Shown here piece by piece: positions 1 to 64,000 of a stretch of 64,000 nucleotides of DNA. The stretch spans positions 408,593 to 472,592 of the forward strand of contig NZ_CP007142.1 of the NCBI RefSeq assembly GCF_000940805.1, in the 5' to 3' direction. This stretch comes from Gynuella sunshinyii YC6258 (lineage in GTDB: Bacteria; Pseudomonadota; Gammaproteobacteria; Pseudomonadales; Natronospirillaceae). Below the pieces are notes generated by a model. That model made no database searches. It had not been told where the DNA came from and saw only the letters and a program-made list of their open reading frames with translations. A program made the position numbers and the translations under genes. Every line of letters starts with the position of its first letter. The first letter of the stretch is position 1.

Positions 1-1742
1 GCCTGCCTGAGCAGGATAGTAATGGCTGGTCAATTCTGACCCCTTCCAAAGACTCCCAAATAATGTATGTCAGCGCTGATGGTAACGACAAGAGTGCTGA
101 AACCTATGCCCCTGACGATGCGCTTATTGGCGACGATGTCTTCAATCCCGTTGGTGCGATTCAGCCTTATGCCACCATCGAAGCAGCGTTGAGTAAAATG
201 AGATCTGGCAGTCCTGACTACGTTTTGTTAAAACGCGGTGACACCTGGGAAGAGCCAACCGTCAAAATCACTACCTACGGTCATTCAGCCGACGAAAGAG
301 CTGTATTTGGGGCGTATGGAGATCTGACCGATGACCGGCCACTGATTAAAAACTCAGGGATAAACTTAAATGAAAGTGGCTACCTGGCCATTCTTGGCAT
401 TCATTTCCAGGACAGCAAACGTAATCCTGCTTCCGGAGATTTCGCTGGCTTCACGGATGAAACATCCAAAGGCATTGATGCAACCTTATACAATACCTAT
501 GGTGGTTTCCTTATCGAAGACTGTTGGTTTGAGTGGTACAGCAATAATGTCATTCAATCCTATTCAACTGACGCTTCCGGTAATTTTCTTCCAATTGAGG
601 ATATTATTATCCGGCGCAACATCTTCAATAATAACTATGCCACTACATCCCACGCCCAGGGATTGTATTCCGCGTATACATCCATACTGTTGGAAGAAAA
701 TATCTTCGATCACAATGGTTGGTATCAACAGGGCGATGGTAGCGCCCAGGAAGAGGGAAAGGCCACAATATTCAATCACAATACTTATTTTCCAGAGTCT
801 CAGGACACCATCTTCCGCAACAATATATTTTTAAGACCATCGAGTATCGGCAATAAATTCACGTCCAATTCTGAAGACCCTGAAGGTACAAACAGCATTA
901 AAGCCTGGAATATTCTGGTTGATAATAATTTTTACGCAGAAGGCGAGGTTGGCATCAGTCTGGGTGGAAATAAAGATCAGGATGATGGGCCACGCTGGAA
1001 GAATATGCTAATCGTCAATAATGTCCTCACGGCTATCGGACGGACATTTCCAACTGACCGGGATCTTGGCTGGGGCATCGGTATCAGCGATTGGGAAAAT
1101 GGACTGGTACAGGGTAATCTGACTTTTAATTGGGGTAAGGATGATGGTAAAGATGGAGACTACACCAATGTCCATGCAGTCAAAAGCAGCGGACATGTGA
1201 CCAACACCATTATTGATCACAACATAGCTTATGGTCTTGTCAGTAGCTTTGGAATCGTACAGCTCTCTGATGATGGTACGGATAAATTTGTGGCCCATGC
1301 CAGCAACCATATTACCTTTACCCATAACGAAATCGCATTGCTTCAGGATTCTGGTGGTTACCTTATGGAATATGACATACAGCCAGATGAACAAAATTTC
1401 GCTGAGAACTATTATTATTTTAACAGCACGGATGATTATTGGTTCCGTGCATCCGAAAACTACACTTGGTCGGAAATCAGCAATTACCGCAGTGTCGATT
1501 TTGCCAGTTATCAAAGTATTGCCAACGACAATACCTCAACCAATACAAAGCAAAACTACCTGGACCCCGATCGTACTATTGCGGACTTTCTGATCAACCA
1601 AGAGTACGTCTCTAGTGCAGATACTGACACTGAAATAGAAATATTAGTCAATCTACTGAAAACACAAAGAAAGGGAAATTGGGACAATCAATTAACCGCT
1701 GACGCAATCAATAAGTATTTCCGACAAGGCTTTTCCTACTAG
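1..1742 (+). CDS. Right-handed beta-helix repeat protein, paralog A. It is 5'-truncated by the window edge; the reading frame begins at position 3 and the ORF-track start at 63 is internal.
   Basis: Bases 1-80 align to 3340-3420 inside paralog B (LP.QDSNGWS.LTPSKDS.IMYVS.DGND). From there to the C-terminus the protein is roughly 80% identical to paralog B. It contains Asn-rich parallel beta-helix repeats and the conserved motifs EDCWFEW and FDHNGWYQQGDGS. Confidence 0.8.
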   Translation, partial: LPEQDSNGWSILTPSKDSQIMYVSADGNDKSAETYAPDDALIGDDVFNPVGAIQPYATIEAALSKMRSGSPDYVLLKRGDTWEEPTVKITTYGHSADERAVFGAYGDLTDDRPLIKNSGINLNESGYLAILGIHFQDSKRNPASGDFAGFTDETSKGIDATLYNTYGGFLIEDCWFEWYSNNVIQSYSTDASGNFLPIEDIIIRRNIFNNNYATTSHAQGLYSAYTSILLEENIFDHNGWYQQGDGSAQEEGKATIFNHNTYFPESQDTIFRNNIFLRPSSIGNKFTSNSEDPEGTNSIKAWNILVDNNFYAEGEVGISLGGNKDQDDGPRWKNMLIVNNVLTAIGRTFPTDRDLGWGIGISDWENGLVQGNLTFNWGKDDGKDGDYTNVHAVKSSGHVTNTIIDHNIAYGLVSSFGIVQLSDDGTDKFVAHASNHITFTHNEIALLQDSGGYLMEYDIQPDEQNFAENYYYFNSTDDYWFRASENYTWSEISNYRSVDFASYQSIANDNTSTNTKQNYLDPDRTIADFLINQEYVSSADTDTEIEILVNLLKTQRKGNWDNQLTADAINKYFRQGFSY

Positions 1743-1984
1743 GGTTTATGGCACATCGTGGCGCGACAAATGGAATATTGATGGGAAGGAAAAGGATTTC
1801 ATCAGGAACACGCATCGATTGCGAGCAGGCTGTTTAAAGAAAGGGCAAGCAGTGGAAAGTAAAACCAGAAAGCGCTACAGCTACCGACAAACTATGGGCC
1901 AAAAGCCAAAGATCCAGCAGTAAAAATAAACGGTAGCAACTTTGCCAATCCCGGCACCACCACCGACTGAAGATACTCTGATCC

Positions 1985-2060
1985 AACTAAAGCATGCCCG
2001 CAAAAATACTGGATCTGCGTGACCACCTTACGAGCCTCGGGTCTACTTTGACCAGAATGC
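1985..2060 (-). pseudogene. Degraded remnant of the 3' end of a LysR-family gene (ca. 75% nucleotide identity to 7664-7740)
   Basis: The sequence ctaaag..gcaaaaatactggatctgcgtgaccaccttacg at ~1985-2040 matches ctaaagtttgctggcaaaatattgaatctgcgtgaccactttacg at ~7664-7710. The minus-frame translation ...EARKVVTQIQYF matches the LysR C-terminus REARKVVTQIQYFASKL. Confidence 0.55.
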
Positions 2061-2106
2061 GATGGGCAGTGCAGTTGCCTCCAGTTATCGATTTGGCTGA
2101 GTTTAT

Positions 2107-2508
2107 TTACTCCGCATGGGCGGTCAGTCGCAAAAAGCCGCCCAATGCGCACAACAAAAATGAACAAGCCACGATTATGCCTATGGGATAGTACAAATTA
2201 CCGGCTAAATCCAACTGGCTGTATTTGATAATCATGATCAACGCTTCCAATACCAGCGCGATACAAACCGTGCCAACAAACCGGGTAATGGTCCGGCGGG
2301 TGTTCTGGAAAATCGTTTCCCCTTTCTTAACCGTTGAATACTCTTTGTCTACGCCAACTCCCAACTCATACATCGCCAGAGAAATCACCAGCGTGTTAAT
2401 GGTTCTGATGATCAGCGTGACAACATCAGCGGGGTCTGTCAGCAAACCATGGGCGAAATTGTAAACAGAAACCACCATAAACGTCAGAGCGATAAAGTGG
2501 AATACCAA
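2107..2508 (-). CDS. Small polytopic inner-membrane protein of about 133 aa with four predicted TM helices. The PsiE-like assignment is tentative.
   Basis: Clean ORF with four hydrophobic stretches of about 20 aa each. Size and topology resemble the PsiE family, but sequence similarity is weak. Confidence 0.4.
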   Translation of the reverse strand: MVFHFIALTFMVVSVYNFAHGLLTDPADVVTLIIRTINTLVISLAMYELGVGVDKEYSTVKKGETIFQNTRRTITRFVGTVCIALVLEALIMIIKYSQLDLAGNLYYPIGIIVACSFLLCALGGFLRLTAHAE

Positions 2509-2919
2509 TGAAAATATGTATGCCAGACTGCGCTTATAGTGAGAACATACTTTAAGACTTCTTCAAATATTTGAAGATAGCTTCATTCTTATTTCCTGTT
2601 TCAGTCAGATCTGCATGACCTTAAAATGCGTTGGCTAAATCCCTGCCTGTTTTTGTTTTGGCCAACTGAAATTTTGCAAAAAATGTGAACTGGTTAACAT
2701 CACAAAAGAAATTAATAGCCATCTATTAGGCATTCGTTTTAGAAACTGGAAGAAGTATTTGAAAAAGTCCATATATCCTTAATATGGGATATACAGTATA
2801 AATATTTACATTATACGGTTACATTATCTAATACTATCTACAGACAGGAGTCGTAGCCTCAGGAACCTCTGAACAACGGCTTTAGGATTCAGAGCATGCT
2901 CTGCCCCCCGGAGATTCAT

Positions 2920-5076
2920 ATGCAACAGAAAATAGCTTCTTTAAGTGTTAAAACAGCCTGGATATTATCCGCTGTGATGACTCTTACTGCCTGCACACTT
3001 AGTGGTGAGAGTAGCGATACCATTCAAAATATTGGGAAACCGAGTCCAATCAAAAGCCCAGTACCGACCATCACTCTGAATGGCAGCAGTAATATACAAA
3101 TTGCGGCTGGAAACAACTTCGAAGACCCGGGTGCGACAGCTTACGACGACCAGGATGGTGACCTGACAGGTTTTATCAATACCAAATCCGAGGTGAACAC
3201 CGCTGTTCCCGGACACTATAACATCGACTATTCCGTCACCGACTCCAACAAAAATACCGTATCTGTCTCCCGCACGGTTACCGTAGCCAAAAAGGGTGAT
3301 AACTACTATGTCGACTGGATTAAAGATTTTAGCCTGCCAGCTCAGGATAGTAATGGCTGGTCAGTTCTGACCCCTTCCAAAGACTCCAAAATAATGTATG
3401 TCAGCAACGATGGGAATGACGAAACAGCTAAAGTTTATACTCCAGACGACTCAACTGTTGGCAACGATGTTTTCAATCCTACTGGCGCAATTAAGCCCTA
3501 TGCCAGCATCGAAGCAGCGTTAGACCAACTACGACCTGGCAGCCCTGACTATGTTTTGCTTAAACGTGGCGATACCTGGGAAAGCCCTGAGGTAAACATT
3601 AAAGTTCATGGCCGCTCAGTTCAGGAAAAAGCGGTTTTAAGTGCATACGGTGACTTGGCAGATAACCGACCACTCATAAAAAACTCTGGAGCAATTCTGA
3701 ATAAAAGTGGATATCTGGCTATTGTTGGAATTCATTTTCAGGCCAGCAAACGTAACCCCAGCTCCAGCGATTTTGTTGGCTTTGACAAGGTCGATGACAC
3801 CAAAGGAATTAATGCGGCTTTATTCAATGATTATGGTGGTTTGCTGATCGAAGACTGTTGGTTTGAGTGGTTCGACAATAACTCTATTCAGTCATTTACA
3901 TTTGATAAGAATAATAATTTTTTGACCATTAAAGATATTATTGTTCGACGCAATATTTTTAATAATAACTATTCTACTGCGGCCCATTCCCAGGGTTTGT
4001 ATTCGGCATATACATCCATGCTACTGGAAGAAAATGTCTTTGATCACAATGGCTGGTATCAACAAGGTGACGGCAGTACTAAGAAAGATGGAAAAGCCAC
4101 AATGTTCAATCACAACACCTATTTCCCGGAAGCCCAGGGCTCTGTTTTTCGCAACAATATTTTTTTAAGAGCCTCAAGTATGGGTAACAAGTTCACGTCC
4201 AACTCTGAAGACTCGGAAGGCAGCAATAGTATTAAGGCCTGGAACATCCTGGTTGATAACAATTTTTATGCAGAGGGGGAAATTGGTATCAGTCTGGGAG
4301 GAAATAAAGATCAGGATGATGGGCCACGCTGGGAAAATATAATAGTCGTTAATAATGTCTTAACAGCAATTGGCAGGACGTTCCCAACGAATCGAACTTT
4401 AGGTTGGGGTATAGGCATCAGTGACTGGAAGAATGGACTGGTACAGAACAATCTGATGTTTAACTGGGGCCAGGATGATAATAAAAGTGGTGACTATAAA
4501 AACGTCTATGCCATTGACAGCAAAGGTCATGTGACCAATACCATCATTAATTACAATATTGCCTATGGACTTGTCACTGGTACAGCGGTCATCAGCTTTT
4601 CTGATCAGGGTGAAAAAGAGTTTGTCGCTCAGGCCAGTAACCATATTACCTTTACAAATAACCAAATCACTTTGCTTAAAGATTCAGGTGGCCGCATTAT
4701 GGCCTATGATATACAACCGAAAGCACAGAACTTTGCGAATAACGATTATCATTTCGACACCAACGATGCTTATTGGTTTCGTGCAACGGATAAGTACATC
4801 TGGTCAGAACTGAAAAGTAATCGGGATATTGATTTTGCTGGTTATCAAAGCATTAGTGAAGACAACACATCTATTCAGAATCGCCAATCCTACCCCGCCC
4901 CCAATCGAACGATTTCCGACTATCTGAAAGATAAGAATATTGACTCAACCGCCAATGCTACTACTGAAATGAATATTCTGGTCAATCTCCTGAAAACGCA
5001 GAGAAGGGGAAACTGGGATCAAAAGTTAACAGCAGGTGCGATCAATAACTATTTCCGGGAAGGATTTTCCCGTTAA
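2920..5076 (+). CDS. Lipoprotein, paralog B: lipobox signal, DUF5011-type Ig-like domain, then a right-handed parallel beta-helix. Putative polysaccharide lyase or glycosidase.
   Basis: ATG at 2920 is preceded by GGAG 8 nt upstream. Signal peptide MQQKIASLSVKTAWILSAVMTLTAC contains a lipobox (LTAC). The PGATAYDDQDGDLT motif indicates a DUF5011/Ig-like domain. The remainder is Asn-rich beta-helix repeats. Confidence 0.8.
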   Translation: MQQKIASLSVKTAWILSAVMTLTACTLSGESSDTIQNIGKPSPIKSPVPTITLNGSSNIQIAAGNNFEDPGATAYDDQDGDLTGFINTKSEVNTAVPGHYNIDYSVTDSNKNTVSVSRTVTVAKKGDNYYVDWIKDFSLPAQDSNGWSVLTPSKDSKIMYVSNDGNDETAKVYTPDDSTVGNDVFNPTGAIKPYASIEAALDQLRPGSPDYVLLKRGDTWESPEVNIKVHGRSVQEKAVLSAYGDLADNRPLIKNSGAILNKSGYLAIVGIHFQASKRNPSSSDFVGFDKVDDTKGINAALFNDYGGLLIEDCWFEWFDNNSIQSFTFDKNNNFLTIKDIIVRRNIFNNNYSTAAHSQGLYSAYTSMLLEENVFDHNGWYQQGDGSTKKDGKATMFNHNTYFPEAQGSVFRNNIFLRASSMGNKFTSNSEDSEGSNSIKAWNILVDNNFYAEGEIGISLGGNKDQDDGPRWENIIVVNNVLTAIGRTFPTNRTLGWGIGISDWKNGLVQNNLMFNWGQDDNKSGDYKNVYAIDSKGHVTNTIINYNIAYGLVTGTAVISFSDQGEKEFVAQASNHITFTNNQITLLKDSGGRIMAYDIQPKAQNFANNDYHFDTNDAYWFRATDKYIWSELKSNRDIDFAGYQSISEDNTSIQNRQSYPAPNRTISDYLKDKNIDSTANATTEMNILVNLLKTQRRGNWDQKLTAGAINNYFREGFSR

Positions 5077-5512
5077 ACATTTGTGATACCTGACCTTTAT
5101 TACAGTTTCGAATCTTGATGCAGAAAAAGGGAAACAAAAGCACCTCCAACTCTGAAGGTTCATAAACCATAAAACAGCATAGAGTCAGGAACACTCCCGC
5201 CATGATTTTTCGAGCGGAAAAATCGGAATCAGTTGGGTTGGTAATAAAGGTCAGATTGACTGTTCCTTGGTAAGAATATTGTCATTGTTACCATATTTCA
5301 GCCTTCAAAGGCACCGCAGTATATGGAGATGCTTGATTATTCAAATAAATGGAAAGTTATGCCGGAAACGGGAGCATTCTACGCTCTATTGACTATACGG
5401 CGACAAAACAGGCAAAGGCCATGATCGTTTTTTCGAGATGGTTTTTCTGATTAAAGCTCATTTCGCGTGCAGTTTCATGGAACCATAAATAACGGACGTT
5501 GGAAGAAAGCAC

Positions 5513-7633
5513 ATGAATTTCAATAACCACAAATACTTACAAACAATATTTTGCTGTGCTCTATTGGCGGCATGCAACTCAGAAAGCGATTCAGGCAAAA
5601 CCAATACTGCCGCTGCACACAGCAGCCAGGGCCCTGAAATTCAACTGACCGGCATTGAAAATATACAACTGCTGGCCGGTAGCGATTTCGTTGATCCCGG
5701 CGCCGTTGCAGAAGATGCTGAGGATGGTGATCTGACATCCAGTATTTCTGTTGATTCGAATCTTGATGTTTCCACCACAGGCAAATACGGTATTACCTAT
5801 ACAGTCGTCGATTCTGATGGTCACGAAGCAACTGTCACACGCACCATTATTGTGGCTGCAGAGTTTGACGATAACTATCATGTCAGCTGGGAAAGCAACT
5901 TTAGCCTCCCCAAACAGGATGCAGACGGCTGGTCAATCTTAATACCCTCATCCAACTCGCGACTGATCTATATTTCAACCACGAGCGGTGACGACAATAC
6001 TGCGAAGGTTTACACGCCCAAGGATAGTGTAATCGGCGGAGACTATCGTAATCCTGCCGGTACGGTTTTAGCGTATAAGACAATGGAAGCCGCTTTCGAA
6101 CAATTAAGAGCCGGAAAACCAGACTACCTGCTGTTTAAGCGCGGAGACACCTTTACTAAAACCCCCGGCTTCGATCTTGCACTTAAAGCCGGTCGTTCAG
6201 CCTCCGAACGACAGGTTCTCACCAGTTATGGACCAGCCACAGAGAGACCTGTGATCGATACCGGTACTGGTTGGGGATTAAACTTCAACAATGCTCCCTA
6301 TTCAGCTGCCGTTGGATTATATGTTGTGGCCAGTGGACGTAACCCGGACCAGGACGGTGATGGCAAGGAGGACCGTGACTTTGACTGGAATTCCATAGGT
6401 CAGGCACTGGGTTTTCGTGGTTTGGATATCGTCGGCCACATACTGATCGAAGATTGCTGGTTCGACTGGTATTCAAGCAACTATTTCCAGTCAACCGATG
6501 ATAACTCCGAGGTGATAGACATTATTTTCAGACGGAACCTGGTGACCAACAATTATGCCGCGGTATCCGGTCAGAACACGCAAGGTATGTACTCCGATAA
6601 TGTTTCATCGTTAATTGAAGAAAACATTTTCGACCACAATGGCTGGTATAAACAGGGTACCGGTAGCGATGACAAAGAAGGTCAGGCTACTTACTACAAC
6701 CACAACATTTATTTTGTAGAACCCAGGAACACGATTGTCAGGAACAATCTGTTTTTGCGTTCATCCAGTATTGGTACCAAGTTCACCTCCAACACAACAT
6801 CCGGGGACAATCAGATCAAAGCCTGGAACCTGTTGGTTGATAACAATCTTTATCTTGAAGGCGAAGTTGGTATTGGTCTGAGCGGTAACAAAGATCAGAA
6901 CAACGGACCAAGATTTCAGCAAATCTACGTAACCAATAATGTGCTGATGAATATAGGCCGAACTCAGCCGTCTAAACGGGATCTTGGCTGGGGGATGGAT
7001 CTGGCTGACTGGAAAGGCGGGCTGGTCAACGGCAACATCTTTGCACACTGGGGACAATACAACGCTCAAAACAATAACAACTATGCCATGTATATAACTG
7101 GCGAGATGTCCAATACAGAGATCAGCAACAACATTATCTATGATATCTACAGCAATCAGGTTCTGGTCAACTTCACCGGATATGACGAAATCGTATCATT
7201 TGATTTTCACCACAATGAAATCCAGGGAAAGGATGCGAACGTTCAGCGACCTGGCCGCCTGTTGCAATATTCTGTTAACAAAGGCACTGGTAATCTGGCT
7301 AATAACTACTACTACTCAGAAGTAGAGCAGGATCACTGGTTTTCCGGGCAAGGTTCTGCTTATTTGACTCTGGATCAGTATCGCAGTTACTCCGGTGACA
7401 CGACATCCATGCCTCAGTCTCGCTCTTATGATGAGCCGGAGCGTTCTATTTCAAGTTATTTGTCCTCTCTCGGGTACGCCTCAGGGTTAAATGTAGATAC
7501 GGAAATGGCAGCGTTAATCGAGTTGTTACTGGCACAACAAAAAGGTAACTGGGACACCAACATAAGTGCTACAGCAATCAACAATTATATTCGCGAAGGA
7601 TTCTGCCTCGAGGGTAACTTCAGCTGCCGCTGA
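5513..7633 (+). CDS. Lipoprotein, paralog C, with the same architecture as paralog B. It is more divergent, roughly 45-50% identical.
   Basis: Lipobox LLAACNS. Ig-like domain motif PGAVAEDAEDGDLT. Conserved EDCWFDWYS and FDHNGWYKQGTGS motifs, and a C-terminal KGNWD...AINNY region shared by all three paralogs. Confidence 0.8.
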   Translation: MNFNNHKYLQTIFCCALLAACNSESDSGKTNTAAAHSSQGPEIQLTGIENIQLLAGSDFVDPGAVAEDAEDGDLTSSISVDSNLDVSTTGKYGITYTVVDSDGHEATVTRTIIVAAEFDDNYHVSWESNFSLPKQDADGWSILIPSSNSRLIYISTTSGDDNTAKVYTPKDSVIGGDYRNPAGTVLAYKTMEAAFEQLRAGKPDYLLFKRGDTFTKTPGFDLALKAGRSASERQVLTSYGPATERPVIDTGTGWGLNFNNAPYSAAVGLYVVASGRNPDQDGDGKEDRDFDWNSIGQALGFRGLDIVGHILIEDCWFDWYSSNYFQSTDDNSEVIDIIFRRNLVTNNYAAVSGQNTQGMYSDNVSSLIEENIFDHNGWYKQGTGSDDKEGQATYYNHNIYFVEPRNTIVRNNLFLRSSSIGTKFTSNTTSGDNQIKAWNLLVDNNLYLEGEVGIGLSGNKDQNNGPRFQQIYVTNNVLMNIGRTQPSKRDLGWGMDLADWKGGLVNGNIFAHWGQYNAQNNNNYAMYITGEMSNTEISNNIIYDIYSNQVLVNFTGYDEIVSFDFHHNEIQGKDANVQRPGRLLQYSVNKGTGNLANNYYYSEVEQDHWFSGQGSAYLTLDQYRSYSGDTTSMPQSRSYDEPERSISSYLSSLGYASGLNVDTEMAALIELLLAQQKGNWDTNISATAINNYIREGFCLEGNFSCR

Positions 7634-7659
7634 TACAATAACCCTGACTCGGTATCTGG

Positions 7660-8523
7660 CTAAAGTTTGCTGGCAAAATATTGAATCTGCGTGACCACTT
7701 TACGCGCTTCACGTTGATTGAATGTCGATTTGCGACACACCAGAAAACTCGGCCGGTACAGCTGTTCAGGATCCGGCATCAGCGCAAAAGACATGGCATT
7801 CAATGCCTTGGCCACCCCCAGGGGGACCAGGGCGTGGCCAAACCCGGATATCGCCAGCTGTGCCGCCGCAAAAGAAGACTCCACCTGCATCGACTGATGC
7901 AGGTTAAATTCTGCCAACAGAGGTTTTAACCATTCCCAGGTGTTGGATTTGCGCTCAATGCCAATTATATCGATGGTTTTACCTGTCTCCCTTTCCTGCT
8001 TCAATAGCGCAAGATCTTTGCTTCTGGCCACGATGACCATTGGCTCCATATTGAGCAATTCCACCACCAGGCCGGGGGTTTGCGGGAGCTTGCCGGCACA
8101 AATGCCCAGTTGGTAATGACCGGACTGAATCTTGTCGATCACGGTTGGTGTCCGGTGTGCGTGAATATCAAACATCAGACCCTCTACCTGTTCACTGACA
8201 TTTTTCAGCAGATTCCCACCCCAGGAAGATAATATGGCTTCGGAAACACCGATGCTCAAGCGCTGTTGTGAGGTTTGACTTTGTTGCTGGATGATTAGAT
8301 TCAAGTCCGCCACCAGCGGACTGACTTTATTGATGAAGGCCGTTCCCTGCTCGGTAAAAACCGCCTTTCGCCCCTGCTTGGTAATCAGCTGTACGTCCAG
8401 TTGTTGCTCCAGCAATGCAATTCGCTTACTGATGGCCGACTGGCTGATTCGCAGTGCCAGTGCCGCAGCACTCATAGTCTGATGTTTGTCCAAGGCAATC
8501 AATGCTTCAATATTGGCCAACAC
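7660..8523 (-). CDS. LysR-family transcriptional regulator
   Basis: N-terminal HTH (TMSAAALALRISQSAISKRIALLEQQL) followed by a LysR substrate-binding domain. Divergent from the TauE/SafE gene. Confidence 0.85.
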   Translation of the reverse strand: MLANIEALIALDKHQTMSAAALALRISQSAISKRIALLEQQLDVQLITKQGRKAVFTEQGTAFINKVSPLVADLNLIIQQQSQTSQQRLSIGVSEAILSSWGGNLLKNVSEQVEGLMFDIHAHRTPTVIDKIQSGHYQLGICAGKLPQTPGLVVELLNMEPMVIVARSKDLALLKQERETGKTIDIIGIERKSNTWEWLKPLLAEFNLHQSMQVESSFAAAQLAISGFGHALVPLGVAKALNAMSFALMPDPEQLYRPSFLVCRKSTFNQREARKVVTQIQYFASKL

Positions 8524-8626
8524 AAAACTTTCCTCTTTGGAATATATTGCTTTAATAATATTCGCTATTGTGGATTATTCCCAGAGTGCAGAATACCCCC
8601 GTTCCTCGCACTTACGGAGTCATACC

Positions 8627-9361
8627 ATGTGGTTCATTGCCTTCTCAACGATTGCCCTGACCAGCTTGTTGTCAGGAGTACTCGGGATGGGTGGAGGCAT
8701 GATCCTGATGGGCGTCTTGGCCATCATCATGCCGCTATCCCAGGCAATGATCGTACATGGTCTGACTCAGACAGTTGCGAACTTATCCAGGGCTTGGATT
8801 CATAGAAGGGAAATACACTGGTCTATCTTTCGCTGGTATTTGATGGGGAGTCAGATAACGCTGATCGGTTTTTTCTTCTTTGCACTAACGATATCCAAGC
8901 CCTGGTTTTTTATTGCCCTGGGCTCAGTTGCGCTGATCAGTCAGATCATCCCCAAGCAACTTCGCATCGAAGTCAGTAAGCCTCGCAACGCGCTGCTGTG
9001 CGGTCTGCTGGTAACAGCCAGTCAGCTATTGGTAGGTGTCGCCGGTTCCATTCTGGATCTGTTTTTTATCCGCTCCAGACTCAGTCGGTATCAGGTACTG
9101 GCGACCAAAGCCATAACCCAGGCGGTTGGCCATATCTCCAAACTGATTTTCTGGTCCGGTATCGCCATCGGTCACCTGCAGACTGATTTTATTGCTTGGT
9201 GGGTATTACCGGTCATCATTGTACTGGCCTGTGCCGGCAGCCATTATGGCGCGAAGATTCTGGCCCGTATGAATGATGGTCAGTTTCGCAGAATTACTTC
9301 AACGGTATTAGCGATCATTGGCATCAGTTACCTGGTAAAAGGCAGTATGATGCTGTTGTGA
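8627..9361 (+). CDS. TauE/SafE-family (sulfite/anion exporter-like) membrane protein
   Basis: Polytopic protein with the GMGGGMILMGVL motif typical of PF01925. Start chosen at MWFIAF because the longer ORF from 8486 would overlap the LysR start codon. Confidence 0.65.
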   Translation: MWFIAFSTIALTSLLSGVLGMGGGMILMGVLAIIMPLSQAMIVHGLTQTVANLSRAWIHRREIHWSIFRWYLMGSQITLIGFFFFALTISKPWFFIALGSVALISQIIPKQLRIEVSKPRNALLCGLLVTASQLLVGVAGSILDLFFIRSRLSRYQVLATKAITQAVGHISKLIFWSGIAIGHLQTDFIAWWVLPVIIVLACAGSHYGAKILARMNDGQFRRITSTVLAIIGISYLVKGSMMLL

Positions 9362-9393
9362 ACCGCCTCTCCGGCGGTTCGTTTGCAGGGTAC

Positions 9394-11220
9394 TCAGAAC
9401 TCGATCTCCTGAAGCTGATCCGGTTGTATAGCGGTGACTTTGAGCTGCTTTTGGCGGGCTTTCTGTAACTCAAACTCCAGAGTCTTGACCGACGAAACAA
9501 ACTGCCAGTCAGCCACAACCTCATCATGACTGATGCTCAACAGCAACCAGCCACGATCACCGGTATTCATGTATTGAAGATCTTCCACCAGGGAGACGAT
9601 ACCAGCCTCCGTGGCGGCATAGTCGCTCGCATCAATATTCAAATACACTTCCAATCCCGGTGACGACACCGATGCGGTTGCCAGTTCCACCCCAACCACC
9701 TCGCCATTGGCGTTAGTCAGACGACTGGCCCAGGCATTATGAGTGTCTCCAGCCAGACTGATCAGTTTGACATTCAGCGTTTGGGCAATCGCCAGCAACC
9801 GCTCACGCTCAGCACCATAACCATCCCAGGCATCGAGGTTATACGGGAGACTGGGTGCCTGTAGTAACGCCATCACCTGATCTGTCAGGCGTGACTGGTT
9901 GGCTTGCACATAGGCGATTTGCTCAGCGGTCAAGGACGGATCTGAAACCGCCAGACGTTGAGCCAGAACTGCCAGTTGTGCCAATTCCGCATACTCAGAG
10001 ATCGTCATAGCCTGCGTCACGATAGCATACGGCAGATACATGCGGCCCATCAGAATCTGTTGACCCAGAATCTGCCAGGTACATTTGGACGCAGACATGG
10101 CATTTTGTAACCAGTCCAGCTGAGTGCTGCCCAACAACTGCCGCTCTTCATTGTTAATCGCGGCAGACAACGCAGTGGTATTGATGCCCTGGGTGGCGGG
10201 ATCGTAAAAACTCGTCAGATCCAGCTGCTGATCCCTGGCTTCATGGCGCGTATCCAGCATTAACAGATTGACCAGATCGCCCCAGACAAACTGACGGTAA
10301 ATACTGGTGGGCTCCATCAGGGAATCACTGTCGGCATTGACCGGTCGAATCGGCAACCATTCAAAATAGGCTTTAAAGGCAGCCGCTCTGCGATCCATAT
10401 AATCGCCTTGTTCAATGCTGTGGTTTTCGGCTCCGGCTTTCCAGGAGTCATTGGCAACTTCGTGGTCATCCCAGACCAGGATAAACGGGGTTTTGGCATG
10501 TGCCTGCTGTAAGTCGGTATCCGTCCGATATTGAGCGTAACGGGTACGATAATCCTCAAGACTGACCAGATCACCAGCCGGTTGGGGAACACGCCCCATT
10601 GCTTCGGCATCGTCAGTGGCATAACCATCCGCACCATATTCGTAAATATAGTCACCCAGATGCAGCACCAGATCCAGATCTTCGATCTGCGCCACAGACT
10701 GATAGACATGAAAGTAACCGGCCGGGTAGTTTGAACAGGATAACACCGCCATTTTCAGCTGACTGGCAGAACCTGAAGGCAGCGTGCGGGTGTGCCCCTG
10801 GGTAGAGTCATGGTTGGCAGTCCGGAACTGATAACGATAACGGGTATCAGCAGACAGGCCCCGGATATCCACTTTGACGGTAAAATCGTTCTCCAGCTTC
10901 GCCTCACCACGCCCCTGTGCAATGACCTGGGCGGTGTCGGCTTCCGCATACACTTGCCACTCAACCACAACGGCTGTTGTTGCGGGATTTTCGGGCGTCA
11001 CGCGGGTCCACAGAATCACGCTGTCACTGAGCGGATCCCCGGAGGCAACTCCATGCTCAAATGTTCCACGTCCCAGTGCTTCAGAGGGGGTTGCTGGAGC
11101 GCTGTCATCGTCATCATCCTGCGGGGCACAACCAACAAACGCATAAGTGACATAAATACTGCCAGCCGCGTGGGCACTGAGCTGTAAAAAACGACGTCGC
11201 GAAATAATAGGCATATCCAT
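9394..11220 (-). CDS. phoD: PhoD-family alkaline phosphatase/phosphodiesterase, exported via Tat
   Basis: Twin-arginine signal SRRRFLQLSAHAAG. PhoD-like metallophosphatase motifs are present (VLSCSNY, HLGDYIYEYG, VWDDHEVAND). Confidence 0.85.
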   Translation of the reverse strand: MDMPIISRRRFLQLSAHAAGSIYVTYAFVGCAPQDDDDDSAPATPSEALGRGTFEHGVASGDPLSDSVILWTRVTPENPATTAVVVEWQVYAEADTAQVIAQGRGEAKLENDFTVKVDIRGLSADTRYRYQFRTANHDSTQGHTRTLPSGSASQLKMAVLSCSNYPAGYFHVYQSVAQIEDLDLVLHLGDYIYEYGADGYATDDAEAMGRVPQPAGDLVSLEDYRTRYAQYRTDTDLQQAHAKTPFILVWDDHEVANDSWKAGAENHSIEQGDYMDRRAAAFKAYFEWLPIRPVNADSDSLMEPTSIYRQFVWGDLVNLLMLDTRHEARDQQLDLTSFYDPATQGINTTALSAAINNEERQLLGSTQLDWLQNAMSASKCTWQILGQQILMGRMYLPYAIVTQAMTISEYAELAQLAVLAQRLAVSDPSLTAEQIAYVQANQSRLTDQVMALLQAPSLPYNLDAWDGYGAERERLLAIAQTLNVKLISLAGDTHNAWASRLTNANGEVVGVELATASVSSPGLEVYLNIDASDYAATEAGIVSLVEDLQYMNTGDRGWLLLSISHDEVVADWQFVSSVKTLEFELQKARQKQLKVTAIQPDQLQEIEF

Positions 11221-11444
11221 ACATCTCTGTCAGAAGGAAAGTGCAGGAAGACTAACAATCCAACATGACGATATGCTGAAACGACCGCTTTGATTGCCCT
11301 GACAACAATACACGGCAACCAACAGGTGTTACCGAAAGCAGAAAGAGGTGAAAGTACGGAAGATATACACCGAGAGGAGTGGGAGTGACAGAGAAGACCC
11401 AAACCGGTCTCCTCTGCCGTTTCAGGCATTCAGGATAAACAGAT

Positions 11445-12359
11445 TTATACCGACATACTCAGATAGCGTTCACCGGTATCACAGATCACCGTCACGACGG
11501 TTTTACCTGCTCCCAGTTTCTTGGCCACCCGCAATGCCGCTGCCACATTTGCCCCGGCGGAAATGCCTCCAAAAATACCTTCCTCCTTAACCAATCGTTC
11601 ACGCATCGCGAACGCATCAGCAGTATTCACCTTTTCAACACCATCAAGCAGCTCAACTGCCAGGTTCGCAGGTATGAAACCGGCACCGATACCCTGAATT
11701 TTATGAGGACTGTGAGTACCACCGGAAATGACCGGTGATTCTTCCGGCTCTACGGCAATAGCCTGAAACGCGCTGTTACGCGACTTGATCACGGAAGCCA
11801 CCCCACTGATGGTTCCTCCGGTACCCACACCGGCGACAAACGCATCAATGTTACCATCAGTGGCTTTCCAGATTTCCTCGGCCGTGGTTTTCCGGTGAAC
11901 TTCCGGATTGGCGGGATTCTCAAACTGCTGTGGCATGAAGGCATCAGGGTGCTGTGCCAATAATTCTTTGGCCTTGTTAATCGCCCCTGTCATGGCTTCT
12001 TTTCCCGGTGTCAGTACGATCTCTGCACCGTAACTGGTGAGCAGATGGCGACGCTCCACCGACATGGTATCTGGCATGGTCAGAATACATTTATAACCTC
12101 TGGCTGCCGCAACCAGCGCCAGCGCAATCCCGGTATTACCGGATGTCGGCTCAATAATTGTGCCGCCAGGCTTGAGCTGTCCGGAAGCCTCAGCTGCAGT
12201 AATCATCGCCAGCCCTATGCGGTCTTTTACCGAACCACCCGGATTCCTGGATTCCAGCTTCACATAGACATCGGCACTGCCGGCCTCAGGCAATCGCTGT
12301 AAACGAACTAAATCTGTATCACCGATCAGTGCGGTAATATCTGCTGCTTTAACAGTCAT
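11445..12359 (-). CDS. cysK: Cysteine synthase (O-acetylserine sulfhydrylase), PLP-dependent
   Basis: [16 protein letters not shown] around the PLP-binding lysine, the GNTGIALA motif, and the GTGGTISG glycine loop. Confidence 0.9.
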
Positions 12360-12839
12360 TATATGTCTCCATTAAATACATCGTTGTCGGTCGAACCATT
12401 GTCTTACCTATGGGGCAACAGGTTCGGATTCAACTGACGCTTTTCTAACATGGTTTCATGAAAGGCCGCTAATAGCCTTTGCTTCTTTGCATATTCCGTT
12501 ACCCGGCATGAACTCGCAGTCATGCAAAGGCCTATAAATGGCAACGCGGCAATTAACCTGAATCAACTTTTTATACAAAATTCCGTGACCCATCAAAAAT
12601 TGCTTGAAGGCTTTTTACTTAAACGTTTAAGATTGCCGCCATCTTCTTAGCATAAAAACAGTTAATAGCCGCACAGCTGTCCGGCTCACAGCTGATAGAT
12701 CCAGCTCCAGCAAAACAAATCAAAAGCCTGGGAGGATCAGACTTGGCGTTGGCATTGTTTCAATTACAGGCCAATAACTATAACACTGTCAGCGAAACAC
12801 AGTTTCCATAGACATCTTCGACAGGTACGGACAACCAAT

Positions 12840-14303
12840 ATGAAAAACCAGGTTCAGCTTATTACCTATATAGATCGTTTGGGCAAAGGTGATATCAGAA
12901 CTTTAGAGAGAGTCTTGTCAGGTCCTCTCAAGGGCTTATTTGGGGGTATTCACATGCTCCCGTTTTTTACTCCTTTTGATGGTGCCGATGCCGGTTTTGA
13001 CCCCAGTAATCATGCTCAGGTCGACCCGCGTCTCGGAGACTGGCAGGATATCAAACGGCTGTCCGGTCAGGCAGAACTGATGGTGGATCTGATCGTCAAC
13101 CACGTTTCCAGTGAGTCACCACAATTCCAGGATGTACTGGCCAAAGGTGAACAATCAGAATTCAATAAACTGTTTTTGACTATGAGTTCTGTCTTTCCCA
13201 ATGGTGCGACAGAGCAACAGATTTGCAACATATATCGCCCCCGGCCAAATCTGCCCTGGAGTATGATCAAACTGGCGGATGGAAGTACCCGACTGTTCTG
13301 GACCACCTTCACAGCACAACAGATTGATATCGATGTTGAATCAGAACAGGGCCAACAATATCTGTTAAATATTCTGAAAGAGTTTCATCAGGCCGGCATA
13401 TCCACTATCCGACTGGATGCAACCGGTTATGCAATTAAACGCCCGGATACATCATGCTTCATGATACCGGAAACGTTTGACTTCATTGCCCAGCTGACCG
13501 AGCAGGCCAGAGCCCTTAATATAGAAGTTCTGGTAGAAATACACAGTTATTATCAGACTCAGATTGAAATCGCCGCGAAGGTTGACCGGGTATACGATTT
13601 TGCCCTGCCGCCGCTGGTACTGCATACGCTTTTCAATAAGGATGCTGCACCGTTACTGCAATGGTTTAACGTTTCTCCTCGCAACTGCATTACCGTTCTC
13701 GATACTCACGATGGTATCGGTGTCATCGATGTAGGTGCCGATAATGGCCGGTCCGGATTACTGGCACCGCAGCAGATTGATGATCTGGTCGAACAGATTC
13801 ACCGCCATTCCAATGGCGAAAGCCGTCTTGCAACCGGTGCTGCCGCCTCCAATCTGGATCTTTATCAAGTTAACTGCAGCTTCTATGATGCTCTTGGTAA
13901 AAATGACCAGTTATATCTGATTGCCAGAGCCATCCAGTTTTTTGCTCCGGGCATCCCACAGGTTTATTACCAGGGACTGCTGGCCGGCAAAAACGATATG
14001 GAACTGCTGGCAACAACGAAAGTCGGCCGGGATATCAACCGTCGTTATTTTTCCGAACAGGATATTGAAGCTCACATACAGCAACCCGTTGTTCAGAAAC
14101 TGTTTGAACTGATCCGCATCCGTAATGAAGCGCCCGAGTTTAATGGTTTATTCAGTTTTGAAAGTACAGCTAATCACGAATTTGTTCTAAGCTGGCAATT
14201 GAATGATTCGACCATTTCTCTGGCGGTGGACCTGAATCAGAGTCAGGCAATCATTTTTACTGCTAAAAATGCCGAGCCAAGCCACGATATCTGGAAAATT
14301 TAA
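12840..14303 (+). CDS. Sucrose phosphorylase-type GH13_18 glucoside phosphorylase
   Basis: N-terminus MKNQVQLITYIDRLG...HMLPFFTPFDGADAGFDP...DLIVNHVS is strongly similar to characterized sucrose phosphorylases. Length is 487 aa. Confidence 0.85.
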   Translation: MKNQVQLITYIDRLGKGDIRTLERVLSGPLKGLFGGIHMLPFFTPFDGADAGFDPSNHAQVDPRLGDWQDIKRLSGQAELMVDLIVNHVSSESPQFQDVLAKGEQSEFNKLFLTMSSVFPNGATEQQICNIYRPRPNLPWSMIKLADGSTRLFWTTFTAQQIDIDVESEQGQQYLLNILKEFHQAGISTIRLDATGYAIKRPDTSCFMIPETFDFIAQLTEQARALNIEVLVEIHSYYQTQIEIAAKVDRVYDFALPPLVLHTLFNKDAAPLLQWFNVSPRNCITVLDTHDGIGVIDVGADNGRSGLLAPQQIDDLVEQIHRHSNGESRLATGAAASNLDLYQVNCSFYDALGKNDQLYLIARAIQFFAPGIPQVYYQGLLAGKNDMELLATTKVGRDINRRYFSEQDIEAHIQQPVVQKLFELIRIRNEAPEFNGLFSFESTANHEFVLSWQLNDSTISLAVDLNQSQAIIFTAKNAEPSHDIWKI

Positions 14304-14529
14304 GACGGTTTGGACGTTTTAGAAACAGATTGAGTCATGGTTTTGTTTTAAATATTTTTTAATAACAAAAAATAATGATTCATTGAAATACCGCCTTAAA
14401 CGTTTAAGGTGTATTGTCTCAAAGCAATGACACATGGTGTCATGGACATTAGGCTAACTAAATCTGAACAGAGTTCCATCTCTGAAAGATTTAAGAACCA
14501 AAAAAATAACTACAACAGGAGTACTGCGA

Positions 14530-15888
14530 ATGTCGCTCAAAAAAACCACTCTTGCCACGGCAGTGGCGCTGGCAGCTGCTACGGCGACTGGTGCCGTTGC
14601 CGCAGATCTGAAATTTGAAAAAGGCAAAGGCCCGTTTCATTGGGAAGATCTGAAACAATTTGAAAATATGGATCTGTCCGGAAAAACCATCAGCGTGTTT
14701 GGTCCCTGGCTGGCGCAGGACGAAGCTCTGGTAAGCTCAGTCATCGCCTATTTTGAAGATGCCACTGGCGCCAAAGTCGATTACGCAGGTTCAGACAGCT
14801 TCGAACAACAGATCGTGATCGATGTGCAGGGTGGCAGTGCTCCCAACATCGCAATTTTCCCACAACCAGGTCTCGCTTCCGATCTGGCGTCCAAAGGCTA
14901 TCTGTATCCTCTGGGCAACGACACCAAAAAGTGGATTGCAGACAATTATGCAGCGGGTCAGTCCTGGGTTGATCTGGGTACCTACAAAAACAAAGATGGC
15001 AAAAAAGAACTGTACGGTTTCTTCTACAAAGTGGATCTGAAATCTCTGGTCTGGTATTCCCCGGACAACTTTGATGAAAAAGGTTACGAAGTCCCGGAAA
15101 CCATGGAGGAGCTGCTGGCACTGTCCGATCAGATCGTCGCTGACGGTGGTACTCCATGGTGTATCGGTCTGGGTTCCGGTGGTGCAACCGGCTGGCCGGC
15201 AACTGACTGGGTTGAAGACCTGATGCTCAGAACCCAACCCCCCGGTGTTTACGACCAATGGGTAACCAACGCCATTCCGTTCAATGATCCTCGCGTTGTG
15301 AAAGCCATTGAAGCGTTCGGCGAATTTGCCAAAAATGACAAATACGTTGATGGCGGTGCCGCTGCAGTTGCAACCACCGATTTCCGTGACAGCCCAAGAG
15401 GTCTGTTTACCGTGCCGCCAAAATGCTATATGCATCGTCAGGCTTCCTTCATTCCTTCATTCTTCCCGGACGGCACACAAGTGGGTGAAGATGTCGATTT
15501 CTTCTACTTCCCGGCTTATGCCCGTAAAGACTTGGGTAAACCGGTACTCGGCGCAGGTACTCTATGGGCGATCACCAAGGATTCTCCAGAAACCCGGGTC
15601 TTCCTGGACTTCCTGAAAACCAATCTGGCCAACGAAATCTGGATGGCACAATCCGGCTTCCTGACACCGTTGAAAACCGTCAACACCGAAGCCTATGCAA
15701 CAGATACCGCCCGTAAGATGGGAGATATTCTGCTGAATGCCACGACTTTCCGCTTTGACGGTTCTGACCTGATGCCAGGCGCTATCGGCGCGGGATCTTT
15801 CTGGACCGGTATGGTTGACTACACCAGCGGTGCTTCAGCCAAATCCGTCGCTGATGCAATTCAGAAAAGCTGGAATCAGATCAAATAA
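14530..15888 (+). CDS. aglE: Alpha-glucoside ABC transporter substrate-binding protein (AglE-like)
   Basis: Sec signal peptide MSLKKTTLATAVALAAATATGAVAA, sugar SBP family-1 fold, and genomic context with GH13 enzymes and MalFG-like permeases. Confidence 0.75.
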   Translation: MSLKKTTLATAVALAAATATGAVAADLKFEKGKGPFHWEDLKQFENMDLSGKTISVFGPWLAQDEALVSSVIAYFEDATGAKVDYAGSDSFEQQIVIDVQGGSAPNIAIFPQPGLASDLASKGYLYPLGNDTKKWIADNYAAGQSWVDLGTYKNKDGKKELYGFFYKVDLKSLVWYSPDNFDEKGYEVPETMEELLALSDQIVADGGTPWCIGLGSGGATGWPATDWVEDLMLRTQPPGVYDQWVTNAIPFNDPRVVKAIEAFGEFAKNDKYVDGGAAAVATTDFRDSPRGLFTVPPKCYMHRQASFIPSFFPDGTQVGEDVDFFYFPAYARKDLGKPVLGAGTLWAITKDSPETRVFLDFLKTNLANEIWMAQSGFLTPLKTVNTEAYATDTARKMGDILLNATTFRFDGSDLMPGAIGAGSFWTGMVDYTSGASAKSVADAIQKSWNQIK

Positions 15889-15908
15889 CGGTCTGATTTC
15901 AGTCTTCA

Positions 15909-15930
15909 GGGTTCCGAGTATTCGGAACCC
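15909..15930 (+). terminator. Intra-operon hairpin between the SBP and permease genes (GGGTTCCGA-gtat-TCGGAACCC); an attenuator-type partial terminator
   Basis: Perfect 9-bp stem 20 nt after the aglE stop. The following T tract is weak. Confidence 0.4.
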
Positions 15931-15965
15931 GCATAATTCATTTCATATTTGTTAGGAGGCCGGTT

Positions 15966-16970
15966 GTGTTACAGCAACTGTTCGGTGCTGCTACCGCCAT
16001 TGTGTTGTCTGTTGGGGTTTGTGTTGCATTCTTTTATGGTGCTAACGCGTTGCTGGATTATTATGCGACCGCGTCGGGTCTTGATCATCGCAGTCGTGAC
16101 CGGCGGGAACGTGTACGCAGCATCGTGCAACCCCTGATTTTCGTAGGTCCAGCACTACTGTTACTAAGTATTTTCCTGATTTATCCGGTTATCAAAACCG
16201 TCCAGTATTCGTTTATGGATCGTGGTAGTTTCGAATGGGTCGGACTGGCCAACTACGTCTGGGCTTTCCATGACCAGGAATTTCTGCAGTCCATCGGCAA
16301 CAACATTCTCTGGTTGATCATCGTACCATCGATGAGCACCTTCCTGGGCCTGCTGATTGCCTATCTGACTGACCGTATCTGGTGGGGTCAGATTGCCAGA
16401 ACACTGATATTTCTGCCTATGGCCATTTCCTTCCTGGCGGCCAGCGTCATCTGGAAGTTCGTGTACGACTATCGCGGACCGGATTCTGAACAGATCGGTC
16501 TGTTGAATGCCTTCTGGGTTGGTTTGGGAGGGGAACCTCAAGCCTGGATTACGCTGCCATTCTGGAACAACATATTTTTGATGATCATTCTGATCTGGAT
16601 TCAGACGGGTTTTGCCATGGTCATTTTGGGAGCGGCAATGCGCGGAGTTCCGGAAGAAACTCTCGAAGCTGCACACATGGAAGGTGCCAATGAAATGCAG
16701 ATTTTTTTCAAGATCATCATTCCTCAGGTGCTGGGTACCATTCTGGTGGTCTGGACCACCATCACCATCACCGTTCTGAAAGTCTTCGATATTGTGTATG
16801 CCATGACCAATGGTCAATGGGATACAGAGGTCATTGCCAACATGATGTTCGATACCATGTTCCGTGCCGGTGATGCCGGACGAGGTAGTGCCATCGCAGT
16901 TGTGCTGATGGTGGCAGTACTGCCGATCATGTGGTGGAACATTCGCAACGTCCGCAAGGAGGAAATATGA
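15966..16970 (+). CDS. aglF: ABC sugar permease (AglF/MalF-like)
   Basis: Six or more TM helices and an EAA-type motif (EAAHMEGANEMQIFFKIIIP). Confidence 0.8.
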   Translation: MLQQLFGAATAIVLSVGVCVAFFYGANALLDYYATASGLDHRSRDRRERVRSIVQPLIFVGPALLLLSIFLIYPVIKTVQYSFMDRGSFEWVGLANYVWAFHDQEFLQSIGNNILWLIIVPSMSTFLGLLIAYLTDRIWWGQIARTLIFLPMAISFLAASVIWKFVYDYRGPDSEQIGLLNAFWVGLGGEPQAWITLPFWNNIFLMIILIWIQTGFAMVILGAAMRGVPEETLEAAHMEGANEMQIFFKIIIPQVLGTILVVWTTITITVLKVFDIVYAMTNGQWDTEVIANMMFDTMFRAGDAGRGSAIAVVLMVAVLPIMWWNIRNVRKEEI

Positions 16971-18130
16971 GCATCATGGGTGGCGGTCTACACCGCATGA
17001 CAATGGGAAAAGCGCTGAAGCATGCAACCGTGTTGTTTTTTGTGCTGATCTGGTCGGTTCCAACTCTGGGTCTGTTGATCAGCTCTGTCCGTGACAAAGA
17101 TCAACTCGCCATTTCCGGCTGGTGGACCTCTCTAAGCTCCAAAATATCCAATGATGTGGTGCGAATGGGAAGTGCCGATGACCAGCAACAGCAGGGTGAT
17201 CACTACATCATCACCGGCTCTGTTTTTGAAGGTAATAACAAGGGCACAGTCCTGACCTTTGGCTTCCGGTCTGATGAATTGGATGCCTACAAAGCCGGTG
17301 AAACGGCTGATATTGGCAAAGGCCAGACACTGCTGGTTACAGCCGCCGGGGAATATACCCTGAGCAGCAGCGAGGCATTTACCAGCTCGCGGGGCAAACG
17401 GCTGTTCTTTGTCGCCAAACACGCTCCTCGCTTCACCTTTGAAAACTACCACAAAGTGCTGACGTCCGAGGGTATCGGCCGGGCATTCGTTAACTCTGCA
17501 ACCGTTACCCTGCCGGCCACGTTCATTCCTATTCTGATTGCCGCGTTCACCGCCTATGCGCTGGCGTGGATCGACTTCAAGGGGCGTGCCACCATGCTGG
17601 CGCTGGTTGTGGGTCTGCTGGTCGTTCCGTTGCAGATGTCGCTGATTCCGGTATTACGGCTGTATAACGAAGTAGGGGGGTACTTTGGCTTTCCGGCCAA
17701 GTCATATCCGGGTATCTGGCTGGCCCATACCGCGTTCGGTCTGCCACTGGCAATTTATCTGCTGCGCAACTACATGGCCGGTCTGCCTAAGGAAATCATG
17801 GAATCCGCCCGCATGGATGGTGCCAGTCACTTTCAGATTTTCCGTACCATTGTGCTGCCACTATCCGTGCCGGCTCTGGCTTCCTTTGCCATCTTTCAAT
17901 TTCTCTGGGTCTGGAATGATCTGCTGGTTTCGCTGGTGTTTCTGGGCATCGCCGACGATAAAACGGTCATGACCGCACAGCTGAAAGAAATGCTCGGATC
18001 GCGCGGAAATAACTGGGAGCTGCTGACCAGTGGGGCCTTCATTACCATGATTGTGCCGCTGATCGTGTTCTTCTCCTTACAGCGTTTCTTTGTACGTGGA
18101 TTGCTGGCCGGTTCTGTCAAAGGCGGCTGA
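16966..18130 (+). CDS. aglG: ABC sugar permease (AglG/MalG-like) with a long periplasmic insert
   Basis: Start overlaps the aglF stop (ATGA). EAA motif ESARMDGASHFQIFRTIVLP. A roughly 150-aa periplasmic loop sits between TM1 and TM2. Confidence 0.8.
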
Positions 18131-18281
18131 TCCGGATAAGGTACCCCGCAGGCCGGAGCATATGTCTGGCACTGTGGGGTCACATTTGACAACTTTGTTG
18201 TCACGATAACTCTCAGGGACTGTATGCTTGTGCTGTAATAGGGATGTTACTTTAATTTCGAATTCAGGAAGTAAAGAGATT

Positions 18282-19907
18282 ATGAGTCATGTAAACGAAT
18301 GGTGGCGTGGTGCTGTCATTTATCAAATTTATCCTCGTAGCTTTTGCGATGCCAATGGTGATGGTATTGGCGATATCGCCGGTATTATCAAGCATCTGGA
18401 TTACATTGCCGAACTCGGTGTCGATGCTGTCTGGCTGTCGCCATTTTTTACTTCCCCCATGAAAGATTTTGGTTACGACATTTCTGACTACCGAGATGTT
18501 GATCCGATGTTTGGTACTTTGGCTGACTTCCGGGAAATGATGGATAAGGCTCATGCTCTCGGATTGAAAGTCATTATCGACCAGGTGTACAGCCACTGTT
18601 CCGACCAGCACGAATGGTTCAAAGAAAGTCGCTCAAGTCTTGATAACCCTAAAGCCGACTGGTTTGTCTGGGCAGACCCAAAACCGGATGGCACCGCACC
18701 GAATAACTGGCTGAGCATGTTTGGAGGACCCGCCTGGCAGTGGGATACCACCCGTCAGCAGTATTATCAACACAACTTTCTGGCCAGCCAGCCGGACCTC
18801 AACTTCCATAATCGCGAAGTGCAGGATGCCATTCTGGATATCGCCAGATTCTGGCTGGATCTGGGTGTCGACGGCTTCCGCCTGGACACAGCCAATTATT
18901 ATGTGCACGACGCACAGTTACGTGACAATCCACCCAAGACCGAACCCTGGCAACAGTTCATCGGTGCAGATCCGTTAAACCCATTCAGCCGTCAATATCA
19001 CACCCGACAGGTTTCCCAGCCGGAAAACCTTGAGTTCCTGAAACGGCTACGGTCACTGATGAATCAGTACCTGGGAGATCGCTTTACCGTTGGTGAAATC
19101 GGTGCTCCTGAAGGCCTTAAGGTCATGGCGCAGTACACCTCCGGCGGTGACAAACTGAATTCCGCCTATACCTTTGAACTGCTGCGCGATGAACACAGCG
19201 CCGAGTATATCCGTACCGTACAGCAATCGATCAAAGACCATCTGGGCGATGGCTGGCCATGTTTTTCACTCAGCAATCACGACATGGTGCGCAGTGTGAC
19301 ACGCTGGGGACATGGACTGGATCAGGATGCTTTTGCCAAAGCCAGCCTGAGTTTTCTGTTAAGCCTGCGTGGCAGCGCCTGTATCTACCAGGGCGAGGAG
19401 TTGGCGCTGGAAGAGGCGGATGTTGCATTTGAAGATCTTCAGGATCCCTTTGGCATCGAATTCTGGCCCAAGTTCAAAGGTCGGGACGGATGCCGGGTGC
19501 CGATGATCTGGGATGAGACAGGAGGTTTCTCCAGTAATCCCAAACCCTGGCTGCCGATTTATCCGCCCCATCTGGCACGTAATCCGGCGACTCAGCAGCA
19601 ACAGCCGCAATCAAGCCTGCGATTCGTACAAAACTTTCTGCGCTGGCGGAAACAACATCCGGCGTTGGTAACTGGTGACATTGACTGGTTAACCATCAAT
19701 CCGGAAGTATTGACCTTCATCCGTTCTCAGGGTGATGAGAAAATTCTGGTGGTTATTAACCTGACTGGACAACAACAACAAATGACCCTGCAGCAAACCG
19801 TCAAAGATGAACTCACAGGTCACGGCCTCGAAAATCAATTCGACAAAGCTACAGGGGAATTAATACTGCCTGCACTAGGTGGTTGCTATTTGATCTTAGG
19901 CGAATGA
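18282..19907 (+). CDS. aglA: GH13 alpha-glucosidase / oligo-1,6-glucosidase (AglA-like)
   Basis: WWRGAVIYQIYPRSF, GDGIGDIAG, DAVWLSPFF, and the catalytic-region motifs GFRLD and EIG. Confidence 0.85.
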   Translation: MSHVNEWWRGAVIYQIYPRSFCDANGDGIGDIAGIIKHLDYIAELGVDAVWLSPFFTSPMKDFGYDISDYRDVDPMFGTLADFREMMDKAHALGLKVIIDQVYSHCSDQHEWFKESRSSLDNPKADWFVWADPKPDGTAPNNWLSMFGGPAWQWDTTRQQYYQHNFLASQPDLNFHNREVQDAILDIARFWLDLGVDGFRLDTANYYVHDAQLRDNPPKTEPWQQFIGADPLNPFSRQYHTRQVSQPENLEFLKRLRSLMNQYLGDRFTVGEIGAPEGLKVMAQYTSGGDKLNSAYTFELLRDEHSAEYIRTVQQSIKDHLGDGWPCFSLSNHDMVRSVTRWGHGLDQDAFAKASLSFLLSLRGSACIYQGEELALEEADVAFEDLQDPFGIEFWPKFKGRDGCRVPMIWDETGGFSSNPKPWLPIYPPHLARNPATQQQQPQSSLRFVQNFLRWRKQHPALVTGDIDWLTINPEVLTFIRSQGDEKILVVINLTGQQQQMTLQQTVKDELTGHGLENQFDKATGELILPALGGCYLILGE

Positions 19908-20932
19908 AAAAACTGACACTCAAAGATGTCGCAGCAGAGTTAAAGGTATCGACCGCTACCGTGTCGAACGCCTTTAACCGGCCTGATCAATTATCGGCGA
20001 AACTACGTTCTCACATACTCGATCAATGCCGCAAGCTCGGCTATTTCGGACCGAATGCCGCAGCCCGAAGCCTGAAAATGGGTAATAGCGGCATCATTGG
20101 TGTGGCGTTGTCAGACCGACTGCAATATAACTTCAGTGATCCGATTGCCTCACGCTTTCTGTCCGGACTGGCCGAGACATTCGATAATGCCAATATCAAT
20201 CTGCTACTGTTACCAAGCCGGGCGGAGTTCTACGAAAGCCGTCAGTTTGACTCATTTGCAGATGGCTTTGTGCTGTACGGAAATCCCCGCGACCCGGAAG
20301 TGCTTGACCGGCTGCTACAACACAAAAAACCAATAGTGACGGTGGATTTTGATCTACCTGATACGCCTTTTATTCATATCAACAACGAACTGGCGGCTTA
20401 TCAGATCACTTACCAGGCATTTACCAGCCGGCCACAACCAGCTGCTATTCTGGGCCTGAAGCTGGCCCCCACCCAATCGGTCTGCCGGATCAGCAACCAG
20501 ACGCTGTTTGATCCCCATAACTCCATTTCCAGACGCCGGCTGGAGGGTTATCAAAAAGCGATCCGCGAGATCAATGGTCATCGCCTGGGTGACGAGTGGA
20601 TCTGGACCATTCCGGAAAATTCTGAAGAATACGCCTACCAGGCAGTACGCGAATGCCTGATGTGCTATCCGCGTCCGGAGGTACTGTTGTGCATGAGCGA
20701 TACCGTCGCCATCTGTGCCCTGCGGGCCTGTGAACAAATGAATCTGAAAGTGCCCAAAGACATTCGGATAGCCGGTTTTGATGATATTCCAGCCGCAGCA
20801 AATTATGGTCTGACAACCATTCATCAACCTCAGAGAACCAAAGGTAAACTGGCTGCGGAAATGATTCTCGGCCTGAAACCCATGAAGAGCCATGTCATCA
20901 GTACCGAGTTAGTGGTCAGAACAACCTGCTGA
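19904..20932 (+). CDS. LacI-family transcriptional regulator
   Basis: HTH LKDVAAELKVSTATVSNAFN plus a periplasmic-binding-protein-like sugar-binding core. Start overlaps the aglA stop. Confidence 0.85.
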   Translation: MKKLTLKDVAAELKVSTATVSNAFNRPDQLSAKLRSHILDQCRKLGYFGPNAAARSLKMGNSGIIGVALSDRLQYNFSDPIASRFLSGLAETFDNANINLLLLPSRAEFYESRQFDSFADGFVLYGNPRDPEVLDRLLQHKKPIVTVDFDLPDTPFIHINNELAAYQITYQAFTSRPQPAAILGLKLAPTQSVCRISNQTLFDPHNSISRRRLEGYQKAIREINGHRLGDEWIWTIPENSEEYAYQAVRECLMCYPRPEVLLCMSDTVAICALRACEQMNLKVPKDIRIAGFDDIPAAANYGLTTIHQPQRTKGKLAAEMILGLKPMKSHVISTELVVRTTC

Positions 20933-21091
20933 CCTTCTAGCATATGATACGGGCTATGGCAGGCCCGCTTTTTGGGACATGGCGCTATCGTTCTCAAAGG
21001 GATTCTGTACTACACTTCTGCGCTACCCATGAAATCGGGTTTTCATCCCGAATACTCAATGATCGGACTTAAGCTCACATAATGGAGAAGT

Positions 21092-21769
21092 ATGAGTATG
21101 ACCCACACAATTCCCGGAGTGGAATTCATCGACAATGCCAATCAGCGAACCCCTTGTGTACTGGTGCTGGATACATCCAGTTCGATGAGCGGGGAACCTA
21201 TCAAACAACTCAATACCGGTCTTAAGGTCTTTGAAGAACAGCTGAAAAGTGATCCGGTTGCCGCTTTGCGGGTACAGGTACTGGTGATTGCCGTCGGTGG
21301 CCACGAAGATGTCACCATCCTGCAACCCTGGACCGATGCGGTGGATTTTTCCGCTCCAACACTCCAGGCCAGCGGCCTGACGCCACTGGGCCAAGGCATG
21401 GCCAAGGCCATGGATGAAATCGACGCCCAGAAAGCACTGTATGACAGCAATGGCATTTCCAGCACCCGTCCCTGGGTCATTATGATTTCTGACGGTTGCC
21501 CGAACGACTATGGCTGGGAAGAGATTGCTGCTCAGTGTCGCGATGCCGAACGCCAGAAAAAAACCGTTATCTTTCCAATCGGCACCGAAGGCGCTGATTT
21601 TGAAGCACTGGGACAGTTCTCCAACAAGACTCCGAAAAAACTCAAAGGTCTGCATTTCACCGAATTATTCATCTGGCTCAGCCGCAGCATGGCCACCGTT
21701 TCTGCCAGCGTGCCGGGCGAAAAGGTGGCATTACCCGATACCAACAGCTGGTCTGAAATAGAGGTTTAA
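21092..21769 (+). CDS. von Willebrand factor A domain protein (TerY-like)
   Basis: MIDAS motif DTSSSM (DxSxS) near the N-terminus, an alpha/beta Rossmann-like vWA fold, and length 225 aa. Confidence 0.8.
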   Translation: MSMTHTIPGVEFIDNANQRTPCVLVLDTSSSMSGEPIKQLNTGLKVFEEQLKSDPVAALRVQVLVIAVGGHEDVTILQPWTDAVDFSAPTLQASGLTPLGQGMAKAMDEIDAQKALYDSNGISSTRPWVIMISDGCPNDYGWEEIAAQCRDAERQKKTVIFPIGTEGADFEALGQFSNKTPKKLKGLHFTELFIWLSRSMATVSASVPGEKVALPDTNSWSEIEV

Positions 21770-21771
21770 GC

Positions 21772-22509
21772 ATGGGATGGCAGTATGCCGCTGCATCTGT
21801 CACCGGGGCCTCCCATGTACAGCAGCAGCTTCCCTGCCAGGATGCCTGGCAGATTCAGCAGACCGACAGCGGCATCATCGCCTGTGTGGCCGATGGCGCC
21901 GGTTCCGCGGCACGCTCAGAGATTGGGTCGAGAACCTTAGTGGATCACCTGTGTCAGACGCTGGCTCCACAACTGGATCAGCTAATCAGCCATACCGATG
22001 GCGCTCAGATGCTTGTCGATGCCATTGACGAAGTCCGCCAGGAACTTAGCGAACTGGGCCCAATCGCCGAATTCCATGCCACCTTATGCGGCCTGATAGC
22101 AACCGCTCATGGCCAAATGGTATTTCATATCGGCGATGGCGTCGTTCTGGGTATCAACCCCGGCGACTGGCAGGACTACGTGATCAGCGAGCCGGAAAAT
22201 GGCGAATATGCGGATATGACCTATTTTTTTACCCTGCCGGGTTGGCAACAACACCTGCGCATCTGGTGCCCGCATAAACCCTACCCCTTATGGTTCCTGA
22301 TGTCAGACGGAGTCAGCGGCTTTGCCACGACGGGTACTCAGACAGCAGGACCTCAGGAGAGCTTTCTCAAACCGGTACACCAGTACCTGTCGACCGTTTC
22401 CAGCGATCAGGGCAGCGAGGCGCTGAACGGTACACTTCAGGATAAACGGGCTGCAGCCATCAGTCACGACGATAAAACCCTGGCCTGGCTCTATATGAAC
22501 CGGAATTAA
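21772..22509 (+). CDS. PP2C-family Ser/Thr protein phosphatase (PP2C_2 type)
   Basis: CVADGAGSAARSEIGS signature of bacterial PP2C-like phosphatases. Only 2 nt separate it from the vWA gene. Confidence 0.75.
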   Translation: MGWQYAAASVTGASHVQQQLPCQDAWQIQQTDSGIIACVADGAGSAARSEIGSRTLVDHLCQTLAPQLDQLISHTDGAQMLVDAIDEVRQELSELGPIAEFHATLCGLIATAHGQMVFHIGDGVVLGINPGDWQDYVISEPENGEYADMTYFFTLPGWQQHLRIWCPHKPYPLWFLMSDGVSGFATTGTQTAGPQESFLKPVHQYLSTVSSDQGSEALNGTLQDKRAAAISHDDKTLAWLYMNRN

Positions 22510-22535
22510 TCAGCGTATTTCAACACAGCGGCAGT

Positions 22536-25310
22536 ATGTCCAACACTCTCTATTGTCATTACCCCGATGGCCGGAAGGAAACCATCCGCCACCCTGCCAA
22601 GCCCCTTAATCAGGGCGCTGACGGCGCTATCTTTGCCAGTACTGACCGACGTTATGCGCTCAAGATCTATCACCACCCGGATAAAGATCCCCGACGTGAA
22701 CACAAACTGTGGCAGATGATCGAACACACGCCACCGGCACAGCAAGGTGTTACTTTTGCCTGGCCGCTGGCCATACTCAAAACACATCGGGGTAAATTTG
22801 TCGGCTATCTGATGCCGTTGCTGAACTTCAAACATGAGGTTCAGCTGGAACAGTTGCTTTCGGCCCGGGCTCGTCAGCAGTCCAAACTGCCGGAAAGCTA
22901 CCTGTTTCGACTGAATGCCGCCATTGAACTGGTTCGCTGTGTCGAGGCGCTCCATCGCAGTGGTCATGCCATCATCGATTTCAAACCGGTGAATGTCATG
23001 GTCAACCGTCGGACTGCCGCCATTTCAATCGTCGACTGTGATGGCTTCTTCATTCGTGGTTCACATGATCAGTTTCCCGGTCACCAGTACACCGCCGGGT
23101 ATATTGCACCGGAAGCCCATAACAACAAACTGCCGCCCGATCAACTGGATCAGGCCCAGGACCTGTTTGCTCTGGCCGTTATTGTTTTCCAACTGCTCAA
23201 TAATGGAATTCACCCGTTCCAGGGCGTTCCCAAGCCCGGAACCAAACTGCCCACGGATAACCAGGCCCGCATCAGTGCAGCGCTATATCCCTACGGTGAA
23301 CAACCGCACCCCCGGATAGGTCCATCCCCCTGGAGTCTTCATCGCCACTTTCCTGTCAACCTGCGGGGGGCATTGGAATCATCGCTGATTGGCCCCAAAA
23401 GACATTCGGCGCAGCAATGGCTGCAACTGCTGGAGACCTTGCGCGAACACATCAGTCAGTGTCAAAAAACAGCGGATCACTACTACTGGGGAGAAGAATG
23501 CCCCCATTGCCGCCAAAGCGCCGGACAAACACAACAGTTGGCAGCAACGGCCAAAGCAGCCGCCCAACGAAAACCCCGCAAGCCGACCATCAAAACCCGG
23601 CCGACCAGACACACCGCGGCTCAACCGACCCCTCCGCCAGCACCAACCGCCACGATATCTACCGGTTTTGCCTGGTTCATGATAGTCGCCGTCATACTGG
23701 TGGGTATCATTTTCTTTAACAACGATCACTCTGATGACAGCCGCTACCCAAGTCCGGATGACACCGCCGATGAGGTATTTAAAGACTCCTATTCCGAAAT
23801 GCTGATTCCCGCTTCGGATCTTAACTTTCTCATCCTTGATCCCGCTAAAACGACCACCGAGACGGTCGCTTATACGGACGATGTTGTACGCATGACCTAT
23901 GACGACGGACAACCGGACTCAATATTTTACCAGTTGCCGGAATTCAGCAGCGCCAGTGCAATACCCTACCTCAAGCGCAAGGCAATCAGCCTGAATACCA
24001 CCACCACAATGATCAGCGGCGCTTATGATATTGGTATCCGTGACTTCAACGATCACAACCGGATGCTTGGACAGAATAACAACCCGAAAAACAACATTCT
24101 CATGCTATCGGACTGGCAATATGACGAAGCCACCGCAACGTCTTACACGTATTTGTGTATCCGCCATAACGATGGCAGCGGTATTGGAGGGGCTTTGCCG
24201 ATATGCCAGCACGTGTTACAGAGCAAAACCAACGGATCAGCACGATTTGAATTTACAGAACAGCCGGACACAGATACCTCCACCGCCGCGCAGGCTGGTG
24301 GCTGGCGTTATGACCTGAGCAACAATGGTCGTTACCTGGCCATGGCCAGCAATCGAACGCTGATCGTCTACAAAACCAACAACCCCAAACAGCCACTGGT
24401 TCAGCAATTGTTGCCGGCAGATCAGCTGCAACAATCCATCAACCGCATCATCATCGATGACAGCGGTGAACAAATCTATCTGGCCCTGACAGCACCCGCC
24501 AAACCGAATGAAGCTTTTTCCGGTACCGTCCTGGAACTGCAAAAAACCGGACAGGAGTACCAGATCAGCACCGACTTCTCGACCCTGACAGACCCCAACA
24601 CCCTGTCAGGCATTGACGTTGCCATCAATGCCGATGGCACCATCATGGCCATTGGCGAATACACGGATTCGTATCTGAACACCACCGACTATACCTCTCT
24701 GGGAAGTCCTGTCGATGTCCTGGAAGGCTTTGCCAGAATCAGCCTGTGGCAACGAACCTCTGAAGGCTGGCAGCAGATCTCCACGGTCCACGAACTGAAA
24801 TCCGCGAACGTTACCATCAACGGGGAAGCGTTTTACACCGACAAACCACCCAGAGAACTGATCACCGTTCCGCAGACTATCAGTGCCTACTATTTCAGAG
24901 CATCCTGGTTTGGGGGAGGACAAGGAAGCATTCAATCCCATGCCGCCTTCAATCGTCATTTTCAGCTGAGCCGTGATGGCAAAATACTGATGTCAGGACT
25001 GACTCTAAATGGGCAGAACAACCGCCAGAACAGCACCATGACCGTCAGCACCCATCTCTACGGGATCACCGGATCTGACGTCGCGCTCGCCGCCATTGCG
25101 AAACTTGCAGTCTCCCGGCAGTACGATCAAAACTACCTGCTGGTCGATGCCCGCATGTCGAAAGACGCTGCCACGATCATTTTCAATACCACCACCAATG
25201 TCAGATCTGTCTCCCGGCAAATTCAACAAACCACGCGGTTTGATTTATTTGACTTAAATTCCCTGAGCCAACCGGAATCTGTTACCACTGACGGAGGATC
25301 AACGTATTAA
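22536..25310 (+). CDS. Ser/Thr protein kinase with a zinc-ribbon-like motif, a proline-rich linker, one TM helix and a roughly 540-aa extracytoplasmic C-terminal domain
   Basis: Kinase motifs: RYALKIY (VAIK-like), IIDFKPVNVMV (catalytic loop) and GYIAPEA (APE). Then CPHCRQ, a proline-rich PTPPPAPTA linker, the TM helix FAWFMIVAVILVGIIFF, and a long Ser/Thr/Asn-rich domain. Confidence 0.8.
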   Translation: MSNTLYCHYPDGRKETIRHPAKPLNQGADGAIFASTDRRYALKIYHHPDKDPRREHKLWQMIEHTPPAQQGVTFAWPLAILKTHRGKFVGYLMPLLNFKHEVQLEQLLSARARQQSKLPESYLFRLNAAIELVRCVEALHRSGHAIIDFKPVNVMVNRRTAAISIVDCDGFFIRGSHDQFPGHQYTAGYIAPEAHNNKLPPDQLDQAQDLFALAVIVFQLLNNGIHPFQGVPKPGTKLPTDNQARISAALYPYGEQPHPRIGPSPWSLHRHFPVNLRGALESSLIGPKRHSAQQWLQLLETLREHISQCQKTADHYYWGEECPHCRQSAGQTQQLAATAKAAAQRKPRKPTIKTRPTRHTAAQPTPPPAPTATISTGFAWFMIVAVILVGIIFFNNDHSDDSRYPSPDDTADEVFKDSYSEMLIPASDLNFLILDPAKTTTETVAYTDDVVRMTYDDGQPDSIFYQLPEFSSASAIPYLKRKAISLNTTTTMISGAYDIGIRDFNDHNRMLGQNNNPKNNILMLSDWQYDEATATSYTYLCIRHNDGSGIGGALPICQHVLQSKTNGSARFEFTEQPDTDTSTAAQAGGWRYDLSNNGRYLAMASNRTLIVYKTNNPKQPLVQQLLPADQLQQSINRIIIDDSGEQIYLALTAPAKPNEAFSGTVLELQKTGQEYQISTDFSTLTDPNTLSGIDVAINADGTIMAIGEYTDSYLNTTDYTSLGSPVDVLEGFARISLWQRTSEGWQQISTVHELKSANVTINGEAFYTDKPPRELITVPQTISAYYFRASWFGGGQGSIQSHAAFNRHFQLSRDGKILMSGLTLNGQNNRQNSTMTVSTHLYGITGSDVALAAIAKLAVSRQYDQNYLLVDARMSKDAATIIFNTTTNVRSVSRQIQQTTRFDLFDLNSLSQPESVTTDGGSTY

Positions 25311-25409
25311 TTGGACGATAGGCATGCCCCAATTAAGAGTCGGACGATCAGGCGACCAAAGGTTGCCTATTTGAAGTATTAAAGCAGTTGAAAACTGATA
25401 TCAATCACC

Positions 25410-25446
25410 TTGCCGTTCAATTTCTCATTTCGAAATTGAACGGCAA
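25410..25446. terminator. Perfect 15-bp inverted repeat (TTGCCGTTCAATTTC / GAAATTGAACGGCAA) between the convergent kinase and rtcA genes
   Basis: Sits between two convergent genes. It is a strong hairpin without a clear U-tract on either side. Confidence 0.5.
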
Positions 25447-25452
25447 ATTATC

Positions 25453-26451
25453 CTATAACCGTAGTATATGGTCCTGAAAACTCATTTCCCTGCCGGTCAC
25501 ACGGGCGATAATCTGACGATTGGTCTCGCCATGATCCGACAAACCATCGCAACGAAACTCACCACCACCGGCCACCAGCATCGGCAGCATGATCTGATCC
25601 GCCAGATACTCATCCAGCACGGCATCACTTTGCAGATAACGGTTCACCTGCTTCAGCAGATTGCCGGCAACTTTTTCGGCACTGAGACGTGGTCGCCCTA
25701 ATTCGGTCAGGCAAATACGCGTCTTCTCAAAATGCAGATCAACAGCCAACAGGTTACCCGGCGAACTGCTTTTGGGTTGCCGGATCCGGGTTTCAGTGAC
25801 CGCCATCGGAGCACTGCGACAAAATACCTGTAGCTCACGTTCAGCGACCTGATTGCTCAGGCCGACTTCATAGGCACTGAGGCGACAGTTCAGCAGTTCA
25901 CCGCGCTGCAACCGGCTGATCGGTGACAGCACTGACGGTTTGATCGTTGCCTGCCAGCAACCTCCACCAGCCGGCATGAATCCCCAACGTTGAACATCCA
26001 GCTCAATCTGTGCGCCCATTTCCCGCAATAACGGCAAAAATGAACGCTTCAGATAGGTCAGGGGCGGCGCCATCGGGTTATGAGTGCCACCACGAAACTG
26101 CACCGTTGACGCGCCTTTGGCCTGCAGTAACGGCAGCGCGATGGTCTGGAATACCAGCGTGGTGCTGCCGGCACTGCCGACATCAAAATGGTAATCGCCG
26201 GATGTCACCGCGCCCGGCACGAAACGCAGTCGCGTTGACCCCAGTTCAGCCCCCTCAACCCAGGCACCACTGATAGTCTGAGCCGCCAGCACACAGGTCA
26301 GGTGCTGACGCATCAATCCCGGCTTGGGCCGGCCGCCACGAATGTGATGAATCTCAATCCCTTTGCCGGTCAGCATCGCCAGGGTCAGCGCCGAACGCAA
26401 AATCTGGCCGCCACCTTCACCCTGGCGACCATCCAGTTCAATCATGTCCAC
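25453..26451 (-). CDS. rtcA: RNA 3'-terminal phosphate cyclase
   Basis: LDGRQGEGGGQILRSALTLAML...GGRPKPGLMRQHL is closely similar to E. coli RtcA. Confidence 0.9.
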   Translation of the reverse strand: MDMIELDGRQGEGGGQILRSALTLAMLTGKGIEIHHIRGGRPKPGLMRQHLTCVLAAQTISGAWVEGAELGSTRLRFVPGAVTSGDYHFDVGSAGSTTLVFQTIALPLLQAKGASTVQFRGGTHNPMAPPLTYLKRSFLPLLREMGAQIELDVQRWGFMPAGGGCWQATIKPSVLSPISRLQRGELLNCRLSAYEVGLSNQVAERELQVFCRSAPMAVTETRIRQPKSSSPGNLLAVDLHFEKTRICLTELGRPRLSAEKVAGNLLKQVNRYLQSDAVLDEYLADQIMLPMLVAGGGEFRCDGLSDHGETNRQIIARVTGREMSFQDHILRL

Positions 26452-26458
26452 TACACAG

Positions 26459-27676
26459 TTATCCTTTTACACATACCACTTGTCTCAGGGTATGAACCAC
26501 TTCCACCAGGTCAGACTGAGCCGCCATAACCGCATCAATATTTTTATAAGCGCTGGGGGTCTCATCCACCACCGCCGCATCTTTTCGGCATTCCACATGG
26601 GCCGTCGCCAATGCATGCTCTTCAACACTCACCACTTTCTTGGCCTGGGTACGAGACATCACCCGTCCGGCTCCATGGCTACAACTGCAGAAGCTTTCCG
26701 CATTACCCTTACCCCGGACGATAAATGAGCGCGCACCCATGCTACCGGGAATAATTCCCAATTGACCTTCACGGGCGCTCACAGCACCTTTACGGGTCAA
26801 CCAGACATTTTTGTCGTAGTGGTGCTCTTTCTGCACGTAGTTATGGTGACAATTGACTGCCTCGCGCTCGACGATAACCGGTTTGTTCAGGGTAACCGCC
26901 AGCGCTTTCAAAGCCCGTCCCATCATCACCTGACGATTAATACGGGCAAAATCCTGAGCCCAGTCGACCGCTTCAACATAGTCGTTGAAATAGTCTGTTC
27001 CTTCGACCAGATACGACAAATCCCGGTCAGGCAACTGAATGAAGAAACGTTCCATTTCCTGTTTAGCCAGGCGGATAAAGTGTTCACCGATCCGGTTACC
27101 CACACCGCGGGAGCCGGAATGCAGCATGATCCAGACATCATCCTGTTCATCCAGACACACTTCAATAAAGTGATTGCCGGTACCCAACGTTCCCAGGTGT
27201 TTTACATTATTAGTGTTTTTTAATACGGGATGCTTATCGCACAACACCGTAAAACGATCAGCCAGCTGCTGTTGCCAGAATTGACCGACATCCTCCGGAA
27301 TATCATGCCAGGCACCCGGATCACGTTTTCGGGCTTTTCCTCCACCATGGGGAATGGCACGCTCCAGATTGCTACGCAGTTCTTTCAATGAGTCCGGCAA
27401 CTGATCGGCCCGGACATCGGTTTTGACGGCCATCATGCCACAGCCGATATCCACACCCACCGCTGCGGGAATGATGGCACCGGTGGTTGGAATCACCGAG
27501 CCGATAGTCGCTCCCTTACCAAAATGCACATCCGGCATTGCGGCCACCCATTTATGGATGAACGGTAGCGAGGCGAGGTTTTTCAATTGTTGCCGGGCTC
27601 CGTCCTCAAAAGGTACGCCGACGGTCCAGCTTTTTACCGGAACCCCTTTTTCCACGTTGATCACTTCAATGGCCAT
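26459..27676 (-). CDS. rtcB: RtcB RNA ligase (3'-phosphate/5'-OH RNA-splicing ligase)
   Basis: Length 405 aa. Metal-binding and GMP-histidine region motifs MLHSGSRGVGN and NCHHNY are present. Lies immediately upstream of rtcA. Confidence 0.9.
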   Translation of the reverse strand: MAIEVINVEKGVPVKSWTVGVPFEDGARQQLKNLASLPFIHKWVAAMPDVHFGKGATIGSVIPTTGAIIPAAVGVDIGCGMMAVKTDVRADQLPDSLKELRSNLERAIPHGGGKARKRDPGAWHDIPEDVGQFWQQQLADRFTVLCDKHPVLKNTNNVKHLGTLGTGNHFIEVCLDEQDDVWIMLHSGSRGVGNRIGEHFIRLAKQEMERFFIQLPDRDLSYLVEGTDYFNDYVEAVDWAQDFARINRQVMMGRALKALAVTLNKPVIVEREAVNCHHNYVQKEHHYDKNVWLTRKGAVSAREGQLGIIPGSMGARSFIVRGKGNAESFCSCSHGAGRVMSRTQAKKVVSVEEHALATAHVECRKDAAVVDETPSAYKNIDAVMAAQSDLVEVVHTLRQVVCVKG

Positions 27677-28015
27677 GATTTACTCCTTTTATTAAACCTG
27701 AAACTGTCATTCCGATACGGGTGACAGATTATCTAAACCGACACATTCAACGATGTAACAGGGTATTAACAAGAACAATGCCAAGAACCAAAATAAATAT
27801 AACTATTTGATAAATAAGACATTTTTATTTTTAACTCAATCACGATCAGCCAAAATTTATCGATATCGATCAACTATGATCATTTTCGAGTGGCAACAAG
27901 CCCAATGACATCACGCCCAAAGCCGTGATTACCTGCCCAAAGACTTTGTTTCGCCACAACCACCCCCACATTAAGGGACGACCCAGGCGTATCCTCTATC
28001 CAAGGAAACAACGTA

Positions 28016-28471
28016 ATGCATGAAACCCGCACAAATATTCAGCCCTTCTCAGACAGTCAGTGGCGCACTCTCAGCCTGAGCCCGGTGATTATATTTTTAC
28101 TGGTCGCCGCCGCCGACGGACATATCGATAACCGGGAAAAGCAGCAGTTTGTGGAATTACTGAAAGAGACAGAGAAGCGCCGTTCAGACAGATTGAAAAC
28201 ACTGCTTCAGGACGTGGCCCGGCAACTGACCGATTTATTGATGGTCGTGGCCAGCGAAACATTGGATATGATTGACGTGATAACGGAAACCGTCGATCTG
28301 GTGGAACAGCATCTTGAGCCCGAAGAAGCCCTGCTCTTCAAGCAGGACCTGCTCGACTTTGCCACTGAAATTGCCCGCAGCTCAGGCGGCCTGACCAGCG
28401 GCACAATTGATCGTCACGAGCAGCAGACGCTGGACCAAATCAGTCACTATCTGCGGCTCAATCTGTCCTGA
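28016..28471 (+). CDS. TerB-like (tellurite-resistance TerB / DjlA N-terminal-like) domain protein
   Basis: Helical protein of 151 aa with the VAAADGHIDNREKQQFVELL motif that resembles the TerB family. Assignment made by eye only. Confidence 0.4.
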   Translation: MHETRTNIQPFSDSQWRTLSLSPVIIFLLVAAADGHIDNREKQQFVELLKETEKRRSDRLKTLLQDVARQLTDLLMVVASETLDMIDVITETVDLVEQHLEPEEALLFKQDLLDFATEIARSSGGLTSGTIDRHEQQTLDQISHYLRLNLS

Positions 28472-28497
28472 CGATCAGCCATGGAGCGCGACGATGA

Positions 28498-29139
28498 TCA
28501 GTCGCGCAATCCCCATTCGGTTTCGACATCCTCCAGATCGCCCACATACGACAAGTCCACGCATTCCAGACTGAACATGTAGCGCACGTCTTCGATCAAC
28601 TCGCGGGCATCCAGATCCAACAAATGCCCCATCACCATGCCATTGAGCTCATAGTAGCGGGGATACGGTTTACGCATGTACTGGCGAAACATCTCCAGCA
28701 CTTCGCTTCTATGAGAAGGAAATGCCATGGCTATTTCCGCCAGCGAGTTCATCGAAATCGCATAAGCAAACTGATCCTCACCCTCCCGTTGCAGATACTC
28801 AGACAAAGGATTGATGGCTGCCGGTCCGATCAATGCCATTACCTTGTCCAGTTCAGTGATGGCAAAATCATCGCCACTGAAGCGGTCAAAGTTGTTGATC
28901 AGACTGTCTATCGCAGTCTCGGCCCGAAGTTGTCCCAGGGTCCGCCAGGCATGTACCGGTGCCCAGGTGGCAGGATCTTTGGGCTCAAGAGTATCGAAAT
29001 GTTCATCGCATACGACTGCGATCAGATCGGCAATATCAGACTCATCAAACCCATACTGCTCGGGGTATTGGGGCCATGGTGTTGAAATATGAGCTTCTCC
29101 CAGCTCGATCAGAGCCTGGATTTTTGGATTAGAGTGCAT
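28498..29139 (-). CDS. Conserved hypothetical acidic helical protein (possibly DUF1186-like)
   Basis: Clean ORF of 213 aa. No motif I can assign confidently. Confidence 0.45.
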   Translation of the reverse strand: MHSNPKIQALIELGEAHISTPWPQYPEQYGFDESDIADLIAVVCDEHFDTLEPKDPATWAPVHAWRTLGQLRAETAIDSLINNFDRFSGDDFAITELDKVMALIGPAAINPLSEYLQREGEDQFAYAISMNSLAEIAMAFPSHRSEVLEMFRQYMRKPYPRYYELNGMVMGHLLDLDARELIEDVRYMFSLECVDLSYVGDLEDVETEWGLRD

Positions 29140-29219
29140 AGTTAAGGTGTTACCTGAAATAAACCAATGGGACGAACAACAGTATGTAGGGCAATATGTA
29201 ACACGTCACAGAAATGGTT

Positions 29220-30806
29220 TCACTGCACCCGTTCAAACTTTAGATCAAACTTGGCCAGATACTGTCGCAATCGATGCGAGTCATTGGCAGAACTTTTCTT
29301 TAATCGCGAACGATTGAACAGTTTACGACCCGCCTGAGAAATATTCTGACTGTCCCGACACACCGCCACCACATGACGGAGTTGCTGCTGGTCGAACAGA
29401 TCCATATCAGCCAGTTGTTCCGGCTCCAGGATTTCTTCCAGTGCCGGTAACGAGTCATTCACCTCTGCCGGTTTCCACCAGGTCAGCAAGCGCTCACACT
29501 CCTGTTGAACCAGAGCTTCATTGATACGTCCGCCATCCGAGAGGATACTCATACGCTGAATACAGGCATTGAGATCACGAAAATTACCTGACCACAAAGC
29601 CTCAGGACTGGTGGCAAAATCGAGAAATCGCTGCCGCGCGGTCTTGTTGAAACTGACTTTGTAACCCATCTGGCTTTCCGCCTGCTGCAACTCATAATCA
29701 AGATTGGGTTCAATATCTTCACGTCGATGCCGCAAACCGGGCAATTCGTAACTCCAGAGATTGATTCGCGCCAGCAGATCCTCCCGAAAACGGCCTTCCG
29801 CCACCTGCTGTTGAAGATCCCGATTGGTGCCGGCAATCAGCTGAAAATCGCTGCTGACGGGACCATCCGCACCCACCGGATAAAACGTCTTTTCTTCAAT
29901 GGCATGCAGCAACATGGCCTGTTCATCCAATCCCAGTTCACCAATTTCATCCAGAAACAACAAACCCTGATCAGCTTTGTTCAACAAACCTTTGCGGGCA
30001 TTCTGAGCGCCGGTGAACGCTCCTTTCTTATGACCAAACAATGCCGACATGGCACTGTCACCGCGCAAAGTGGCACAGTTCACCGCCACCAGCTCCCCCT
30101 GGATCGAGCCACGCATTTTTTTGAGCTCATAAATCCGGCTGGCCAGCTGTGATTTGCCCGCACCGGTCGGCCCGGTAATCAATATCGGCGCCACCGAACG
30201 GATTGCTACCTGCTCAATCTGCTGAATCATGGCATTGAACTGGCGATTGCGGGTGGCAATGCCAGATTTCAGAAACTCAGTGCCTTCCAGTTGCCGACGC
30301 TTGAAACGGGAACTGATGGCATCGTATTTGGAGAGATCCAGATCGATGAGATGGCACTGACCTGACACTCCATTATCGCCACGCCCAGGCGAGGTTTGCA
30401 GCAACACGGCCGGAACATAGTTGGCTTCGCACAACAGAAACCAGCAGATCTGCGCCACATGGGTACCGGTGGTGATGTGCAGCAGGTAGCGCTCCTGATC
30501 CGGCTTGAACGGATAATGCTCCACGAAGTCCAGCAGGGTGCTATAGACCTGCTCAAAATCCCATGGATTCTCAAACCGCAGCTCATGCAGCTGCACTTCG
30601 GTGTCGGGCGAGACCGTCTGCACGTCCGCGCCGACATTATTGGCCAGCCGATGGTCACGCGCATCGTGAATCAGCTCCAGACGATCCACCAGCAGATCCT
30701 CCTGCATGAAGATACCGACCGTCGGCCGCCATTTATTCCAGCGCTTGACCCCTTTACCGCGGGCATCCAGTACGGTGCCCAGCAAACCAATCACAACCGT
30801 TTTCAT
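29220..30806 (-). CDS. rtcR: RtcR, sigma54-dependent transcriptional activator with an N-terminal CARF-like sensor domain
   Basis: N-terminus MKTVVIGLLGTVLDARGKGVKRWNKWRPT parallels E. coli RtcR. AAA+ sigma54-interaction domain (GPTGAGKS, GAFTGA) and a C-terminal HTH. Start placed at the Met aligned to the E. coli RtcR start. Confidence 0.85.
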   Translation of the reverse strand: MKTVVIGLLGTVLDARGKGVKRWNKWRPTVGIFMQEDLLVDRLELIHDARDHRLANNVGADVQTVSPDTEVQLHELRFENPWDFEQVYSTLLDFVEHYPFKPDQERYLLHITTGTHVAQICWFLLCEANYVPAVLLQTSPGRGDNGVSGQCHLIDLDLSKYDAISSRFKRRQLEGTEFLKSGIATRNRQFNAMIQQIEQVAIRSVAPILITGPTGAGKSQLASRIYELKKMRGSIQGELVAVNCATLRGDSAMSALFGHKKGAFTGAQNARKGLLNKADQGLLFLDEIGELGLDEQAMLLHAIEEKTFYPVGADGPVSSDFQLIAGTNRDLQQQVAEGRFREDLLARINLWSYELPGLRHRREDIEPNLDYELQQAESQMGYKVSFNKTARQRFLDFATSPEALWSGNFRDLNACIQRMSILSDGGRINEALVQQECERLLTWWKPAEVNDSLPALEEILEPEQLADMDLFDQQQLRHVVAVCRDSQNISQAGRKLFNRSRLKKSSANDSHRLRQYLAKFDLKFERVQ

Positions 30807-30951
30807 ATGATCTATTTCGATAAATGACGATAAATTTCGATCAGTATTCCTAAAGACCGGGTCGGGGTCAATGCTGTACATTTATGCAAGAAATATAAAA
30901 AATATTTTAAAAACAATGAGTTATAAATTTTTTTAATACATCAGAACAAGC

Positions 30952-30967
30952 TGGCACAGAGCTTGGA
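30952..30967 (+). promoter_or_regulatory. Candidate sigma54 (-24/-12) promoter TGGCAC-agagc-TTGGA, reading toward the tRNA-like RNA and SPFH/NTase genes
   Basis: Perfect -24 TGGCAC with correct spacing. The -12 element is TTGG rather than the consensus TTGC. Divergent from rtcR, matching the position where RtcR-activated promoters lie in enterobacteria. Confidence 0.35.
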
Positions 30968-31076
30968 ATAACAATATTGAATGTGATCACTGGCAGCGGC
31001 GCGGGTTCTGTACACCCGCCTGGCATCCCTCTCCATGAGACCGGATGTACCGACAGTATCGGACAGTACATTCACA

Positions 31077-31152
31077 CGTTTGATAGCTCATACGGTAGAG
31101 CAGTTGACTCATAATCAATGGGTAACGGGTTCGAATCCCGTTCAAACATCCA
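31077..31152 (+). ncRNA. tRNA-like RNA with a CAT (Met-type) anticodon. It has a 76-nt canonical cloverleaf with an encoded CCA, a C1·A72 mismatch and an AU-rich acceptor stem.
   Basis: Manual fold: acceptor 31077-83/31142-48 (6 of 7 pairs); D-stem GCTC/GAGC; anticodon stem GTTGA/TCAAT with loop CTCATAA; T-stem ACGGG/CCCGT with T-loop TTCGAAT. The anticodon and T arm closely resemble elongator tRNA-Met. Confidence 0.55.
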
Positions 31153-31418
31153 TGGTAAAGCCCTTCCAGGCTCAGGGTTCAAATCCCTCTTTAAATATAA
31201 ACGGGCGCAAGCCCAAAGCGGTGTGCCGCGTTTATCAGACCCGTTGTCGATAAACCCGGGCATACCCGGACCCGGGAGCTGAAATGCCAGGGGCGCTGGC
31301 TGACGCCGGTGGGGGCCAGGGATGGTCGTAGATTCAGGTGTAATCCCCACCGGCCTCAGACAGTCAACCGGCATTCCCTCCCGGCATCTGATCAATATGG
31401 ATCAAAAAAGGAGTCGTT

Positions 31419-32582
31419 ATGAAATTGTGGACCTCCATCAGCGTGGCTGATGATGAAAGAGTTTTATTGTACCGGGACCGTCAGCTGGTCCGGGTACTGC
31501 ACAGCGGTCGCTATCGCATGTTTGATCCCGGCCGGCGCTACAGCACAGAAACCCTGTCGCTGCGCGAAGCCGGCGTCAAACATGGCAACCTTGAAGTACT
31601 GCTGACCCTGGAGATTTTCCGCGCCGAGGTGGACGTTGAAACCATCGGCCAGGAAGAAGTCGGCATCGTGCGTCTGGATGGACAGGTGAAAGCGGTATTG
31701 GAACCGGGATCGCGCTTTGTCCGCTGGCGCAGCAGTGAGAATCTGACGCTGGAATGCATCGACATTTCCAATAACTACCGCATCGCTCCGGCGTTGCTGG
31801 CGCAATTGGAACGCTCGGGTGTGAACGGCATCGGCAGCCATAAGGCCTGGATGCAGTTGACCGTGCCGGATCAGACACTGGGTCAGCTGTTTGTGGATGG
31901 TCGTCTGGCCGAGACCCTGCCGAGCGGCCGCTATGGTTTCTGGTTGTACAACCGGGAACTCAACACCCAGGTCAGTGACCTGAAGTGGCAATCGGTGGAA
32001 ATCAGCGGTCAGGAAATTCTGACCAGGGACCGGGTCAGCCTGCGGTTGAACCTGAACGCGGTTTACCGCTTCAGCGATGTGGTGAAGTTGCTGTCTCAGG
32101 TGAAAAGCCCTGGTGATTATATCTACCGGCGTTTGCAGCTGGCACTGCGGGAAACGGTCGGTACCCGCACTCTGGATGAGTTGCTGGCGGATAAAAACGC
32201 CATCGCCAAAACCATCACCAAATCGGTCAGCGAGCACTTGCAGGAGATGGGATTCGAACTCGAACAGATTGGTATAAAGGACATCATTCTGCCCGGTGAT
32301 ATGAAAGATATTCTGAATCAGGTGGTGCAGGCTCAGAAAACCGCCGAGGCCAACCTGATCCGCCGGCGGGAAGAGACTGCCGCAACCCGTTCGCTGCAAA
32401 ACACCGCCAGAATGATCGAGGGTAACCCGGTGCTGTTACGCCTGAAGGAACTGGAGGCACTGGAAAAAGTGGCGGATCGGATCGGTCATCTGACCGTATA
32501 CGGAGGGCTCGAAGGGGTCATGAATGGACTGGTATCTCTGACCGGGGCGGTGAAATCCTCCAACGGTCAAACAACCTCATAA
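31419..32582 (+). CDS. SPFH/band-7 (stomatin/HflK-like) domain protein with a roughly 200-aa N-terminal extension and no TM anchor
   Basis: Band-7 core DRVSLRLNLNAVYRFSD...ITKSVSEHLQEMGFELEQIGIKDIILPGDMKDILNQVVQAQKTAEANLIRRREETAATRS followed by a coiled-coil tail. No hydrophobic helix is present. Confidence 0.75.
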   Translation: MKLWTSISVADDERVLLYRDRQLVRVLHSGRYRMFDPGRRYSTETLSLREAGVKHGNLEVLLTLEIFRAEVDVETIGQEEVGIVRLDGQVKAVLEPGSRFVRWRSSENLTLECIDISNNYRIAPALLAQLERSGVNGIGSHKAWMQLTVPDQTLGQLFVDGRLAETLPSGRYGFWLYNRELNTQVSDLKWQSVEISGQEILTRDRVSLRLNLNAVYRFSDVVKLLSQVKSPGDYIYRRLQLALRETVGTRTLDELLADKNAIAKTITKSVSEHLQEMGFELEQIGIKDIILPGDMKDILNQVVQAQKTAEANLIRRREETAATRSLQNTARMIEGNPVLLRLKELEALEKVADRIGHLTVYGGLEGVMNGLVSLTGAVKSSNGQTTS

Positions 32583-32595
32583 CGGGAGACAGACA

Positions 32596-33363
32596 ATGGA
32601 ACAGAGAATCCTTGCAACGTTGGAGCGGATCGAATGGGAATACGGCGTGGATATCCTCTACGCCTGCGAATCCGGCAGTCGCGCCTGGGGCTTTGTCTCA
32701 CCGAACAGCGACTACGATGTCCGCTTCATCTATGTGCATCCACTGGATCACTATTTATCGGTGGGCAGGCAGCGGGATGTGATTGAAGAACCGATTATCG
32801 ATGATCTCGACATCAACGGCTGGGATCTGCGCAAGGCCCTCGGGCTGATGCGCGGCAGTAATCCCAGTCTGCTGGAGTGGCTGCATTCGCCGGTGGTGTA
32901 CCACAGTCGTGAGTGGTTTGAATACGAGCTGCGGGAACTGGCATTGCAAAGCCTGGATCGCCGGGCGTTGTTTCACCACTATCGCTCAATGGCCGGCAAT
33001 GACTGGCGAAAAGTACGCAAAGCCGACCGGGAAGTTCCCCTGAAGCGCTACTTTTACATGCTGCGCACCGCGCTGTGCGCGCTTTGGGTGATGGACCCTG
33101 ACAAACCGGCGATGCCACCGGTGGCATTCGCAGAACTACTGGCGCAAACAGACATGGATGCGGTCGTTCGGGCGACGATCGGGGAGCTGCAAACACTCAA
33201 GGCCAGTCTGGCCGAGAAATGCTCGATCCCCCGAGTCGTGGTGCTGGACGACTTTCTCGCCGATGCGTTTGCCCGTATGGATGCGGCCAGTCCGGAGAAA
33301 AGAGCGCCGATGCCACTGGCACCATTCGATCAACTGCTGATCAACACCGTAAGGGCGGCCTGA
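32596..33363 (+). CDS. Pol-beta-superfamily nucleotidyltransferase (the RNA-repair-associated NTase family)
   Basis: ESGSRAWGFVSPNSDYDVRFIY matches the hG[GS]...[DE]h[DE]h NTase signature. Length 255 aa. Lies 13 nt downstream of the SPFH gene. Confidence 0.65.
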   Translation: MEQRILATLERIEWEYGVDILYACESGSRAWGFVSPNSDYDVRFIYVHPLDHYLSVGRQRDVIEEPIIDDLDINGWDLRKALGLMRGSNPSLLEWLHSPVVYHSREWFEYELRELALQSLDRRALFHHYRSMAGNDWRKVRKADREVPLKRYFYMLRTALCALWVMDPDKPAMPPVAFAELLAQTDMDAVVRATIGELQTLKASLAEKCSIPRVVVLDDFLADAFARMDAASPEKRAPMPLAPFDQLLINTVRAA

Positions 33364-33376
33364 CCGCCCTTTTTTT
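33353..33376 (+). terminator. Rho-independent terminator GGGCGG-cctga-CCGCCC-TTTTTTT, with the stop codon in the loop
   Basis: 6-bp GC stem followed by a 7-T tract immediately at the end of the NTase gene. Confidence 0.8.
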
Positions 33377-33391
33377 CGTCTGTCAAAACCT

Positions 33392-34831
33392 TCAGATTGG
33401 GACCTTCGGCGTCGCCGCCGATAATTGTCGCGAAACGAGCCGGCATAATTCAGCTAACTGCCAACAGGCGCTATCGGTTTCCTGCTCAGCCTGAAGCGGC
33501 CAGCCACAATTGATCCGCAGACAATCGTGATAGACCGGATGGGTACTGAAACAGGCACCGCTGCGGACATCGATATGCTGCTGTCGGGCAGTCTGTTCCA
33601 GCGCCACCGCATCCAGACCGGCAATCTGAACCCACAATACCAGCCCGCCTTCCGGTGCACTGACATTGGCATGCGCCGGTAAATGCTGCCGCAGAAACTG
33701 ACGATACTGATGGATCTGGTGTTGCAGTCGTAGCCGTATTTTATGCAGGTGGGCGCGGTATTCACCCGTGGCGATCAGTTCTCCGACACAGGCCTGCGTC
33801 AAAGTGTTCACCCCCAGGCTGGTCAGCCCATGACGGTCCAGATAGGCCTGCTGATAACGCCCCGGCAGACACCAGCCCAGCCGCAACCCCGGCGCCAGGG
33901 TCTTGGACATGGAGCCACACCAAAGCATATAACCCTGCCGGTCCCAGTATTTGGCGGGCAGGGTATGGCACTGCTGATGGCCTAATTCGAGATAGATATC
34001 GTCTTCGATAATCGGAATCTGATAGCGGGCGGCCAGCTCCGCCAATGCCTGCTTCTGTGCCACCGGCAAAGTGGTACCGAGAGGATTGATATGGGTGGTA
34101 CTCAGCAAGGCCGCGGTGATTTCCCCGCCGGCCATACAGGCTTCCAGCATCGGCAGATGAATACCGTCATGAGTGACCGGGATTTCGATGATCTTGCGCG
34201 ACAAAGTCGCCAGCAGATCCAGCAGGCCGCTGAAACAGGGCGAGCAAACGGCGACGGTATCGCCTTCGGTGGTCACGCATTCAAGGGCCAGCCGGACCGC
34301 TTCCAGGCAACCGTTGGTGATCACCAGTTCCGATGGCGCAAAGGCAAAATGGTCTTCCCGAAAATGCCGTGCCAGGGCCGTGCGCAATGACAATTCTCCC
34401 TGCAGTTCCGGATACCGCAGCAGACCCGGGTGAGAGCGTCGGGCCACCCGGCGGATGGTTCGTTGCAGCGCTTCTCCAGGCTGTAACTCCGGTGCCAGCA
34501 TGGAGGTGCCCAGAGGATTGAAATGATTGCTGTGGGGATTGTAACCATTGCCTGGTGCGAACCGTTTGGGGTCGCGGCTTTCCATCGGCAGGGTCTCCGG
34601 CACCGGAAAATGATCGTCTCCTGTCTGACTGGCGACGTAGTAGCCGGACTGCGGCAGGGCGTAGATCCAGCCAGTTTGCTGCAGGTAGTCATAAGTGCGG
34701 GTCGCGGTGGTCATACTCACTTTGTTCTGCCTGGCCATCACCCGCAGCGCCGGCAATCGTGTACCGGCCGGCAATCGCTGCTGCCGGATGTCATCGATCA
34801 CCCGTTGCGCCAGTGTTTCATAGAGTGTCAT
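33392..34831 (-). CDS. MocR/PdxR-type transcriptional regulator (GntR HTH fused to an aminotransferase-like domain)
   Basis: N-terminal GntR HTH and a fold-type I PLP domain with SMSKTLAPGLRLGW around the lysine. Confidence 0.85.
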   Translation of the reverse strand: MTLYETLAQRVIDDIRQQRLPAGTRLPALRVMARQNKVSMTTATRTYDYLQQTGWIYALPQSGYYVASQTGDDHFPVPETLPMESRDPKRFAPGNGYNPHSNHFNPLGTSMLAPELQPGEALQRTIRRVARRSHPGLLRYPELQGELSLRTALARHFREDHFAFAPSELVITNGCLEAVRLALECVTTEGDTVAVCSPCFSGLLDLLATLSRKIIEIPVTHDGIHLPMLEACMAGGEITAALLSTTHINPLGTTLPVAQKQALAELAARYQIPIIEDDIYLELGHQQCHTLPAKYWDRQGYMLWCGSMSKTLAPGLRLGWCLPGRYQQAYLDRHGLTSLGVNTLTQACVGELIATGEYRAHLHKIRLRLQHQIHQYRQFLRQHLPAHANVSAPEGGLVLWVQIAGLDAVALEQTARQQHIDVRSGACFSTHPVYHDCLRINCGWPLQAEQETDSACWQLAELCRLVSRQLSAATPKVPI

Positions 34832-34961
34832 GGGTCGTTTCCCGCTGCTCTGATCGGTATGAGCGCAAAATTGTACTCTTATTTTTCACAAAAATTGAAT
34901 CTGCACCCTTTTTCCAGGATCACCGATACTGTGGATTCGGATCATGAATACTGAGGACACC

Positions 34962-35852
34962 ATGAAAAAACTCGATGTTTTCCTGCTGGTTGCACTGATG
35001 GCACTGTGGGGCCTGAATTTCAGTGTGATCAAGCTCGGGGTCAACCATGTCGAACCGCTACTGCTGACGGCCATGCGGTTTGCCTTTGCCAGCTTTCCAT
35101 TGCTGCTGTTCATTAAACGACCGGACGTGCCATGGCGCTATCTGATGGCATACGGCCTGTCGTTCGGGGTCGGGGTGTGGGGTTTGACGACGCTGGCCGT
35201 CTACGCCGGCACCTCGGCAGGCATGGCGTCTCTGTTGTTGGATATGAGTGTCGTCAGCAGTCTGCTGGTGGGATATGTCTGCCTCAACGAACGCATCACC
35301 CGGATGAAACTGCTCGGTTCTGCGTTTGCGCTGGCAGGGCTGGCCATCATCATCCGCTTCAATGGTGGCGCAATCACGACCAAGGGACTGATCCTGGTGT
35401 TGCTGGCGTCGGTCTGCTGGAGTGTCAACGGACTGATCGTCAAGCGTGCCGGCACCCGGGCTGTGTTCGCCTTTAATATCTGGGCCATGGCATTTGCCCC
35501 ATTGCCGCTGGTCCTGCTGGCCAGCTGGATTCACGGTCCCCAGGCGATCATGAATCTGCCAGCTAAAATTGATGCCCCGGCACTCTTTTCGGCGCTTTTT
35601 CAGGCCTATCCAACCACTCTGCTGGGTTACTGGTTCTGGAACAAAATGATGGTGAAATACAGCGTCTCCAGCGTCGCACCCATGACGCTGCTGGTACCGG
35701 TATTTGGCCTGCTGGGTGGTTATCTGTTCTATCAGGAGCAACTGATCTTGCCTCAGGTACTGGCGGCGGTGCTGATTCTGGCCGGCCTGATGATTGGCGA
35801 AATGCGCGGCTGGCGTCAACGGCCAGCCAGACTGCAATCAGTAGTGGATTAA
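34962..35852 (+). CDS. EamA/DMT-family transporter
   Basis: Ten TM helices in a two-EamA-repeat architecture. Start at MKKLDVF is preceded by GAGGA. Divergent from the MocR regulator. Confidence 0.75.
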   Translation: MKKLDVFLLVALMALWGLNFSVIKLGVNHVEPLLLTAMRFAFASFPLLLFIKRPDVPWRYLMAYGLSFGVGVWGLTTLAVYAGTSAGMASLLLDMSVVSSLLVGYVCLNERITRMKLLGSAFALAGLAIIIRFNGGAITTKGLILVLLASVCWSVNGLIVKRAGTRAVFAFNIWAMAFAPLPLVLLASWIHGPQAIMNLPAKIDAPALFSALFQAYPTTLLGYWFWNKMMVKYSVSSVAPMTLLVPVFGLLGGYLFYQEQLILPQVLAAVLILAGLMIGEMRGWRQRPARLQSVVD

Positions 35853-35997
35853 CGTCGCCAACCGGTCATCGGGTCACATTTTCGCGCCCTTTCCAGGCAA
35901 TTCGTTGCCATATGAATCGCTATGAACTTGTATATAAAGAGCAGGTCAGGATCATAGCGGTCATACCAACTGTACGGATGGATGGAAAGGAACAGAC

Positions 35998-37785
35998 ATG
36001 ATTGAGTCGTTAAACCCCTCGTTTTTGCTTGCGTTGCTGATGCTGGCAGGTTTTTTCTGTCAGTGGCTGGGGTGGCGCTCCGGACTGCCGGCAATCTTGT
36101 TTTTGCTGCTCACCGGGATGGTGCTGGGACCACTGACCGGCTGGGTGAATCCCGATGAGCTGTTAGGGGAGTTGCTGTTCCCGTTTGTGTCTCTGGGGGT
36201 TGCGGTGATCCTGTTTGAAGGCAGCCTGACCCTGAAGTTTCATGAAATCTCCGGCCTCAAAAACGTCATTCGCAATATGACCACCATCGGCGTACTGCTG
36301 ACCTGGGGCCTGATGACCGCCATCACCTGCTGGCTTGCACAGGTCCCGTTGGCGGTGGCCGCGCTGTTCGGTGCACTGATGACCGTTACCGGTCCGACCG
36401 TGGTGGTCCCCATGCTGCGCAGCATCAACGCCAAAGCCAATATCGCCAATATTCTGCGCTGGGAAGGCATCGTGGTGGACCCCATCGGTGCACTGCTGGC
36501 GGTATTGGTGTTTGAAGCCATCGTCACCGGTGATCAGGCCCATAGCCTGATCGCCTTTGCCCGACTGGTGGGAGCCGGGATCATGCTCGGACTGGTCGGG
36601 GCATTGATCATGCGTCAGGCATTACTGAAGCAATGGATTCCGAACTATCTGGTGAACTTTTTCAGCCTGGCAGTGCTGTTGGTGGTCTTTACCCTGGCCA
36701 ATCATTTTGAAGATGAAGCCGGGTTGGTGGCGGTCACCTTGATGGGCATCGTGCTGGCCAACCTCAAAGGCGTGCATATGGAATCGATTCTGGATTTCAA
36801 GGAACACCTTTCCGTCCTGCTGATTTCCATGATGTTCATTCTGCTGGCGGCCCGCATGGACTTTCAGGCCATCGCCGGGCTGGGGTTCGCTGCCATACTG
36901 ATACTGCTGAGCGCGCAGCTGCTGGTGAGGCCATTGGCAGTATGGGTTTCGACCCTGGGCAGCGACCTGCGGTGGACAGAACGCGCCATGCTGGCGTGGA
37001 TTGCCCCGCGGGGTATCGTCGCTGCCGCCATTGCCTCATTGTTTGCCCTGAAACTGGCTGAAGCGGGGATTGAAGGGGCTGAAGCGCTGCTGCCACTGAC
37101 ATTTGTCATGATCGTCGGCACGGTGCTGATTCAGAGCTTCAGCGCCGGCTGGCTGGCGAAAAAGCTGGATGTCTCACTGGCCAATGCTCAGGGCGTTCTG
37201 ATTCACGGCGCCAACAAGATCTCTCTGGCACTGGCGACCAGCCTGCAAAAACAGGGCTTTGATGTGATTGTGGCCGATCAGGACCGCCGCCACATCAACG
37301 AAGCACGGATGCTGGGTCTGCGCACTTATTTCGGTAATGTGCTGAGTGAGCATGCAGACATTCACCTGGATCTGATGGGCATGAAAAAGCTGCTGCTGAT
37401 GAGCCGGCGTGAAGACGGCAACCATCTGATCTTTAACCAGTACAAACACGACTTTCCCGAAAACGGCATCTATGCCCTCAACACGGCGGCTCCCTCCAAT
37501 AATGAAAAAGCCCAGGTCCGCAAACATTTACGCGCCCGGGTACTGTTCGCCGAAACCTGTACCTGGAGCAAATTATCGAGTTTGTTCAGCCAGGGAGCGG
37601 AAATCCGCGTCACCACCATCACCGATGAGTTCACCTTTGCCCGCTACCGGGAGCACTGGAATGACCGGTTTATTCCGCTGTATGCCATTTCCCCGGACAA
37701 GAAACTCAAAATCATGGCGGCCGATTCCGAATTTGACATCAAATCCGGATGGCAGATTGCGTCACTGGTCTCAACAGACATGTAG
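35998..37785 (+). CDS. CPA1 Na+(K+)/H+ antiporter (NhaP/CvrA-like) with a C-terminal cytoplasmic regulatory domain
   Basis: Twelve or more TM helices with CPA1 motifs (FEGSL, TGPTVVVP), followed by a roughly 200-aa soluble tail. Confidence 0.75.
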   Translation: MIESLNPSFLLALLMLAGFFCQWLGWRSGLPAILFLLLTGMVLGPLTGWVNPDELLGELLFPFVSLGVAVILFEGSLTLKFHEISGLKNVIRNMTTIGVLLTWGLMTAITCWLAQVPLAVAALFGALMTVTGPTVVVPMLRSINAKANIANILRWEGIVVDPIGALLAVLVFEAIVTGDQAHSLIAFARLVGAGIMLGLVGALIMRQALLKQWIPNYLVNFFSLAVLLVVFTLANHFEDEAGLVAVTLMGIVLANLKGVHMESILDFKEHLSVLLISMMFILLAARMDFQAIAGLGFAAILILLSAQLLVRPLAVWVSTLGSDLRWTERAMLAWIAPRGIVAAAIASLFALKLAEAGIEGAEALLPLTFVMIVGTVLIQSFSAGWLAKKLDVSLANAQGVLIHGANKISLALATSLQKQGFDVIVADQDRRHINEARMLGLRTYFGNVLSEHADIHLDLMGMKKLLLMSRREDGNHLIFNQYKHDFPENGIYALNTAAPSNNEKAQVRKHLRARVLFAETCTWSKLSSLFSQGAEIRVTTITDEFTFARYREHWNDRFIPLYAISPDKKLKIMAADSEFDIKSGWQIASLVSTDM

Positions 37786-37789
37786 CATG

Positions 37790-39013
37790 CTATTCATGCC
37801 GTAGTGCTTCGATTGGATCCAGCCGGGCAGCCCGATGAGCCGGGAAATAACCGAAAACCACCCCTACAGCGGAGGAAAACACAAATGAGCCTATCATAAT
37901 GCCCGGATCCATCGTAAATGGCAGATGCATGAACACGGAAATACTGTAAGACAAGCCAACCGCCAGGCCGATGCCCATAAGTCCTCCGAGTGAAGACAAC
38001 ACGACCGCTTCCACCAGAAACTGCCACAATACTTCGTGTTCCAGCGCACCAATTGCCAGCCGGATACCGATCTCCCGGGTTCGCTCGGTCACCGAGACCA
38101 GCATGATATTCATGATGCCAATACCTCCCACCAGCAGACTGACACCGGCTACGGCTCCCAGCAACCCGGTCAGGGTCTGGGTGGTGCTGGTCAGGGTTTC
38201 AGCCAGTTCGGTGGTATCCATGATGTTGTAGTTGTCATCTTCGTTGGCGGCAATATTACGGCGCAGCCGCAACAGCCTATTGAGGCGGTCTTCGACATGT
38301 TCAGAATCGATACCATCCTGCAGTGAAATATAGATCTGCTGGACCTCACGATCACCGGCAATGCGTTTCTGAAAGGTCGGAAAAGGCATGAGCACGATGT
38401 CGTCCTGATCATTACCAAAACTGGTCTGACCCTTGGCTTTCAGCACCCCGATAACGGTGCAATTGTAGCTGCCGACCCGTATTTTCTGATCCAGCGGTGA
38501 CTGATCGGCAAACAGCTCCCCAACGATCGTTTGACCGATAATACAGACCGCACCACCGTTGTTATCTTCGTCTGCAGTGAAGGAGCGGCCTTCGGCAATG
38601 ACCCAGTTGCCGGCGGTCAGGTACTCATCTGTAGTACCGCGCACGGTGGAGCTCCAGCTGCTGTTGCCATGAATCAGTGTGGCACTGCCGGCACTGACCG
38701 GCGCAATGGCCTTGATCCCGGCAATTTCAAGTTCAATCGCGGCGAGATCCTCAAGCTCGAATCCCGGTGACTTGACCCGGTCACGACTACCGGGACCAAA
38801 CCCCTGGCCGCGGTTGATCATCATCAGGTTGCTACCCAGGCTGGAAACCCGCGCCTTGACCTGCTCCGTGGCACCATTACCGACAGTGACCATGGTAATG
38901 ACTGCAGCCACGCCGATGATGATTCCGAGCGTGGTCAGGAAGGAACGCAGAACGTTACGCCGGATTTCCTGCAGTGCCAGCTTCAGAGCATTGCCCAACA
39001 TCAATATCAGCAT
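37790..39013 (-). CDS. ABC transporter permease, MacB/FtsX family
   Basis: N-terminal TM helix, a large periplasmic MacB_PCD-like domain, then a C-terminal FtsX 3-TM bundle. Confidence 0.8.
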   Translation of the reverse strand: MLILMLGNALKLALQEIRRNVLRSFLTTLGIIIGVAAVITMVTVGNGATEQVKARVSSLGSNLMMINRGQGFGPGSRDRVKSPGFELEDLAAIELEIAGIKAIAPVSAGSATLIHGNSSWSSTVRGTTDEYLTAGNWVIAEGRSFTADEDNNGGAVCIIGQTIVGELFADQSPLDQKIRVGSYNCTVIGVLKAKGQTSFGNDQDDIVLMPFPTFQKRIAGDREVQQIYISLQDGIDSEHVEDRLNRLLRLRRNIAANEDDNYNIMDTTELAETLTSTTQTLTGLLGAVAGVSLLVGGIGIMNIMLVSVTERTREIGIRLAIGALEHEVLWQFLVEAVVLSSLGGLMGIGLAVGLSYSISVFMHLPFTMDPGIMIGSFVFSSAVGVVFGYFPAHRAARLDPIEALRHE

Positions 39014-39717
39014 GACTCCTCCCCCTCACTGCAGGTGTCACTGTCCACCAGCCCGTCAACAAAATGAATGATGCGGTTGCCATAGGCAGCCATATCCGGT
39101 TCGTGGGTCACCATCAGAATGGTCTGGCGCTGCTCACGATTAAGTTCGGCCAACAACTCCATGATCTCCTGGCTGCGTTCGGTATCGAGGTTACCAGTGG
39201 GTTCATCGGCCAGCAGAATGGCCGGATTGGTCGCCAGCGCTCTGGCAATGGCCACCCGCTGCTGCTGACCGCCGGATAATTCCGCCGGATGATGTTTGGC
39301 CCAAGGGGCCAGACCGACTTTATCCAGTGCCGACATGGCAGCCTGACGGCGTTCCCGACGACTGACCCCGCGGTAAACCAGCGGTAGTTCCACATTCTCC
39401 AGAGCACTGGTCCGGGCCAACAGATTAAACCCCTGAAATACAAACCCCACATGATGCCGGCGCAACAGTGCCCGCTGGTTGCGGTCCAGTGTGGATACAC
39501 CGATACCCTGGAAAAAATATTCCCCGGAAGTGATGACATCGAGACACCCGAGAATATTCATCACCGTTGATTTTCCCGAGCCACTGGGGCCCATCACTGA
39601 GACAAATTGTCCCGGGTGAATGGCAAAACTGACCCCTTTCAACGCCTGAAACGCCGCCTGACCGAAGCCGTAGGTCTTGGTCACTCCGGCAAAACGAATC
39701 AACGCCTGAGAGTTCAT
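39007..39717 (-). CDS. ABC transporter ATP-binding protein (MacB/LolD-type)
   Basis: Walker A GPSGSGKST, ABC signature LSGGQQQRVAIARAL, and Walker B ILLADEPTGNLD. Confidence 0.9.
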   Translation of the reverse strand: MNSQALIRFAGVTKTYGFGQAAFQALKGVSFAIHPGQFVSVMGPSGSGKSTVMNILGCLDVITSGEYFFQGIGVSTLDRNQRALLRRHHVGFVFQGFNLLARTSALENVELPLVYRGVSRRERRQAAMSALDKVGLAPWAKHHPAELSGGQQQRVAIARALATNPAILLADEPTGNLDTERSQEIMELLAELNREQRQTILMVTHEPDMAAYGNRIIHFVDGLVDSDTCSEGEESC

Positions 39718-41081
39718 GACTGCACCTGGGTGGAATCGGTGATCACCAAATCGCCCACCTGCAGGTCACCCGAAATCACCTGGGTTCTCAGGCCATCGCT
39801 GATGCCGGTCTCGATATGTACCGGTACCGGATGGTTGTCACGCAACACCCAGACCGTGGTACTGGCACCTTCAAGACTGCCGTTCATCGTAGTGGTATTA
39901 GTGTTCTGTCGGAAGTTTTCTCCCGGCGGTCCTCCCGGACCTCTTCCTCCCGGACCCCGGCGACCACCATCAAGTAAATTGGACAGAAAGTTACCGCTCC
40001 TCGCTTTATCGGGCGGTGATACTGACCCACCGGGTGCCGGTCCGAATACCGGCTGATAACGCAGTGCAGCATTGGCGATGGTCAGGGTATCCGTCGCAGA
40101 TTCCACCGCAATATCGGTTACAGCGGTCATACTGGGTAACAGCAACCGCTCCGGATTGGGAACGGTAAGAATAGTTTCATATGACACTACACTGGTATCA
40201 CTGTCCTCGGTAGAGGCCAGTCGAATCTGACTGATCTGTCCAGTGAAGCTGCGGCCGGAATAGGCATCCACGGTAAAGGTGGCCTGTTGTCCAAGTTTGA
40301 TCAGACCGATGTCCGCTTCATCAATATCAACATGCAACTCCATACTGGAAAGATCCCTGGCCAGCAAAAACAACGTAGGAGCCGAGTAGGAGGACGCCAC
40401 CGTCTGGCCGGGTTCGACATCTTTGGCCAGCACCACGCCATCAATCGGCGAAACAATTTCCGCTTTGCTCAGATCAGACTGCGCTGACTCCAGATTGGCG
40501 CGTGCCACTTCCACACTGGCATCAGCACTCAACTGCGCCGCCTGGGCCACTTCCCAGTCGATTTCATAGGCGTTCAGATCCTGCTTGGACGGCACCTTGC
40601 CACCGCTCAATTCCCACACCTGAAGATAGTGTTCATACTGGGCCTTGGCCTCCCGTGCCTCCGCCCGAGCCTGCTGCAATGAAGCCTGGGCCGACTTGAG
40701 AGAGGCCTTCTTCACCAGTACATCCGCTTCCAGCGTTGAGGTATTGAGTCTGGCCAACACCTGCCCTTTGATAACCTGGTCGTTATAGTCCACATAGACA
40801 TCGGTGATGATACCGGACAACTCGGAACTGACTTCCACTTCGTCCGTCGGTTCTATACTGCCGGTGGCGGAAACCGTCACTGCCAGATCCCCCTGGATGG
40901 CTGCATCGGTCTTGAATACGATATTGACCTGATTCTGTCCGCGACCGAAATAGTAAACCCCCGAACCTCCTGCCAGTAACAGCAGGGCCAGAATGATTCC
41001 CCATTTCAGTGCTTTGCGTTTACCGGACGTAGAGGTCAGTCCCAGTTGTGCCAATTGTTCGTTACTTTGATTACTCATCAT
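39714..41081 (-). CDS. Periplasmic adaptor (membrane fusion protein, HlyD/MacA family)
   Basis: N-terminal TM anchor, coiled-coil hairpin, and lipoyl/beta-barrel domains. Translationally coupled to the flanking genes. Confidence 0.8.
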   Translation of the reverse strand: MMSNQSNEQLAQLGLTSTSGKRKALKWGIILALLLLAGGSGVYYFGRGQNQVNIVFKTDAAIQGDLAVTVSATGSIEPTDEVEVSSELSGIITDVYVDYNDQVIKGQVLARLNTSTLEADVLVKKASLKSAQASLQQARAEAREAKAQYEHYLQVWELSGGKVPSKQDLNAYEIDWEVAQAAQLSADASVEVARANLESAQSDLSKAEIVSPIDGVVLAKDVEPGQTVASSYSAPTLFLLARDLSSMELHVDIDEADIGLIKLGQQATFTVDAYSGRSFTGQISQIRLASTEDSDTSVVSYETILTVPNPERLLLPSMTAVTDIAVESATDTLTIANAALRYQPVFGPAPGGSVSPPDKARSGNFLSNLLDGGRRGPGGRGPGGPPGENFRQNTNTTTMNGSLEGASTTVWVLRDNHPVPVHIETGISDGLRTQVISGDLQVGDLVITDSTQVQS

Positions 41082-42517
41082 GCGTCCAATCCATCAGTCG
41101 TGGAGGTTAAACCCTGCCAACCTCCTCCGAGGGAGCGATATAGTTCTATCCAGGCAGACAGGATGTCGCCACGGTTCGTGGCCAGCTCATTTTGTGCCGT
41201 CAGCAGAGTGGATTGTGCGTCCAGTACGGTTTCGAAATCGATCAGTCCGGCTTCGTAACGGACATTGGCCAGATCCAATGCCAGACTGGCGGAATCCTCA
41301 GCCAGCTGCAGAGCCTTTTGCTTATGCTGCTTGCTACTCAGGGTACCGAGCGCATTTTCCACTTCTTCACGGGCACTCAGCAGTGCCGCCCGATAATCCA
41401 GCAACGACTGTTGCAGCTGCAGCTGCTGGGATTGCATGTTCTTTTTGACGGTGCCGCCATCAAACAGGCTATAACTCAGACTGGTGGCCAGCCGGGTAAT
41501 AAAACTGTCGAGATCGAACAGATCACTCACACGAGTTCCACCACCAGTCAGGCTGCCGGTCAGATTGAAGGAGGGATAGCGCTGATTGCCGGCCTGTACC
41601 ACATTCTCGGCCTGTACTTTGACGGCAAACTCCTTGGCTTTGACATCCGGGCGCTGACGCAGAGTATCAGCCGGAATTCCCAGTGCCATCGAAGCCGGCA
41701 TGGCCGGCAAAGCCACATATTCTCTTAATTGCCGGCTCAGGCCGTCAGACAACCCACCGGTCAGTACCCACAACCGGTTCATGGCCTGATTCACCGTGTT
41801 CTCGTACTCTGGCAGCGACGCGCGGGTCTGCTCCAGTGTGGTTTCCGCCTGGATCACCTCCAGATCAGTGCTGATGCCAGCTTCTTTCTGCCATTTCACA
41901 AAGTCATAGCTTTGTTCCTGGATCGCAATGTTGGCCCTGATAACACGCAGGTTTTCCTGTGCACTGCGCAGCTCTGCATAGCTGCTGGCTGTTTCGGCAA
42001 TCAGACTGACCTGGCTGTAGTGCAGGGTTTCCAGACTGGCAGCCACCGATGCATCTGCTGATTTTTGTGCCGATGCCAGATTACCCCAGAGATCGAGTTC
42101 CCAGGATGCACTCAATCCGTCACTGAAAGATTCCGATGAACTGCTGTGACTGATGGATTCACTGGCACTCGCCGTGGCGGAAACCGATGGCACACCATCC
42201 ACTTTGGCATATTTCTGATCCAGTCTGGCCAGCTGGTAATTGAGTTGGGCGGTTTTCAGGTCAGTATTATTGGCCAGGGTCAACTGCACCAGCTGATTTA
42301 ACAGTTCATCATCAAACTTCCGCCACCAGCCGGTCATATCTTCTGTCGCCTGACGGTCAGATATCTGTCCGGTCTCACTGTGCCAGTTGTCATCCGGCGA
42401 AAATGCATCCAACTGATATTTTGGAGTCATGGTCGAGCAGCCGCTCAACACACATAACAGCAGTCCCATTGGGAACATTGGTTGGCAAGGTAATTTATTG
42501 GGTAACAATGGTCGCAT
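41078..42517 (-). CDS. Outer-membrane efflux lipoprotein (TolC/NodT family)
   Basis: Lipobox LLLCVLSGCST and two OEP repeats. The start is uncertain: candidate Met codons lie at 42589, 42517 and 42478. Confidence 0.75.
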   Translation of the reverse strand: MRPLLPNKLPCQPMFPMGLLLCVLSGCSTMTPKYQLDAFSPDDNWHSETGQISDRQATEDMTGWWRKFDDELLNQLVQLTLANNTDLKTAQLNYQLARLDQKYAKVDGVPSVSATASASESISHSSSSESFSDGLSASWELDLWGNLASAQKSADASVAASLETLHYSQVSLIAETASSYAELRSAQENLRVIRANIAIQEQSYDFVKWQKEAGISTDLEVIQAETTLEQTRASLPEYENTVNQAMNRLWVLTGGLSDGLSRQLREYVALPAMPASMALGIPADTLRQRPDVKAKEFAVKVQAENVVQAGNQRYPSFNLTGSLTGGGTRVSDLFDLDSFITRLATSLSYSLFDGGTVKKNMQSQQLQLQQSLLDYRAALLSAREEVENALGTLSSKQHKQKALQLAEDSASLALDLANVRYEAGLIDFETVLDAQSTLLTAQNELATNRGDILSAWIELYRSLGGGWQGLTSTTDGLDA

Positions 42518-42752
42518 GCAGGTGTTTTTACTCACGAATCTTGAATCTGAGCGCGAGAATAACACCGCGTCAGGCTCCATATTGCGCAAACATTGTGGAA
42601 TAGAAGGGCGTATACAGTTGTGGCCAAAAAGGCACTAGACGTAAGGGGTTATCGCTTATTGGTAATCATGATGCTGACAAAAACGTATCGTTATCAGCAT
42701 CCCAAACAGATGGTCTGAAAAACGGTTTTCAGGCACTGAACAGCATTGCGGC

Positions 42753-43292
42753 TCAACTCTCACGCAGACTTTTGCGAACCATGCGCAAAACGGACTCTTC
42801 ATCCGTCAGCTGATGAATCTCTGACCATGTCAGCCATCGCAGATCGTGGGACTCATCACTCAACACCAGGGCTTCCTGATCGGCTTCAAACCAGAAGCGG
42901 ATATCAAGATGCAGGTGGGCCGGTTCGGTTTTACGGGCCGGAATCTCGTGAATATCGATGTCAAAAATCTCCGGCTGTACTAACTCCAGTCCAGTGATCC
43001 CGGTTTCTTCGCGGGCCTCTCTGAGGCTGGCGGCCGGCAAACTGTCATCATCTTCAATATGGCCACCGGGCTGCACCCAGATATCCAGTTTGCCGTGATG
43101 TAACAGCACGGCCTGAGTGCGTTCACGGTTACTGATCCAGGCTGACGCCGTTAAATGTCCTTCGGCGGTATCCCGTTGATGAAAGCGGGGCTGGCGCTGC
43201 ACAAAGTCCCGGATAAATGCCAGGTCCTGCTGTTCTTTGTCACTGTCAGCCTGATAGGCATCCAACAGGCTAATGATCTCGATACTGTTCAT
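42753..43292 (-). CDS. NUDIX hydrolase
   Basis: Nudix box GGHIEDDDSLPAASLREAREETG. Start set at MNSIEII because the upstream 111 codons of the long ORF look non-coding. Confidence 0.6.
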   Translation of the reverse strand: MNSIEIISLLDAYQADSDKEQQDLAFIRDFVQRQPRFHQRDTAEGHLTASAWISNRERTQAVLLHHGKLDIWVQPGGHIEDDDSLPAASLREAREETGITGLELVQPEIFDIDIHEIPARKTEPAHLHLDIRFWFEADQEALVLSDESHDLRWLTWSEIHQLTDEESVLRMVRKSLRES

Positions 43293-43351
43293 GGAAAGGG
43301 CTCTGGTCAATATTCGAAAACCGGGGAGGGTATTCGTTCCACCGGCAATAG

Positions 43352-43945
43352 TCACCCCCACCATTGCTGATAGACCATCTTTATCGCGACATAACATAAC
43401 AGAACCGCCATCAACAGGTTGAGATAACGGAAGAACACCGGTCGGATGTAACGATGCATCTGCGCACCCAGGACACTGTATCCACCCGGTGCTCCCAGGG
43501 CGAATAGCGCCAGCAGAACCGACCAGATCAGAATATGAATTCCGCTGATGCCTTCTGCCGGAAACTGTACTGTACCGATGGGCAGGGTGGCCATCAGCCC
43601 TTTTGGATTCAGCAGCTGCATCCATACACCATCGAGGTAGTGCAGTGGTTTGTCAGCAACACCCTGACGATTCGCGAGATTAATATTGGCACGCAGCAGT
43701 TTCACCGCCAGATAGATCATGTAAGCGCCTCCCAGCAAGGCCAGGTAACGCTGCGCTGTTGGACCCAACAACCAGGCACCACTGTAACCAAAGACCAGAA
43801 ACATCATCAGCATGGCTGTCGAAACACCGGCGCAGAAACCAATCATTGACCTGATCTGCCCCTGCAGACCGGCGTTGAATGCCAACAGGTTTACCGGGCC
43901 AGGGGAATACATGATGCTGAACGCATAGGCAAAAACTTCCAACAT
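43352..43945 (-). CDS. LysE/RhtB-family amino-acid exporter
   Basis: MLEVFAYAFSIMYSPGPVNL is an N-terminal signature of the family. Six TM helices. Confidence 0.75.
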   Translation of the reverse strand: MLEVFAYAFSIMYSPGPVNLLAFNAGLQGQIRSMIGFCAGVSTAMLMMFLVFGYSGAWLLGPTAQRYLALLGGAYMIYLAVKLLRANINLANRQGVADKPLHYLDGVWMQLLNPKGLMATLPIGTVQFPAEGISGIHILIWSVLLALFALGAPGGYSVLGAQMHRYIRPVFFRYLNLLMAVLLCYVAIKMVYQQWWG

Positions 43946-43983
43946 GTTGTGACTCTTTATGTGTGAATGGGTTAAGGCGATGA

Positions 43984-44823
43984 TCAACAGATGCGCAGAT
44001 TGCGCTGATATTGTCTGGGAGTGGTACCGTAGACCGGTTTAAAGCGGCGGTTGAAGTGGCTCAGGTCGGAAAAACCATAAAGGTAGGCCACATCTTCCAC
44101 GGAACCGCCCCGCTCCAGCGCTTTGCGGGCACCATTGATCCGGCGGTTGAGTACGTATTGATAAGGCGTGATACCACACTGACTGCGAAACAAACGTAAA
44201 AAGTGGTATTTGGACAGGTTGGCCACCTGGCTCATATCCTCCAGCGTCAAACGGCTTTGCAGATGGGCCTCGATATAGTCTTTGACTCTTTCCAGCAGTC
44301 TGTCGGGACGACTCACGGTTGAGCAGGGCTGATAATCACCGCCAAGCTGACACAACCGTTCGGCAATGCGGTAGAGTCCTGCTTCCAGGGTCAATGGCGC
44401 CACGCCAGAATCATCCCCAGCCTCCATATTAATAACCTGTTGAAGAATAGCCGCACACAGAACCTCGTCCCGGAGCAGGGTCTGGCTAAAGCGAAAATCG
44501 GGGCGGGGGCGTTCCGTGATGCTGTTCAGCAATGGCTGAAGTTGTCGGGGATGCAGGTAAATCATCCGGTAGCGCAGGGTTTCATCAGTGCCGGAATGAC
44601 CGTCGTGAATCTCGTCTGGATTGAAGAGAATGATCGTTCCGGGTTGGCTCGAATGGTAATGACCGTTATGAAAAAAATCCTGACGGCCTGCCAGTGTCAC
44701 CCCAAGGGAATACTCCTCATGACTGTGACGCTCATAAGTGAAATCCGCCATCGCGGCGGTCAGCCCTCTGACATCAGGCAGCCACGGATTTTGACTGAAC
44801 TGAAATACGTTACCCGCCTGCAT
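43984..44823 (-). CDS. AraC-family transcriptional regulator (cupin sensor plus HTH)
   Basis: C-terminal dual HTH LSKYHFLRLFRSQCGITPYQYV...YLYGFSDLSHFNRRFK. Start at MQAGNVF is preceded by AGGGGG. Confidence 0.8.
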   Translation of the reverse strand: MQAGNVFQFSQNPWLPDVRGLTAAMADFTYERHSHEEYSLGVTLAGRQDFFHNGHYHSSQPGTIILFNPDEIHDGHSGTDETLRYRMIYLHPRQLQPLLNSITERPRPDFRFSQTLLRDEVLCAAILQQVINMEAGDDSGVAPLTLEAGLYRIAERLCQLGGDYQPCSTVSRPDRLLERVKDYIEAHLQSRLTLEDMSQVANLSKYHFLRLFRSQCGITPYQYVLNRRINGARKALERGGSVEDVAYLYGFSDLSHFNRRFKPVYGTTPRQYQRNLRIC

Positions 44824-45012
44824 TGTGATCCCCCTGCCAATGCCTCTGATCCGAATTGAATGCTCATACCCAGATATTAGAGCAATCCCGAGGATGCCGC
44901 TTGGACAAAATTGCGTAATATGGTGAGTGCCGGATCCGTGATGCATGGCAGATAGCGATCAGGAAAAAAGGTATCGGGTAACGCTGATATTTTTTGCGGT
45001 ACAGTAAGGATA

Positions 45013-45411
45013 TCAGGAGCCAGTTGATGCGCGCTGATGTCGCAGGGCCATAATGTCGGTTGCCAGTAGTTTCCACCAGCGGTCCACCTGATGCCGTAAA
45101 AACCATAACCGACGCCGGCCGTGACGCTGTTTATTCACAATCCTGCGGGTCAGCAGCTGCGCGCGAACACCTGCCCAGGCCGGAGTTGGCAGGGTAATGA
45201 GATTGATTCGGCAGGCAGGAAACACCTCATCGTAAAAAATGGATTCCAACTCGCTCAGCGAATATTTTGAATCCGCACAGACCCGGGCAATCTTCACCAG
45301 CTCTTTTTCTTCGTGGGTGTCCATAAACAACAACTGCATGGCATGCCAGATTGGCTCCCGATCCGGGATATCGTTTTCAATTGGGGTCATACAATCAGAC
45401 TGAAAATCCAT
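45013..45411 (-). CDS. Hypothetical protein
   Basis: Clean 132-aa ORF with nothing recognisable. Confidence 0.4.
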   Translation of the reverse strand: MDFQSDCMTPIENDIPDREPIWHAMQLLFMDTHEEKELVKIARVCADSKYSLSELESIFYDEVFPACRINLITLPTPAWAGVRAQLLTRRIVNKQRHGRRRLWFLRHQVDRWWKLLATDIMALRHQRASTGS

Positions 45412-45689
45412 TGGTATTATTTAACTTTAGGCAGTTTTTGTCGCTGACACGTAAAAACTTGTAAAACTTGCAGAATTTCATCTTCTATCATCCACCCTGC
45501 TTTGCACAGGGTTTTATTTCGGCTGTGTGCGACTCATCACAGAGGAATTTATTCCACCGGGCATTCACTCAGCCAACGTTCAGAGTTAATCTTGTCATCC
45601 CTCCATGGTCGTCAATACAAGCGGTATCGATCTGCTGTCTGATCATGTTTTCTGCGATGACTTTCAATGCATTACCGAAAGGAACAAAT

Positions 45690-46817
45690 ATGAATTTTAC
45701 CAAAGATCTTGACTGGATCCGCCGTCATATGCCCAGAACCGCACGTATGGTTTCAAAACTGGGAGACTGTCACGGCAAAAAGGTGGCCATCTGTACACAC
45801 CTGGATATCAAAATGGTGCCGCTGTACGAAGGCTTTCTGAAACAGGGAGGGGAGTTGTTCGTAACCACCTGTAACCCGACAACGGTTCGTGACGAAGTGG
45901 TCTCATATTTGTCCAGTCTCGGAGCCAGGACACATGCCTGGTTAAACATGAGTCAGGGTGACTGGGAACAATCACTGCAACAGGCATTGGACTGGCAACC
46001 GGATTACGTATGTGAGTTTGGCGCGGAAATCATGTCCCGGCTGCAACAACGGCCGGGTCAGACGATGAAGGCCGGACTCGAAGGTACCGGCTCGGGGGTT
46101 TCCAGACTCAAGCGAGCCGACATGACCTTTCCTGTTTTTAACTGGGACGACCTCGATGCCAAAGAGGGCCTGCACAATCGTCACATGGTGGGCCTGACAG
46201 CCTGGCAGGCATTCTTTGAACGCACACGCATGACATTACATGAGAAAACCGTTGTGGTGATCGGCTATGGGCTGGTGGGGCAGGGCGTGGCTTTCTCAGC
46301 CAGAGCCTATGGTGGTGCTGTCACGGTGGCAGAGCGAGACCCGGCACGTCGTCTGATGGCTCAATACGATGGCTGGCACGTCAGTGAACTGGATGACGCC
46401 ATTGCCCAGGCAGATGTGGTCGTTACCGCTACCGGAGCCTGCAATGTCATCACCGCCCGGCATTTACGACAACTGAAAAATGGCGCGTTTGTGATGAACG
46501 TTGGCCATGTCAGTGATGAAATTGATACCAGCGAACTGGACCTTAGCCAGGGTGAGGAAGTCCTGCCGCATGTCTACGAATATCAACAGGGCAACAAGCA
46601 CTTCTTTCTGTTGGCCAACGGAGCCATGTTCAATCTGACCGCCAGTTTTGGTGACAGCCTGAATGCCTTCGACGTTACTCTCGCCATCATGGCATCCGGA
46701 CTGGTCCATATTTTGGGAGACGGGGCCAAAGCTGATCCCGGTTTTTATCTGTTACCGGATGCGGTCTGGAAACCTGCAGTCAGTGCAATAACACCCGACA
46801 CCCCGGCATCACAATAA
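45690..46817 (+). CDS. S-adenosylhomocysteine hydrolase-like protein; a short, diverged paralog of about 375 aa
   Basis: Resembles the SAHH substrate domain (VAICTHLDIKM.., FVTTCNPTT, AW) and the NAD domain (VVVIGYGLVGQGVAFSARAYGGAVTVAERDP...TATG...NVGH). About 60-90 residues shorter than canonical AhcY. RBS AAGGA precedes ATG at 45690. Confidence 0.65.
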   Translation: MNFTKDLDWIRRHMPRTARMVSKLGDCHGKKVAICTHLDIKMVPLYEGFLKQGGELFVTTCNPTTVRDEVVSYLSSLGARTHAWLNMSQGDWEQSLQQALDWQPDYVCEFGAEIMSRLQQRPGQTMKAGLEGTGSGVSRLKRADMTFPVFNWDDLDAKEGLHNRHMVGLTAWQAFFERTRMTLHEKTVVVIGYGLVGQGVAFSARAYGGAVTVAERDPARRLMAQYDGWHVSELDDAIAQADVVVTATGACNVITARHLRQLKNGAFVMNVGHVSDEIDTSELDLSQGEEVLPHVYEYQQGNKHFFLLANGAMFNLTASFGDSLNAFDVTLAIMASGLVHILGDGAKADPGFYLLPDAVWKPAVSAITPDTPASQ

Positions 46818-47283
46818 ATTCTTCCAGTTGTTCCAGAACCCCGGCCATTCGTTGGTCGCGGTTCTGTACCAGCAACAGCTTCATTCGCTGAAAGGAGACC
46901 TTCACGGCCTCCTCAAGGGTTTGCGCATCGCCATTTATCTGCGCCCCCAACAACCTCTCACAATGTTGCAATAACAACCGCAGATACTCACTAACCAGAG
47001 ACCAGTGTCCCAATACCGACAGACAAATCACCAGATGATGACATGAGTACAACAGGTTATTGATCATTTCAGACGCGCCGACCACCTCATGCTGATGCTG
47101 CACAGCCAGTACGGCAATTTCGTAAGCTGCTCCCAGCTTGCGGCAGGCCAGTTCCCAACTTTGCGCCTCCATGGCCATCAGCCCGGCCAGCTTCAGGTGC
47201 TCAAACTGCTGATAGGCCTGAAGCGGATCCTGTGCGACCAATAACTGATGATGACTACAGATGAATCGCATAACTTGCCTCAT
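46780..47283 (-). CDS. Hypothetical helical protein
   Basis: Clean 167-aa ORF that is convergent with and overlaps the 3' end of the SAHH-like gene. Confidence 0.4.
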   Translation of the reverse strand: MRQVMRFICSHHQLLVAQDPLQAYQQFEHLKLAGLMAMEAQSWELACRKLGAAYEIAVLAVQHQHEVVGASEMINNLLYSCHHLVICLSVLGHWSLVSEYLRLLLQHCERLLGAQINGDAQTLEEAVKVSFQRMKLLLVQNRDQRMAGVLEQLEEFIVMPGCRVLLH

Positions 47284-47719
47284 GCTTTAAATGATAATGA
47301 TTATCATTTATAAACAAACGGGCCACATAATACAAGCAGGATTTCACGGCAACTGACTTGAATCACAAACAGCCTGACCCACACAGAAAAGGAATCAACC
47401 TGATGCAGACATGACTTGAACCGATACCGCTAATGAGTAAATTCTGTTACAAAATCAACCGGCTCGCCCGACTCTGAATCTGATAGTTAATACAACGTTA
47501 TGCACTGAATCATCCATACGCGATTGACGCCGTGTGACCGGATGTAACGCAAACACTGTGATCCGGATTTCATTTTGGCAATCAATATCGGCCAAAAGTG
47601 ATCCGAATCAGCAAAAAAGCAACATTAAACTGTATTCGAAGTTAAGATATACCTGCATGATCTAAAGACAGATCAGTAATCCAGTTTCCAAAAACAATTC
47701 CAAGCAGGATTATCAAAAC

Positions 47720-50209
47720 ATGAATTCAAAAACCCTAAAAGCCATTCTTGCGGCCGGATTTTTGCTTGCCGCAAATGGCATGACAGCAACCACCGCATAT
47801 GCAGCTTCTGACATGACTGATACCTCAGAAAAACAGACTCTTTCCAACGCAGACAGTCCAACCGGTATCTGGCAATGCCCGGATTCCGGTTTGTACTTCT
47901 GTGACGATTTCGCCACCGGCAGCACCAATAACTGGAACCTGCTGCCGCAGACCGAAAACAGCATGATACCCGATGGCAGTTTTGACCTCGTTAATGATGC
48001 AGACAACTATGTCCTGCGCTATACCGCCGATAAATCCGGTGGCGTTATTGCGCTGGTTAAACCATCAGCTTTATCCATGCTGACAACGGCAGACTATTAC
48101 GTTGAGGCGAAAATCAGACCGCGTTACAACTCGACAGCTGCCAACAAGCAACTTTATTTGCTTGGTCGCTATCAGGACGGTAACAACTGGTATGCCGGAG
48201 CGATGAACATTCAAAATTCCGTCGGCAGCACCCAGGTGGAAATTGCCAAAATGGTCAACGGCGAACTGACGCGTATGCAGCGAGTCAAAACACCGATTGA
48301 ACAGGGTGCAAAAGATGCCCTGGACGGACAATGGTACTACCTGCGTCTGGTACTGAAAGGTGACACCCTGACGGTTTATCTCGATGGCGATCAGATTGCC
48401 TCCACTACCGACACGAGTTTCACAGATACCGGCATCATCGGTCTCTGGACATCCAATAAATCATTCGAAATCGATGATGTCCGAGTCGGTAATGCCGACG
48501 ACCTTCCTGCATCTATCGTGTTGTCTCCCAGAGATACGGAATACAGCGCTGAAGTTGGAGATACGCCCAAGGTCGTTGAAGTCAGTACCCGTACAGAGAC
48601 CGGAGAAAATGATACCTTTACCGTCACCTCAAGCGATTCGAATGTGATTGCCATCAGCACGGCAGGTAATCAGGTTACCCTGACACCCGTGGGATCAGGC
48701 ACCGCCACGGTCACATTTATCAGCGGCTCAAATCTGGTTCGAAAAATCAGCGCCACCATTGCACCACAATTTGAAATGCCAACCGCAGTCTATAATTTCT
48801 GCAATGAACTCACACCCGCCTCAGGCGAATTCAATACCTATGAAGATACCCAGCTCAAAATCAGATTTGATTCTGAGGTAACACTGGGAGAGGGATCCAT
48901 TCGCATTTTCAGAACCAGCGATGATGTCATGGTGGACAAAATCAGTCTGATCAATGAATCAGACAACATAGGCTACAACCCGGTACGTACCATTAAAACC
49001 AATCAGGTCAGAATCGATGGCAACATTGTCCGTATCACCCCACACGCCAATACTCTGGAGCACGGTGTCAACTACTATATCGCCATAGCTAAAGAAGCAT
49101 TCACCGGTGCAACATTGGCAGGACAAGTATTTGAGGGCATTGGAAAAAACAGTGGCTGGACCTTTACCACCAGAATCAACGGACCAGATACCAACAAGAC
49201 CACGCTGGTGGTTAACGATAATGGTCATCATGCTGACTTCCGGTCAGTACAAGGCGCACTCAACTTTATCATGCAGAACGTGGCAGCAGATACACCTGCT
49301 ACGGTGTATATCAAAAATGGCATATATGAAGAACCGCTGTACCTTTACGGCAAAAATAACATTACCTTGAAAGGTGAAAACCGGCGTAGAACCATCATTC
49401 GTTACACCATCAATGAGAGCATGAACTCGGGTACCGCAGGACGACCATTATTCCTGATAGAACAGGCAGATATGGTCAGACTGGACAACCTGACACTGAA
49501 AAACACCACACTGATCGGGGAAGGGCACCAGGCTGAAACGCTATTCTTTAACAGCCCGGACGGTCGACTGATTGCCACCAACGCAGACTTTTTCAGCGAA
49601 CAGGACACTCTGAACCTTAAGGGCTGGACCTGGTTCTATAACACATTGGTTGCCGGAAATGTTGATTTTATCTGGGGCTACAGCAAAGTCTCCTTGTTCG
49701 AAAACAGCGAAATCCGCACGTTGGGAGATTCACGGGGTAATGGCAGCGGCGGATACGTCCTTCAGGCCCGGGTGGAAAATGAAACCGACAAAGGCTTTGT
49801 CTTCCTCAACTCAAAAATCACTCGCGGTAACGGTCCGAACGGCGACCCGGTCCTGGACAATACTACCTACCTGGCCCGAAGCGGCGGTTGCAGTGGCTGT
49901 TACGACAATATCGTGTTCGTCAATACTTACATGGACGCCCATATCAAACCCGTCGGCTGGCTAAACGATCCATTACCCACACCACAAATAGCCAATGAAA
50001 ATGCGGGTTGGCGGGAATACAACACAATGGATCTTAACGGCCAGGAACAAGACCTTTCAGAAAGACTCGAAACCTTATCTTACGAAATGAACGAAGAGGA
50101 AGTTCTGAATGGCTACAGCACGAGAGAACAGATATTTTCCGCCTATAACAACGGCGAAGGATGGGAGCCAATGAAAGACATATACAATCATTGGCCGAGG
50201 TTTAAATAA
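47720..50209 (+). CDS. Secreted multidomain carbohydrate esterase family 8 (pectin methylesterase-like) protein with N-terminal lectin/Ig-like (Big_2) domains
   Basis: Signal peptide MNSKTLKAILAAGFLLAANGMTATTAYA. Big_2-like segment. C-terminal CE8 motifs FFSEQDTL and GNVDFIWG. Confidence 0.7.
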   Translation: MNSKTLKAILAAGFLLAANGMTATTAYAASDMTDTSEKQTLSNADSPTGIWQCPDSGLYFCDDFATGSTNNWNLLPQTENSMIPDGSFDLVNDADNYVLRYTADKSGGVIALVKPSALSMLTTADYYVEAKIRPRYNSTAANKQLYLLGRYQDGNNWYAGAMNIQNSVGSTQVEIAKMVNGELTRMQRVKTPIEQGAKDALDGQWYYLRLVLKGDTLTVYLDGDQIASTTDTSFTDTGIIGLWTSNKSFEIDDVRVGNADDLPASIVLSPRDTEYSAEVGDTPKVVEVSTRTETGENDTFTVTSSDSNVIAISTAGNQVTLTPVGSGTATVTFISGSNLVRKISATIAPQFEMPTAVYNFCNELTPASGEFNTYEDTQLKIRFDSEVTLGEGSIRIFRTSDDVMVDKISLINESDNIGYNPVRTIKTNQVRIDGNIVRITPHANTLEHGVNYYIAIAKEAFTGATLAGQVFEGIGKNSGWTFTTRINGPDTNKTTLVVNDNGHHADFRSVQGALNFIMQNVAADTPATVYIKNGIYEEPLYLYGKNNITLKGENRRRTIIRYTINESMNSGTAGRPLFLIEQADMVRLDNLTLKNTTLIGEGHQAETLFFNSPDGRLIATNADFFSEQDTLNLKGWTWFYNTLVAGNVDFIWGYSKVSLFENSEIRTLGDSRGNGSGGYVLQARVENETDKGFVFLNSKITRGNGPNGDPVLDNTTYLARSGGCSGCYDNIVFVNTYMDAHIKPVGWLNDPLPTPQIANENAGWREYNTMDLNGQEQDLSERLETLSYEMNEEEVLNGYSTREQIFSAYNNGEGWEPMKDIYNHWPRFK

Positions 50210-50318
50210 ATAGATTAAGGGATTAAGCGTGTTTGATGCAGGGATGCATCGCTTTGAAGCATTCAATAGTATGACAGTCCGAAGGCGTCATATATGTCCT
50301 TTTTATATCTCCCTCTGG

Positions 50319-50651
50319 TTAGAAATTCAAAAACTTTAATGCAGCCAAAGCGATACAAATCACTATCGATGCAGCACTTAATCTATTCAGTATATTTAGA
50401 CTTTTTGCAATAGACTTCACTTTTTCATCTTCAAACTTTAAATAAGGCTTTACATTGAAGTATCTAATACGATTAAGGTGTAACCTAAAGGCATTATCAT
50501 CATACAGTCCAAATTCTATCAATTGGCTATCATCCAGCTTTTCAATAGCCAAAAAGAACTCGCGTTGCAATGAGTTATATTTATTGACAAGAAAAATCGA
50601 TATTACTAAAAACATTAAGAAAAATATGCTTATCATACCTATCACCGTCAA
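50319..50651 (-). CDS. Small membrane protein (two TM helices) in the AT-rich island
   Basis: 110-aa ORF with low-GC codon usage. Confidence 0.4.
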   Translation of the reverse strand: MTVIGMISIFFLMFLVISIFLVNKYNSLQREFFLAIEKLDDSQLIEFGLYDDNAFRLHLNRIRYFNVKPYLKFEDEKVKSIAKSLNILNRLSAASIVICIALAALKFLNF

Positions 50652-50654
50652 AAC

Positions 50655-51110
50655 TTCTGATCAAAGCCAACCGCAAGCATAGTCCCACTGCTACCAAATA
50701 CTAATCCAACACCGCCTTTGAAATTCGCGCCGCCAGAGCCAAGAGTACCACTAACTTTTGTACCAAAGATTCCTCTAGCAGGAGCGGTCCACGAAAATTT
50801 ATCGGTAATGTTTAGATCTGACGGACCTCTCTCTCCGATTGGAAAGTTATAATCAACTGTTAACGATAAGCTGCGCCTTTGATTAACCCCGATCCAGCAA
50901 AGAACTTTGCATCACCAGCCCCATTAATAGAAAAATCAACCCTATAACCAGCATTGTTTTTTCTAAGAGCTAAGGAGCCTGTAAAGGAATAACGATCGAG
51001 CTCGTCAAGAGAATCTACAAACCTAAATAGATCCTCTCTCACGCCTCCATCTAGCATTCGATTCCAGAAAAAGCCTGCAAATGAGTCTTCAGATACCTGA
51101 GGCAAACTAG
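50655..51110 (-). pseudogene. Disrupted outer-membrane beta-barrel (OmpA/OmpW-like porin family) gene, frameshifted
   Basis: Two frames give ...FAGSGLIKGAAYR and ...GTLGSGGANFKGGVGLVFGSSGTMLAVGFDQKF*, which is Gly-rich with a C-terminal Phe typical of OMPs. No intact start or signal peptide. Confidence 0.5.
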
Positions 51111-51141
51111 GCCAGCTCCACCTGCTCTTTTGTACATTAAA

Positions 51142-51195
51142 GATTCAAGTTTACGGGTGTATTTTTTATTTTCATTCTTTTTATTTTCAAATTTA
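51142..51195. repeat. Island repeat copy 1 (degenerate): GATTCAAGTTTACGGGTGTATTTTTTATTTTCATTCTTTTTATTTTC
   Basis: One of five copies of the GAATTCAAGTTTATGGATGTCCTTTTTAT... family. Confidence 0.6.
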
Positions 51196-51312
51196 TGAAT
51201 TCAAATAATGGGTGCCCTTTTTATTTCTTATAGCACAAGATTGGCCAAGTTATTTACAGAGATATGGGTTCTAACCGTTGGTAATGGTTTAAGATCTCCT
51301 TAAGTAGCCACA

Positions 51313-51360
51313 ATTCAAGTTTTTGGGTGTTATTTTTGTTTTCCATTCTCATCACCCAAA
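51313..51360. repeat. Island repeat copy 2 (degenerate)
   Basis: AATTCAAGTTTTTGGGTGTTATTTTTGTTTTCCATTCTC. Confidence 0.55.
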
Positions 51361-51484
51361 GATATCCACGACTTGCATCTTTTTATAGCTGCTAACAGGG
51401 TAGCTATCCAATATGAACTTCTCTAAATCATTCGACAGTCTCTGAAAATATGGTGTAGCACTTGTGCTGGTACCATCATGGATT

Positions 51485-51510
51485 AACAAGTTTATGGATG
51501 TCCTATTTAT
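51485..51510. repeat. Island repeat copy 3 (core only), 11 nt beyond the 3' end of lipoprotein gene 51521..51928
   Basis: AACAAGTTTATGGATGTCCTATTTAT. Confidence 0.6.
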
Positions 51511-51520
51511 TCACCAATCC

Positions 51521-51928
51521 CTATTCCTTAACAAAACATAAATGTAACTCTGTTTGAAAACAAAGATGTATATTTGGCTCCTTGTTCTTTGACGTTTTTA
51601 CGGCCAAAGTAAACCAATCACCACGAGAGCTTGATATGCCTTTCATAGCCCTAAACTTAAAATTGTAAAAAACAACATCAATTTCAATCACAGAGTCAGA
51701 TGGCGTTTCAACAAACTTCCAAGCGCCTTTTTCTTCTTTAACTTCATTTTCTTCTCGAAATTTGTGTATATATGTACCATCGGCATTTATTTCCAACTTG
51801 TCGGTATCATCCGCGTAATGGGCCAAATAGCTACCATACAATTCTTCAGCATTAAAATACTCTCGTTTAGATCCACATCCTGTGCAAATGGCCATGATCA
51901 AAACAAAAAGGGAAAGGTGAAATTTCAT
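51521..51928 (-). CDS. Lipoprotein (candidate immunity-type protein)
   Basis: Lipobox MKFHLSLFVLIMAICTGCGS. 135 aa. Abuts the upstream 225-aa ORF with no gap. Confidence 0.55.
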   Translation of the reverse strand: MKFHLSLFVLIMAICTGCGSKREYFNAEELYGSYLAHYADDTDKLEINADGTYIHKFREENEVKEEKGAWKFVETPSDSVIEIDVVFYNFKFRAMKGISSSRGDWFTLAVKTSKNKEPNIHLCFQTELHLCFVKE

Positions 51929-52606
51929 TTAATACTGCTCAGTTATAAAATAAGTTTGCGATACTGTTGACATTGGCGACATAGTGTAACCAGTTCTATC
52001 ATACGAAATTTCACCAAATATTCTTCCGGTTAGCGAAGATAAGCTGGTGTTATTGTCTAGCGCATACATTAACGTGCGATTTGGCCCTCCAACAATATCC
52101 GTTACCGTGAAGCTCCCGACATATGCCCCCGTAGGGCTTTGCCAAGCGATTTTGAATCCTTCGGCAATTGATATCGTCTTCCCAAAGTTGGTTGCATGAA
52201 TTCCACTCCAGTCATTAGATGCAGATAACTGCGAGCCATATGTTTTGAAAAATAAGTCTCTGACGCGTTGAAACTCCGGGGTTAAGCTTAGATTGTGAGA
52301 TTGAATAGAGTCTGGACCAAACACCAGTTCGGAAGGACCAACTCCGAGAAAAAATCCCGCGACAATCATTCCAGCGGTCGCGACTTCACCAACTTGATCT
52401 CCAATCCCAAAGCTCTTTTGTGCATTATCCACCACCACTACGATAGTCCCCTGTTCTGCCAACTCTTCCTGAGCACGTATATACATATATCCATTGGGCA
52501 CCACACTGGTAGTTCCATAAGGCGAATAGTACTGATTTTGCACTCCCAGCGCTGCATCGGCGCACTGGATGTCATTTTTATCTTTTTTTATTTTCTTTTG
52601 AAACAA
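51929..52606 (-). CDS. Hypothetical 225-aa protein without a signal peptide (candidate effector/toxin-like partner of the downstream lipoprotein)
   Basis: Clean ORF with low-GC usage and no recognisable domain. Confidence 0.4.
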   Translation of the reverse strand: MFQKKIKKDKNDIQCADAALGVQNQYYSPYGTTSVVPNGYMYIRAQEELAEQGTIVVVVDNAQKSFGIGDQVGEVATAGMIVAGFFLGVGPSELVFGPDSIQSHNLSLTPEFQRVRDLFFKTYGSQLSASNDWSGIHATNFGKTISIAEGFKIAWQSPTGAYVGSFTVTDIVGGPNRTLMYALDNNTSLSSLTGRIFGEISYDRTGYTMSPMSTVSQTYFITEQY

Positions 52607-52625
52607 GTATCCAACTACTAAATCT

Positions 52626-52874
52626 CTATAGGCATTCTTTTTGTTTTTTTAATTTTGAATATACAATACTAAATATTACGCTTTCGAACACAACATATAC
52701 ACAAGCTATAGCGGATCCTCCCCTTAAATCAGCACCTCCCACCAAACCAAGACAGAAAACCTGAAGAAGAAAAATAACCGACTCTTTTTTCACATCACCC
52801 AATGAAAATATCTTAATAAACCGAAAGCATGTACCGCCAAAAACTATTACTACCACAATTATTGTTTCCGTCAT
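52626..52874 (-). CDS. Small membrane protein (82 aa)
   Basis: Two TM helices. Overlaps the upstream small ORF by 4 nt. Confidence 0.35.
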   Translation of the reverse strand: MTETIIVVVIVFGGTCFRFIKIFSLGDVKKESVIFLLQVFCLGLVGGADLRGGSAIACVYVVFESVIFSIVYSKLKKQKECL

Positions 52875-53051
52875 AACCCTACACCCAGCATCGCGTTAGT
52901 TACAATAGTATTTGCAGACGCACCTAGTTGAAATAGGTCATATCCAACTATAATATTACCCTGAGTTAATATTGAGATTTTTGTAACCTCAGACCCTAAA
53001 GTCAGAGGTTTTTTTACTAGCGATATTAATTGCACCAGATATCTTTTCTGG

Positions 53052-53108
53052 GAATTCAAGTTTATGGATGTCCTTTTTATTTTTCTATTCTCTCTTTTTA
53101 TTCTTCTC
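53052..53108. repeat. Island repeat copy 4 (full length), 14 nt beyond the 3' end of lipoprotein gene 53122..53547
   Basis: GAATTCAAGTTTATGGATGTCCTTTTTATTTTTCTATTCTCTCTTTTTATTCTTC. Confidence 0.65.
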
Positions 53109-53121
53109 TATTTCGAATCGC

Positions 53122-53547
53122 CTAGCTTTCTATCTTATATTTCTTATGTAACTGAGAGATATTCCGTGGATCGATTTCGATAAGGACATCTTTAGTATCA
53201 AACCAAAGACTTAGGTATCTATCTTTAGATTGATTAAAATTTAATGGATTATTTTGCTGATATATATACAACAATCTTCTTCCCACGACGCTATTGTCTT
53301 CTTTTCTCGTCATAATAGTGTCATATGATGGTTCACCCAACATAGCTATAACAACAGCATATGAATCACCTATTTCTAATTTTTGGATTTTTTCGATATC
53401 TAACGGTAAGTTCTGTCTTTCTTCAATATTCAAATCACTATGCTTGGTATCATTACCATCTTTATTACATGCAGTAAAACCAAATAAGGTTATTGATATT
53501 GCTATACAAGTATTAATTACAATATTTAAACGCATATTCCTTAACAT
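53122..53547 (-). CDS. Lipoprotein (candidate immunity-type protein)
   Basis: Lipobox ISITLFGFTACNKDG. 141 aa. Confidence 0.55.
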   Translation of the reverse strand: MLRNMRLNIVINTCIAISITLFGFTACNKDGNDTKHSDLNIEERQNLPLDIEKIQKLEIGDSYAVVIAMLGEPSYDTIMTRKEDNSVVGRRLLYIYQQNNPLNFNQSKDRYLSLWFDTKDVLIEIDPRNISQLHKKYKIES

Positions 53548-53579
53548 CTTGTGGGCTCCAGATAAAATGATATTTTGAG

Positions 53580-53917
53580 GGCTTTCCTCCTACATGAAGA
53601 GCACCATACGCAGTAGTTGAACAATTAGAGTCGATAGTGGACCAGTTTTTATCTTATTTCCATTTATCCCACCACGATTTTATTTTTTCAGTATCTGGGT
53701 TAGTGACCAATATTTCATGATCAGGTATTTTTTGCCCTTCCAATCTTACGTCATCCTCAAAACTTTGATTGGCCATTTCTTCTGCTTCAAAGACTTGGCC
53801 TCCATAAGATCCGAATACTTTATATTTTTCTATAGGCCTTTGCTCAGGGCCAGGGCAGAAACTAATATGAGTTCCATTATTGTTTCCCTTGAGATTTTTG
53901 CTATTTTAATTTACTAA
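53580..53917 (-). pseudogene. Start-less C-terminal ORF fragment (...GTHISFCPGPEQRPIEKYKVFGSYGGQVFEAEEMANQSFEDDVRLEGQKIPDHEILVTNPDTEKIKSWWDKWK*) immediately upstream of the lipoprotein gene
   Basis: Open frame of about 100 codons with no plausible start other than an internal Met. Resembles an orphan C-terminal module. Confidence 0.35.
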
Positions 53918-54307
53918 GTTTCGGCTAAATACCAGCAATAGTGCAGAGAGCAGACAAACCAGACAGGATAACTTAAAAAGCAGCCCATACCGCGTATAAT
54001 TATTACACAGCGCATCTAACGTCGCATCACTAAGAGACTTATAAGATTTTTTCTTTAGAAAGTCGGAAAAAGCTTTTTGCCTACTTAGCTCGTAAACTTC
54101 AAATTTGAGAGAGACACCTAAATTTTTGCTAATATCAGGGTATGATTCAAGAAGTCTTTTTTTATATCTATTTTGAACACCATAGTCCCGACTAGAGAGA
54201 TAACTACGACTGCTACGGATAAGACGAATATTCACTCTACCAGCATATCTACTCTCCAGAATTGAATAATTGATAGCTGAATCCAACCGACCTTGCAACT
54301 GAACCAC
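53906..54307 (-). CDS. Hypothetical 133-aa protein with a C-terminal TM helix. Possibly the frameshifted continuation of the upstream Gly-rich fragment at 54310-54470.
   Basis: The same DNA upstream reads ...GLAGFKAAGSIGLNGLSDQVGIGVVKGG in another frame. Confidence 0.3.
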   Translation of the reverse strand: MVQLQGRLDSAINYSILESRYAGRVNIRLIRSSRSYLSSRDYGVQNRYKKRLLESYPDISKNLGVSLKFEVYELSRQKAFSDFLKKKSYKSLSDATLDALCNNYTRYGLLFKLSCLVCLLSALLLVFSRNLVN

Positions 54308-54561
54308 CTTTTACCACTCCGATACCGACTTGGTCACTTAAGCCGTTTAAACCGATGGACCCCGCTGCTTTGAATCCTGCCAACCCATACACTTGCGATG
54401 TAATTGATGTTTTACCCAAGAAATCGAGACCTCCAATTATTTCCAGCGAATGGCTGCGCTTGCAAGTTTAAATCCGCCGTTAGTGAAAAGCTTCTACCTG
54501 TCACGTAACCTGTTTCTTCGGCTCCAGGAATTTCAATTCATATATTTTCCTGGACAGCCAG

Positions 54562-54590
54562 GAATTCAAGTTTATGGATGTCCTTTTTAT
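54562..54590. repeat. Island repeat copy 5 (core)
   Basis: GAATTCAAGTTTATGGATGTCCTTTTTAT. Confidence 0.65.
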
Positions 54591-54750
54591 ATTTTTTATA
54601 CTTCCGCGAATGCGCGGGATAATTATTAATATTAAAATTTTTTATGCCCTTCTCAAAGGATCTTTTTTATTCTGGTAATAGACTTATTCAATATGGTAGA
54701 AAATGAAATATACTACGATTGGTTTTCAGTCAACGAGAAAAGGATAAGTT

Positions 54751-55077
54751 ATGAAGAGGGTTTTACTTTTATTGATATCAATCTTGTCGGTTAATACTTT
54801 GGCATATACGGAATGTAGCCGTTCTCCAAACAAAGTCTGGCTAAACCTTACGGGTAATTCAGTCTGGATTTGCTTCGATACAGGAAATTGTGTCTATAAA
54901 ACAGTTTCTGGTAACTTTACTGAAGCCCATCTGGACAGGATGTATGCAACTGGTATGGCAGCAATATCAGCGGGGAAAAATCTGATTATCAGATACCCAG
55001 AAGACAATGCAAACTGCAGTGACCTGACCAGCACTCCGAGCAGAGATGATATTCAAGGGTTGTGGTTCACCAAATAA
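54751..55077 (+). CDS. Small secreted cysteine-containing protein (108 aa)
   Basis: Sec signal MKRVLLLLISILSVNTLAYT; four Cys residues in the mature part. Confidence 0.45.
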   Translation: MKRVLLLLISILSVNTLAYTECSRSPNKVWLNLTGNSVWICFDTGNCVYKTVSGNFTEAHLDRMYATGMAAISAGKNLIIRYPEDNANCSDLTSTPSRDDIQGLWFTK

Positions 55078-55245
55078 AGGTTTGCAGAAACACACGCGAC
55101 AGATAGCCTTGTCGTTGGTAACAACAGTAGCTATAACAGTACCTAAAAATACAACTTACCTGTACGACGCGATGAAATAAATAGCCGATTATATAGCTAG
55201 AAGAATTCGTATCTCTTGTATAAGTGTCTCGGTCAGTCAATAGCA

Positions 55246-55929
55246 TCAGAGTGAAGAATGTGGTTTATCTGTTGTATCTTCACTCTGATGATGTCTCACA
55301 GGCACTTCCTCCCAACCGCTGATCATGGCTTTCATAAACTGTCCAACAGTTGCTCCAGTGGTTATCAAATACAGGTGGGCCACGAGAAAGGTCAGTATCA
55401 GAAATGCAGCAGCGGTATGAATCAAGGCAACGATTTCGAGGCTTAACCCGGCGTTGATCAGTTCGAATCTTGCCCATTCATTGTAAAACAGATAAAGCAG
55501 TCCGCTGATCCATATCGCTGGAATAATCAGTATTTTTAGCAGCAAATAGGCTAGTCGTTGCAGTGGGTTGTGTTTGGCCGCAGTACTGGGATGAAACGGA
55601 TGCGGTTCTCCGCTAAAAATGCCTCTGGAGTAGTACATCAGTTGCTCCCATAATCCTTTACGGGTAGGCAGGTAGTGTTTGTATTCTCCCGTGGTCAGAT
55701 GCCAGAAGATGGTGAACACCCACAGTACCACCAGAGACCAGGCCGACATTTCATGAAGTTGTGTCGCCCGGTCAAATCCGAACAGCGTGTAGTTACCATG
55801 AATTTCAAATCCCGTCAGCGCCATAAATATGATCAATACCGCCTGAGCCCAATGCCAGAATCGTTCATACGCTTTAAATAGCAGTATCCGTTCAGTTGTC
55901 TGGTTCATTCCGTTTTCTCCTCCAGGCAA
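55246..55929 (-). CDS. Membrane b-type cytochrome (Ni/Fe-hydrogenase/formate-dehydrogenase cytochrome b family, PF01292-like)
   Basis: RFWHWAQAVLIIFMALTGFEIH plus four TM helices carrying conserved His. Last gene of the cytochrome operon. Confidence 0.7.
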   Translation of the reverse strand: MPGGENGMNQTTERILLFKAYERFWHWAQAVLIIFMALTGFEIHGNYTLFGFDRATQLHEMSAWSLVVLWVFTIFWHLTTGEYKHYLPTRKGLWEQLMYYSRGIFSGEPHPFHPSTAAKHNPLQRLAYLLLKILIIPAIWISGLLYLFYNEWARFELINAGLSLEIVALIHTAAAFLILTFLVAHLYLITTGATVGQFMKAMISGWEEVPVRHHQSEDTTDKPHSSL

Positions 55930-57499
55930 ATATGATTCGCAAGGTTCCGTGTGTCAGCACGGCAACAATCGTGAGAATAACGAGCAGCCTTCCCAATTGA
56001 TCCAATAGCTGGGATTGGTTTTGTCCTGGAATATACAAACCAGCAACTCTACCCAAACGACCTTCTCCGGTATGACATTGCTGACAACTCAGAGCCTGTT
56101 CTTTGGGAGCCACGCCATGATTGAGTGGCCACAGCATAGTCGTCTCGACAAATCCGACTTCACCGGAAAATTTCAGTCCTGCAGCTTCAGCGCCTGCCTG
56201 CAGCGATTTTTCCCAGCTGTAACCATTCCAGTAGGCCTCACGTCCACGACCAGCAAGCTGCATGGGTATCAGCTTCTGTTCTTCGGAGTCGTAAGGCAGT
56301 ATTGAACGGAATACATGGAAGGGGAAGATCTTGCTGTTCGTTTGTTCAGCACCACCCCCTATGGTTGTCATCATTACTGCTGTAGCCGGGTCGACCGGGT
56401 TGCCGGGTTTTGCAAATGTTATCTGGCCATCAAACCAACGATATTCCGGGCGCAGTGTTTCCCCATATTGCATGGCGCCTTTTTGCGATGCGTAAATTAC
56501 TCTGCCAGCTTCGTCATATTCAATAATCGGTTTACGACGACGATCTTTTTCACCAGCTTTAGACCAGTCCCAGAAGGTTTTGGTAGCCACACCTCCACGG
56601 GCATATGCCGGAATATGGCATGTCTGACAGGCAACCCGATCTGTGTGATCGTTCAACCGCTCATCCTGCATCGGTCTGTCTCCATGACAGGAAACGCAGG
56701 TGGCTCTCGCACCATTTAACGCATCCACACCTTTATCATCAATCGGGCTGTTTGCCTGATAACGACTCCCATACATTTGATGATCATTTCCCTGGTGGCA
56801 ACTGCTACAGGTCAAACTCGCGCCATCCGCACTGAGATGTACATCCAATTCATGACTGGCATTCAATAGAGAGCTGTCCAGGTCGCCATGCTTGGCGCCA
56901 TCCGCGCCGCCATCATGAAAATGACACGCACCACAAGCACTACTGGTCGTCATGCCTACTTGTTGCGCCATGGTCGTCAAAGTAACGGTAAACCGAGATG
57001 GCTGGTTCTTTGTCTGCTCTTTTAAGGCTTCTGCGCCATCATCGTGACAATTCAGACACTTAGCCCCATCCTGATGAAATTTGCTGTAAAAATATTCACC
57101 TGTAGTGTCATGGCACATCATGCAATCGACCACGCCATCCGGGCGAATACCACTCAGCTCCTGTTCTTCCAGACCATAACCAATATGGCAGTTATCACAG
57201 GAGTCCATATTCGAGGCCACGGAAGGATGATAGCTGTTCATAACATTCAGCTTTCCCTGTAGATGACCACTCTTATCTTCAAACTGCCAACGCCAGTGGA
57301 TGGTATTGTGTAGCTGAGCAGGAGCCTCCGTATGACAGGACACACATGCGTCATTCAACTGTTGCAGAGTCTCAAAATCCTGTTGCAGAACTTCGAATTT
57401 ATGGTGATCTGCTGTTCCTCCAGCCATCAACAACGGACTTGCCAGCAACAAAAGCAGCCACCGCATCATCCATCGCAGTGGCTTATTCAATACAGGCAT
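55892..57499 (-). CDS. Periplasmic multiheme c-type cytochrome (about nine CxxCH motifs)
   Basis: Signal peptide, then CVSCH, CDNCH, CMMCH, CLNCH, CGACH, CSSCH, CVSCH, CQTCH and CQQCH motifs. A C-terminal hydrophobic segment is present. Confidence 0.8.
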   Translation of the reverse strand: MPVLNKPLRWMMRWLLLLLASPLLMAGGTADHHKFEVLQQDFETLQQLNDACVSCHTEAPAQLHNTIHWRWQFEDKSGHLQGKLNVMNSYHPSVASNMDSCDNCHIGYGLEEQELSGIRPDGVVDCMMCHDTTGEYFYSKFHQDGAKCLNCHDDGAEALKEQTKNQPSRFTVTLTTMAQQVGMTTSSACGACHFHDGGADGAKHGDLDSSLLNASHELDVHLSADGASLTCSSCHQGNDHQMYGSRYQANSPIDDKGVDALNGARATCVSCHGDRPMQDERLNDHTDRVACQTCHIPAYARGGVATKTFWDWSKAGEKDRRRKPIIEYDEAGRVIYASQKGAMQYGETLRPEYRWFDGQITFAKPGNPVDPATAVMMTTIGGGAEQTNSKIFPFHVFRSILPYDSEEQKLIPMQLAGRGREAYWNGYSWEKSLQAGAEAAGLKFSGEVGFVETTMLWPLNHGVAPKEQALSCQQCHTGEGRLGRVAGLYIPGQNQSQLLDQLGRLLVILTIVAVLTHGTLRIIFAWRRKRNEPDN

Positions 57500-57505
57500 A
57501 GTGAG

Positions 57506-58609
57506 TTAAGGCCGATCGAGTTTTGGAACTGTCACTTTCTGACCAAGATCCATCACGGAATCATGCATCAGTTGCAGCACGTATGATGCGTTGTGCATAT
57601 AAGCGCCGTGATCTTTAAGCGCAAACTGATAGTTATAAGCCGCTTTGGCCAGTCTTGGAGTCCAGTGGCTATATCCGTTCTTGCGGTTGGCCTCATCTTC
57701 ATCAACCTTGCCATTGGCATTCAGGTCATTGAAGAAATAAGGGTAGGTATGTTCGTCATAGGCAATTCCGCTGCCGACCACATCTGTCGAGTAACGTGTC
57801 ATAACAGTAAGCAGTAATTCTTCCAGCCCTTGCACTTCGTACTTGATGCCCTCTTCAGTATTACCATCACCGTCGAAATCACCTTTGAGATCACGAATGT
57901 TGGCAAAGTCATCTTTAGTGACTACCGATTCATGGCAATCCTGACAACCCCGGGGATCGATTTTCAGGGTATGACTGTTATGGCAATCGTTGCATTGAGT
58001 GGACACTTCGTCGTGAAAGTAGAAGCCAGCATACTTCTGGCCGGAATACTGATAGCCACCGTGAGCTTCAGCACCAAAACGAGTCGCGCCAGCGGCACTG
58101 TAATGGATATTCAGGAATTTCAACTTGTCGGAGGAGGCGTCATCGGCCACAGCCGCTTCCTGTACCATTTTATCAACGGCGATACCGGAAGACCGACCCT
58201 GATGGCAGTCCATACATCGGGCGTCTGGCTCAAAACGTTCCACCTCGATACCCGATGGAAACAGCACCGCTTCTTTATGCAGCGTAGCAGTATTGTGGCA
58301 AGCGACACAGGCAACACCTTCCTCTATCGGTGCATCTTTTTCAACCGATCCTGCGGCACTGCCATCCACTCCGAGGAAATCAAGATGTCCTGTGGTGGAA
58401 TGGCATCCGGCACAATCTTTGGAGACTTTACCTTCATCATTCCAATGAGCAAAAGGCTCTGCCTCAAAGTCGGCATGGGGGGAACTCTGCCAGTCTTCCA
58501 GGAAAGGAATCTGGGGCAGCTTATGCTCTGCAGTTCGGGCAAAAAAGGATACAGCAACCAGAACAGTGAATACGGCAGTCAGGCATAAGGAACGTTTAGT
58601 ATGCATCAT
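57506..58609 (-). CDS. Periplasmic multiheme c-type cytochrome (about five CxxCH motifs)
   Basis: Signal peptide, then CAGCH, CVACH, CMDCH, CNDCH and CQDCH motifs. Confidence 0.8.
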   Translation of the reverse strand: MMHTKRSLCLTAVFTVLVAVSFFARTAEHKLPQIPFLEDWQSSPHADFEAEPFAHWNDEGKVSKDCAGCHSTTGHLDFLGVDGSAAGSVEKDAPIEEGVACVACHNTATLHKEAVLFPSGIEVERFEPDARCMDCHQGRSSGIAVDKMVQEAAVADDASSDKLKFLNIHYSAAGATRFGAEAHGGYQYSGQKYAGFYFHDEVSTQCNDCHNSHTLKIDPRGCQDCHESVVTKDDFANIRDLKGDFDGDGNTEEGIKYEVQGLEELLLTVMTRYSTDVVGSGIAYDEHTYPYFFNDLNANGKVDEDEANRKNGYSHWTPRLAKAAYNYQFALKDHGAYMHNASYVLQLMHDSVMDLGQKVTVPKLDRP

Positions 58610-59225
58610 ACAACAGTCCTCATTTCGTTATTGTAATAATCTCCGGCGACTACTCGATCAGGGGAAACCGGCACTGCTTATATTTAGTCTATTTATACCT
58701 ACAATGCCACTCAGGAAGCACATTGTTTTCTGCGGCAGATCAATGAGTTTGAAAATAAAGAGTTGTCATTGTTTTGGCCAGTATAAAAATGTATCCGTCT
58801 TTTGGGAGCCGTCTATTGTTTCAGCAGAATCAACTCAGATCTTCAGATCGATCGATAACTTAAAAGCATAGTCTGATGTTAATCATATCCCTGTCTGTCA
58901 TCTGATCGTCATCTGCAAAATAGTTGTTATCGTATTTACATATGTAGTCTGAAAACGGCTCAGACAACAGGTTTGAGAAGTGACACAAATCAGGTTGTGA
59001 CCGTTTCAAGCCTGAATTTTCCAGTCTGATCCAATTGCCTGTTTATGACCTATATGACACCAGTAACGACATTTGCTGTTACTTTTGTTATGGGAGTTTC
59101 ACTTTACAACGACACCGCTGTTACTATCCTGTCATATTTTTGCAAGATAATCTTCCTGGACATTCCGTATTTGGAACAGAACACCTTATCTGGTCCTGAT
59201 GATACTCATAATAAGAGGAGTCACC

Positions 59226-60338
59226 ATGAAAGTATCTCGACGCCAATTTGTGAAAGGTTCTCTTGCGGCCGGTATCGCCGCAACTTCTCCGTTTTACCTA
59301 AACCGTGCGCTGGCCGCATCCAAGGAACTACGTATTTATGCCTGGGCCGGTTATATCACTGATGAAATGCTCAAGGACTTCAAAGCCAAGACCGGTATCA
59401 ATGCCACGTTCACGCCTTATGGCACGAATGATGAGTTGATGAATTCTCTGCGCGCCACCGATGGAACGGGTTTTGACATTATCATGCCAACCGTTGACCG
59501 GGTTCCCGGTTACCTGGATTTCAATCTGATTCAACCACTGGATACCACCCGTATTAACTGGAACGGCTGTCTGGACAGCGCCATGAGCGGCTCGGAAGTC
59601 GGTGGTGTCATTGATGGCAAACGCTATTTTGCCCCATCGGATTGGGGTACTGAGGCCATTTGCTACAACACAGAAGAAGCCAGAGTTGACCCTAAAAACC
59701 TGAGTTATGGTGATTTGTGGAAACCTGAACACAATGGTGGCGTAACGGTTCGCGGCCATTCTGCACTTGTAGGTATCGGTCTTTGGCTTGAACAGCAGGG
59801 AAAATTACCGTTTCCATTGCTGGACTCTTATAAAAACGAAAAAGCCATGCGCGCCAACTTTGACGTCATTCTGAAAGCTGCAGTGGAACACAAGGGCATG
59901 ATTGCGCAATTCTGGTCAACCGAAAATGAAGCCCAGGGCGCATTTCGCACCAATGGCGCCATCATCGGCCAGACCTGGGACAGCACCGCGTTCAAACTGC
60001 AATCCGAAGGCGAACCCATCGCCTACGGGGCCCCCAAAGAAGGCGCACTGGCATGGATGGAAGGCTTTGTGATTCCTAAAAATGCCAATAATGTTGATGC
60101 AGTCTATGAATTCATAAACTGGTATTACACGCCCGAAGCCGGTGCCATGTTCGTGAAATCCACCGGATACAACTCAACATCAAAAGGTGCCGAGGCACTG
60201 TTACCAGAATCCACGAAAAAATTCTTTAGCAGCTCTTATTCTGAAAAAGATCTCGCCAATCTTTGGTGGTGGCCAATCCAGGAGCCCTGGTACGTTGCTT
60301 TACGTAACGAGTATCAGGATCGCTTTCTGTCTGCCTGA
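59226..60338 (+). CDS. ABC transporter substrate-binding protein, PotD/PotF family, with a Tat signal
   Basis: SRRQFVKGSLAAGIAATSPFYLNRALA twin-arginine leader. AGGAG RBS. SBP family-1 fold. Confidence 0.75.
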   Translation: MKVSRRQFVKGSLAAGIAATSPFYLNRALAASKELRIYAWAGYITDEMLKDFKAKTGINATFTPYGTNDELMNSLRATDGTGFDIIMPTVDRVPGYLDFNLIQPLDTTRINWNGCLDSAMSGSEVGGVIDGKRYFAPSDWGTEAICYNTEEARVDPKNLSYGDLWKPEHNGGVTVRGHSALVGIGLWLEQQGKLPFPLLDSYKNEKAMRANFDVILKAAVEHKGMIAQFWSTENEAQGAFRTNGAIIGQTWDSTAFKLQSEGEPIAYGAPKEGALAWMEGFVIPKNANNVDAVYEFINWYYTPEAGAMFVKSTGYNSTSKGAEALLPESTKKFFSSSYSEKDLANLWWWPIQEPWYVALRNEYQDRFLSA

Positions 60339-60424
60339 ACCCTGTCTACAGCCCCCGGACAATCATTGACGGGGGCTTTCCTAACAGAATGCAATATTCC
60401 GTCAATTAAAGGTTATCACGTCCA

Positions 60425-61507
60425 ATGGATAGCAGTATTCATCTTGACAATATCGTCATGCAATTTGGTGATTTCACCGCCGTGCAGCAGCTGGATCTGA
60501 ACATTGAATCCGGAGAATTTTTTAGTTTTCTGGGACCGTCCGGATGCGGCAAAACCACCATATTAAACATGATCAGTGGTTTTCTGCAGCCCACCCACGG
60601 AAATGTTTATATTGGCGGTCAGAACATGCAGGGTGTTCCAGCCAACAAAAGACCGACCTCCATGATTTTTCAGAATCTGGCATTGTTTCCTCTGATGAGT
60701 GTCGCTGAAAACATTGAGTTCGGACTTGAAGTCAGAGGTATTAAAAAAGCTGCACGAAAAAAAACCTCAGACCGTCTGCTGGAGCTGGTAGATCTGGCGG
60801 ATAGCGGCAATAAGAAGATATCCGAGCTGTCTGGTGGACAAAAACAGCGTATTGCCATTGCCCGGGCACTGGCGGTGGAACCCCAGGTATTGTTACTTGA
60901 CGAACCGCTTTCTGCGCTTGATCTCAAGCTGCGCCAACACATGCGCAACGAACTAAAAGAGCTGCAACGAAAAACCGGAATCACTTTTATTTACATCACT
61001 CACGATCAGGGCGAAGCACTCACCATGTCTGATCGGGTTGCAGTTATGTCCGCAGGAAAACTGCAACAGGTGGCTGATCCAATTACCCTGTATCGTCAGC
61101 CGAAGACTATTTTTGCTGCTGGATTTGTTGGTGAAAACAATGCGATTCGTGGCCGGGTGACGGATGTGAACGCTGAAAATATCACTCTCGACTGCGGTGA
61201 GCTTGGTCTGCTACAGGGCAATAATCCTGGCAATCTTAGTCGTGGTGAAGAAGCAACACTGTTTATCCGGCCGGAACATATTTCTCTCGACCATGAACAG
61301 CACACCAATCAACTCAGCGCCCGTATTGAAGAAATTAATTTCGAAGGTTCATACCTGACTCTGGTGGCTACAGCAAAGAACTTCGTCAAATTGACAGTAC
61401 AGATCAGCTCTGATCAGTACCTGGCGTCGATGGTGCCTCATAGTGAAATAAGATTATCTTTCAATCCTTCCGAAGCGATTGTGATTGCTGGAGGTGAGGA
61501 TGTTTGA
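60425..61507 (+). CDS. ABC transporter ATP-binding protein (PotA-like, with a C-terminal TOBE domain)
   Basis: Walker A GPSGCGKTT, signature LSGGQKQRIAIARAL, Walker B LLLDEPLSALD. Confidence 0.9.
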   Translation: MDSSIHLDNIVMQFGDFTAVQQLDLNIESGEFFSFLGPSGCGKTTILNMISGFLQPTHGNVYIGGQNMQGVPANKRPTSMIFQNLALFPLMSVAENIEFGLEVRGIKKAARKKTSDRLLELVDLADSGNKKISELSGGQKQRIAIARALAVEPQVLLLDEPLSALDLKLRQHMRNELKELQRKTGITFIYITHDQGEALTMSDRVAVMSAGKLQQVADPITLYRQPKTIFAAGFVGENNAIRGRVTDVNAENITLDCGELGLLQGNNPGNLSRGEEATLFIRPEHISLDHEQHTNQLSARIEEINFEGSYLTLVATAKNFVKLTVQISSDQYLASMVPHSEIRLSFNPSEAIVIAGGEDV

Positions 61508-62387
61508 TCAGCTGAGAAATCGTTTTGGCAGTGGTCTGGCGGTTGGCATTATTCTCATGATTGTCATCTGGCTCATCGGCATGGTGATTTTGCCCCAGGT
61601 GCTGATGATTGATTACTCTTTCCGGCCCAATCTGTTACCAGCGGAGCTCGGAGGTCCCAAAGACCACTATTCGCTAATCAATTATCAAACCCTGTTCAAT
61701 AATAAAATTCATCTGTCGATTTTTTTCAAGACCATCTGGTCAAGTGTATCTGTCACCATGCTAACGCTGCTGGTCTGTTATCCGCTGGCCTTTTATCTGG
61801 CCAAAGTGGCAACCCCCAGACAGGCCGCCATGTGCATGTTATTGCTCATTATTCCATTCTGGATTAATGAAATTTTACGAACCTTCTCCTGGTATATCAT
61901 TTTGGCCTACAAAGGCCCATTAAATGCACTGCTGCAGGCGTTAGGCCTGATTGAACGACCGATCCGGTTTTTAAATGGTAACGGTGGCGTCATGATCGGT
62001 ATGGTTTACGCCTATATTCTGTTTATGGTTTTTCCGATTTATAACGGTATTGAGAGCCTCGATAGCAATCAGATCAAAGCGGCCAGAAATCTTGGGGCAG
62101 GCTGGATTCGCACACATTGGCGCGTTGTCATTCCCCATGCCAAACCGGGTATCGCCACCGGCTGCATCATGACATTTATGCTGGCCGCTGGCAGTTATGC
62201 GGTACCGGCGCTACTTGGATCTCCCGGCAGCCGCTGGTTTACCCAGATCATCTACAACTGGTTCTTCGAAGGCGGCAACTGGAATCAGGGTGCGGCTTAC
62301 GCCTTCCTGCTGCTGTTGATCTGTATTGGCTTTATTGCGCTGGTCATGCGGATTTTCAAAGTCGGGCTGGGGGATATTGCCCGATGA
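61500..62387 (+). CDS. ABC transporter permease (PotB-like)
   Basis: Six TM helices and an EAA-like loop. RBS GGAGG. Overlaps the ATPase stop. Confidence 0.8.
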   Translation: MFDQLRNRFGSGLAVGIILMIVIWLIGMVILPQVLMIDYSFRPNLLPAELGGPKDHYSLINYQTLFNNKIHLSIFFKTIWSSVSVTMLTLLVCYPLAFYLAKVATPRQAAMCMLLLIIPFWINEILRTFSWYIILAYKGPLNALLQALGLIERPIRFLNGNGGVMIGMVYAYILFMVFPIYNGIESLDSNQIKAARNLGAGWIRTHWRVVIPHAKPGIATGCIMTFMLAAGSYAVPALLGSPGSRWFTQIIYNWFFEGGNWNQGAAYAFLLLLICIGFIALVMRIFKVGLGDIAR

Positions 62388-63175
62388 ACAGTCAAACGGT
62401 ATTACGCTGGAGCGTACGTTTTTATATTGGTTTTTTCTTTCTCTATCTGTTTATTCCCCTGATCATCATGGGCTTGGCAACCTTTAACGACAGCCGTTTT
62501 CCAACGATTTCTCCTTGGAAAGGGTTTACTTTGAAATGGTTCGCAGCACTCGCTCAGGATGGTGCCATGTGGCAGGCATTGCTGACCAGCCTGATCGTAG
62601 CGGTCGGGGTGCTGATAATAGCCCTGCCAATTGGGATCAGTTGCGCACTGTTTCTTTCCAGCGTCAATGGTCGCGCCAAGACCTTTCTATACTCCCTGAT
62701 GATGTCGCCGCTGCTGACCCCTGGTGTCATTATTGGCATATCCACTTTGATCTTCTGGCGCAGCCTGTCCGTTAATGGCGGTATGTTTTTAACCGTTGTG
62801 GCACAAACAAGTTTTATCAGCGCCTACGTCATGCTGATGATGCTGGCACGGTTACAGCGATTTGATCGCACACTGGAACAGGCAGCATTAAGTCTGGGAG
62901 CCACACAGTGGCAAACTTTCCGGCGAATTCTGTTGCCTTATTTACGACCGACCATGTTTTCCTCTGCCGTATTGACGTTTTTACAATCGTTTGAAAACTA
63001 CAATACGACCTTGTTTGTCAAAGGCTACGACACCACCCTGACGGTCTATATTGCCTCAAAAGTGCGGACCGGACTGACCCCGGCAGTGAATGCACTGGGT
63101 CTGACATTGATCGTCTTAACTGTTTTTTTTGCGGTAGTATACGAATTAAAACGGCGACACGATAAGAGTGCCTGA
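62384..63175 (+). CDS. ABC transporter permease (PotC-like)
   Basis: Start overlaps the upstream stop (ATGA). Six TM helices. EAA motif EQAALSLGATQWQTFRRILLP. Confidence 0.8.
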   Translation: MNSQTVLRWSVRFYIGFFFLYLFIPLIIMGLATFNDSRFPTISPWKGFTLKWFAALAQDGAMWQALLTSLIVAVGVLIIALPIGISCALFLSSVNGRAKTFLYSLMMSPLLTPGVIIGISTLIFWRSLSVNGGMFLTVVAQTSFISAYVMLMMLARLQRFDRTLEQAALSLGATQWQTFRRILLPYLRPTMFSSAVLTFLQSFENYNTTLFVKGYDTTLTVYIASKVRTGLTPAVNALGLTLIVLTVFFAVVYELKRRHDKSA

Positions 63176-63189
63176 CAAGGAGAAATGAA

Positions 63190-63223
63190 AAGCGCCTGAC
63201 CCACAGGGAACAGGCGCTTTTTA
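63190..63223 (+). terminator. Rho-independent terminator AAGCGCCTG-(12 nt)-CAGGCGCTT-TTT
   Basis: 9-bp stem plus a T tract 15 nt after the permease stop. Confidence 0.8.
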
Positions 63224-63497
63224 TATGGGATAGTGATTCAGCTCTGGTTGAAAACCAATTCAAACCTGACTCTCAGCAGGATCATCAGTCAGATCTTCAC
63301 GACCGGCTTGATTATCAGGTTAACAACCATTTTTTGCGTTCCGGACATAAACGTCCGTCAATACCATCCTTTGGATTCCCAAACTTCGTTATTATTCAGC
63401 GGACAGAATTCTTACATGCTGAGCATGATATACAAGCTGCACTGATGAACTGATTTAGCTGACATTCAGTCCCAACAAGGGAGAGCGCAACTATTGC

Positions 63498-63878
63498 TTA
63501 CTTAAGCTGAGTTGCAGAAATGAATTGGGGTTCACGACTGGCCCCAATGCTTTCCAGTTTAGCCAGATACTGCTGCCAGAGCGATGCCTGATCACGACAT
63601 AAATGCGCCAGATATTTCCAGTCATACAAGCCACTGTCGTGGCCATCACTGAACACAATTTTCAGCGCATAATTACCGGAAGGTTGAATATCCAGAATCT
63701 GCACCTGACTCTTGCCCACCTGCAGTTTTTCCTGACCGATACCATGACCACGAACCTCCGCGGATGGCGAATGCACCCGCAAAAACTCTGCACTCAGAGA
63801 ATTATGAGTACCATCCTCAAACGCCAGTTCCAGCATCTGGGATTTTTTATGAAAGTTAATTTTGCTTGGAAGTTTCAT
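63498..63878 (-). CDS. DUF971 (gamma-butyrobetaine hydroxylase-like N-terminal domain) protein
   Basis: 126 aa. LELAFEDG...LSAEFLRVHSPSAE...LKIVFSDGHDSGLYDWKYL matches the DUF971 pattern. Confidence 0.6.
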   Translation of the reverse strand: MKLPSKINFHKKSQMLELAFEDGTHNSLSAEFLRVHSPSAEVRGHGIGQEKLQVGKSQVQILDIQPSGNYALKIVFSDGHDSGLYDWKYLAHLCRDQASLWQQYLAKLESIGASREPQFISATQLK

Positions 63879-64000
63879 GGTTATACCAAGAAATATGGGA
63901 AAAATAGATAGAAGTACATACCATAAGAACCTGGCTAGGGCTTATTCACACTCATTTTATCGGCCTGTGAGTGAAACTGACCCTAGCACTTAAAGTGCAT

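Follow-up and report, generated by a model that had tools for sequence, protein, structure and literature searches.

Analysis of the three genes at positions 21,092 to 25,310 of a 64,000-nucleotide stretch of the Gynuella sunshinyii YC6258 genome (the window, to which all positions refer) indicated that they are a genuine, intact example of a signalling cassette that is known and widespread in bacteria and that encodes a vWA protein binding metal, a phosphatase and a kinase of the membrane. They probably represent a TerY-P ('TerY-phosphorylation') triad on the chromosome, of the type of E. coli yegL-pphC-yegI, and we favour with good confidence, for the data as a whole, the explanation that the three genes make up a phospho-signalling cassette which is self-contained and has boundaries of its own. 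The triad is an ordinary further member of this cassette type equipped with a rare sensor domain, and it is the tail of the kinase, carrying this domain, that is unusual. The features of the triad are as follows.

20950..20967, plus strand: terminator-like hairpin and T-run, CGGGCTATGGCAGGCCCG then CTTTTTGGGA, 3' of the upstream LacI-family gene
21092..21769, plus strand: vWA gene, TerY/YegL-type, ORF of 225 aa
21772..22509, plus strand: PP2C_2 Ser/Thr phosphatase gene, PphC/YegK type, ORF of 245 aa
22536..25310, plus strand: membrane receptor-type Ser/Thr kinase gene, YegI family, ORF of 924 aa
22536..23525, plus strand: Hanks-type kinase domain, cytoplasmic, aa 1-330, with K43, D148/K150/N153, D167-C-D-G-F and A191-P-E
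23460..23510, plus strand: zinc knuckle, or zinc ribbon, behind the kinase domain, with C309, H315, C322 and C325 invariant in 23 homologues
23655..23723, plus strand: sole transmembrane helix, aa ~374-396, the only hydrophobic segment in the kinase
23883..25253, plus strand: seven-bladed beta-propeller of WD40-like fold, aa ~450-906, from the predicted structure
25350..25368, plus strand: G+C-rich hairpin of 8 bp, then a short T-run, in the kinase-rtcA spacer

The ORF coordinates agreed exactly with the initial annotation of three tightly packed, co-directional genes, all on the plus strand and separated by 2 nt and 26 nt. Ribosome-binding sites, GGAG and GAGG, precede the vWA and PP2C genes. 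The kinase gene lies behind the 26-nt gap with a weak ribosome-binding site, while in homologues it overlaps the phosphatase gene, and this counts against the favoured explanation. The hairpin at 20950..20967 delimits on the 5' side a transcription unit belonging to the triad alone, and the hairpin at 25350..25368 is likely its terminator. No strong terminator was found inside the triad, the in-gene matches being stems of 5-6 bp at a frequency not above that in shuffled sequences.

The vWA product matched Pfam VWA (2e-7, 31.9 bits against a cut-off of 23.8) and its MIDAS motif proved to be intact, as first described, with D27-x-S29-x-S31, T97 and D134 all present. Alignment of 69 homologues revealed that T97 and D134 were invariant and that D27, S29 and S31 were conserved in at least 90%. 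The C-terminal tail F-x-W-L-S197-x-S199...S204...W220 was likewise invariant across 69 homologues; the S197/S199/S204 cluster is a candidate phospho-acceptor and offers a concrete substrate hypothesis. The protein contains no hydrophobic segment, which points to a cytoplasmic location. It is 41% identical to E. coli YegL over its full length (E 6e-56) and 29% identical to the TerY paralogues of IncHI2 ter plasmids (E 1e-9 to 5e-9; TerY-C 5e-9), and three places on each ter plasmid match it. The assignment of the second product as a PP2C_2 phosphatase was upheld by its Pfam match (1.6e-39) and the metal-binding acidic residues D24, D41-G42, D122-G123, D179-G180 and D233-D234 are conserved. It is similar to E. 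coli PphC (28% identity, E 7e-19), both belonging to the atypical PP2C_2 group, and to the PP2C of the IncHI2 ter plasmids (E 3e-8).

The kinase matched Pfam Pkinase over residues 104-232 only (2.5e-8; score 34.1 bits, cut-off 31.7). The structural model of the kinase domain had a block pLDDT mostly of 82-96, and a Foldseek search with it retrieved protein kinases (E ~4e-9). The motifs reported as retained were recovered in part: the catalytic D/K/N residues and A191-P-E193 are present, but K43 lies in 'ALK' and not in VAIK, and the H-R of 'HRD' is absent. The catalytic loop reads I-I-D148-F-K150-P-V-N153, and the DFG position is taken by D167-C-D-G-F, invariant in 23 homologues. Kinase domain and zinc knuckle together are 27% identical to E. 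coli YegI over 330 residues (E 2e-22), while the alignment with the kinase of the IncHI2 ter plasmids extends from Met1 to the C-terminal CPxC (E 4e-15); the CxxC of the zinc knuckle aligns with CPWC of YegI and CPYC of the plasmid kinase. A K/R-rich stretch lies before the transmembrane helix and an acidic one after it, a positive-inside charge bias that indicates an N-in/C-out topology.

The gene syntax first assigned to TerY-P was borne out by the homology of all three proteins to YegL, PphC and YegI and to the IncHI2 TerY-C, PP2C and kinase. The locus combines a MIDAS vWA gene, a PP2C gene immediately 3' of it (2-nt gap) and a kinase with a zinc ribbon, and these genes travel together. The archetype of the triad is that of Anantharaman, Iyer and Aravind (2012), as summarised in PMC11090510. 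Of 80 related genome loci, counted at species level, 74 had the complete triad, and in about 70 of these the order was vWA-PP2C-kinase on the same strand. The triad loci span Gamma-, Alpha- and Betaproteobacteria, Rhodothermales, Desulfobacterota and Myxococcota, and among the 80 loci no fourth gene was common across clades; the recurrence of all three genes in loci of many phyla therefore marks the triad as a TerY-P cassette that is complete in itself.

E. coli yegL-pphC(yegK)-yegI, a cluster of the COG4245/COG4248 type, encodes the same three proteins in the same order, except that in E. coli K-12 yegJ is inserted between pphC and yegI. YegI and the window kinase are both membrane-anchored, both have D-x-D in place of DFG (DSD and DCD, respectively) and both lack the H-R of HRD, while the catalytic loop D-F-K-P-V-N of the window kinase is nearer to the canonical form than VGDxxQxS of YegI. 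For YegI (648 aa) a two-pass arrangement has been reported, both ends lying in the cytoplasm and an extracytoplasmic sensor being absent, whereas the window kinase, at 924 aa, departs from the two-pass arrangement, having one transmembrane helix and a predicted outside propeller of ~460 residues. Because of this difference in topology the biology of YegI may not transfer to the window kinase. YegI is an active membrane-bound kinase dependent on its DSD loop that autophosphorylates and phosphorylates partners in vitro, and PphC dephosphorylates YegI in vitro (bioRxiv 10.1101/819920 and 10.1101/303594). The remark that such triads have little experimental characterization is thus outdated for PphC/YegI biochemistry, as it is for phage protection, and holds for the physiological role of the YegL-type triad.

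Downstream of the kinase gene the window carries RNA-repair genes in convergent orientation.

25410-25446, no strand assigned: perfect inverted repeat (15 bp, loop of 7 nt) at a distance of 6 nt from the stop codon of rtcA
25453-26451, minus strand: rtcA, confirmed by Pfam, convergent with the kinase gene
26459-27676, minus strand: rtcB, confirmed by Pfam
28016-28471: TerB-domain gene within the rtc locus, from Pfam

The adjacency to rtcBA stood, with a spacer of 142 nt, but the spacer holds two hairpins and not one. It folds better than 200 of 200 shuffles (z = -3.5), and the 25410-25446 repeat, which is the hairpin noticed in the initial annotation, likely closes the convergent rtcBA unit. 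A coupling of the triad to Rtc RNA repair, in which the kinase and phosphatase would modulate RtcR, RtcB or RtcA or answer RNA damage, might be suggested by the short distance to rtcA, by the occurrence of both units in the same region of a second Gynuella species, by the TerB-domain gene inside the rtc locus and by the TerY-P triads that accompany predicted RNA-targeting CoCoNuT systems (PMC11090510). We consider it exceedingly improbable, since the two units converge, each has its own hairpin, and rtcBA carries its own sigma-54-like promoter. RtcA or RtcB occurred within +/-10 kb of the triad in only one of the 80 related loci, that of the sister Gynuella species, where the kinase gene and rtcA are not directly adjacent but ~2.2 kb apart, an MFS transporter gene and a small ORF lying between them; the other 79 loci had no homologue of RtcA, RtcB, TerB, Band_7 or RlaP within +/-10 kb. 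In the alignment of the two Gynuella loci the sequence homology breaks exactly at the ends of the kinase and rtcA genes. The placement of the triad beside rtcBA, to which significance had been attached, is a chance gene order peculiar to the genus and has no functional meaning.

The TerY-P triad of IncHI2 plasmids shares with the window the order vWA, PP2C and Ser/Thr kinase ending in a zinc ribbon, and all three proteins are homologous, with an identity of only 22-29%. Those of the plasmids are soluble and of greater size, at 346 aa for TerY-C, 545 aa for PP2C and 499 aa for the kinase, and their genes lie among terW/terX/terY and terZABCDE. A tellurite or metal-stress (Ter) module, in which the MIDAS of the TerY-like vWA protein would sense metal together with the nearby TerB-domain protein, would accord with the TerY paralogues that match the vWA protein at three places per plasmid, with the TerB-domain gene at 28016-28471 and with the hypothesis of a metal-sensing switch (Anantharaman et al., 2012, as summarised in PMC11090510). 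Such a role is very unlikely here: the window vWA protein (225 aa) lacks the metal-binding C-terminal extension of TerY-C, TerZ/A/C/D/E were not found among the window ORFs screened with Pfam, no TerB lay near the triad in any other genus among the 80 loci, and E. coli K-12 has yegL-pphC-yegI without a ter operon in the local context seen.

The neighbourhood had also been described as a typical defence island. The Pfam matches of the flanks are to alpha-glucan and sugar-utilisation, RNA-repair, transporter and efflux genes, without a recognised defence system, and RtcR was the only PADLOC match among 15 neighbouring products (two of them >30 kb away); the idea of a defence island in which a conflict module is linked to RNA repair is not supported. 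An anti-phage system of the TerY-P class, in which the kinase would sense infection, perhaps via an envelope propeller, and the triad would block phage development, would accord with the same domain triad and gene order and with the homology of the window proteins to the TerY-P archetype, and the patchy spread of the triad over several phyla would suit a mobile cassette. Phage protection by TerY-P-like modules has been shown by Gao et al. (2020), as cited in PMC11090510 and PMC7699616, whose system unites the same three domain types in one cassette; protection was directed against T7-like phages and Autographiviridae (PMC7699616; 10.1101/2022.08.12.503731), a P. aeruginosa TerY-P variant being among the protective modules (10.1101/2022.08.12.503731), and CoCoNuT restriction systems contain TerY-P triads (PMC11090510). 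Nevertheless, we regard an anti-phage system as unlikely. Comparison with the published TerY-P profiles was unfavourable, the PADLOC models for the validated system failing to match: TerY (PDLC02224) did not match the vWA protein even at E <= 10, the TerY-P phosphatase models gave no match, and STK_OB (PDLC02223) matched 50 residues of the kinase with E 0.0055 and 13.6 bits, weaker than generic kinase models. The tested systems have a kinase fused to an OB fold (PMC11090510), whereas the window kinase is fused to a transmembrane helix and a beta-propeller. The flanks are of housekeeping and transport type here and in Colwellia, Marinobacter and Hahella, with no known defence gene detected, two Gynuella species show synteny at the locus, and integrase or mobility genes were not recognised among the ORFs screened.

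Within the favoured reading of a self-contained TerY-P signalling cassette, the kinase would be a single-pass inner-membrane receptor whose periplasmic propeller perceives an envelope or extracellular cue. By analogy with YegI and its D-S-D loop, the cytoplasmic Hanks-type domain with its D-C-D Mg/Mn loop would autophosphorylate and phosphorylate partners, a step demonstrated in vitro for E. coli YegI only, and the PP2C_2 phosphatase may reset the kinase as PphC does YegI in vitro. The cytoplasmic and very highly conserved vWA protein would then serve as output or adaptor, its MIDAS-dependent target binding being gated by phosphorylation, possibly at S197/S199/S204.

The propeller domain, which has ~460 residues, follows the single transmembrane helix and is probably extracytoplasmic and periplasm-facing, had no match in Pfam. 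Among 1.84 billion representative proteins just seven relatives could be detected, its sequence being confined to a handful of kinases of ~900 aa from marine Gammaproteobacteria. The mean pLDDT was 73 for the full-length kinase and 75.6 for the propeller alone, with several disordered loops, so that the details of the blades are uncertain. M. tuberculosis PknD has an extracellular beta-propeller sensor of the six-bladed NHL type; the sensor domains of PknD and of the kinase-WD40 protein PkwA of Thermomonospora have no sequence relationship to the window propeller, and to our knowledge neither kinase belongs to a vWA-PP2C triad. An extracytoplasmic sensor on the kinase might make the input signal of yegL-pphC-yegI and TerY-P systems easier to find. 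A more specific proposal, which we hold to be quite improbable, is that in this rare clade the kinase is a true surface receptor whose propeller detects an envelope event, for instance phage adsorption, a competitor toxin or envelope damage, with the vWA protein triggering protection, possibly together with RtcR-controlled RNA repair in Gynuella; if true, no earlier TerY-P system would have had its extracellular input defined, and the triad would give a handle on the function of YegL-type vWA proteins. The propeller cysteines C541 and C558 were lost together in the same two homologues, P0007 and P0016, a pattern that fits a putative periplasmic disulfide.

Analysis of the open reading frames and of their Pfam domains indicated that the three genes proposed in the initial annotation as a TerY-P-like triad, i.e. 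a signalling cassette of a vWA protein, a PP2C phosphatase and a Ser/Thr kinase, are all encoded on the same strand and are tightly packed as described there, only 2 nt separating the first from the second gene and 26 nt the second from the third:

21092-21769, + strand, vWA protein gene, 225 aa (ORF and Pfam VWA)
21772-22509, + strand, PP2C_2 phosphatase gene, 245 aa (ORF and Pfam PP2C_2)
22536-25310, + strand, Ser/Thr kinase gene, 924 aa (ORF and Pfam Pkinase)

The Pfam E-values were 2e-7 for VWA (above the gathering score), 1.6e-39 for PP2C_2 and 2.5e-8 for Pkinase, the latter covering residues 104-232 only, while an NCBIfam scan gave only weak sub-threshold matches, some of them to lanthionine synthetase kinase domains. 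The number of sites found in a sigma-70 promoter scan did not exceed chance expectation, and no promoter could be assigned to the triad.

The MIDAS motif of the vWA protein was found to be intact, as had been claimed, with D27-T-S29-S-S31, T97 and D134 all present. Alignment of 69 homologues showed that T97 and D134 are invariant and that D27, S29 and S31 are at least 90% conserved; the C-terminal tail W-L-S-x-S...S...W, which lies beyond the vWA core, is also invariant in this set. In the alignment of 72 phosphatase homologues D179-G180 and D233-D234 were invariant and D24, D41-G42 and D122-G123 at least 90% conserved. Judged from these alignments, the active sites of both proteins look functional and under constraint. 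The kinase was said to keep its motifs; this is true for the catalytic residues, but it hides an atypical magnesium-binding loop, D167-C-D-G-F in place of DFG. K43 (in A-L-K) and A191-P-E193 are present, and the catalytic loop reads I-I-D148-F-K150-P-V-N153, without the H-R of HRD.

All three products are homologous to those of the E. coli K-12 cluster yegL-pphC-(yegJ)-yegI. The vWA protein shares 41% identity with YegL over the full length (6e-56), the phosphatase 28% with PphC (7e-19), and residues 21-325 of the kinase 27% with YegI (2e-22), this last similarity reaching the C-terminal CPxC; at the DNA level, megablast of the triad locus against E. coli genomes gave no match. The triad of the IncHI2 tellurite-resistance plasmids has the same gene order (TerY-C vWA, PP2C, kinase) and adjoins terW/terX/terY. 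Similarity to the plasmid proteins extended to TerY (29%, E 1e-9 to 5e-9, three TerY paralogues being matched per plasmid), PP2C (3e-8) and the kinase (4e-15, from Met1 through the zinc-binding CPYC). As quoted in PMC11090510, the TerY-P definition of Anantharaman et al. 2012 comprises a TerY-like vWA protein, a PP2C and a Ser/Thr kinase with a fused C-terminal zinc ribbon. The window triad has these domains, the zinc ribbon (C309, H315, C322 and C325, invariant in 23 homologues) and homology to the IncHI2 archetype, so that the TerY-P-like label stands and the triad is a new member of an already known cassette.

The conservation of the cassette was analysed in 80 loci retrieved by a pattern-plus-tblastn scan, one genome per species, with flanks of up to 10 kb per side where the contig allowed. 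With the window proteins as tblastn queries, vWA, PP2C and kinase genes were found together in 74 of them, and in about 70 with the same order and strand, in taxa that include Gamma-, Alpha- and Betaproteobacteria, Rhodothermales, Desulfobacterota and Myxococcota. Most loci without a complete triad were either short contigs or additional paralogues of the kinase. All-against-all clustering of the ORFs of 81 loci identified no fourth gene common across clades, which marks the triad as a self-contained cassette. Beyond the three genes, only neighbours confined to particular clades and some ORFs on the minus strand recurred, and we take the latter to be shadow ORFs that run antisense to the cassette genes. 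Among them is a 199-aa ORF antisense to the vWA gene (21056-21655, - strand), which recurs in homologous loci and which we read not as a gene but as a shadow of the vWA coding sequence, itself highly conserved. Of the three proteins the vWA protein is the best conserved: its identity between Gynuella and either Marinobacter, Colwellia or Pseudoalteromonas (loci L007-L020) is 72-78%, while the two enzymes reach about 50%, a pattern that points to a strongly constrained interaction. Solo kinase paralogues of the same family, for which no vWA or PP2C match was found in the available flanks, occurred in Pseudomonas sp. WN033 (L010), Motilimonas (L017, L018) and Longimicrobium (L028, L029, L038), where L018, L028, L029 and L038 are contigs of merely 2-3.5 kb. 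Strain WN033 carries a complete triad (L016) in addition to its solo kinase, which bears the C-terminal propeller described below.

The initial annotation attached significance to the position of the triad beside the RNA-repair genes. The genes upstream form an operon for alpha-glucan utilisation, coding for amylases, a solute-binding protein, permeases and a regulator of the LacI family, and downstream follow in order rtcA, rtcB, a TerB-domain gene, a DUF1186 gene, rtcR, Band_7 and RlaP, and beyond these GntR/aminotransferase, EamA, a Na/H exchanger and a MacAB-TolC-like efflux system. The features bordering the triad are:

20950-20967, terminator-like hairpin at the end of the alpha-glucan operon
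25350-25368, hairpin followed by a short T-run, in the spacer between the kinase gene and rtcA
25410-25446, perfect 15-bp inverted repeat, in the same spacer
25453-26451, - strand, rtcA, confirmed by Pfam, convergent with the kinase gene
26459-27676, - strand, rtcB, confirmed by Pfam, convergent with the kinase gene

Thus rtcA does adjoin the kinase gene, but the 142-nt spacer carries two hairpins rather than one, and it folds more stably than 200 of 200 shuffles (z = -3.5). When homologues of RtcA, RtcB, RtcR, TerB, DUF1186, Band_7 and RlaP were searched by tblastn near the triad in all loci, the second Gynuella species alone matched, apart from one weak RtcR-like match in Pseudomonas sp. WN033 that is probably a generic sigma-54 activator. 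In the sister Gynuella, a 122-aa ORF and an MFS transporter separate the kinase gene from rtcA. DNA homology between the two species is lost where the kinase gene ends and restarts inside the 3' end of rtcA, with 184 bp of unrelated DNA between them in G. sunshinyii and 2172 bp in its sister. Rtc homologues thus accompany the triad in one genus only, with other genes intervening in the sister species; transcription of the two units converges, and rtcBA is served by a sigma-54-like promoter of its own. From this we conclude that the neighbouring position arose by chance in the gene order of a single genus.

The description of the region as a typical defence-island neighbourhood was not borne out either, as PADLOC recognised RtcR alone among 15 neighbouring products (two of them more than 30 kb away). 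Unrelated housekeeping genes, among them those for TetR, Mla, ABC transporter, UvrC and SbcCD proteins, surround the cassette in Colwellia, Marinobacter and Hahella. TerY-P modules have been credited with anti-phage protection (Gao et al. 2020, as cited in PMC11090510 and PMC7699616), and a variant protected P. aeruginosa against Autographiviridae (10.1101/2022.08.12.503731). The triad was scanned at E <= 10 with the PADLOC models of the tested system, TerY (PDLC02224) and STK_OB (PDLC02223). The vWA protein did not match the TerY model at this threshold, and the kinase matched STK_OB with E 0.0055 over 50 residues, more weakly than it matched generic kinase models. Membership in the Gao-type system was rejected for TerY, STK_OB and the phosphatase, generic kinase similarity (PglW, PD-T4-6) being all that was found. 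YegL, PphC and YegI of E. coli gave the same outcome, and on these profile comparisons the window triad belongs to the YegL branch of TerY-P triads and not to the defence-tested branch.

The one unusual feature of the triad is a rare beta-propeller on the kinase, orphan in sequence and predicted to be extracytoplasmic. The AlphaFold2 model, built with a 23-sequence alignment, is confident for the kinase domain (residues 1-330, block pLDDT mostly 82-96), after which the model shows a disordered basic linker, a single helix (377-395) and an all-beta region at about 450-906, the predicted seven-bladed propeller. Foldseek related the N-terminal part to Hanks-type kinases, including PknB of M. tuberculosis; the full-length model retrieved kinases only, and the C-terminal part was therefore modelled separately. 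Hydropathy analysis revealed a single hydrophobic segment (residues ~374-396), preceded by RKPRKPTIKTRPTRH and followed by NDHSDDSRYPSPDDTADE, and by the positive-inside rule these flanks predict that the C-terminal 520 residues lie outside the cytoplasm. Cysteines C541 and C558 of the propeller are conserved across the clade and jointly missing in the kinase homologues P0007 and P0016, as would be expected for a disulfide in an oxidising compartment. The C-terminal 485 residues gave no Pfam match at E <= 10, and exhaustive phmmer against 1.84 billion representative proteins retrieved seven relatives only (six kinases of 894-918 aa and one 482-aa protein), which argues that the sensor domain is a rare, lineage-specific addition. 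Propeller-bearing kinases were seen in Gynuella, Colwellia, Pseudoalteromonas, Marinobacter and a few Pseudomonas. Distant members of the family carry other C-terminal modules (ankyrin, Sel1, PDZ, peptidoglycan-binding, TonB_C and LRR), so a variable tail is normal for this kinase family.

In vitro, and for the E. coli orthologues only, YegI has been shown to be an active kinase of the inner membrane that depends on Mn/Mg, autophosphorylates and requires its DSD loop, while PphC has proved active as a PP2C, removing phosphate from YegI and being itself phosphorylated by it (10.1101/819920, 10.1101/303594). In the window triad, the predicted periplasmic propeller would bind a cue and control kinase activation through the single transmembrane helix, the PP2C would reset the kinase, and the cytoplasmic vWA protein would be the output, its MIDAS-dependent target binding being gated by phosphorylation, with the invariant tail serines S197, S199 and S204 as candidate phosphorylation sites. 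The remark that such triads have little experimental characterization is partly outdated, given the YegI/PphC biochemistry and the phage protection by TerY-P, and holds for the physiological role of the YegL branch.

Further observations were made elsewhere in the window. A sigma-54-like promoter, TGGCACagagcTTGG (30952-30966, + strand), is divergent from rtcR and is followed by a non-coding leader of about 450 nt with a tRNA-Met(CAT) call (31077-31152, Rfam tRNA 62 bits) and a second T-arm-like sequence, GGTTCAAATCC, and then by the Band_7/SPFH and RlaP genes. This region (30952-33363) recalls the RtcR-controlled Salmonella operon rsr-yrlBA (tRNA-like Y RNA)-rtcBA, but lacks Ro. The TerB-domain gene (+ strand, 151 aa) and the DUF1186 gene (- strand, 213 aa) between rtcB and rtcR (28016-29139) are 96-99% conserved in the sister Gynuella, were found near the triad in no other locus and had no PADLOC match; they may be accessories of the Gynuella rtc locus. 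In the genome of this marine gammaproteobacterium, positions 50001-54000 of the window have a G+C content of 0.37, compared with about 0.50 around them, and a strongly negative GC skew, and may be horizontally acquired DNA. Two tandem paralogous genes (2896-5076 and 5513-7633) encode proteins of about 700 aa each, both with an N-terminal bacterial surface Ig-like domain (PF16403, ~5e-22) and the rest without annotation.

Follow-up and report, generated by a model that had tools for sequence, protein, structure and literature searches.

On the evidence of its sequence, the Gynuella sunshinyii rtc locus is a member of the Band-7/"b7a-tRNA"/RlaP RNA-repair module, here arranged as two units under one regulator, and alignment of relatives identifies the tRNA-like element in front of its Band-7 gene as one domain of a conserved multi-domain RNA of about 410 nt that is newly recognised here. 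The module was reportedly predicted by Burroughs and Aravind in NAR in 2016. A preliminary description of the locus had proposed this match, and each testable part identity was upheld by profile searches, RNA searches and comparative loci; RtcA, RtcB, RtcR, a tRNA-shaped RNA, an SPFH/Band-7 protein and RlaP were all found where it had placed them (Table 1). The window referred to below is the whole 64 kb stretch of DNA that was analysed.

Table 1. Features of the G. sunshinyii locus, in window coordinates
Feature	Position	Strand	Details
rtcA, RNA 3'-terminal phosphate cyclase, 332 aa	25453..26451	-	Pfam RTC E=4e-73; NCBIfam equivalog NF003246 398 bits, cutoff 352
rtcB, 3'-phosphate RNA ligase, 405 aa	26459..27676	-	Pfam RtcB, full length, E=6e-133
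Candidate sigma54-type promoter, rtcBA	27769..27783	-	TGGCATTGTTCTTGT; -24 TGGCA, -12 TTGT
GAT(C) repeat array upstream of rtcBA promoter	27844..27883	-	GAT at 27881, 27871, 27861; 10-bp phasing
TerB-like gene, 151 aa	28016..28471	+	Pfam TerB E=3e-7; between rtcR and rtcB
DUF1186-like gene, 213 aa	28498..29139	-	Pfam DUF1186 E=1e-4, just above cutoff; downstream of rtcR
rtcR, sigma54 activator, 528 aa	29220..30806	-	ATG at 30806; ORF reaches 30881
GAT(C) repeat array upstream of Band7-unit promoter	30808..30842	+	GAT at 30809, 30819, 30829, 30839
Candidate sigma54-type promoter, RNA-Band7-RlaP unit	30952..30966	+	TGGCACAGAGCTTGG; TGGCA invariant in 9 genomes
RNA, 5' domain	30978..31074	+	Closing helix 30978-30984 with 31068-31074, two hairpins inside
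RNA, tRNA-like domain (b7a-tRNA type)	31077..31152	+	ARAGORN tRNA-Met(CAT); Rfam tRNA 62.2 bits
RNA, second T-arm module, D-arm-less	31153..31192	+	TGGTAAAGCC-loop-GGCT-AGGGTTCAAATCCCT
RNA, central hairpins	31203..31268	+	GGGC-GCAA-GCCC 31203-31214; stem 31219-31225/31262-31268; inner stem 31230-31236/31249-31255
RNA, long branched 3' hairpin	31270..31386	+	34 stem pairs and two tip hairpins
Soluble SPFH/Band-7 ("slipin") protein, 387 aa	31419..32582	+	Pfam Band_7 E=2e-27; RBS AAGGAG 31408-31413
RlaP nucleotidyltransferase, 255 aa	32596..33363	+	Pfam RlaP PF10127 positions 1-248 of 249, E=6e-80
Intrinsic terminator, end of RNA-Band7-RlaP unit	33351..33371	+	8-bp G+C-rich stem, then TTTTTTT

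Gene content and order

Membership in an RtcR-RtcB-RtcA system is indicated by adjacent genes for the RtcB ligase and the RtcA cyclase (25453-27676, minus strand) and by RtcR, which carries an N-terminal CARF-type RtcR domain (Pfam PF06956, E=1e-82) and a Sigma54_activat AAA+ domain (PF00158, E=5e-50) and scored 808 bits against the NCBIfam RNA_repair_RtcR equivalog (cutoff 650). Translation of rtcR most likely begins at 30806; its homologues have annotated lengths of 528-538 aa, and the NCBIfam model aligned over residues 1-528.

The enterobacterial layout, in which rtcR is divergent from rtcBA, is absent from this locus. Here rtcR shares the strand of rtcBA and lies 1.5 kb upstream of it; the cassette divergent to rtcR is RNA-Band7-RlaP, as the preliminary description had it. 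The layout it called rearranged is thus real but no one-off: the same order was common to six related genomes (Gynuella, Hahella, Pokkaliibacter, Marinobacter) and occurred in none of 80 more distant loci, and these comparisons mark the gene order as a lineage trait. The TerB-like gene is also present in a second Gynuella genome (L081), while other small genes take its place in Hahella, L082 and Marinobacter; the DUF1186-like gene is missing from the corresponding place in Hahella and Marinobacter. By this distribution both genes are Gynuella-specific, the former an insert, and probably neither is a core part.

Among 80 Band-7 loci, the linked genes were RtcB in 52, RtcR in 38, RtcA in 31 and RlaP in 18, and in 27 of the 80 no Rtc gene could be detected up to 7 kb away, so that the RNA-Band-7 pair may have some function for which RtcB is not required. 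The P. aeruginosa rtc locus (rtcR PA4581, "tRNA-Arg4" PA4581.1, PA4582 or PaFlo8, rtcB, PA4584 or RlaP, and rtcA) has the same six parts, including the RtcR regulator, a tRNA-like RNA directly before the Band-7 gene and a long hairpin between the two. In Pseudomonas and most other loci, however, a single operon (RNA, Band7, rtcB, (rlaP), rtcA) is divergent from rtcR, whereas in Gynuella rtcBA forms a unit of its own, placed behind rtcR, and rlaP directly follows Band7.

The Band-7 protein is 42-47% identical to the proteins of distant loci. It consists of three N-terminal beta modules, an SPFH alpha/beta domain and a long helix of the oligomerisation type. A cytoplasmic SPFH protein with no membrane anchor had been proposed, and indeed no transmembrane segment was found in it (maximum 19-residue Kyte-Doolittle value 1.06) and its AF2 model has no N-terminal helix, the N-terminus being formed by the beta modules. 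The SPFH domain and long helix are shared with the cage-forming SPFH proteins (stomatin, HflK/C, QmcA), in which these elements build rings or cages of 16 to 39 subunits; the Gynuella protein differs from the stomatin type in having no N-terminal membrane anchor. A soluble SPFH-containing protein tied to a small structured RNA also recalls the eukaryotic vault (MVP, vault RNA and TEP1), the tie here being a genetic link, but the Gynuella Band-7 protein lacks the MVP beta-repeat domains that precede the SPFH-like shoulder in the major vault protein. In the available text of one report (PMC13086221), deletion of PaFlo8 gave no phenotype in general assays of growth, pyocyanin and secreted-protease production, swimming motility, biofilm and oxidative stress, and the assays described there comprise no ribotoxin or RNA-damage conditions.

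By profile search the nucleotidyltransferase is no member of some unrelated family but an RlaP, the "RNA ligase-associated Pol-beta" family named in the 2016 study, with 269 bits against the PF10127 cutoff of 23. It contains the Pol-beta motif GS...DYD at residues 27-41 (G27-S28 and D39-Y-D41; family hG[GS]...DxD) and is 41-49% identical to RlaP from rtc operons of other genera and 44-49% to that of Pseudomonas loci. The full-length match to the same Pfam family, the GS...DxD motif and the RtcR-linked locus are all shared with Pseudomonas RlaP, but in P. fluorescens and P. aeruginosa rlaP is flanked by rtcB and rtcA, while in Gynuella it is grouped with the RNA and Band-7, away from rtcB, an arrangement suggesting that RlaP is functionally linked to the RNA-Band-7 pair. 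The earlier statement that the module had never been characterised biochemically is partly outdated, as it no longer holds for the nucleotidyltransferase: biochemical work of December 2025 showed that the P. fluorescens and P. aeruginosa enzymes add 1-2 NMPs to RNA 3'-OH ends (PMC12776372). A crystal structure has been reported for RlaP (PMC12776372); a search for a solved structure by RlaP sequence retrieved none.

Candidate promoters of the two units

Alignment of the upstream regions revealed a conserved TGGCA(C/T)-N5-TTG motif at both units. At the RNA-Band7-RlaP unit TGGCA was invariant in the 9 genomes and the flanks were not conserved, the -12 element reading TTGG, TTGA, ATGA, GTGA or CTGG; at rtcBA, TGGCA and TTG were invariant among five related genomes and the flanks diverged. 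The sigma54 promoter candidate of the preliminary description has a conserved -24 element and calls for one correction, namely that the -12 element is non-canonical: it reads TTGG at the Band7 unit or TTGT at rtcBA, where the canonical form is TTGC, and its GC is missing at both. The sigma54 pattern alone was not significant in the window (10 one-mismatch matches against 6.5 expected).

Each promoter is preceded by a GAT(C) repeat array. The GAT/ATC columns of the rtcBA-side array were invariant in the promoter alignment, and the Band7-side array was conserved in the alignment of relatives. The best inverted repeat of the region joins the two arrays (the rtcBA-side array with 30808-30825; 18 nt, 89% complementary), so that the GAT element is oriented alike relative to each promoter. 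These arrays are candidate RtcR binding sites. The plus strand showed no terminator from 30966 to 31419, and the terminator just after rlaP is strong.

A structured RNA upstream of the Band-7 gene

The presence of a tRNA-like RNA directly upstream of the SPFH gene was confirmed by both ARAGORN and Rfam (31077-31152 against a Band-7 start at 31419). This was the only Rfam hit in the window, and it ends 266 nt before the Band-7 start on the same strand. In its cloverleaf the "anticodon" reads CAU, C1 and A72 are mismatched (C1xA72), position 73 is U (U73) and the CCA is encoded. ARAGORN found a tRNA-shaped element before a same-strand Band-7 gene in at least 63 of 80 loci from Gamma- and Betaproteobacteria. 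In an alignment of 65 sequences of the family the D-stem (65/65) and the T-loop were invariant, 16 of 20 pairs showed compensatory changes and the anticodon loop varied in sequence and length. The family signature, an invariant UAGCUCA..GGUAGAGC D-arm and a GGUUCRANUCC T-loop, is complete in the window sequence at all invariant positions, and the alignment identifies the tRNA-like elements upstream of Band-7 genes as a single RNA family. In close relatives whose acceptor and D arms are identical, the "anticodon" is CAU, GAG or UUU, or sits in a loop of 6 nt, and the CCA has been lost in close relatives that keep both arms. A decoding tRNA was thus ruled out, since the "anticodon" changes on identical acceptor and D arms.

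The preliminary description's term, a tRNA-like RNA, says too little, since the whole RNA is far longer than this 76-nt element. Alifold and pair counts on the alignment of relatives showed a conserved structure spanning 30978-31386 (~410 nt, 121 pairs, 91.7% of cells paired) that starts about 12 nt downstream of the Band7-unit promoter. Compensatory changes on both sides were observed in 40 of the 121 pairs, against 5-9 in register-shifted controls, and none of 500 shuffles reached the observed value.

In the 5' domain, the hairpin at 30997-31022 shows compensatory changes (CGGGU/ACCCG against CUGAU/AUCAG), and the box GGATGTACCG at 31043-31052 is invariant, with GG.TGTACCG constant in 9 genomes. 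The second T-arm module, as GGTAAAGSC...GGGTTCRA, recurs in six other loci (L003, L011, L013, L025, L088 and L089), and in 64 of 80 distant loci a second T-loop motif follows the first by 43-83 nt. The central tetraloop varies (GCAA, UUCG or UCCG) on an invariant stem, and the inner stem has compensatory changes in five of its seven pairs. The long 3' hairpin (helices 15-16), which stops about 30 nt short of the Band-7 start codon, has compensatory changes in 19 of 34 pairs, with 90-92% of cells paired. A long covarying hairpin after the tRNA-like modules was also found in two other lineages, Pseudomonas (20 of 53 pairs) and Competibacter. Pseudomonas differs in carrying two complete tandem tRNA-likes, where Gynuella has one complete cloverleaf, a T-arm module that lacks a D-arm and, in addition, a 5' domain.

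The parallel to Ro60 and Y RNA drawn in the preliminary description is also that of the module's own authors, who likened b7a-tRNA to Ro60-Y RNA (bioRxiv 10.1101/312249). The Salmonella rsr-yrlBA-rtcBA operon is controlled by RtcR/sigma54 and induced by tRNA damage (PMC7790460). The Gynuella locus likewise combines RtcBA with RtcR, here as the putative regulator, and encodes a candidate RNA-binding scaffold along with a non-coding RNA that contains a tRNA-like domain. The Salmonella partner is Ro60 and the candidate partner here is the SPFH protein; no Pfam match to TROVE/Ro60 was found among the proteins of the locus, nor any Rfam match to a YrlA-type Y RNA in the window or in 30900-31450. 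In Salmonella YrlA the tRNA-like module is nested in the Ro-binding stem, while the domains of the Gynuella RNA are in series.

Alternative explanations and proposed mechanism

The good tRNA calls by ARAGORN and Rfam, together with the CAU anticodon and the encoded CCA, would suit a chance neighbourhood of a genuine tRNA-Met, an unrelated stomatin-like membrane-scaffold gene and a stray nucleotidyltransferase. This is highly improbable, being contradicted by the comparative data, which place the element upstream of Band-7 whatever its "anticodon"; the changing anticodon and lost CCA of relatives, the C1xA72 mismatch and U73, the missing membrane anchor and the identity of the nucleotidyltransferase as RlaP also speak against it. 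A decoy or sentinel RNA, whose tRNA-like domain baits tRNA-cleaving toxins with Band-7 and RlaP as accessories, is more probable than this and still unlikely. Such an RNA might soak up toxin, or its cleavage products with 2',3'-cyclic phosphate might feed back on the CARF domain of RtcR and amplify induction; tRNA fragments with such ends switch on RtcR in Salmonella (PMC7790460), and it has been suggested that operonic tRNAs of Anabaena act as "sponges" that take up toxin RNases (PMC8421152). The anticodon loop is also the most variable part of the family, with 34 different ARAGORN calls among 63 loci, as expected under an arms race. However, many members carry tetraloops (UUCG in L039, L043 and L053) or anticodon loops of 5-6 nt (6 nt in L082 and L088), which would make poor mimics of nuclease targets, conservation lies in the elbow and not in the anticodon arm, and a decoy leaves about 330 nt of extra conserved structure and the tight Band-7 linkage unexplained.

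Polycistronic transcripts are known to be punctuated by tRNA-like elements. The RNA could be a cis-acting leader only, a 5' UTR that governs how the Band7-rlaP mRNA is processed or translated, or how stable it is, with no trans-acting RNA; the tRNA-like element would then be a punctuation site for RNase P/Z, and the long hairpin would stabilise the 5' end. We regard this with the same scepticism as the decoy, even though the RNA is always on the same strand directly 5' of the Band-7 gene with no terminator between them and the long hairpin ends close to the start codon. A stabiliser or punctuation site could do without an invariant elbow or a second T-arm module, and without a 5' domain of 100 nt in which a box of 10 nt is invariant; moreover, the P. 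aeruginosa RNA PA4581.1 is detectable on its own by qRT-PCR and is roughly half as abundant as canonical tRNAs (PMC13637947). Cis-leader and trans-acting roles are compatible and not mutually exclusive.

An RtcR-controlled, two-unit Band-7/b7a-tRNA/RlaP repair regulon with a scaffold ribonucleoprotein is the reading we favour, with moderate confidence. RtcR would bind the GAT-repeat arrays upstream of the two sigma54-type promoters, the first driving rtcB-rtcA for RNA sealing and end cyclisation and the second a single transcript with the structured RNA followed by Band-7 and RlaP. Against this reading count the non-canonical -12 elements, the PaFlo8 deletion with no phenotype and the Band-7 loci that have no Rtc gene nearby. 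In P. aeruginosa, moreover, the level of PA4581.1 was unchanged while the PA4582-85 proteins were strongly induced (PMC13637947), which argues against simple co-regulation, at least in that species. The Band-7 protein would form a soluble ring- or cage-forming oligomer, with which the RNA, freed by cutting at the tRNA-like domain or kept in cis, would associate. RlaP would refill the 1-2 nucleotides lost at the 3'-OH of broken tRNAs, and RtcA and RtcB would complete the repair; the end left by RlaP is a 3'-OH that RtcB cannot join directly, a problem flagged by the RlaP authors (PMC12776372). Our best guess is that the Band-7 protein and the RNA constitute a scaffold ribonucleoprotein for tRNA repair, which through the invariant elbow (D-loop/T-loop) may gather broken tRNAs and the enzymes that handle them.

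Gene content and gene order of the rtc locus

Analyses with the ORF map, Pfam, NCBIfam, ARAGORN and Rfam bore out every part of the locus named in the preliminary description. The SPFH/Band-7 protein, described there as cytoplasmic, indeed has no transmembrane anchor (its 19-residue Kyte-Doolittle hydropathy peaks at 1.06, and the structure model shows no helix at the N-terminus), and the nucleotidyltransferase, whose family had been left to profile searches, belongs along its full length to RlaP (PF10127), the RNA ligase-associated Pol-beta nucleotidyltransferases. For rtcR the shorter frame is the most likely, since the RtcR domain begins at residue 27, homologues measure 528-538 aa and the equivalog model aligns over 1-528 from the ATG at 30806. 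The longest ORF (553 aa) starts 75 nt upstream of this ATG, and its additional codons would lie across the GAT-repeat array and across a sigma70-like promoter (30871-30843, minus strand).

Genes, candidate signals and RNA modules of the locus (positions in the window)
Feature	Position	Strand	Evidence
rtcA	25453-26451	-	Pfam RTC, E=4e-73; equivalog model above its cutoff
rtcB	26459-27676	-	Pfam RtcB, E=6e-133; 405 aa
Candidate sigma54-type promoter of rtcBA	27769-27783	-	Conservation of TGGCA(T/C)-N5-(C/A)TTG
TerB-like gene	28016-28471	+	ORF map, Pfam/NCBIfam
DUF1186-like gene	28498-29139	-	ORF map, Pfam/NCBIfam
rtcR	29220-30806 most likely (longest ORF to 30881)	-	NCBIfam RtcR equivalog, 808 bits vs cutoff 650
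5' domain of the RNA	30978-31074	+	Closing helix 30978-30984/31068-31074 around two hairpins
Box GGATGTACCG in the 5' domain, 10 nt	31043-31052	+	GG.TGTACCG invariant in nine genomes
Cloverleaf (tRNA-shaped gene, called tRNA-Met(CAT))	31077-31152	+	ARAGORN; Rfam, 62.2 bits; common structure
Second module, without D-arm	31153-31192	+	Canonical T-loop GGGTTCAAATCCC
Hairpin	31203-31214	+	Tetraloop variable
Nested stem	31219-31268	+	Common structure
Long branched hairpin	31270-31386	+	Compensatory changes in 19/34 stem pairs
Band_7/SPFH gene	31419-32582	+	ORF map, Pfam
rlaP	32596-33363	+	Pfam RlaP (PF10127), full-length match, E=6e-80
Strong terminator after rlaP stop codon	33351-33371	+	Terminator search

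The RtcB of the window scored far under the NCBIfam RtcB cutoffs (best complete model PRK09588, 187 bits vs cutoff 407); its top score came from the C-terminal part of an intein-containing RtcB model, yet the protein carries no intein, and it may be a member of an RtcB clade without a separate NCBIfam model. Immediately upstream of rtcA lies a gene for a 924-aa protein (22536-25310, plus strand) whose N-terminal domain is protein-kinase-like (Pfam Pkinase, E=2.5e-8). The protein also has a proline-rich linker and a single hydrophobic segment, and its long C-terminal part matched no family. PADLOC gave no defence-system match for the Band-7, RlaP, TerB-like, DUF1186 and RtcB proteins, and PHROGs indicated that RlaP-like nucleotidyltransferases exist in phages and nothing beyond that.

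The Band-7 protein of the window shares 93% identity with a Gynuella sp. protein and 68-75% with the Hahella proteins and that of one further relative. The arrangement rtcA<-rtcB<-(variable small genes)<-rtcR / RNA->Band-7->rlaP is common to six related loci (L numbers designate Band-7 loci of other genomes), namely L081 (Gynuella sp.), L082, L083, the two Hahella loci L084 and L085, and L088 (Marinobacter zhejiangensis), and is found without rtcA in Pokkaliibacter (L086). It occurs in none of the 80 distant loci, whose Band-7 proteins are 40-47% identical to that of the window; there the commonest RtcR-linked order is rtcR / RNA, Band-7, rtcB, (rlaP), rtcA, and another is rtcR / rtcB, rtcA, RNA, Band-7. 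The preliminary description had called the locus rearranged, and the layout it gave is correct; since the order is common to six relatives and absent from the 80 distant loci, however, it is a lineage-wide architecture and no one-off. Only Gynuella has the TerB-like and DUF1186-like insertions separating rtcR from rtcB, and in Hahella a small zinc-finger gene precedes rtcB in their place. This zf_Tbcl gene overlaps the rtcB start by about 10 nt in Hahella and L082, which suggests that its product is an extra, lineage-specific partner of RtcB.

A system of this kind was reportedly predicted in 2016. As the biochemistry of RlaP has since been published (PMC12776372) and PA4581.1, the RNA of P. 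aeruginosa, has been detected (PMC13637947), the locus belongs to a known kind of system, from which it departs in its operon architecture. The earlier statement that the module had never been characterized biochemically thus no longer applies to RlaP, and it stands for the pair of Band-7 protein and tRNA-like RNA, on which no mechanistic study was found in the literature searched.

Candidate promoters and transcription units

At 30952, TGGCAC is followed after a 5-nt gap by TTGG. TGGCA at this position is invariant in nine genomes, the -12 element reads TTGG, TTGA, ATGA, GTGA or CTGG, and the conserved RNA structure begins about 12 nt past it. Upstream of rtcB (in Hahella, of the preceding small gene) the motif TGGCA(T/C)-N5-(C/A)TTG is invariant in five genomes. 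The -12 elements of the candidate promoters are non-canonical, and the sigma54 consensus alone was not significant in the window (10 matches vs 6.5 expected); because this consensus cannot by itself establish promoters, the case for them rests on conservation.

Of the inverted repeats in the region, the best pairs 27855-27872 with 30808-30825 (89% complementary); as the promoters face opposite ways, each has one copy of this element upstream of it, and the two copies are oriented alike. The element is made up of GAT(C) repeats phased at exactly 10 bp (30809/19/29/39 and 27881/71/61), and these GAT arrays are candidate RtcR operators shared by both promoters. Judged from the sequence, both units would be sigma54- and RtcR-dependent.

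No plus-strand terminator was found between the RNA promoter and the Band-7 gene, and the RNA, Band-7 and RlaP form a promoter-to-terminator unit of their own, apart from rtcBA and apparently under the same regulator. Such a separate unit is a natural dissection, which links RlaP to the RNA-protein pair and offers clean genetic targets. A caveat comes from P. aeruginosa, where induction of the PA4582-85 proteins brought no increase in the tRNA-like RNA PA4581.1 (PMC13637947).

The tRNA-like element and the structured RNA

Across the 64 kb of the window, ARAGORN and Rfam found a single tRNA-shaped gene. Among the 80 distant loci, 63 carry a tRNA-shaped gene called by ARAGORN 190-640 nt upstream of Band-7 and on the same strand, with 34 different anticodon calls, uninterpretable loops included. 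Alignment of 65 tRNA-like elements from Band-7 loci revealed that the D-arm UAGCUCA..GGUAGAGC and the T-loop are practically invariant, the D-stem pairs forming in 65/65, 65/65, 64/65 and 64/65 elements. Compensatory changes were found in 16 of 20 pairs, the acceptor, anticodon and T stems covarying; the anticodon loop differs from element to element, both in sequence and in length, and only a minority have a 3' CCA. All invariant positions of the family recur in the window element, which has a C1xA72 mismatch as well as U73. The five closest genomes share one acceptor stem and one D-arm; they do not conserve the CCA, and their 'anticodons' are CAU (two genomes), a 6-nt loop, GAG and UUU, on which ground a genuine tRNA-Met was rejected. 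Since a real tRNA would keep its identity and the anticodon changes here among close relatives, the element is, by its sequence, a member of one RNA family and no decoding tRNA.

From the promoter as far as the Band-7 start codon, the sequence is conserved among the five closest genomes (69% mean column identity) and has a common fold of 121 pairs, with 91.7% of cells paired. Both partners have changed in 40 of these pairs; sliding the 3' partners by 1-3 columns left 5-9 such pairs, and the observed pair values were not reached in any of 500 column shuffles. Two T-loop motifs 43-83 nt apart occur upstream of Band-7 in 64 of the 80 distant loci, as a full cloverleaf with a T-arm module, in the opposite order, or, in Pseudomonas, as two full cloverleaves. 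Between the tRNA-like modules and the Band-7 gene, a stretch of 250-450 nt likewise forms a long covarying hairpin in Pseudomonas (20/53 pairs compensatory) and Competibacter. In Rfam, neither the 5' domain nor the second T-arm module nor the 3' hairpin matched a family, and the hits that appeared were chance ones below the threshold. The RNA is far more elaborate than the b7a-tRNA (band 7-associated tRNA-like RNA) of the published description, as far as that description is accessible, and a model with coordinates, strong covariation support and counterparts in Pseudomonas and Competibacter guides probing, cloning and folding. Public gene calls within this region in Hahella (L084, 7393-7623, minus strand, 76 aa; L085, 5446-5769, plus strand, 107 aa; hypothetical proteins) are probably spurious, since the compensatory base changes indicate an RNA.

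The GGATGTACCG box or a one-mismatch variant was found in only 15 of the 80 distant loci, in some about 85 nt before the T-loop as in the window and in others elsewhere. In a few distant loci of Steroidobacteraceae, Burkholderiales and Chromatiales, the form G(C/T)GTGTACCG precedes the T-loop by about 85 nt (recurrence of the box was recorded for L036, L047, L056, L058, L067 and L068), and in Acidovorax GGAAGTACCG lies after, not before, the tRNA-like modules. The UACCG of the box could pair with CGGUA of the D-loop; in the window and the 80 distant loci nothing convincing or consistent emerged as a pairing partner.

In 17 of the 80 loci an array of 5-25 ordinary-looking tRNA genes lies directly upstream of the b7a RNA and Band-7 (L001, L010, L024, L027, L028, L038, L044, L050, L054, L060, L061, L067, L068, L070, L072, L073 and L075), the largest in L061 (25 genes) and L001 (19). 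RtcR is missing within 7 kb in 16 of these 17 loci and RtcB is present in nine; the window locus has no such array. As these arrays suggest, tRNA-cleaving toxins may be answered with spare tRNA genes, with tRNA repair or with both. In Anabaena, the tRNA array is co-regulated with rtcB (PMC8421152).

A proposed role for the Band-7/RNA/RlaP module

RtcB/RtcA repair systems are widespread, but debate continues over their natural substrates and over their cofactors; of the predicted cofactors, the Band-7 protein with its tRNA-like RNA is the least understood. Burroughs and Aravind are said to have put forward in 2016 a scaffold hypothesis for this pair essentially as proposed here. The locus very probably belongs to their Band-7/b7a-tRNA/RlaP module, and the RNA anatomy and the coupling of Band-7 to rlaP sharpen their hypothesis.

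The window RlaP carries the Pol-beta GS...DYD motif and is 41-49% identical to rtc-operon RlaP of other genera (44-49% to those of Pseudomonas loci); no solved structure matched it by sequence. Pseudomonas RlaP adds one or two NMPs at RNA 3'-OH ends, prefers the 5' half of nicked tRNA and is proposed to restore nucleotides taken out by 'smart' ribotoxins such as RloC; as the authors of that work note, RtcB cannot directly ligate the 3'-OH so produced (PMC12776372). Deletion of PaFlo8, the orthologous P. aeruginosa Band-7 gene, gave no phenotype in assays of growth, pyocyanin and secreted-protease production, swimming motility, biofilm and oxidative stress, a set that does not include RNA damage (PMC13086221).

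In Salmonella, RtcR is switched on by tRNA fragments with cyclic phosphate ends (PMC7790460). If RNA damage acts likewise here, activated RtcR would switch on both units, the first supplying the ligase and cyclase and the second the structured RNA, the SPFH oligomer and RlaP. RNA and oligomer would assemble into a soluble particle whose invariant tRNA elbows would recruit tRNA-handling enzymes or grip broken tRNAs; RlaP would refill lost nucleotides on the held tRNA, and RtcA/RtcB would complete the repair.

We hold this scaffold mechanism tentatively, at somewhat less than an even chance. Its most specific form, in which the RNA of about 410 nt (30978-31386) is a stand-alone non-coding RNA that builds with the anchor-less SPFH protein a soluble cage-like ribonucleoprotein, whose elbows hold broken tRNAs for rebuilding by RlaP and RtcB/RtcA, is doubtful as it stands; such a particle would resemble Ro60-Y RNA particles or vaults in design, not in descent. 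The RNA might instead be a decoy or sentinel, which we consider improbable; the variable anticodon loops, tetraloops included, together with the invariant elbow favour the scaffold over a decoy. That it is purely a cis-acting leader appears equally improbable, and that the element is a chance neighbour of the Band-7 gene is hardly credible.

Among 8,000 candidates scored, more than 7,900 relatives of the window Band-7 protein were found at E <= 1e-10, P. aeruginosa included, and the pair of Band-7 and tRNA-like RNA is present in thousands of genomes. The RNA anatomy renders its mechanism directly testable. If the particle reading is true, the direct coupling of Band-7 and rlaP in this lineage would mean that RlaP is a component or a client of the particle, and the locus would encode a bacterial ribonucleoprotein of a new type, with an SPFH cage as its framework.

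Follow-up and report, generated by a model that had tools for sequence, protein, structure and literature searches.

Genes and predicted RNA elements around rtcR

We analysed a 64-kb window of the Gynuella sunshinyii YC6258 genome in which rtcR separates rtcBA from a divergent cassette composed of a tRNA-like element, an SPFH/Band-7 gene and rlaP (Table 1). The encoded RtcR consists of a CARF-type RtcR domain, a sigma-54 AAA+ domain and a C-terminal region, with the GAFTGA motif (residue 262) and Walker A intact. Its gene lies adjacent to the putative cassette promoter described below, as expected of a cognate activator, and no rpoN gene was seen within the 64-kb window. Two unrelated genes, one TerB-like (+) and one DUF1186-like (-), lie between rtcR and the downstream rtcBA. 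The predicted cassette unit, which runs from the tRNA-like element through SPFH and RlaP to the terminator-like hairpin, includes neither rtcB nor rtcA in this window. RlaP extends damaged RNA 3' ends by 1-2 nt and contributes to restoring the function of repaired tRNAs (bioRxiv 10.64898/2025.12.29.696909).

Table 1. Genes, promoter elements and RNA features of the locus, with positions counted from the first nucleotide of the window.
Feature	Position	Strand	Details
rtcA	26451-25453	-	Pfam RTC 4.4e-73
rtcB	27676-26459	-	Pfam RtcB 6e-133
Second candidate sigma-54 -24/-12 core, upstream of rtcB	27764..27783	-	TGGCAT-TGTTC-TTGTTAATA; predicted start ~27757
IHF consensus TATCAAATAGTTA	27800..27812	-	Perfect match to WATCAANNNNTTR; starts -29
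Candidate RtcR UAS of the rtcB promoter	27843..27883	-	Core TGATCGATATCGATAA at 27872-27857, starts -89
rtcR	29220..30806	-	Pfam RtcR 1.1e-82, Sigma54_activat 4.6e-50; identical to WP_044615568.1
Candidate RtcR UAS of the cassette promoter	30808..30843	+	Core palindrome TGATCTATTTCGATAA at 30808-30823, then GATAA-ATTTC-GATCA
Sigma-70-like rtcR promoter	30843..30871	-	TTGACC-17-AATACT; -10/start region overlaps the UAS
IHF-like site	30911..30923	+	AAACAATGAGTTA, 1 mismatch to WATCAANNNNTTR; starts -41 relative to TGGCAC
Candidate sigma-54 -24/-12 core, cassette promoter	30952..30970	+	TGGCAC-AGAGC-TTGGAATA; orthologous position in 47/47 rtcR-linked loci
Predicted transcription start	30978..30979	+	12-13 nt downstream of -12 (30966)
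Structured leader / non-coding RNA	30979..31418	+	7-genome alignment, alifold, inverted repeat
b7a-tRNA (band-7-associated tRNA-like element)	31077..31152	+	Rfam tRNA 62.2 bits; ARAGORN
SPFH/Band-7 (slipin), 387 aa	31419..32582	+	Pfam Band_7 2.3e-27; RBS AAGGAG; identical to G. sunshinyii WP_044615569.1
RlaP (PF10127), Pol-beta-type nucleotidyltransferase	32596..33363	+	Pfam RlaP 5.8e-80; 13 nt past the SPFH stop
Intrinsic terminator-like hairpin and T-run	33351..33371	+	Likely end of the cassette transcript

The region upstream of the SPFH gene appears to encode a structured leader RNA. Counting from 30966 as -12 puts the predicted start of the cassette transcript at about 30978-30979. Across seven aligned genomes, representing five genera, conservation is weak between -12 and the predicted +1 and becomes strong from GAATGTG (30979) through the leader. 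The first six nucleotides, GAAUGU, pair with ACAUUC at 31066-31071 and close a 5' domain (30979-31071), a stem in which Marinobacter (L088) carries a compensatory change from U-A to C-G. This domain is followed by a tRNA-like cloverleaf, two hairpins that resemble half a tRNA and include a T-arm (~31159-31188), and a further, long hairpin (31296-31363). At E<=1, Rfam matched only tRNA over the leader. Identification of the leader as a Y RNA was rejected, as it had no Rfam Y RNA match.

The cloverleaf reads CAU at its "anticodon", has mismatched C1xA72 and U as the discriminator, and encodes CCA (31150-31152). It lies 267 nt upstream of the SPFH gene, in the same orientation and in an RtcB/RlaP neighbourhood, and can thus be placed in the class of band-7-associated tRNAs that Burroughs & Aravind 2016, as presented in bioRxiv 10.1101/312249, predicted and named b7a-tRNA. 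Most related loci carry a tRNA-like element approximately 280-450 nt upstream of the SPFH gene; the anticodons vary or are aberrant, and the elements sometimes form a tandem pair.

Candidate promoter elements upstream of the cassette and of rtcB

The candidate cassette core lies in the 612-bp gap between rtcR and the SPFH gene, 145 bp from the rtcR ATG. It consists of TGGCAC (30952-30957), the spacer AGAGC (30958-30962), TTGG (30963-30966) and an A at 30967 that begins a downstream AATA. The GG of the -24 box occupies 30953-30954 (-25/-24), the spacing from this GG to the -12 position is canonical (12 nt), and both T(-14) and the G at 30965 (-13) are present. The sole departure from TGGCAC-N5-TTGC is a G in place of C at 30966 (-12), exactly as the initial annotation had described for 30952-30967: a perfect -24 box, correct spacing and only the -12 C replaced. 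The C at -12 is among the most conserved positions of sigma-54 promoters. Gynuella sp. L081 has the identical 19-nt core but several substitutions in the flanking spacers. No sigma-70-like promoter was found on the + strand of the gap.

We evaluated the strength of the motif against chance in two ways. Searching the window for TGGCACN5TTGC with at most one mismatch recovered 10 matches, compared with 6.45 +/- 2.6 in shuffled sequences. Independently, we built a position weight matrix (PWM) from 28 intergenic, experimentally supported Salmonella sigma-54 sites (Samuels et al. 2013, PMC3844500, Table 3), excluding rsr. Within the window, the cassette site ranked 4 with 11.4 bits and a site upstream of rtcB ranked 8 with 10.2 bits, both under the weakest training site (16.3 bits), and random 64-kb sequences contain approximately 4.9 and 8.3 matches, respectively, at or above these two scores. 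The PWM scan, which had been suggested as a check, therefore does not separate the cassette site from chance by motif alone, and the cassette motif by itself is not significantly above chance. The label "near-consensus" in the initial annotation is therefore generous. The largest cost in that score is the -12 G, because G is absent among 29 Salmonella sites (C 25, T 3 in pspA, pspG and hydN, A 1, G 0; PMC3844500, Table 3). Since the consensus search and the Salmonella PWM both return chance-level matches, the promoter call rests on context rather than on motif strength; approximately 0.02 such matches are expected by chance on the right strand of the 612-bp gap.

Several other matches in the window were taken as chance occurrences. 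The one-mismatch matches at 17577-17591(-) and 17811-17825(-) lie antisense inside an ORF (16931-18130), and the top PWM matches, 22971(-) and 59420(+), are intragenic.

The initial annotation had suggested looking for an inverted repeat 80-150 bp upstream as an upstream activating sequence (UAS), and such a repeat is indeed present. The candidate cassette UAS adjoins the rtcR start codon (CAT, 30804-30806), and its palindrome TGATC-N6-GATAA starts at -144. The more general pattern TKATC-N6-GATAA occurs twice in the 64 kb, with 0.22 occurrences expected, once upstream of each sigma-54-like site and in the same relative orientation. These window-wide counts, like those for the extended core, are post hoc, because the patterns were partly derived from the same sequences. 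In the clade of the window, the UAS core starts between -144 and -156 in five of the seven genomes, and the remaining two are unmatched. Similarly, distant loci, those of Pseudomonas among them, have T[G/T]ATC-N6-GATAA directly beside the rtcR ATG (for example TTATCCAAAAAGATAA). Between the palindrome and the core lies an AT-rich tract that contains the IHF-like site, and the corresponding position (-41/-42) is occupied in five relatives (L081, L082, L085, L087 and L088). The cassette promoter thus has the enhancer architecture of the sigma-54 class, an upstream palindrome and an intervening IHF-like site, both at conserved positions. A UAS and an IHF site have been reported for the rtc promoter of E. 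coli, PrtcBA (PMC9650030), and we found no RtcR operator sequence in the accessible literature. On the opposite strand, the -35 box of the sigma-70-like rtcR promoter (GGTCAA on +) is conserved in L081, L082, L085 and L086; given the overlap of this promoter with the UAS, rtcR may be autoregulated.

A second candidate promoter of the same design was found upstream of rtcB. Its core comprises TGGCAT (27783-27778), TGTTC and TTGT (27772-27769) on the - strand, followed by TAATA. The initial annotation had already noted TGGCAT-N5-TTGT here, at about 27771-27786; the sequence is as it described, and the exact position, 27783-27769, differs by a few bases. This site departs from TGGCAC-N5-TTGC at two positions, compared with one at the cassette. 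The initial annotation could not find an equally good element upstream of rtcB; on the Salmonella PWM, the scores of the two sites are essentially equal. We also trained a family PWM on the orthologous divergent-promoter sites, excluding the window and L081. The cassette site scored 20.7 bits (family range 12.3-28.9) and the rtcB site only 5.4 bits, because its (A/T)ATA extension is 1 nt out of register; we judge this low score to be a limitation of the matrix and not evidence against the site. The perfect IHF consensus in front of rtcB is one of 6 matches in the window (2.9 expected). A MAFFT alignment paired the cassette TGGCAC with a different sequence, TGTCAC-N5-TCGG (~27733), which was rejected: it has no GG at -24, and what the relatives keep is the TGGCAT at 27783.

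The layout upstream of rtcB is shared by related genomes. TGGCA[C/T]-N5-TTG[T/A/G] is found upstream of the rtcB unit in all six relatives (L081, L082 and L085-L088), 45-107 bp away. The UAS core is kept at -89/-90 in four of the six, namely Gynuella sp., Hahella ganghwensis, Pokkaliibacter and Marinobacter (L081, L086, L087 and L088), and an IHF-like site at -29 in five. The split gene order, with rtcA-rtcB co-directional with and downstream of rtcR and SPFH-RlaP divergent, is found in Gynuella sp., L082, two Hahella species, Pokkaliibacter (in whose locus rtcA was not called) and Marinobacter zhejiangensis. Because the UAS, the IHF site and the -24/-12 layout are conserved while the distance to the first gene varies, rtcBA appears to have its own promoter, through which RtcR most likely controls these genes in cis. 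The initial annotation had raised the possibility that rtcBA is regulated from a weaker site or in trans; the conserved layout, with its own candidate UAS and a perfect IHF consensus, does not support this.

Orthologous sites in rtcR-linked loci

We compared the locus with 80 loci carrying SPFH relatives (among the matches listed, 40-47% identity), 8 closer relatives and the E. coli K-12 rtc region. The pattern TGGCA[C/T]-N5-TnG[C/A/G](A/T)ATA was present in all 47 rtcR-linked loci examined (among the matches listed), including E. coli K-12, with a distance to the rtcR start codon of 134-180 bp in 45 of these 47. Five bases of the -24 box (T, G, G, C, A) and the -13 G never vary among the 47 loci examined. 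This orthology, together with the UAS repeat, supports the earlier reading that the element points away from rtcR and at the tRNA-like/SPFH/RlaP cassette.

The -12 base is considerably more variable: 35 of the 47 orthologous sites examined have C, and A and G account for 6 each. The non-C cases fall in the clade of the window (Gynuella, L082-L084, Hahella and Marinobacter zhejiangensis) and also in Pseudoalteromonas and Catenovulum. L082 also has the exact cassette variant, TTGGAATA, and Pseudoalteromonas luteoviolacea L042 has it independently; a TTGA variant is found in Hahella, Marinobacter, Pseudoalteromonas and Catenovulum. Overall, loss of the -12 C (as TTGG, TTGT or TTGA) is typical of the clade, where 13 of the 14 promoters in seven genomes are without it; these genomes are non-independent samples. 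The absence of the -12 C across the clade at both promoters is mildly unusual, as are the duplication of a whole promoter module and the predicted transcription of a CCA-ended tRNA mimic as the first product.

Gene order in the relatives bears on the origin of the cassette promoter. Among the matches listed, rtcR is divergent from (tRNA-like)-SPFH in 27 distant loci, with rtcB next in nearly all and rlaP and rtcA often present; in 10 loci, the unit divergent from rtcR is rtcB-rtcA, and SPFH comes farther downstream. Because relatives place SPFH first in an rtcR-divergent operon with rtcB, rlaP and rtcA, the cassette promoter can be viewed as the ancestral rtc operon promoter. Hence the cassette has no special status as the primary target of RtcR, contrary to the possibility that the initial annotation had raised. 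In relatives without a nearby rtcR, the b7a-tRNA/SPFH module is usually without a sigma-54-like site.

A probable split of the RtcR regulon

The element at 30952-30970 is very probably the core of an RtcR-dependent sigma-54 promoter, an orthologue of PrtcBA and Prsr, and rtcBA would have a second such promoter. The cassette promoter appears to be the expected RtcR/sigma-54 promoter in the expected place, now serving only the b7a-tRNA/SPFH/RlaP half of a split regulon. We infer the likely mechanism from the anatomy of the locus and the established behaviour of bEBP/sigma-54 activators. E-sigma54 would form a closed complex on TGGCAC-N5-TTGG, and RtcR would bind the palindromic UAS (T[G/T]ATC-N6-GATAA and the neighbouring repeat, 30808-30843) beside its own start codon, with the AT-rich spacer bent by IHF at 30911-30923. 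Once the CARF domain is relieved, RtcR hexamers would open the complex with ATP. The transcript, predicted to start at or close to 30979, would carry the structured leader with the tRNA mimic, then SPFH/slipin and RlaP, and end at 33351-33371. In this clade, rtcBA would have moved downstream of rtcR, where a second full promoter with this architecture precedes them, and one regulator would therefore fire two units in cis. In Salmonella, RtcR is activated by tRNA fragments with 2',3'-cyclic phosphate ends (PMC7790460, PMC10159003).

Several known systems offer close parallels. PrtcBA of E. coli (Genschik et al. 1998; Kotta-Loizou et al. 2022, PMC9650030) is likewise divergent from rtcR. Its core, TGGCACGACGGTTGCAATTA, lies approximately 137 bp from the rtcR ATG, GATA-rich repeats adjoin the ATG as at the cassette, and its IHF site, AAACAATGAATTA, has an equivalent place and nearly the same sequence as the cassette IHF-like site. 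However, PrtcBA has TTGC and a short leader and drives rtcBA directly, whereas the Gynuella promoter has TTGG and precedes a tRNA-like leader, SPFH and RlaP, with rtcBA separate. Prsr of Salmonella Typhimurium (TGGCACGCTGGTTGCAAT; rsr-yrlBA-rtcBA; Samuels 2013, PMC3844500; Hughes 2020, PMC7790460) is also an RtcR/sigma-54 promoter, and its operon similarly starts with an RNA-binding-protein module and non-coding RNAs that mimic tRNA, followed by the repair enzymes. There the module consists of Ro60 (Rsr) and the Y RNAs YrlA/YrlB within one operon, whereas the Gynuella locus has no Ro and no Rfam Y RNA match and instead carries SPFH, b7a-tRNA and RlaP with two promoters. The Band-7/b7a-tRNA/RlaP-type RtcB systems of Burroughs & Aravind 2016 show the same linkage of a tRNA-like element and Band-7 to RtcB, RlaP and RtcR; the account of them in bioRxiv 10.1101/312249 deals with gene neighbourhoods and describes no promoter, UAS or two-unit split. 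Finally, the sigma-54 promoters of pspA and pspG are functional with TTGT at -12 (PMC3844500, Table 3) and have an IHF site between UAS and core; they differ in that their activator is PspF and that they are unrelated to RNA repair, and no reference promoter has a -12 G.

Other readings of the locus are less well supported. One, which we consider rather unlikely, accepts that both promoters work and regards the loss of the -12 C as adaptive: a weaker fork-junction lock would permit leaky basal expression of the tRNA mimic and the repair enzymes, priming an RtcA/RtcB-dependent loop. Mutations at -12 reportedly raise unactivated transcription, and the near-complete loss in the clade recurs in Alteromonadales. 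Basal RtcA also suffices to start operon activation in Salmonella (PMC7790460). Nevertheless, the argument is purely inferential, a non-C at -12 also lowers sigma-54 binding, and neutral drift offset by the conserved (A/T)ATA extension could produce the same pattern among non-independent genomes. More speculative, and clearly unlikely, is a reading in which the Rtc regulon of the Gynuella/Hahella/Pokkaliibacter/Marinobacter clade has been rewired around two promoters, nearly all without the -12 C, and the ancestral promoter first yields, in place of an mRNA leader, a stable structured RNA of approximately 100-400 nt with a CCA-ended tRNA mimic. If the anticodon nucleases or stress RNases that damage tRNAs also cut this mimic, its fragments with 2',3'-cyclic phosphates would signal back to the CARF domain of RtcR. 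The RNA would then form a decoy or sensor loop that amplifies itself, and the relaxed -12 element would provide the basal level for arming it.

It is also very unlikely that RtcR acts mainly or only at the cassette, with rtcBA relying for expression on read-through, control in trans or a far weaker site arising by chance. The second consensus departure of the rtcB site and its lower scores with both matrices would be in line with such an arrangement, but UAS, IHF site and core are held at fixed positions (-89 and -29) in the four relatives named above, and both TGGCAT and TTGT are known from proven promoters, pspA and pspG among them (PMC3844500). An opposite-strand gene (28016-28471, +) intervenes between rtcR and rtcBA, which makes read-through in the window unlikely. 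The least probable reading, highly improbable in our assessment, is that the cassette element is decayed or a chance match whose -12 G abolishes sigma-54 function, with the RNA, SPFH and RlaP expressed from a sigma-70- or tRNA-type promoter: the chance-level motif and the absence of -12 G from the Salmonella set are compatible with it, and the b7a-tRNA/SPFH module may be expressible by other means, because relatives without a nearby rtcR usually do without the site, but the element keeps its orthologous position in every rtcR-linked locus examined, its core is invariant between two Gynuella genomes whose flanks have changed, TTGGAATA recurs in L082 and P. luteoviolacea and TTGA in four genera, the gap showed no sigma-70-like site on the + strand, and RNA conservation begins at the predicted +1.

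The preferred reading, of two RtcR-dependent sigma-54 promoters serving a split regulon, provides a testable regulatory map for a non-model Rtc system, comprising the two promoters, a likely RtcR operator (T[G/T]ATC-N6-GATAA), the IHF sites and the predicted starts. Given that no operator sequence was found in the accessible literature, the palindrome could be useful for predicting targets of RtcR in further genomes. The map would also place the predicted b7a-tRNA as the first product of an RtcR-activated promoter, which bears on the sensing of damaged tRNA fragments by RtcR.

Leaders and promoters around rtcR

Both predicted sigma-54 transcripts of the Gynuella locus, that of the cassette divergent from rtcR (tRNA-like element, SPFH, RlaP) and that of rtcB, carry GAATGTG at or near their start (30979-30985 on the plus strand and 27748-27742 on the minus strand, respectively). 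GAATGT(A/G)TC is present in both leaders of the relative L082. The shared sequence may be the remnant of a promoter-module duplication, or it may be a common 5' leader motif.

The -10 and start region of the sigma-70-like rtcR promoter lies inside the candidate upstream activating sequence of RtcR, and its -35 box is conserved in relatives. Together, these features suggest that rtcR is autoregulated.

Elsewhere in the window, the two top-scoring matches to the matrix built from Salmonella sigma-54 sites were found at 22971 (minus strand, 15.5 bits), antisense within the 924-aa ORF, and at 59420 (plus strand, 13.9 bits), in the sense orientation within the ORF at 59199-60338. These are probably chance or intragenic sites.

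Features of the window and of related loci
Feature	Position	Strand	Remark
Band-7-associated tRNA-like element (b7a-tRNA), window copy	31077-31152		C1xA72 mismatch; encoded CCA
Sigma-70-like rtcR promoter, TTGACC-17-AATACT	30843-30871	-	-10 and start region inside candidate RtcR UAS
TerB-like gene	28016-28471	+	between rtcR and rtcB promoter
DUF1186-like gene	28498-29139	-	between rtcR and rtcB promoter
924-aa ORF	22536-25310	+	adjoins rtcA; weak protein-kinase domain match only
tRNA gene array, 19 genes	L001 3881-7623		precedes b7a-tRNA/SPFH module
tRNA gene array, 25 genes	L061 3533-7670		precedes b7a-tRNA/SPFH module
Family-type sigma-54-like site TGGCACCGCTCTTGAAATA, good match	L089 (Oleiphilus messinensis) 7447-7465		557 bp upstream of SPFH
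Type III CRISPR Cas10/Cmr2 gene	L087 (Pokkaliibacter) 15164-17161		~6 kb from RtcR/SPFH/RlaP locus

The tRNA-like element and its modules away from rtcR

In most related loci, the b7a-tRNA lies about 280-450 nt upstream of SPFH. Its "anticodon" varies between genomes, with Met, Cys, Ser, Lys, Arg, Leu, Ile or Thr readings; many copies have abnormal loops, and some genomes, such as those with the Pseudomonas loci, encode a tandem pair.

Where rtcR is not nearby, long arrays of ordinary-looking tRNA genes occur upstream of the b7a-tRNA/SPFH(/RtcB/RlaP) module, as in the two tabulated loci and in L024, L010, L027, L028, L038 and L050. Most of these array loci lack a sigma-54-like site upstream of SPFH. 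In the Oleiphilus messinensis locus, which has a family-type site, the tRNA-like element is kept and rtcR is absent within 8 kb; the upstream side is instead taken up by RHS and ankyrin genes.

Gene neighborhoods of rtcR and rtcB

The TerB-like and DUF1186-like genes separate rtcR from the rtcB promoter in Gynuella only; in Pokkaliibacter and Marinobacter, rtcB lies ~150 bp downstream of rtcR. The rtcB unit opens with a small zf_Tbcl gene in Hahella and L082. The Cas10/Cmr2 gene near the Pokkaliibacter locus is of possible interest, since RtcR has a CARF domain.

Follow-up and report, generated by a model that had tools for sequence, protein, structure and literature searches.

The window, a stretch of 64,000 nt from Gynuella sunshinyii YC6258, contains one tRNA-like element that is almost certainly a tRNA mimic rather than a translating tRNA. 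[quoted passage not shown] (bioRxiv 10.1101/312249), had already been predicted in 2016 by Burroughs & Aravind (NAR). Taken together, the element is probably a non-decoding RNA of the b7a type that is transcribed under the control of RtcR and sigma54 and acts as RNA partner of the Band-7 protein. The reading as a mimic follows from the pattern of conservation: the tRNA shape was kept, a fixed anticodon and a proper acceptor end were not. A non-decoding mimic of the band-7-associated type had been put forward in the original prediction and is now supported by gene context, positional conservation, the free anticodon, the frayed acceptor and the literature.

Sequence and fold of the tRNA-like element

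Over the whole 64 kb, ARAGORN called a single tRNA, tRNA-Met(CAT), at forward-strand positions 31077-31152. As originally described, it stands alone between rtcR and the Band-7/SPFH gene. The Rfam tRNA model RF00005 matched 31077-31149 over its full length (1-71/71) with 62.2 bits (E = 4e-11; gathering score 29). The family covariance model R1, built from Band-7-proximal elements as given below, scored 81.8 bits, ranking sixth of 282 matches. ARAGORN, Rfam and reading of the sequence together confirmed the predicted 76-nt cloverleaf with CAT anticodon, C1·A72 and encoded CCA.

The acceptor arm (31077-31083/31142-31148) comprised C1·A72, G2:C71, U3:A70, U4:A69, U5:A68, G6:C67 and A7:U66. The mismatch had thus been named correctly, but the A-U run consisted of three consecutive U:A pairs plus A7:U66 and not of four consecutive pairs. 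The D stem was GCUC/GAGC with a D loop of 8 nt. By frequency, this length ranked first among the canonical array tRNAs and second within the tRNA-like class, so the D loop was not atypically short as had been claimed. The anticodon stem (31103-31107/31115-31119) held five pairs, G27·U43, U:A, U:A, G:C and A:U, and enclosed the 7-nt loop CUCAUAA (31108-31114) with U33 and with CAT at 31110-31112. The T stem ACGGG/CCCGU and the T loop UUCGAAU completed a stem plan that corresponded to the predicted one, including the 7-nt loop with U33 and the TTCGAAT T-loop. The discriminator base was U73 (31149), also as predicted, followed by the encoded CCA (31150-31152) in canonical register. In the minimum free energy fold of the 76-mer alone, the acceptor, D and T arms were formed and the anticodon arm took an alternative register, whereas family covariation backed the canonical register.

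At E <= 10, RF00005 was the only Rfam family detected in 30700-31500, with no match to Y RNA, T-box or other families. The suspected relation to YrlA-type RNAs was therefore not borne out by Rfam. In 20 related loci, searched at gathering score, RF00005 was again the only family, and the leader showed no Rfam family. DNA searches of E. coli genomes with the element body gave weak best matches to ordinary tRNA-Lys and tRNA-Val genes and not to tRNA-Met; a homologous locus was not found in these genomes. The proposed likeness to elongator tRNA-Met applied to the CAU in a 7-nt loop with U33.

Genomic context and predicted transcription

The genes rtcR, rtcB, rtcA and RlaP were all located no more than 6 kb from the element (Table 1). 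The rtcR product combined an RtcR/CARF N-domain with a sigma54-interaction AAA+ domain, and the gene was divergent from the tRNA-like/Band-7 unit. The gap of 612 nt between rtcR and Band-7 contained both a sigma54-type site and the element. RlaP started 14 nt past the Band-7 stop. A TerB-like and a DUF1186 gene on opposite strands were inserted between rtcB and rtcR, splitting the usual rtcR-rtcBA arrangement; the pair was also present in the Gynuella locus L001 and missing from the Hahella locus L002. A TROVE (Ro) domain was not found among the locus genes with Pfam, and a canonical tRNA array was not present in the 64-kb window.

Table 1. Genes, predicted promoters and RNA features around the tRNA-like element, in window coordinates.
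Feature	Position	Strand	Evidence
rtcA	25453-26451	-	Pfam RTC 4.4e-73
rtcB	26459-27676	-	Pfam RtcB 6e-133
sigma54-like site, TGGCATTGTTCTTGT, upstream of rtcB	27783-27768	-	regex match
TerB-like gene	28016-28471	+	Pfam
DUF1186 gene	28498-29139	-	Pfam
rtcR, 528 aa, start MKTVV	29220-30806	-	Pfam PF06956 RtcR 1.2e-82, PF00158 4.9e-50
putative sigma54-type promoter TGGCAC-N5-TTGGA (-24/-12)	30952-30967	+	pattern match
5' leader before tRNA-like element	30978-31076	+	weak T-arm-like hairpin at 30998-31019
tRNA-like RNA, b7a-tRNA class	31077-31152	+	ARAGORN, Rfam tRNA, family model R1, family covariation
structured 3' leader up to Band-7 ATG	31153-31418	+	fold z-score -4.4
Band-7/SPFH ('slipin') protein, 387 aa	31419-32582	+	Pfam PF01145 2.3e-27
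RlaP (PF10127), RNA-repair Pol-beta nucleotidyltransferase	32596-33363	+	Pfam 5.8e-80

The putative promoter was the only match to the sigma54 pattern in the 64-kb window (expected 0.06). Transcription of the Band-7 unit would start near 30978. The element begins about 100 nt past this presumed start, about 110 nt 3' of the promoter and 267 nt 5' of the Band-7 ATG on the same strand. No terminator-like site was found on the + strand between the element and the ATG. Based on the sigma54 site, the distance from the start and the lack of a terminator before the ATG, the element would most plausibly belong to a Band-7-RlaP transcript that depends on RtcR. L001, L002, L003 and L008 held an equivalent sigma54 site in the corresponding position, as did L046, L054, L095 and L100. 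The pattern was present in only 5 of 80 metagenome Band-7 loci, so different promoters must serve most loci of the array type. In the regions of the two sigma54-type sites (27768-27783 on the - strand and 30952-30990 on the + strand), the predicted transcripts of the rtcB and Band-7 units both start with a common TTGAATGTG motif, and GAATGTGATC was found in L002 too.

The 5' leader was conserved in L001 and L002 only, as judged by nhmmer. Its T-arm-like hairpin was a weak local cmsearch match to positions 46-65 of R1 (E = 0.5). The 3' leader was more stable than all of its 200 shuffles, and RNAalifold showed compensatory change in 15 of 50 pairs among the window sequence, L001, L002 and L046. 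It also contained a GNRA-capped hairpin, a long hairpin of about 110 nt and the Shine-Dalgarno sequence AAGGAG. At its beginning, GGUAAAGC was followed by a T-arm-like hairpin, AGGGUUCAAAUCCCU (31156-31196, core 31174-31188; T-arm match E = 0.003); together they are probably what is left of another such tRNA-like unit. Two or three tandem tRNA-like units were observed in many relatives. With either leader as query, nhmmer gave matches only to Gynuella and Hahella relatives. Many metagenome loci held a different conserved leader at the equivalent place, with the blocks GCAGTACCCGGG, GCAACAGCC, GGCGCGGC and CCCGTCG.

Linkage to Band-7 in genomes and metagenomes

The tRNA-like element is linked to Band-7 and not to RtcR or RtcB, and it was found 5' of Band-7 homologs in distantly related bacteria. 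A search for RlaP relatives gave 42 genome loci, six of which also held Band-7. Five of these six showed an ARAGORN tRNA-like element just 5' of Band-7. It was reported as Met cat in L001 (Gynuella), as undetermined with a 2-nt 'anticodon' in L002 (Hahella), as Glu ttc plus Asn gtt in L003 and Leu tag plus Ile aat in L008 (both Aliikangiella), and as 'Pyl' in L028 (Erysipelotrichaceae). The sigma54 site and the leader layout were common to the four Proteobacterial loci L001, L002, L003 and L008. The Hahella ortholog had the 6-nt loop CUUGAC, U1·U72 and no CCA, and L001 kept C1·A72 and had lost the CCA register. RlaP loci without Band-7 held only ordinary tRNAs, with the exception of L029.

A Band-7 alignment search yielded 80 metagenome loci, 73 of them with at least 300 nt upstream. 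ARAGORN placed a same-strand element 260-710 nt 5' of the Band-7 ATG in 62 of the 73. The covariance model R1, built from 30 Band-7-proximal elements, added shorter copies in six more loci, resulting in about 68 of 73 Band-7 loci with an element. All 282 R1 matches were on the Band-7 strand. The median distance was 388 nt. In 47 of the 80 Band-7 loci, the element was present and neither RtcR nor RtcB was encoded in the fetched flanks of 2.5 kb per side. L050 and L105 had it between rtcB and Band-7, indicating that the element travels with Band-7. In the Firmicute loci L006 (4896-5996) and L028 (3603-4703), Erysipelotrichales with a Band-7-RtcB-RlaP arrangement, neither the family model nor the Rfam tRNA model gave a match. 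In L028, the only signal was a weak ARAGORN 'tRNA-Pyl' of 80 nt (3226-3305), in which the T arm was good. In the Erysipelotrichales loci, the RNA partner may have diverged or be missing.

Directly 5' of many Band-7 homologs, 5-20 tRNA genes of canonical appearance were arrayed on the same strand, comprising many isotypes with CCA and 7-nt loops. Examples were L049 (27-2020), L052 (543-2228), L057 (573-2152), L111 (664-2124), L078, L053, L109, L079 and L087. The non-canonical tRNA-like unit was always the last before Band-7 in such loci. A second tRNA-like class was present just 5' of the proximal unit, having an anticodon-arm loop of 4-6 nt, a well-paired acceptor and often CCA; ARAGORN reported it with 2-nt 'anticodons'. 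It included L048 1399-1470, L052 2084-2153, L055 105-178, L056 2080-2151, L081 2061-2128 and L104 1505-1572, among others. Canonical tRNAs also followed Band-7 directly, at about +1180 to +1420 from its start in L106, L111, L112, L113 and L115 and at +1200 to +1800 in L050 and L053. These were Arg gcg, Gln ctg and Leu cag, or Leu, Val, Gln, Trp and Arg. Band-7 is hence embedded inside the tRNA array in several loci. A common partner was not found among the genes 3' of Band-7 in array-type loci, which were heterogeneous (HEAT, carbamoyltransferase, TIR, AAA).

Conserved and variable features of the class

Selection keeps the fold of the class, with all four stems and the D-loop/T-loop elbow, and does not keep the anticodon, a closed 1:72 pair or CCA. 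In the seed alignment, 93.5% of the cloverleaf cells were paired, compared to 73.7% in shuffles and 33-43% in slid registers. Double-sided changes occurred in 130 cells versus 35 in shuffles, and none of 500 shuffles reached 130. The cloverleaf pairs of the homologous loci thus covary strongly, in line with the predicted fold. U8, A14, G18, G19, A21, G53, U54, U55, C56, A58 and C61 were invariant. Covariation, together with an elbow that stays invariant among Band-7 homologs sharing only 39-50% identity, led to the rejection of a functionless decaying pseudogene.

The element nearest Band-7 (n=62) was compared to canonical array tRNAs located farther off in the same loci (n=61). Pair 1:72 was formed in 17 of 62 Band-7-proximal elements and in 54 of 61 array tRNAs. 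The remaining 45 proximal elements were open at 1:72, with many base combinations. All seven acceptor pairs were formed in 6/62 versus 54/61, and N73-CCA was present in 4/62 versus 54/61. The anticodon loop deviated from 7 nt in 11 proximal elements (4-6 nt) and in none of the array tRNAs. Further counts were made for the proximal elements: among the 51 with 7-nt loops, U33 was absent in 11 and A34 was present in 14, and the 62 elements had 20 different anticodons. With 1:72 open in most of the class and with anticodon and CCA variable, C1·A72 is a class trait, and CAT and CCA are not conserved. Loop positions 32, 33, 37 and 38 were fairly conserved, so the loop could be read by something.

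The window copy was unusual in having CCA in canonical register, as in only 4 of 62 class members. Its 7-nt CUCAUAA loop, the CCA in register and the 62 bits of the tRNA model make it more tRNA-like than most, which counts against the reading as a mimic. The element may be weakly charged.

Identity of the element

For EF-Tu, an elongator tRNA must have its 1:72 pair closed, and A73 is the discriminator base that MetRS prefers. The element shares the CAU in a 7-nt loop with U33 with elongator tRNA-Met, but has C1·A72 and U73, and the anticodon was not conserved in orthologs (CUUGAC in L002; 20 anticodons in the class). Elongator identity was rejected on these three points. C1·A72 is a feature of initiator tRNA-fMet, but 1:72 is generally open in the Band-7-proximal class. 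The other initiator features, three G:C pairs at 29-31:39-41, A11:U24 and A73, were absent (11:24 is C:G, position 73 is U), and this identity was rejected as well. TilS of E. coli uses C4:G69 and C5:G68 of tRNA-Ile2, a determinant that may differ in other species. The element has U4:A69 and U5:A68, excluding an E. coli-type tRNA-Ile2. Membership in the YrlA family, in which a Ro-binding helix replaces the anticodon arm next to rsr, was rejected based on the intact 5-bp anticodon stem and a locus with no Ro gene.

The characteristics of b7a-tRNAs that can be read from sequence and gene context were found. The element resembles authentic tRNA according to ARAGORN and RF00005 and is followed by a same-strand Band-7/SPFH gene (PF01145) 267 nt downstream. 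Its neighbourhood comprises rtcR, rtcB, rtcA and RlaP, and R1 revealed homology to the elements of other Band-7 loci (81.8 bits; about 68/73 loci).

Band-7 and RlaP proteins

The Band-7 protein had no predicted transmembrane segment, with a maximum hydropathy of 1.06. Its AF2 model (mean pLDDT 81) comprised three N-terminal five-strand beta repeats, the SPFH domain and a long helix. The N-terminus consisted of three copies of a beta unit of about 45 aa with the motif (P/S)G(R/S)(Y/F). Foldseek with this model detected stomatin, HflK and prohibitin, and MVP/vault along the whole length (445-470 alignment columns, TMq about 0.4). A sequence profile searched against the PDB found stomatin only and not MVP. 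Kinship to MVP by sequence was therefore not supported, and the likeness comes from the fold search. The model suggests a soluble protein with an oligomer-type fold. For RlaP, homologs from Pseudomonas add 1-2 NMP to the 3'-OH of damaged RNA (PMC12776372).

Proposed role and alternative explanations

[quoted passage not shown] These published results agree with the response of RtcR to tRNA fragments assumed in the original prediction. In Gynuella, damaged tRNA fragments may switch RtcR on as they do in Salmonella. The element, placed inside the 5' leader of the Band-7-RlaP operon, would be transcribed from the RtcR/sigma54-dependent promoter and would thus be made only when RtcR is switched on. 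The tRNA-like RNA may then be released or processed from the leader. Its most likely role would be that of cognate partner of the soluble SPFH protein of cage-forming type encoded just downstream, a pairing that would be analogous to Ro60 with YrlA. The RNA could give the repair module of RtcB, RtcA and RlaP a tRNA-shaped handle, platform or mimic. A further step, which we regard as fairly improbable, would make the tRNA-like RNA, perhaps with the downstream leader, the RNA part of a soluble vault-like SPFH cage, a 'mini-vault' RNP. Such a cage would assemble on tRNA damage and hold or present broken tRNAs to RtcB and RlaP, and the long tRNA arrays beside many homologs could be a spare-parts store.

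The most serious rival is a cis-acting leader, as the leader is structured and partly covarying. The tRNA shape and the structured downstream leader would act on the Band-7 mRNA, either as an entry for RNase P/RNase Z that trims and stabilises the mRNA or as a 5'UTR gating Band-7 translation, and no trans RNA would be needed. The constant same-strand location 260-710 nt 5' of Band-7, also within operons such as those of L050 and L105, is consistent with this, as are the lack of a terminator before the ATG and the strong structure of the downstream leader (z = -4.4) with some compensatory changes. Frayed acceptors and missing CCA also point to many copies escaping tRNA-type maturation. The structured conserved leader is at least as compatible with cis regulation as with an RNP acting in trans. 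However, the sequence of the downstream leader was not conserved past close relatives, unlike the tRNA-like unit, and the invariance of all elbow nucleotides exceeds what a cleavage signal needs. In the literature, b7a-tRNA and YrlA are moreover reported to swap partners, and YrlA is a free RNA. We consider the cis model unlikely as the main explanation.

A role as decoy or sensor would start from the anticodon loop, in which C32, U33, A37 and A38 were kept and positions 34-36 varied between close relatives. The anticodons UUC and GUU in L003 versus UAG and AAU in L008 could reflect tuning to different toxins. The mimic would bait tRNA-targeting nucleases, and the resulting 5' halves with cyclic phosphate would bind the RtcR CARF domain, as 5' tRNA halves do, and so strengthen induction, or the toxin would be soaked up; a 'sponge' role has been proposed in the literature for array tRNAs. 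Against this, the location behind an RtcR-dependent promoter means that the element cannot be the primary sensor. The 47 of 80 Band-7 loci with the element but without RtcR or RtcB in the 2.5 kb fetched on each side tie its role to Band-7 and not to RtcR, and the 11 of 62 loops shortened to 4-6 nt are poor anticodon-nuclease substrates. This explanation appears very unlikely. A genuine stress-inducible decoding tRNA, either a spare tRNA-Met or a tRNA-Ile2 after lysidine formation, is more improbable still and hardly credible. The canonical loop, the presence of all tertiary nucleotides, the CCA in canonical place and the score of 62.2 bits with the general tRNA model would suit it, and rtcB-linked inducible tRNA arrays are functional in Anabaena. 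It conflicts with C1·A72 and U73 in view of EF-Tu and MetRS, the missing initiator G29-31:C39-41 run and A11:U24, and U4:A69 and U5:A68 where E. coli TilS uses C:G pairs. Further arguments against decoding are the 6-nt loop and missing CCA of the Hahella ortholog and a class lacking the anticodon and acceptor constraint of the canonical tRNAs in the same loci.

Broken tRNAs are sensed and repaired by RtcR/RtcB systems, which have Band-7, RlaP and the tRNA-like RNA as accessory parts. With its single element, predicted RtcR/sigma54 promoter and operon of two genes, the Gynuella locus is a clean test case. Rules that can be tested emerge from the comparative set: an L-shape with its elbow is needed, anticodon, 1:72 and CCA can be dispensed with, and the element is linked to Band-7. 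Genome annotation will wrongly list elements of this kind as genes for tRNA-Met, Ile, Leu, 'Stop' or an undetermined tRNA.

Comparison with known systems

The vault combines MVP with its SPFH-like shoulder, vault RNA and the TROVE protein TEP1. Band-7 has a like fold order and would likewise be paired with a small structured RNA. Its likeness to MVP is at fold level only and known here from a model, and vault RNA is not tRNA-like.

The rtcB-linked tRNA L-arrays (PMC8421152), a publication in which no mention of Band-7 or SPFH was found, also link extra tRNA genes to RNA-repair or stress genes. Inducible arrays of this type are functional in Anabaena, where array tRNAs are aminoacylated. Array tRNAs differ from the Band-7-proximal class in being canonical, with 54/61 paired at 1:72, 54/61 carrying CCA and 7-nt loops throughout. 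In L051 (1174-1842), an HNH endonuclease gene was located between the tRNA array and the Band-7-proximal unit, recalling the HNH genes reported beside cyanobacterial L-arrays.

YrlA, the partner of Rsr/Ro60 in rsr-yrlBA-rtcBA operons, shares with the element the tRNA mimicry, an RtcR-controlled RNA-repair operon and a ring- or cage-type scaffold protein as partner. In YrlA, a long Ro-binding helix replaces the anticodon arm and the gene lies beside a TROVE gene. The window element has an intact anticodon arm, a locus without a TROVE gene and an RNA upstream of its presumed protein partner. A YrlA-type counterpart was present in the Paracoccaceae locus L029 (859-2830), which held rtcR, Ro60/TROVE, tRNA-like RNAs, RtcB, Hen1 and RlaP. 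The tRNA-like RNAs comprised a T-arm hairpin (2600-2621), a 150-nt unit (2642-2791) and a further unit from near 2800. In the 150-nt unit, which R1 detected, an insert of about 80 nt replaces the anticodon arm, giving a split tRNA-like RNA beside Ro60/TROVE in a slot equivalent to that of the Band-7-linked element.

The closest known system is the b7a-tRNA itself. Wang et al. (bioRxiv 10.1101/312249) present it as a predicted ncRNA with a strong likeness to tRNA, located beside Band-7 and RtcB. According to the same source, it and YrlA can stand in for each other in some genomes and are treated as functional analogs. It was without experimental validation as of 2018; none was found in the later literature. 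Measured against this description, the window element has the same tRNA likeness, Band-7 adjacency and RtcB neighbourhood and shows no essential difference. The present analysis adds that the terminal acceptor pair is usually open, that CCA is usually missing and the anticodon free, and that the units often occur as tandem pairs and often after long tRNA arrays.
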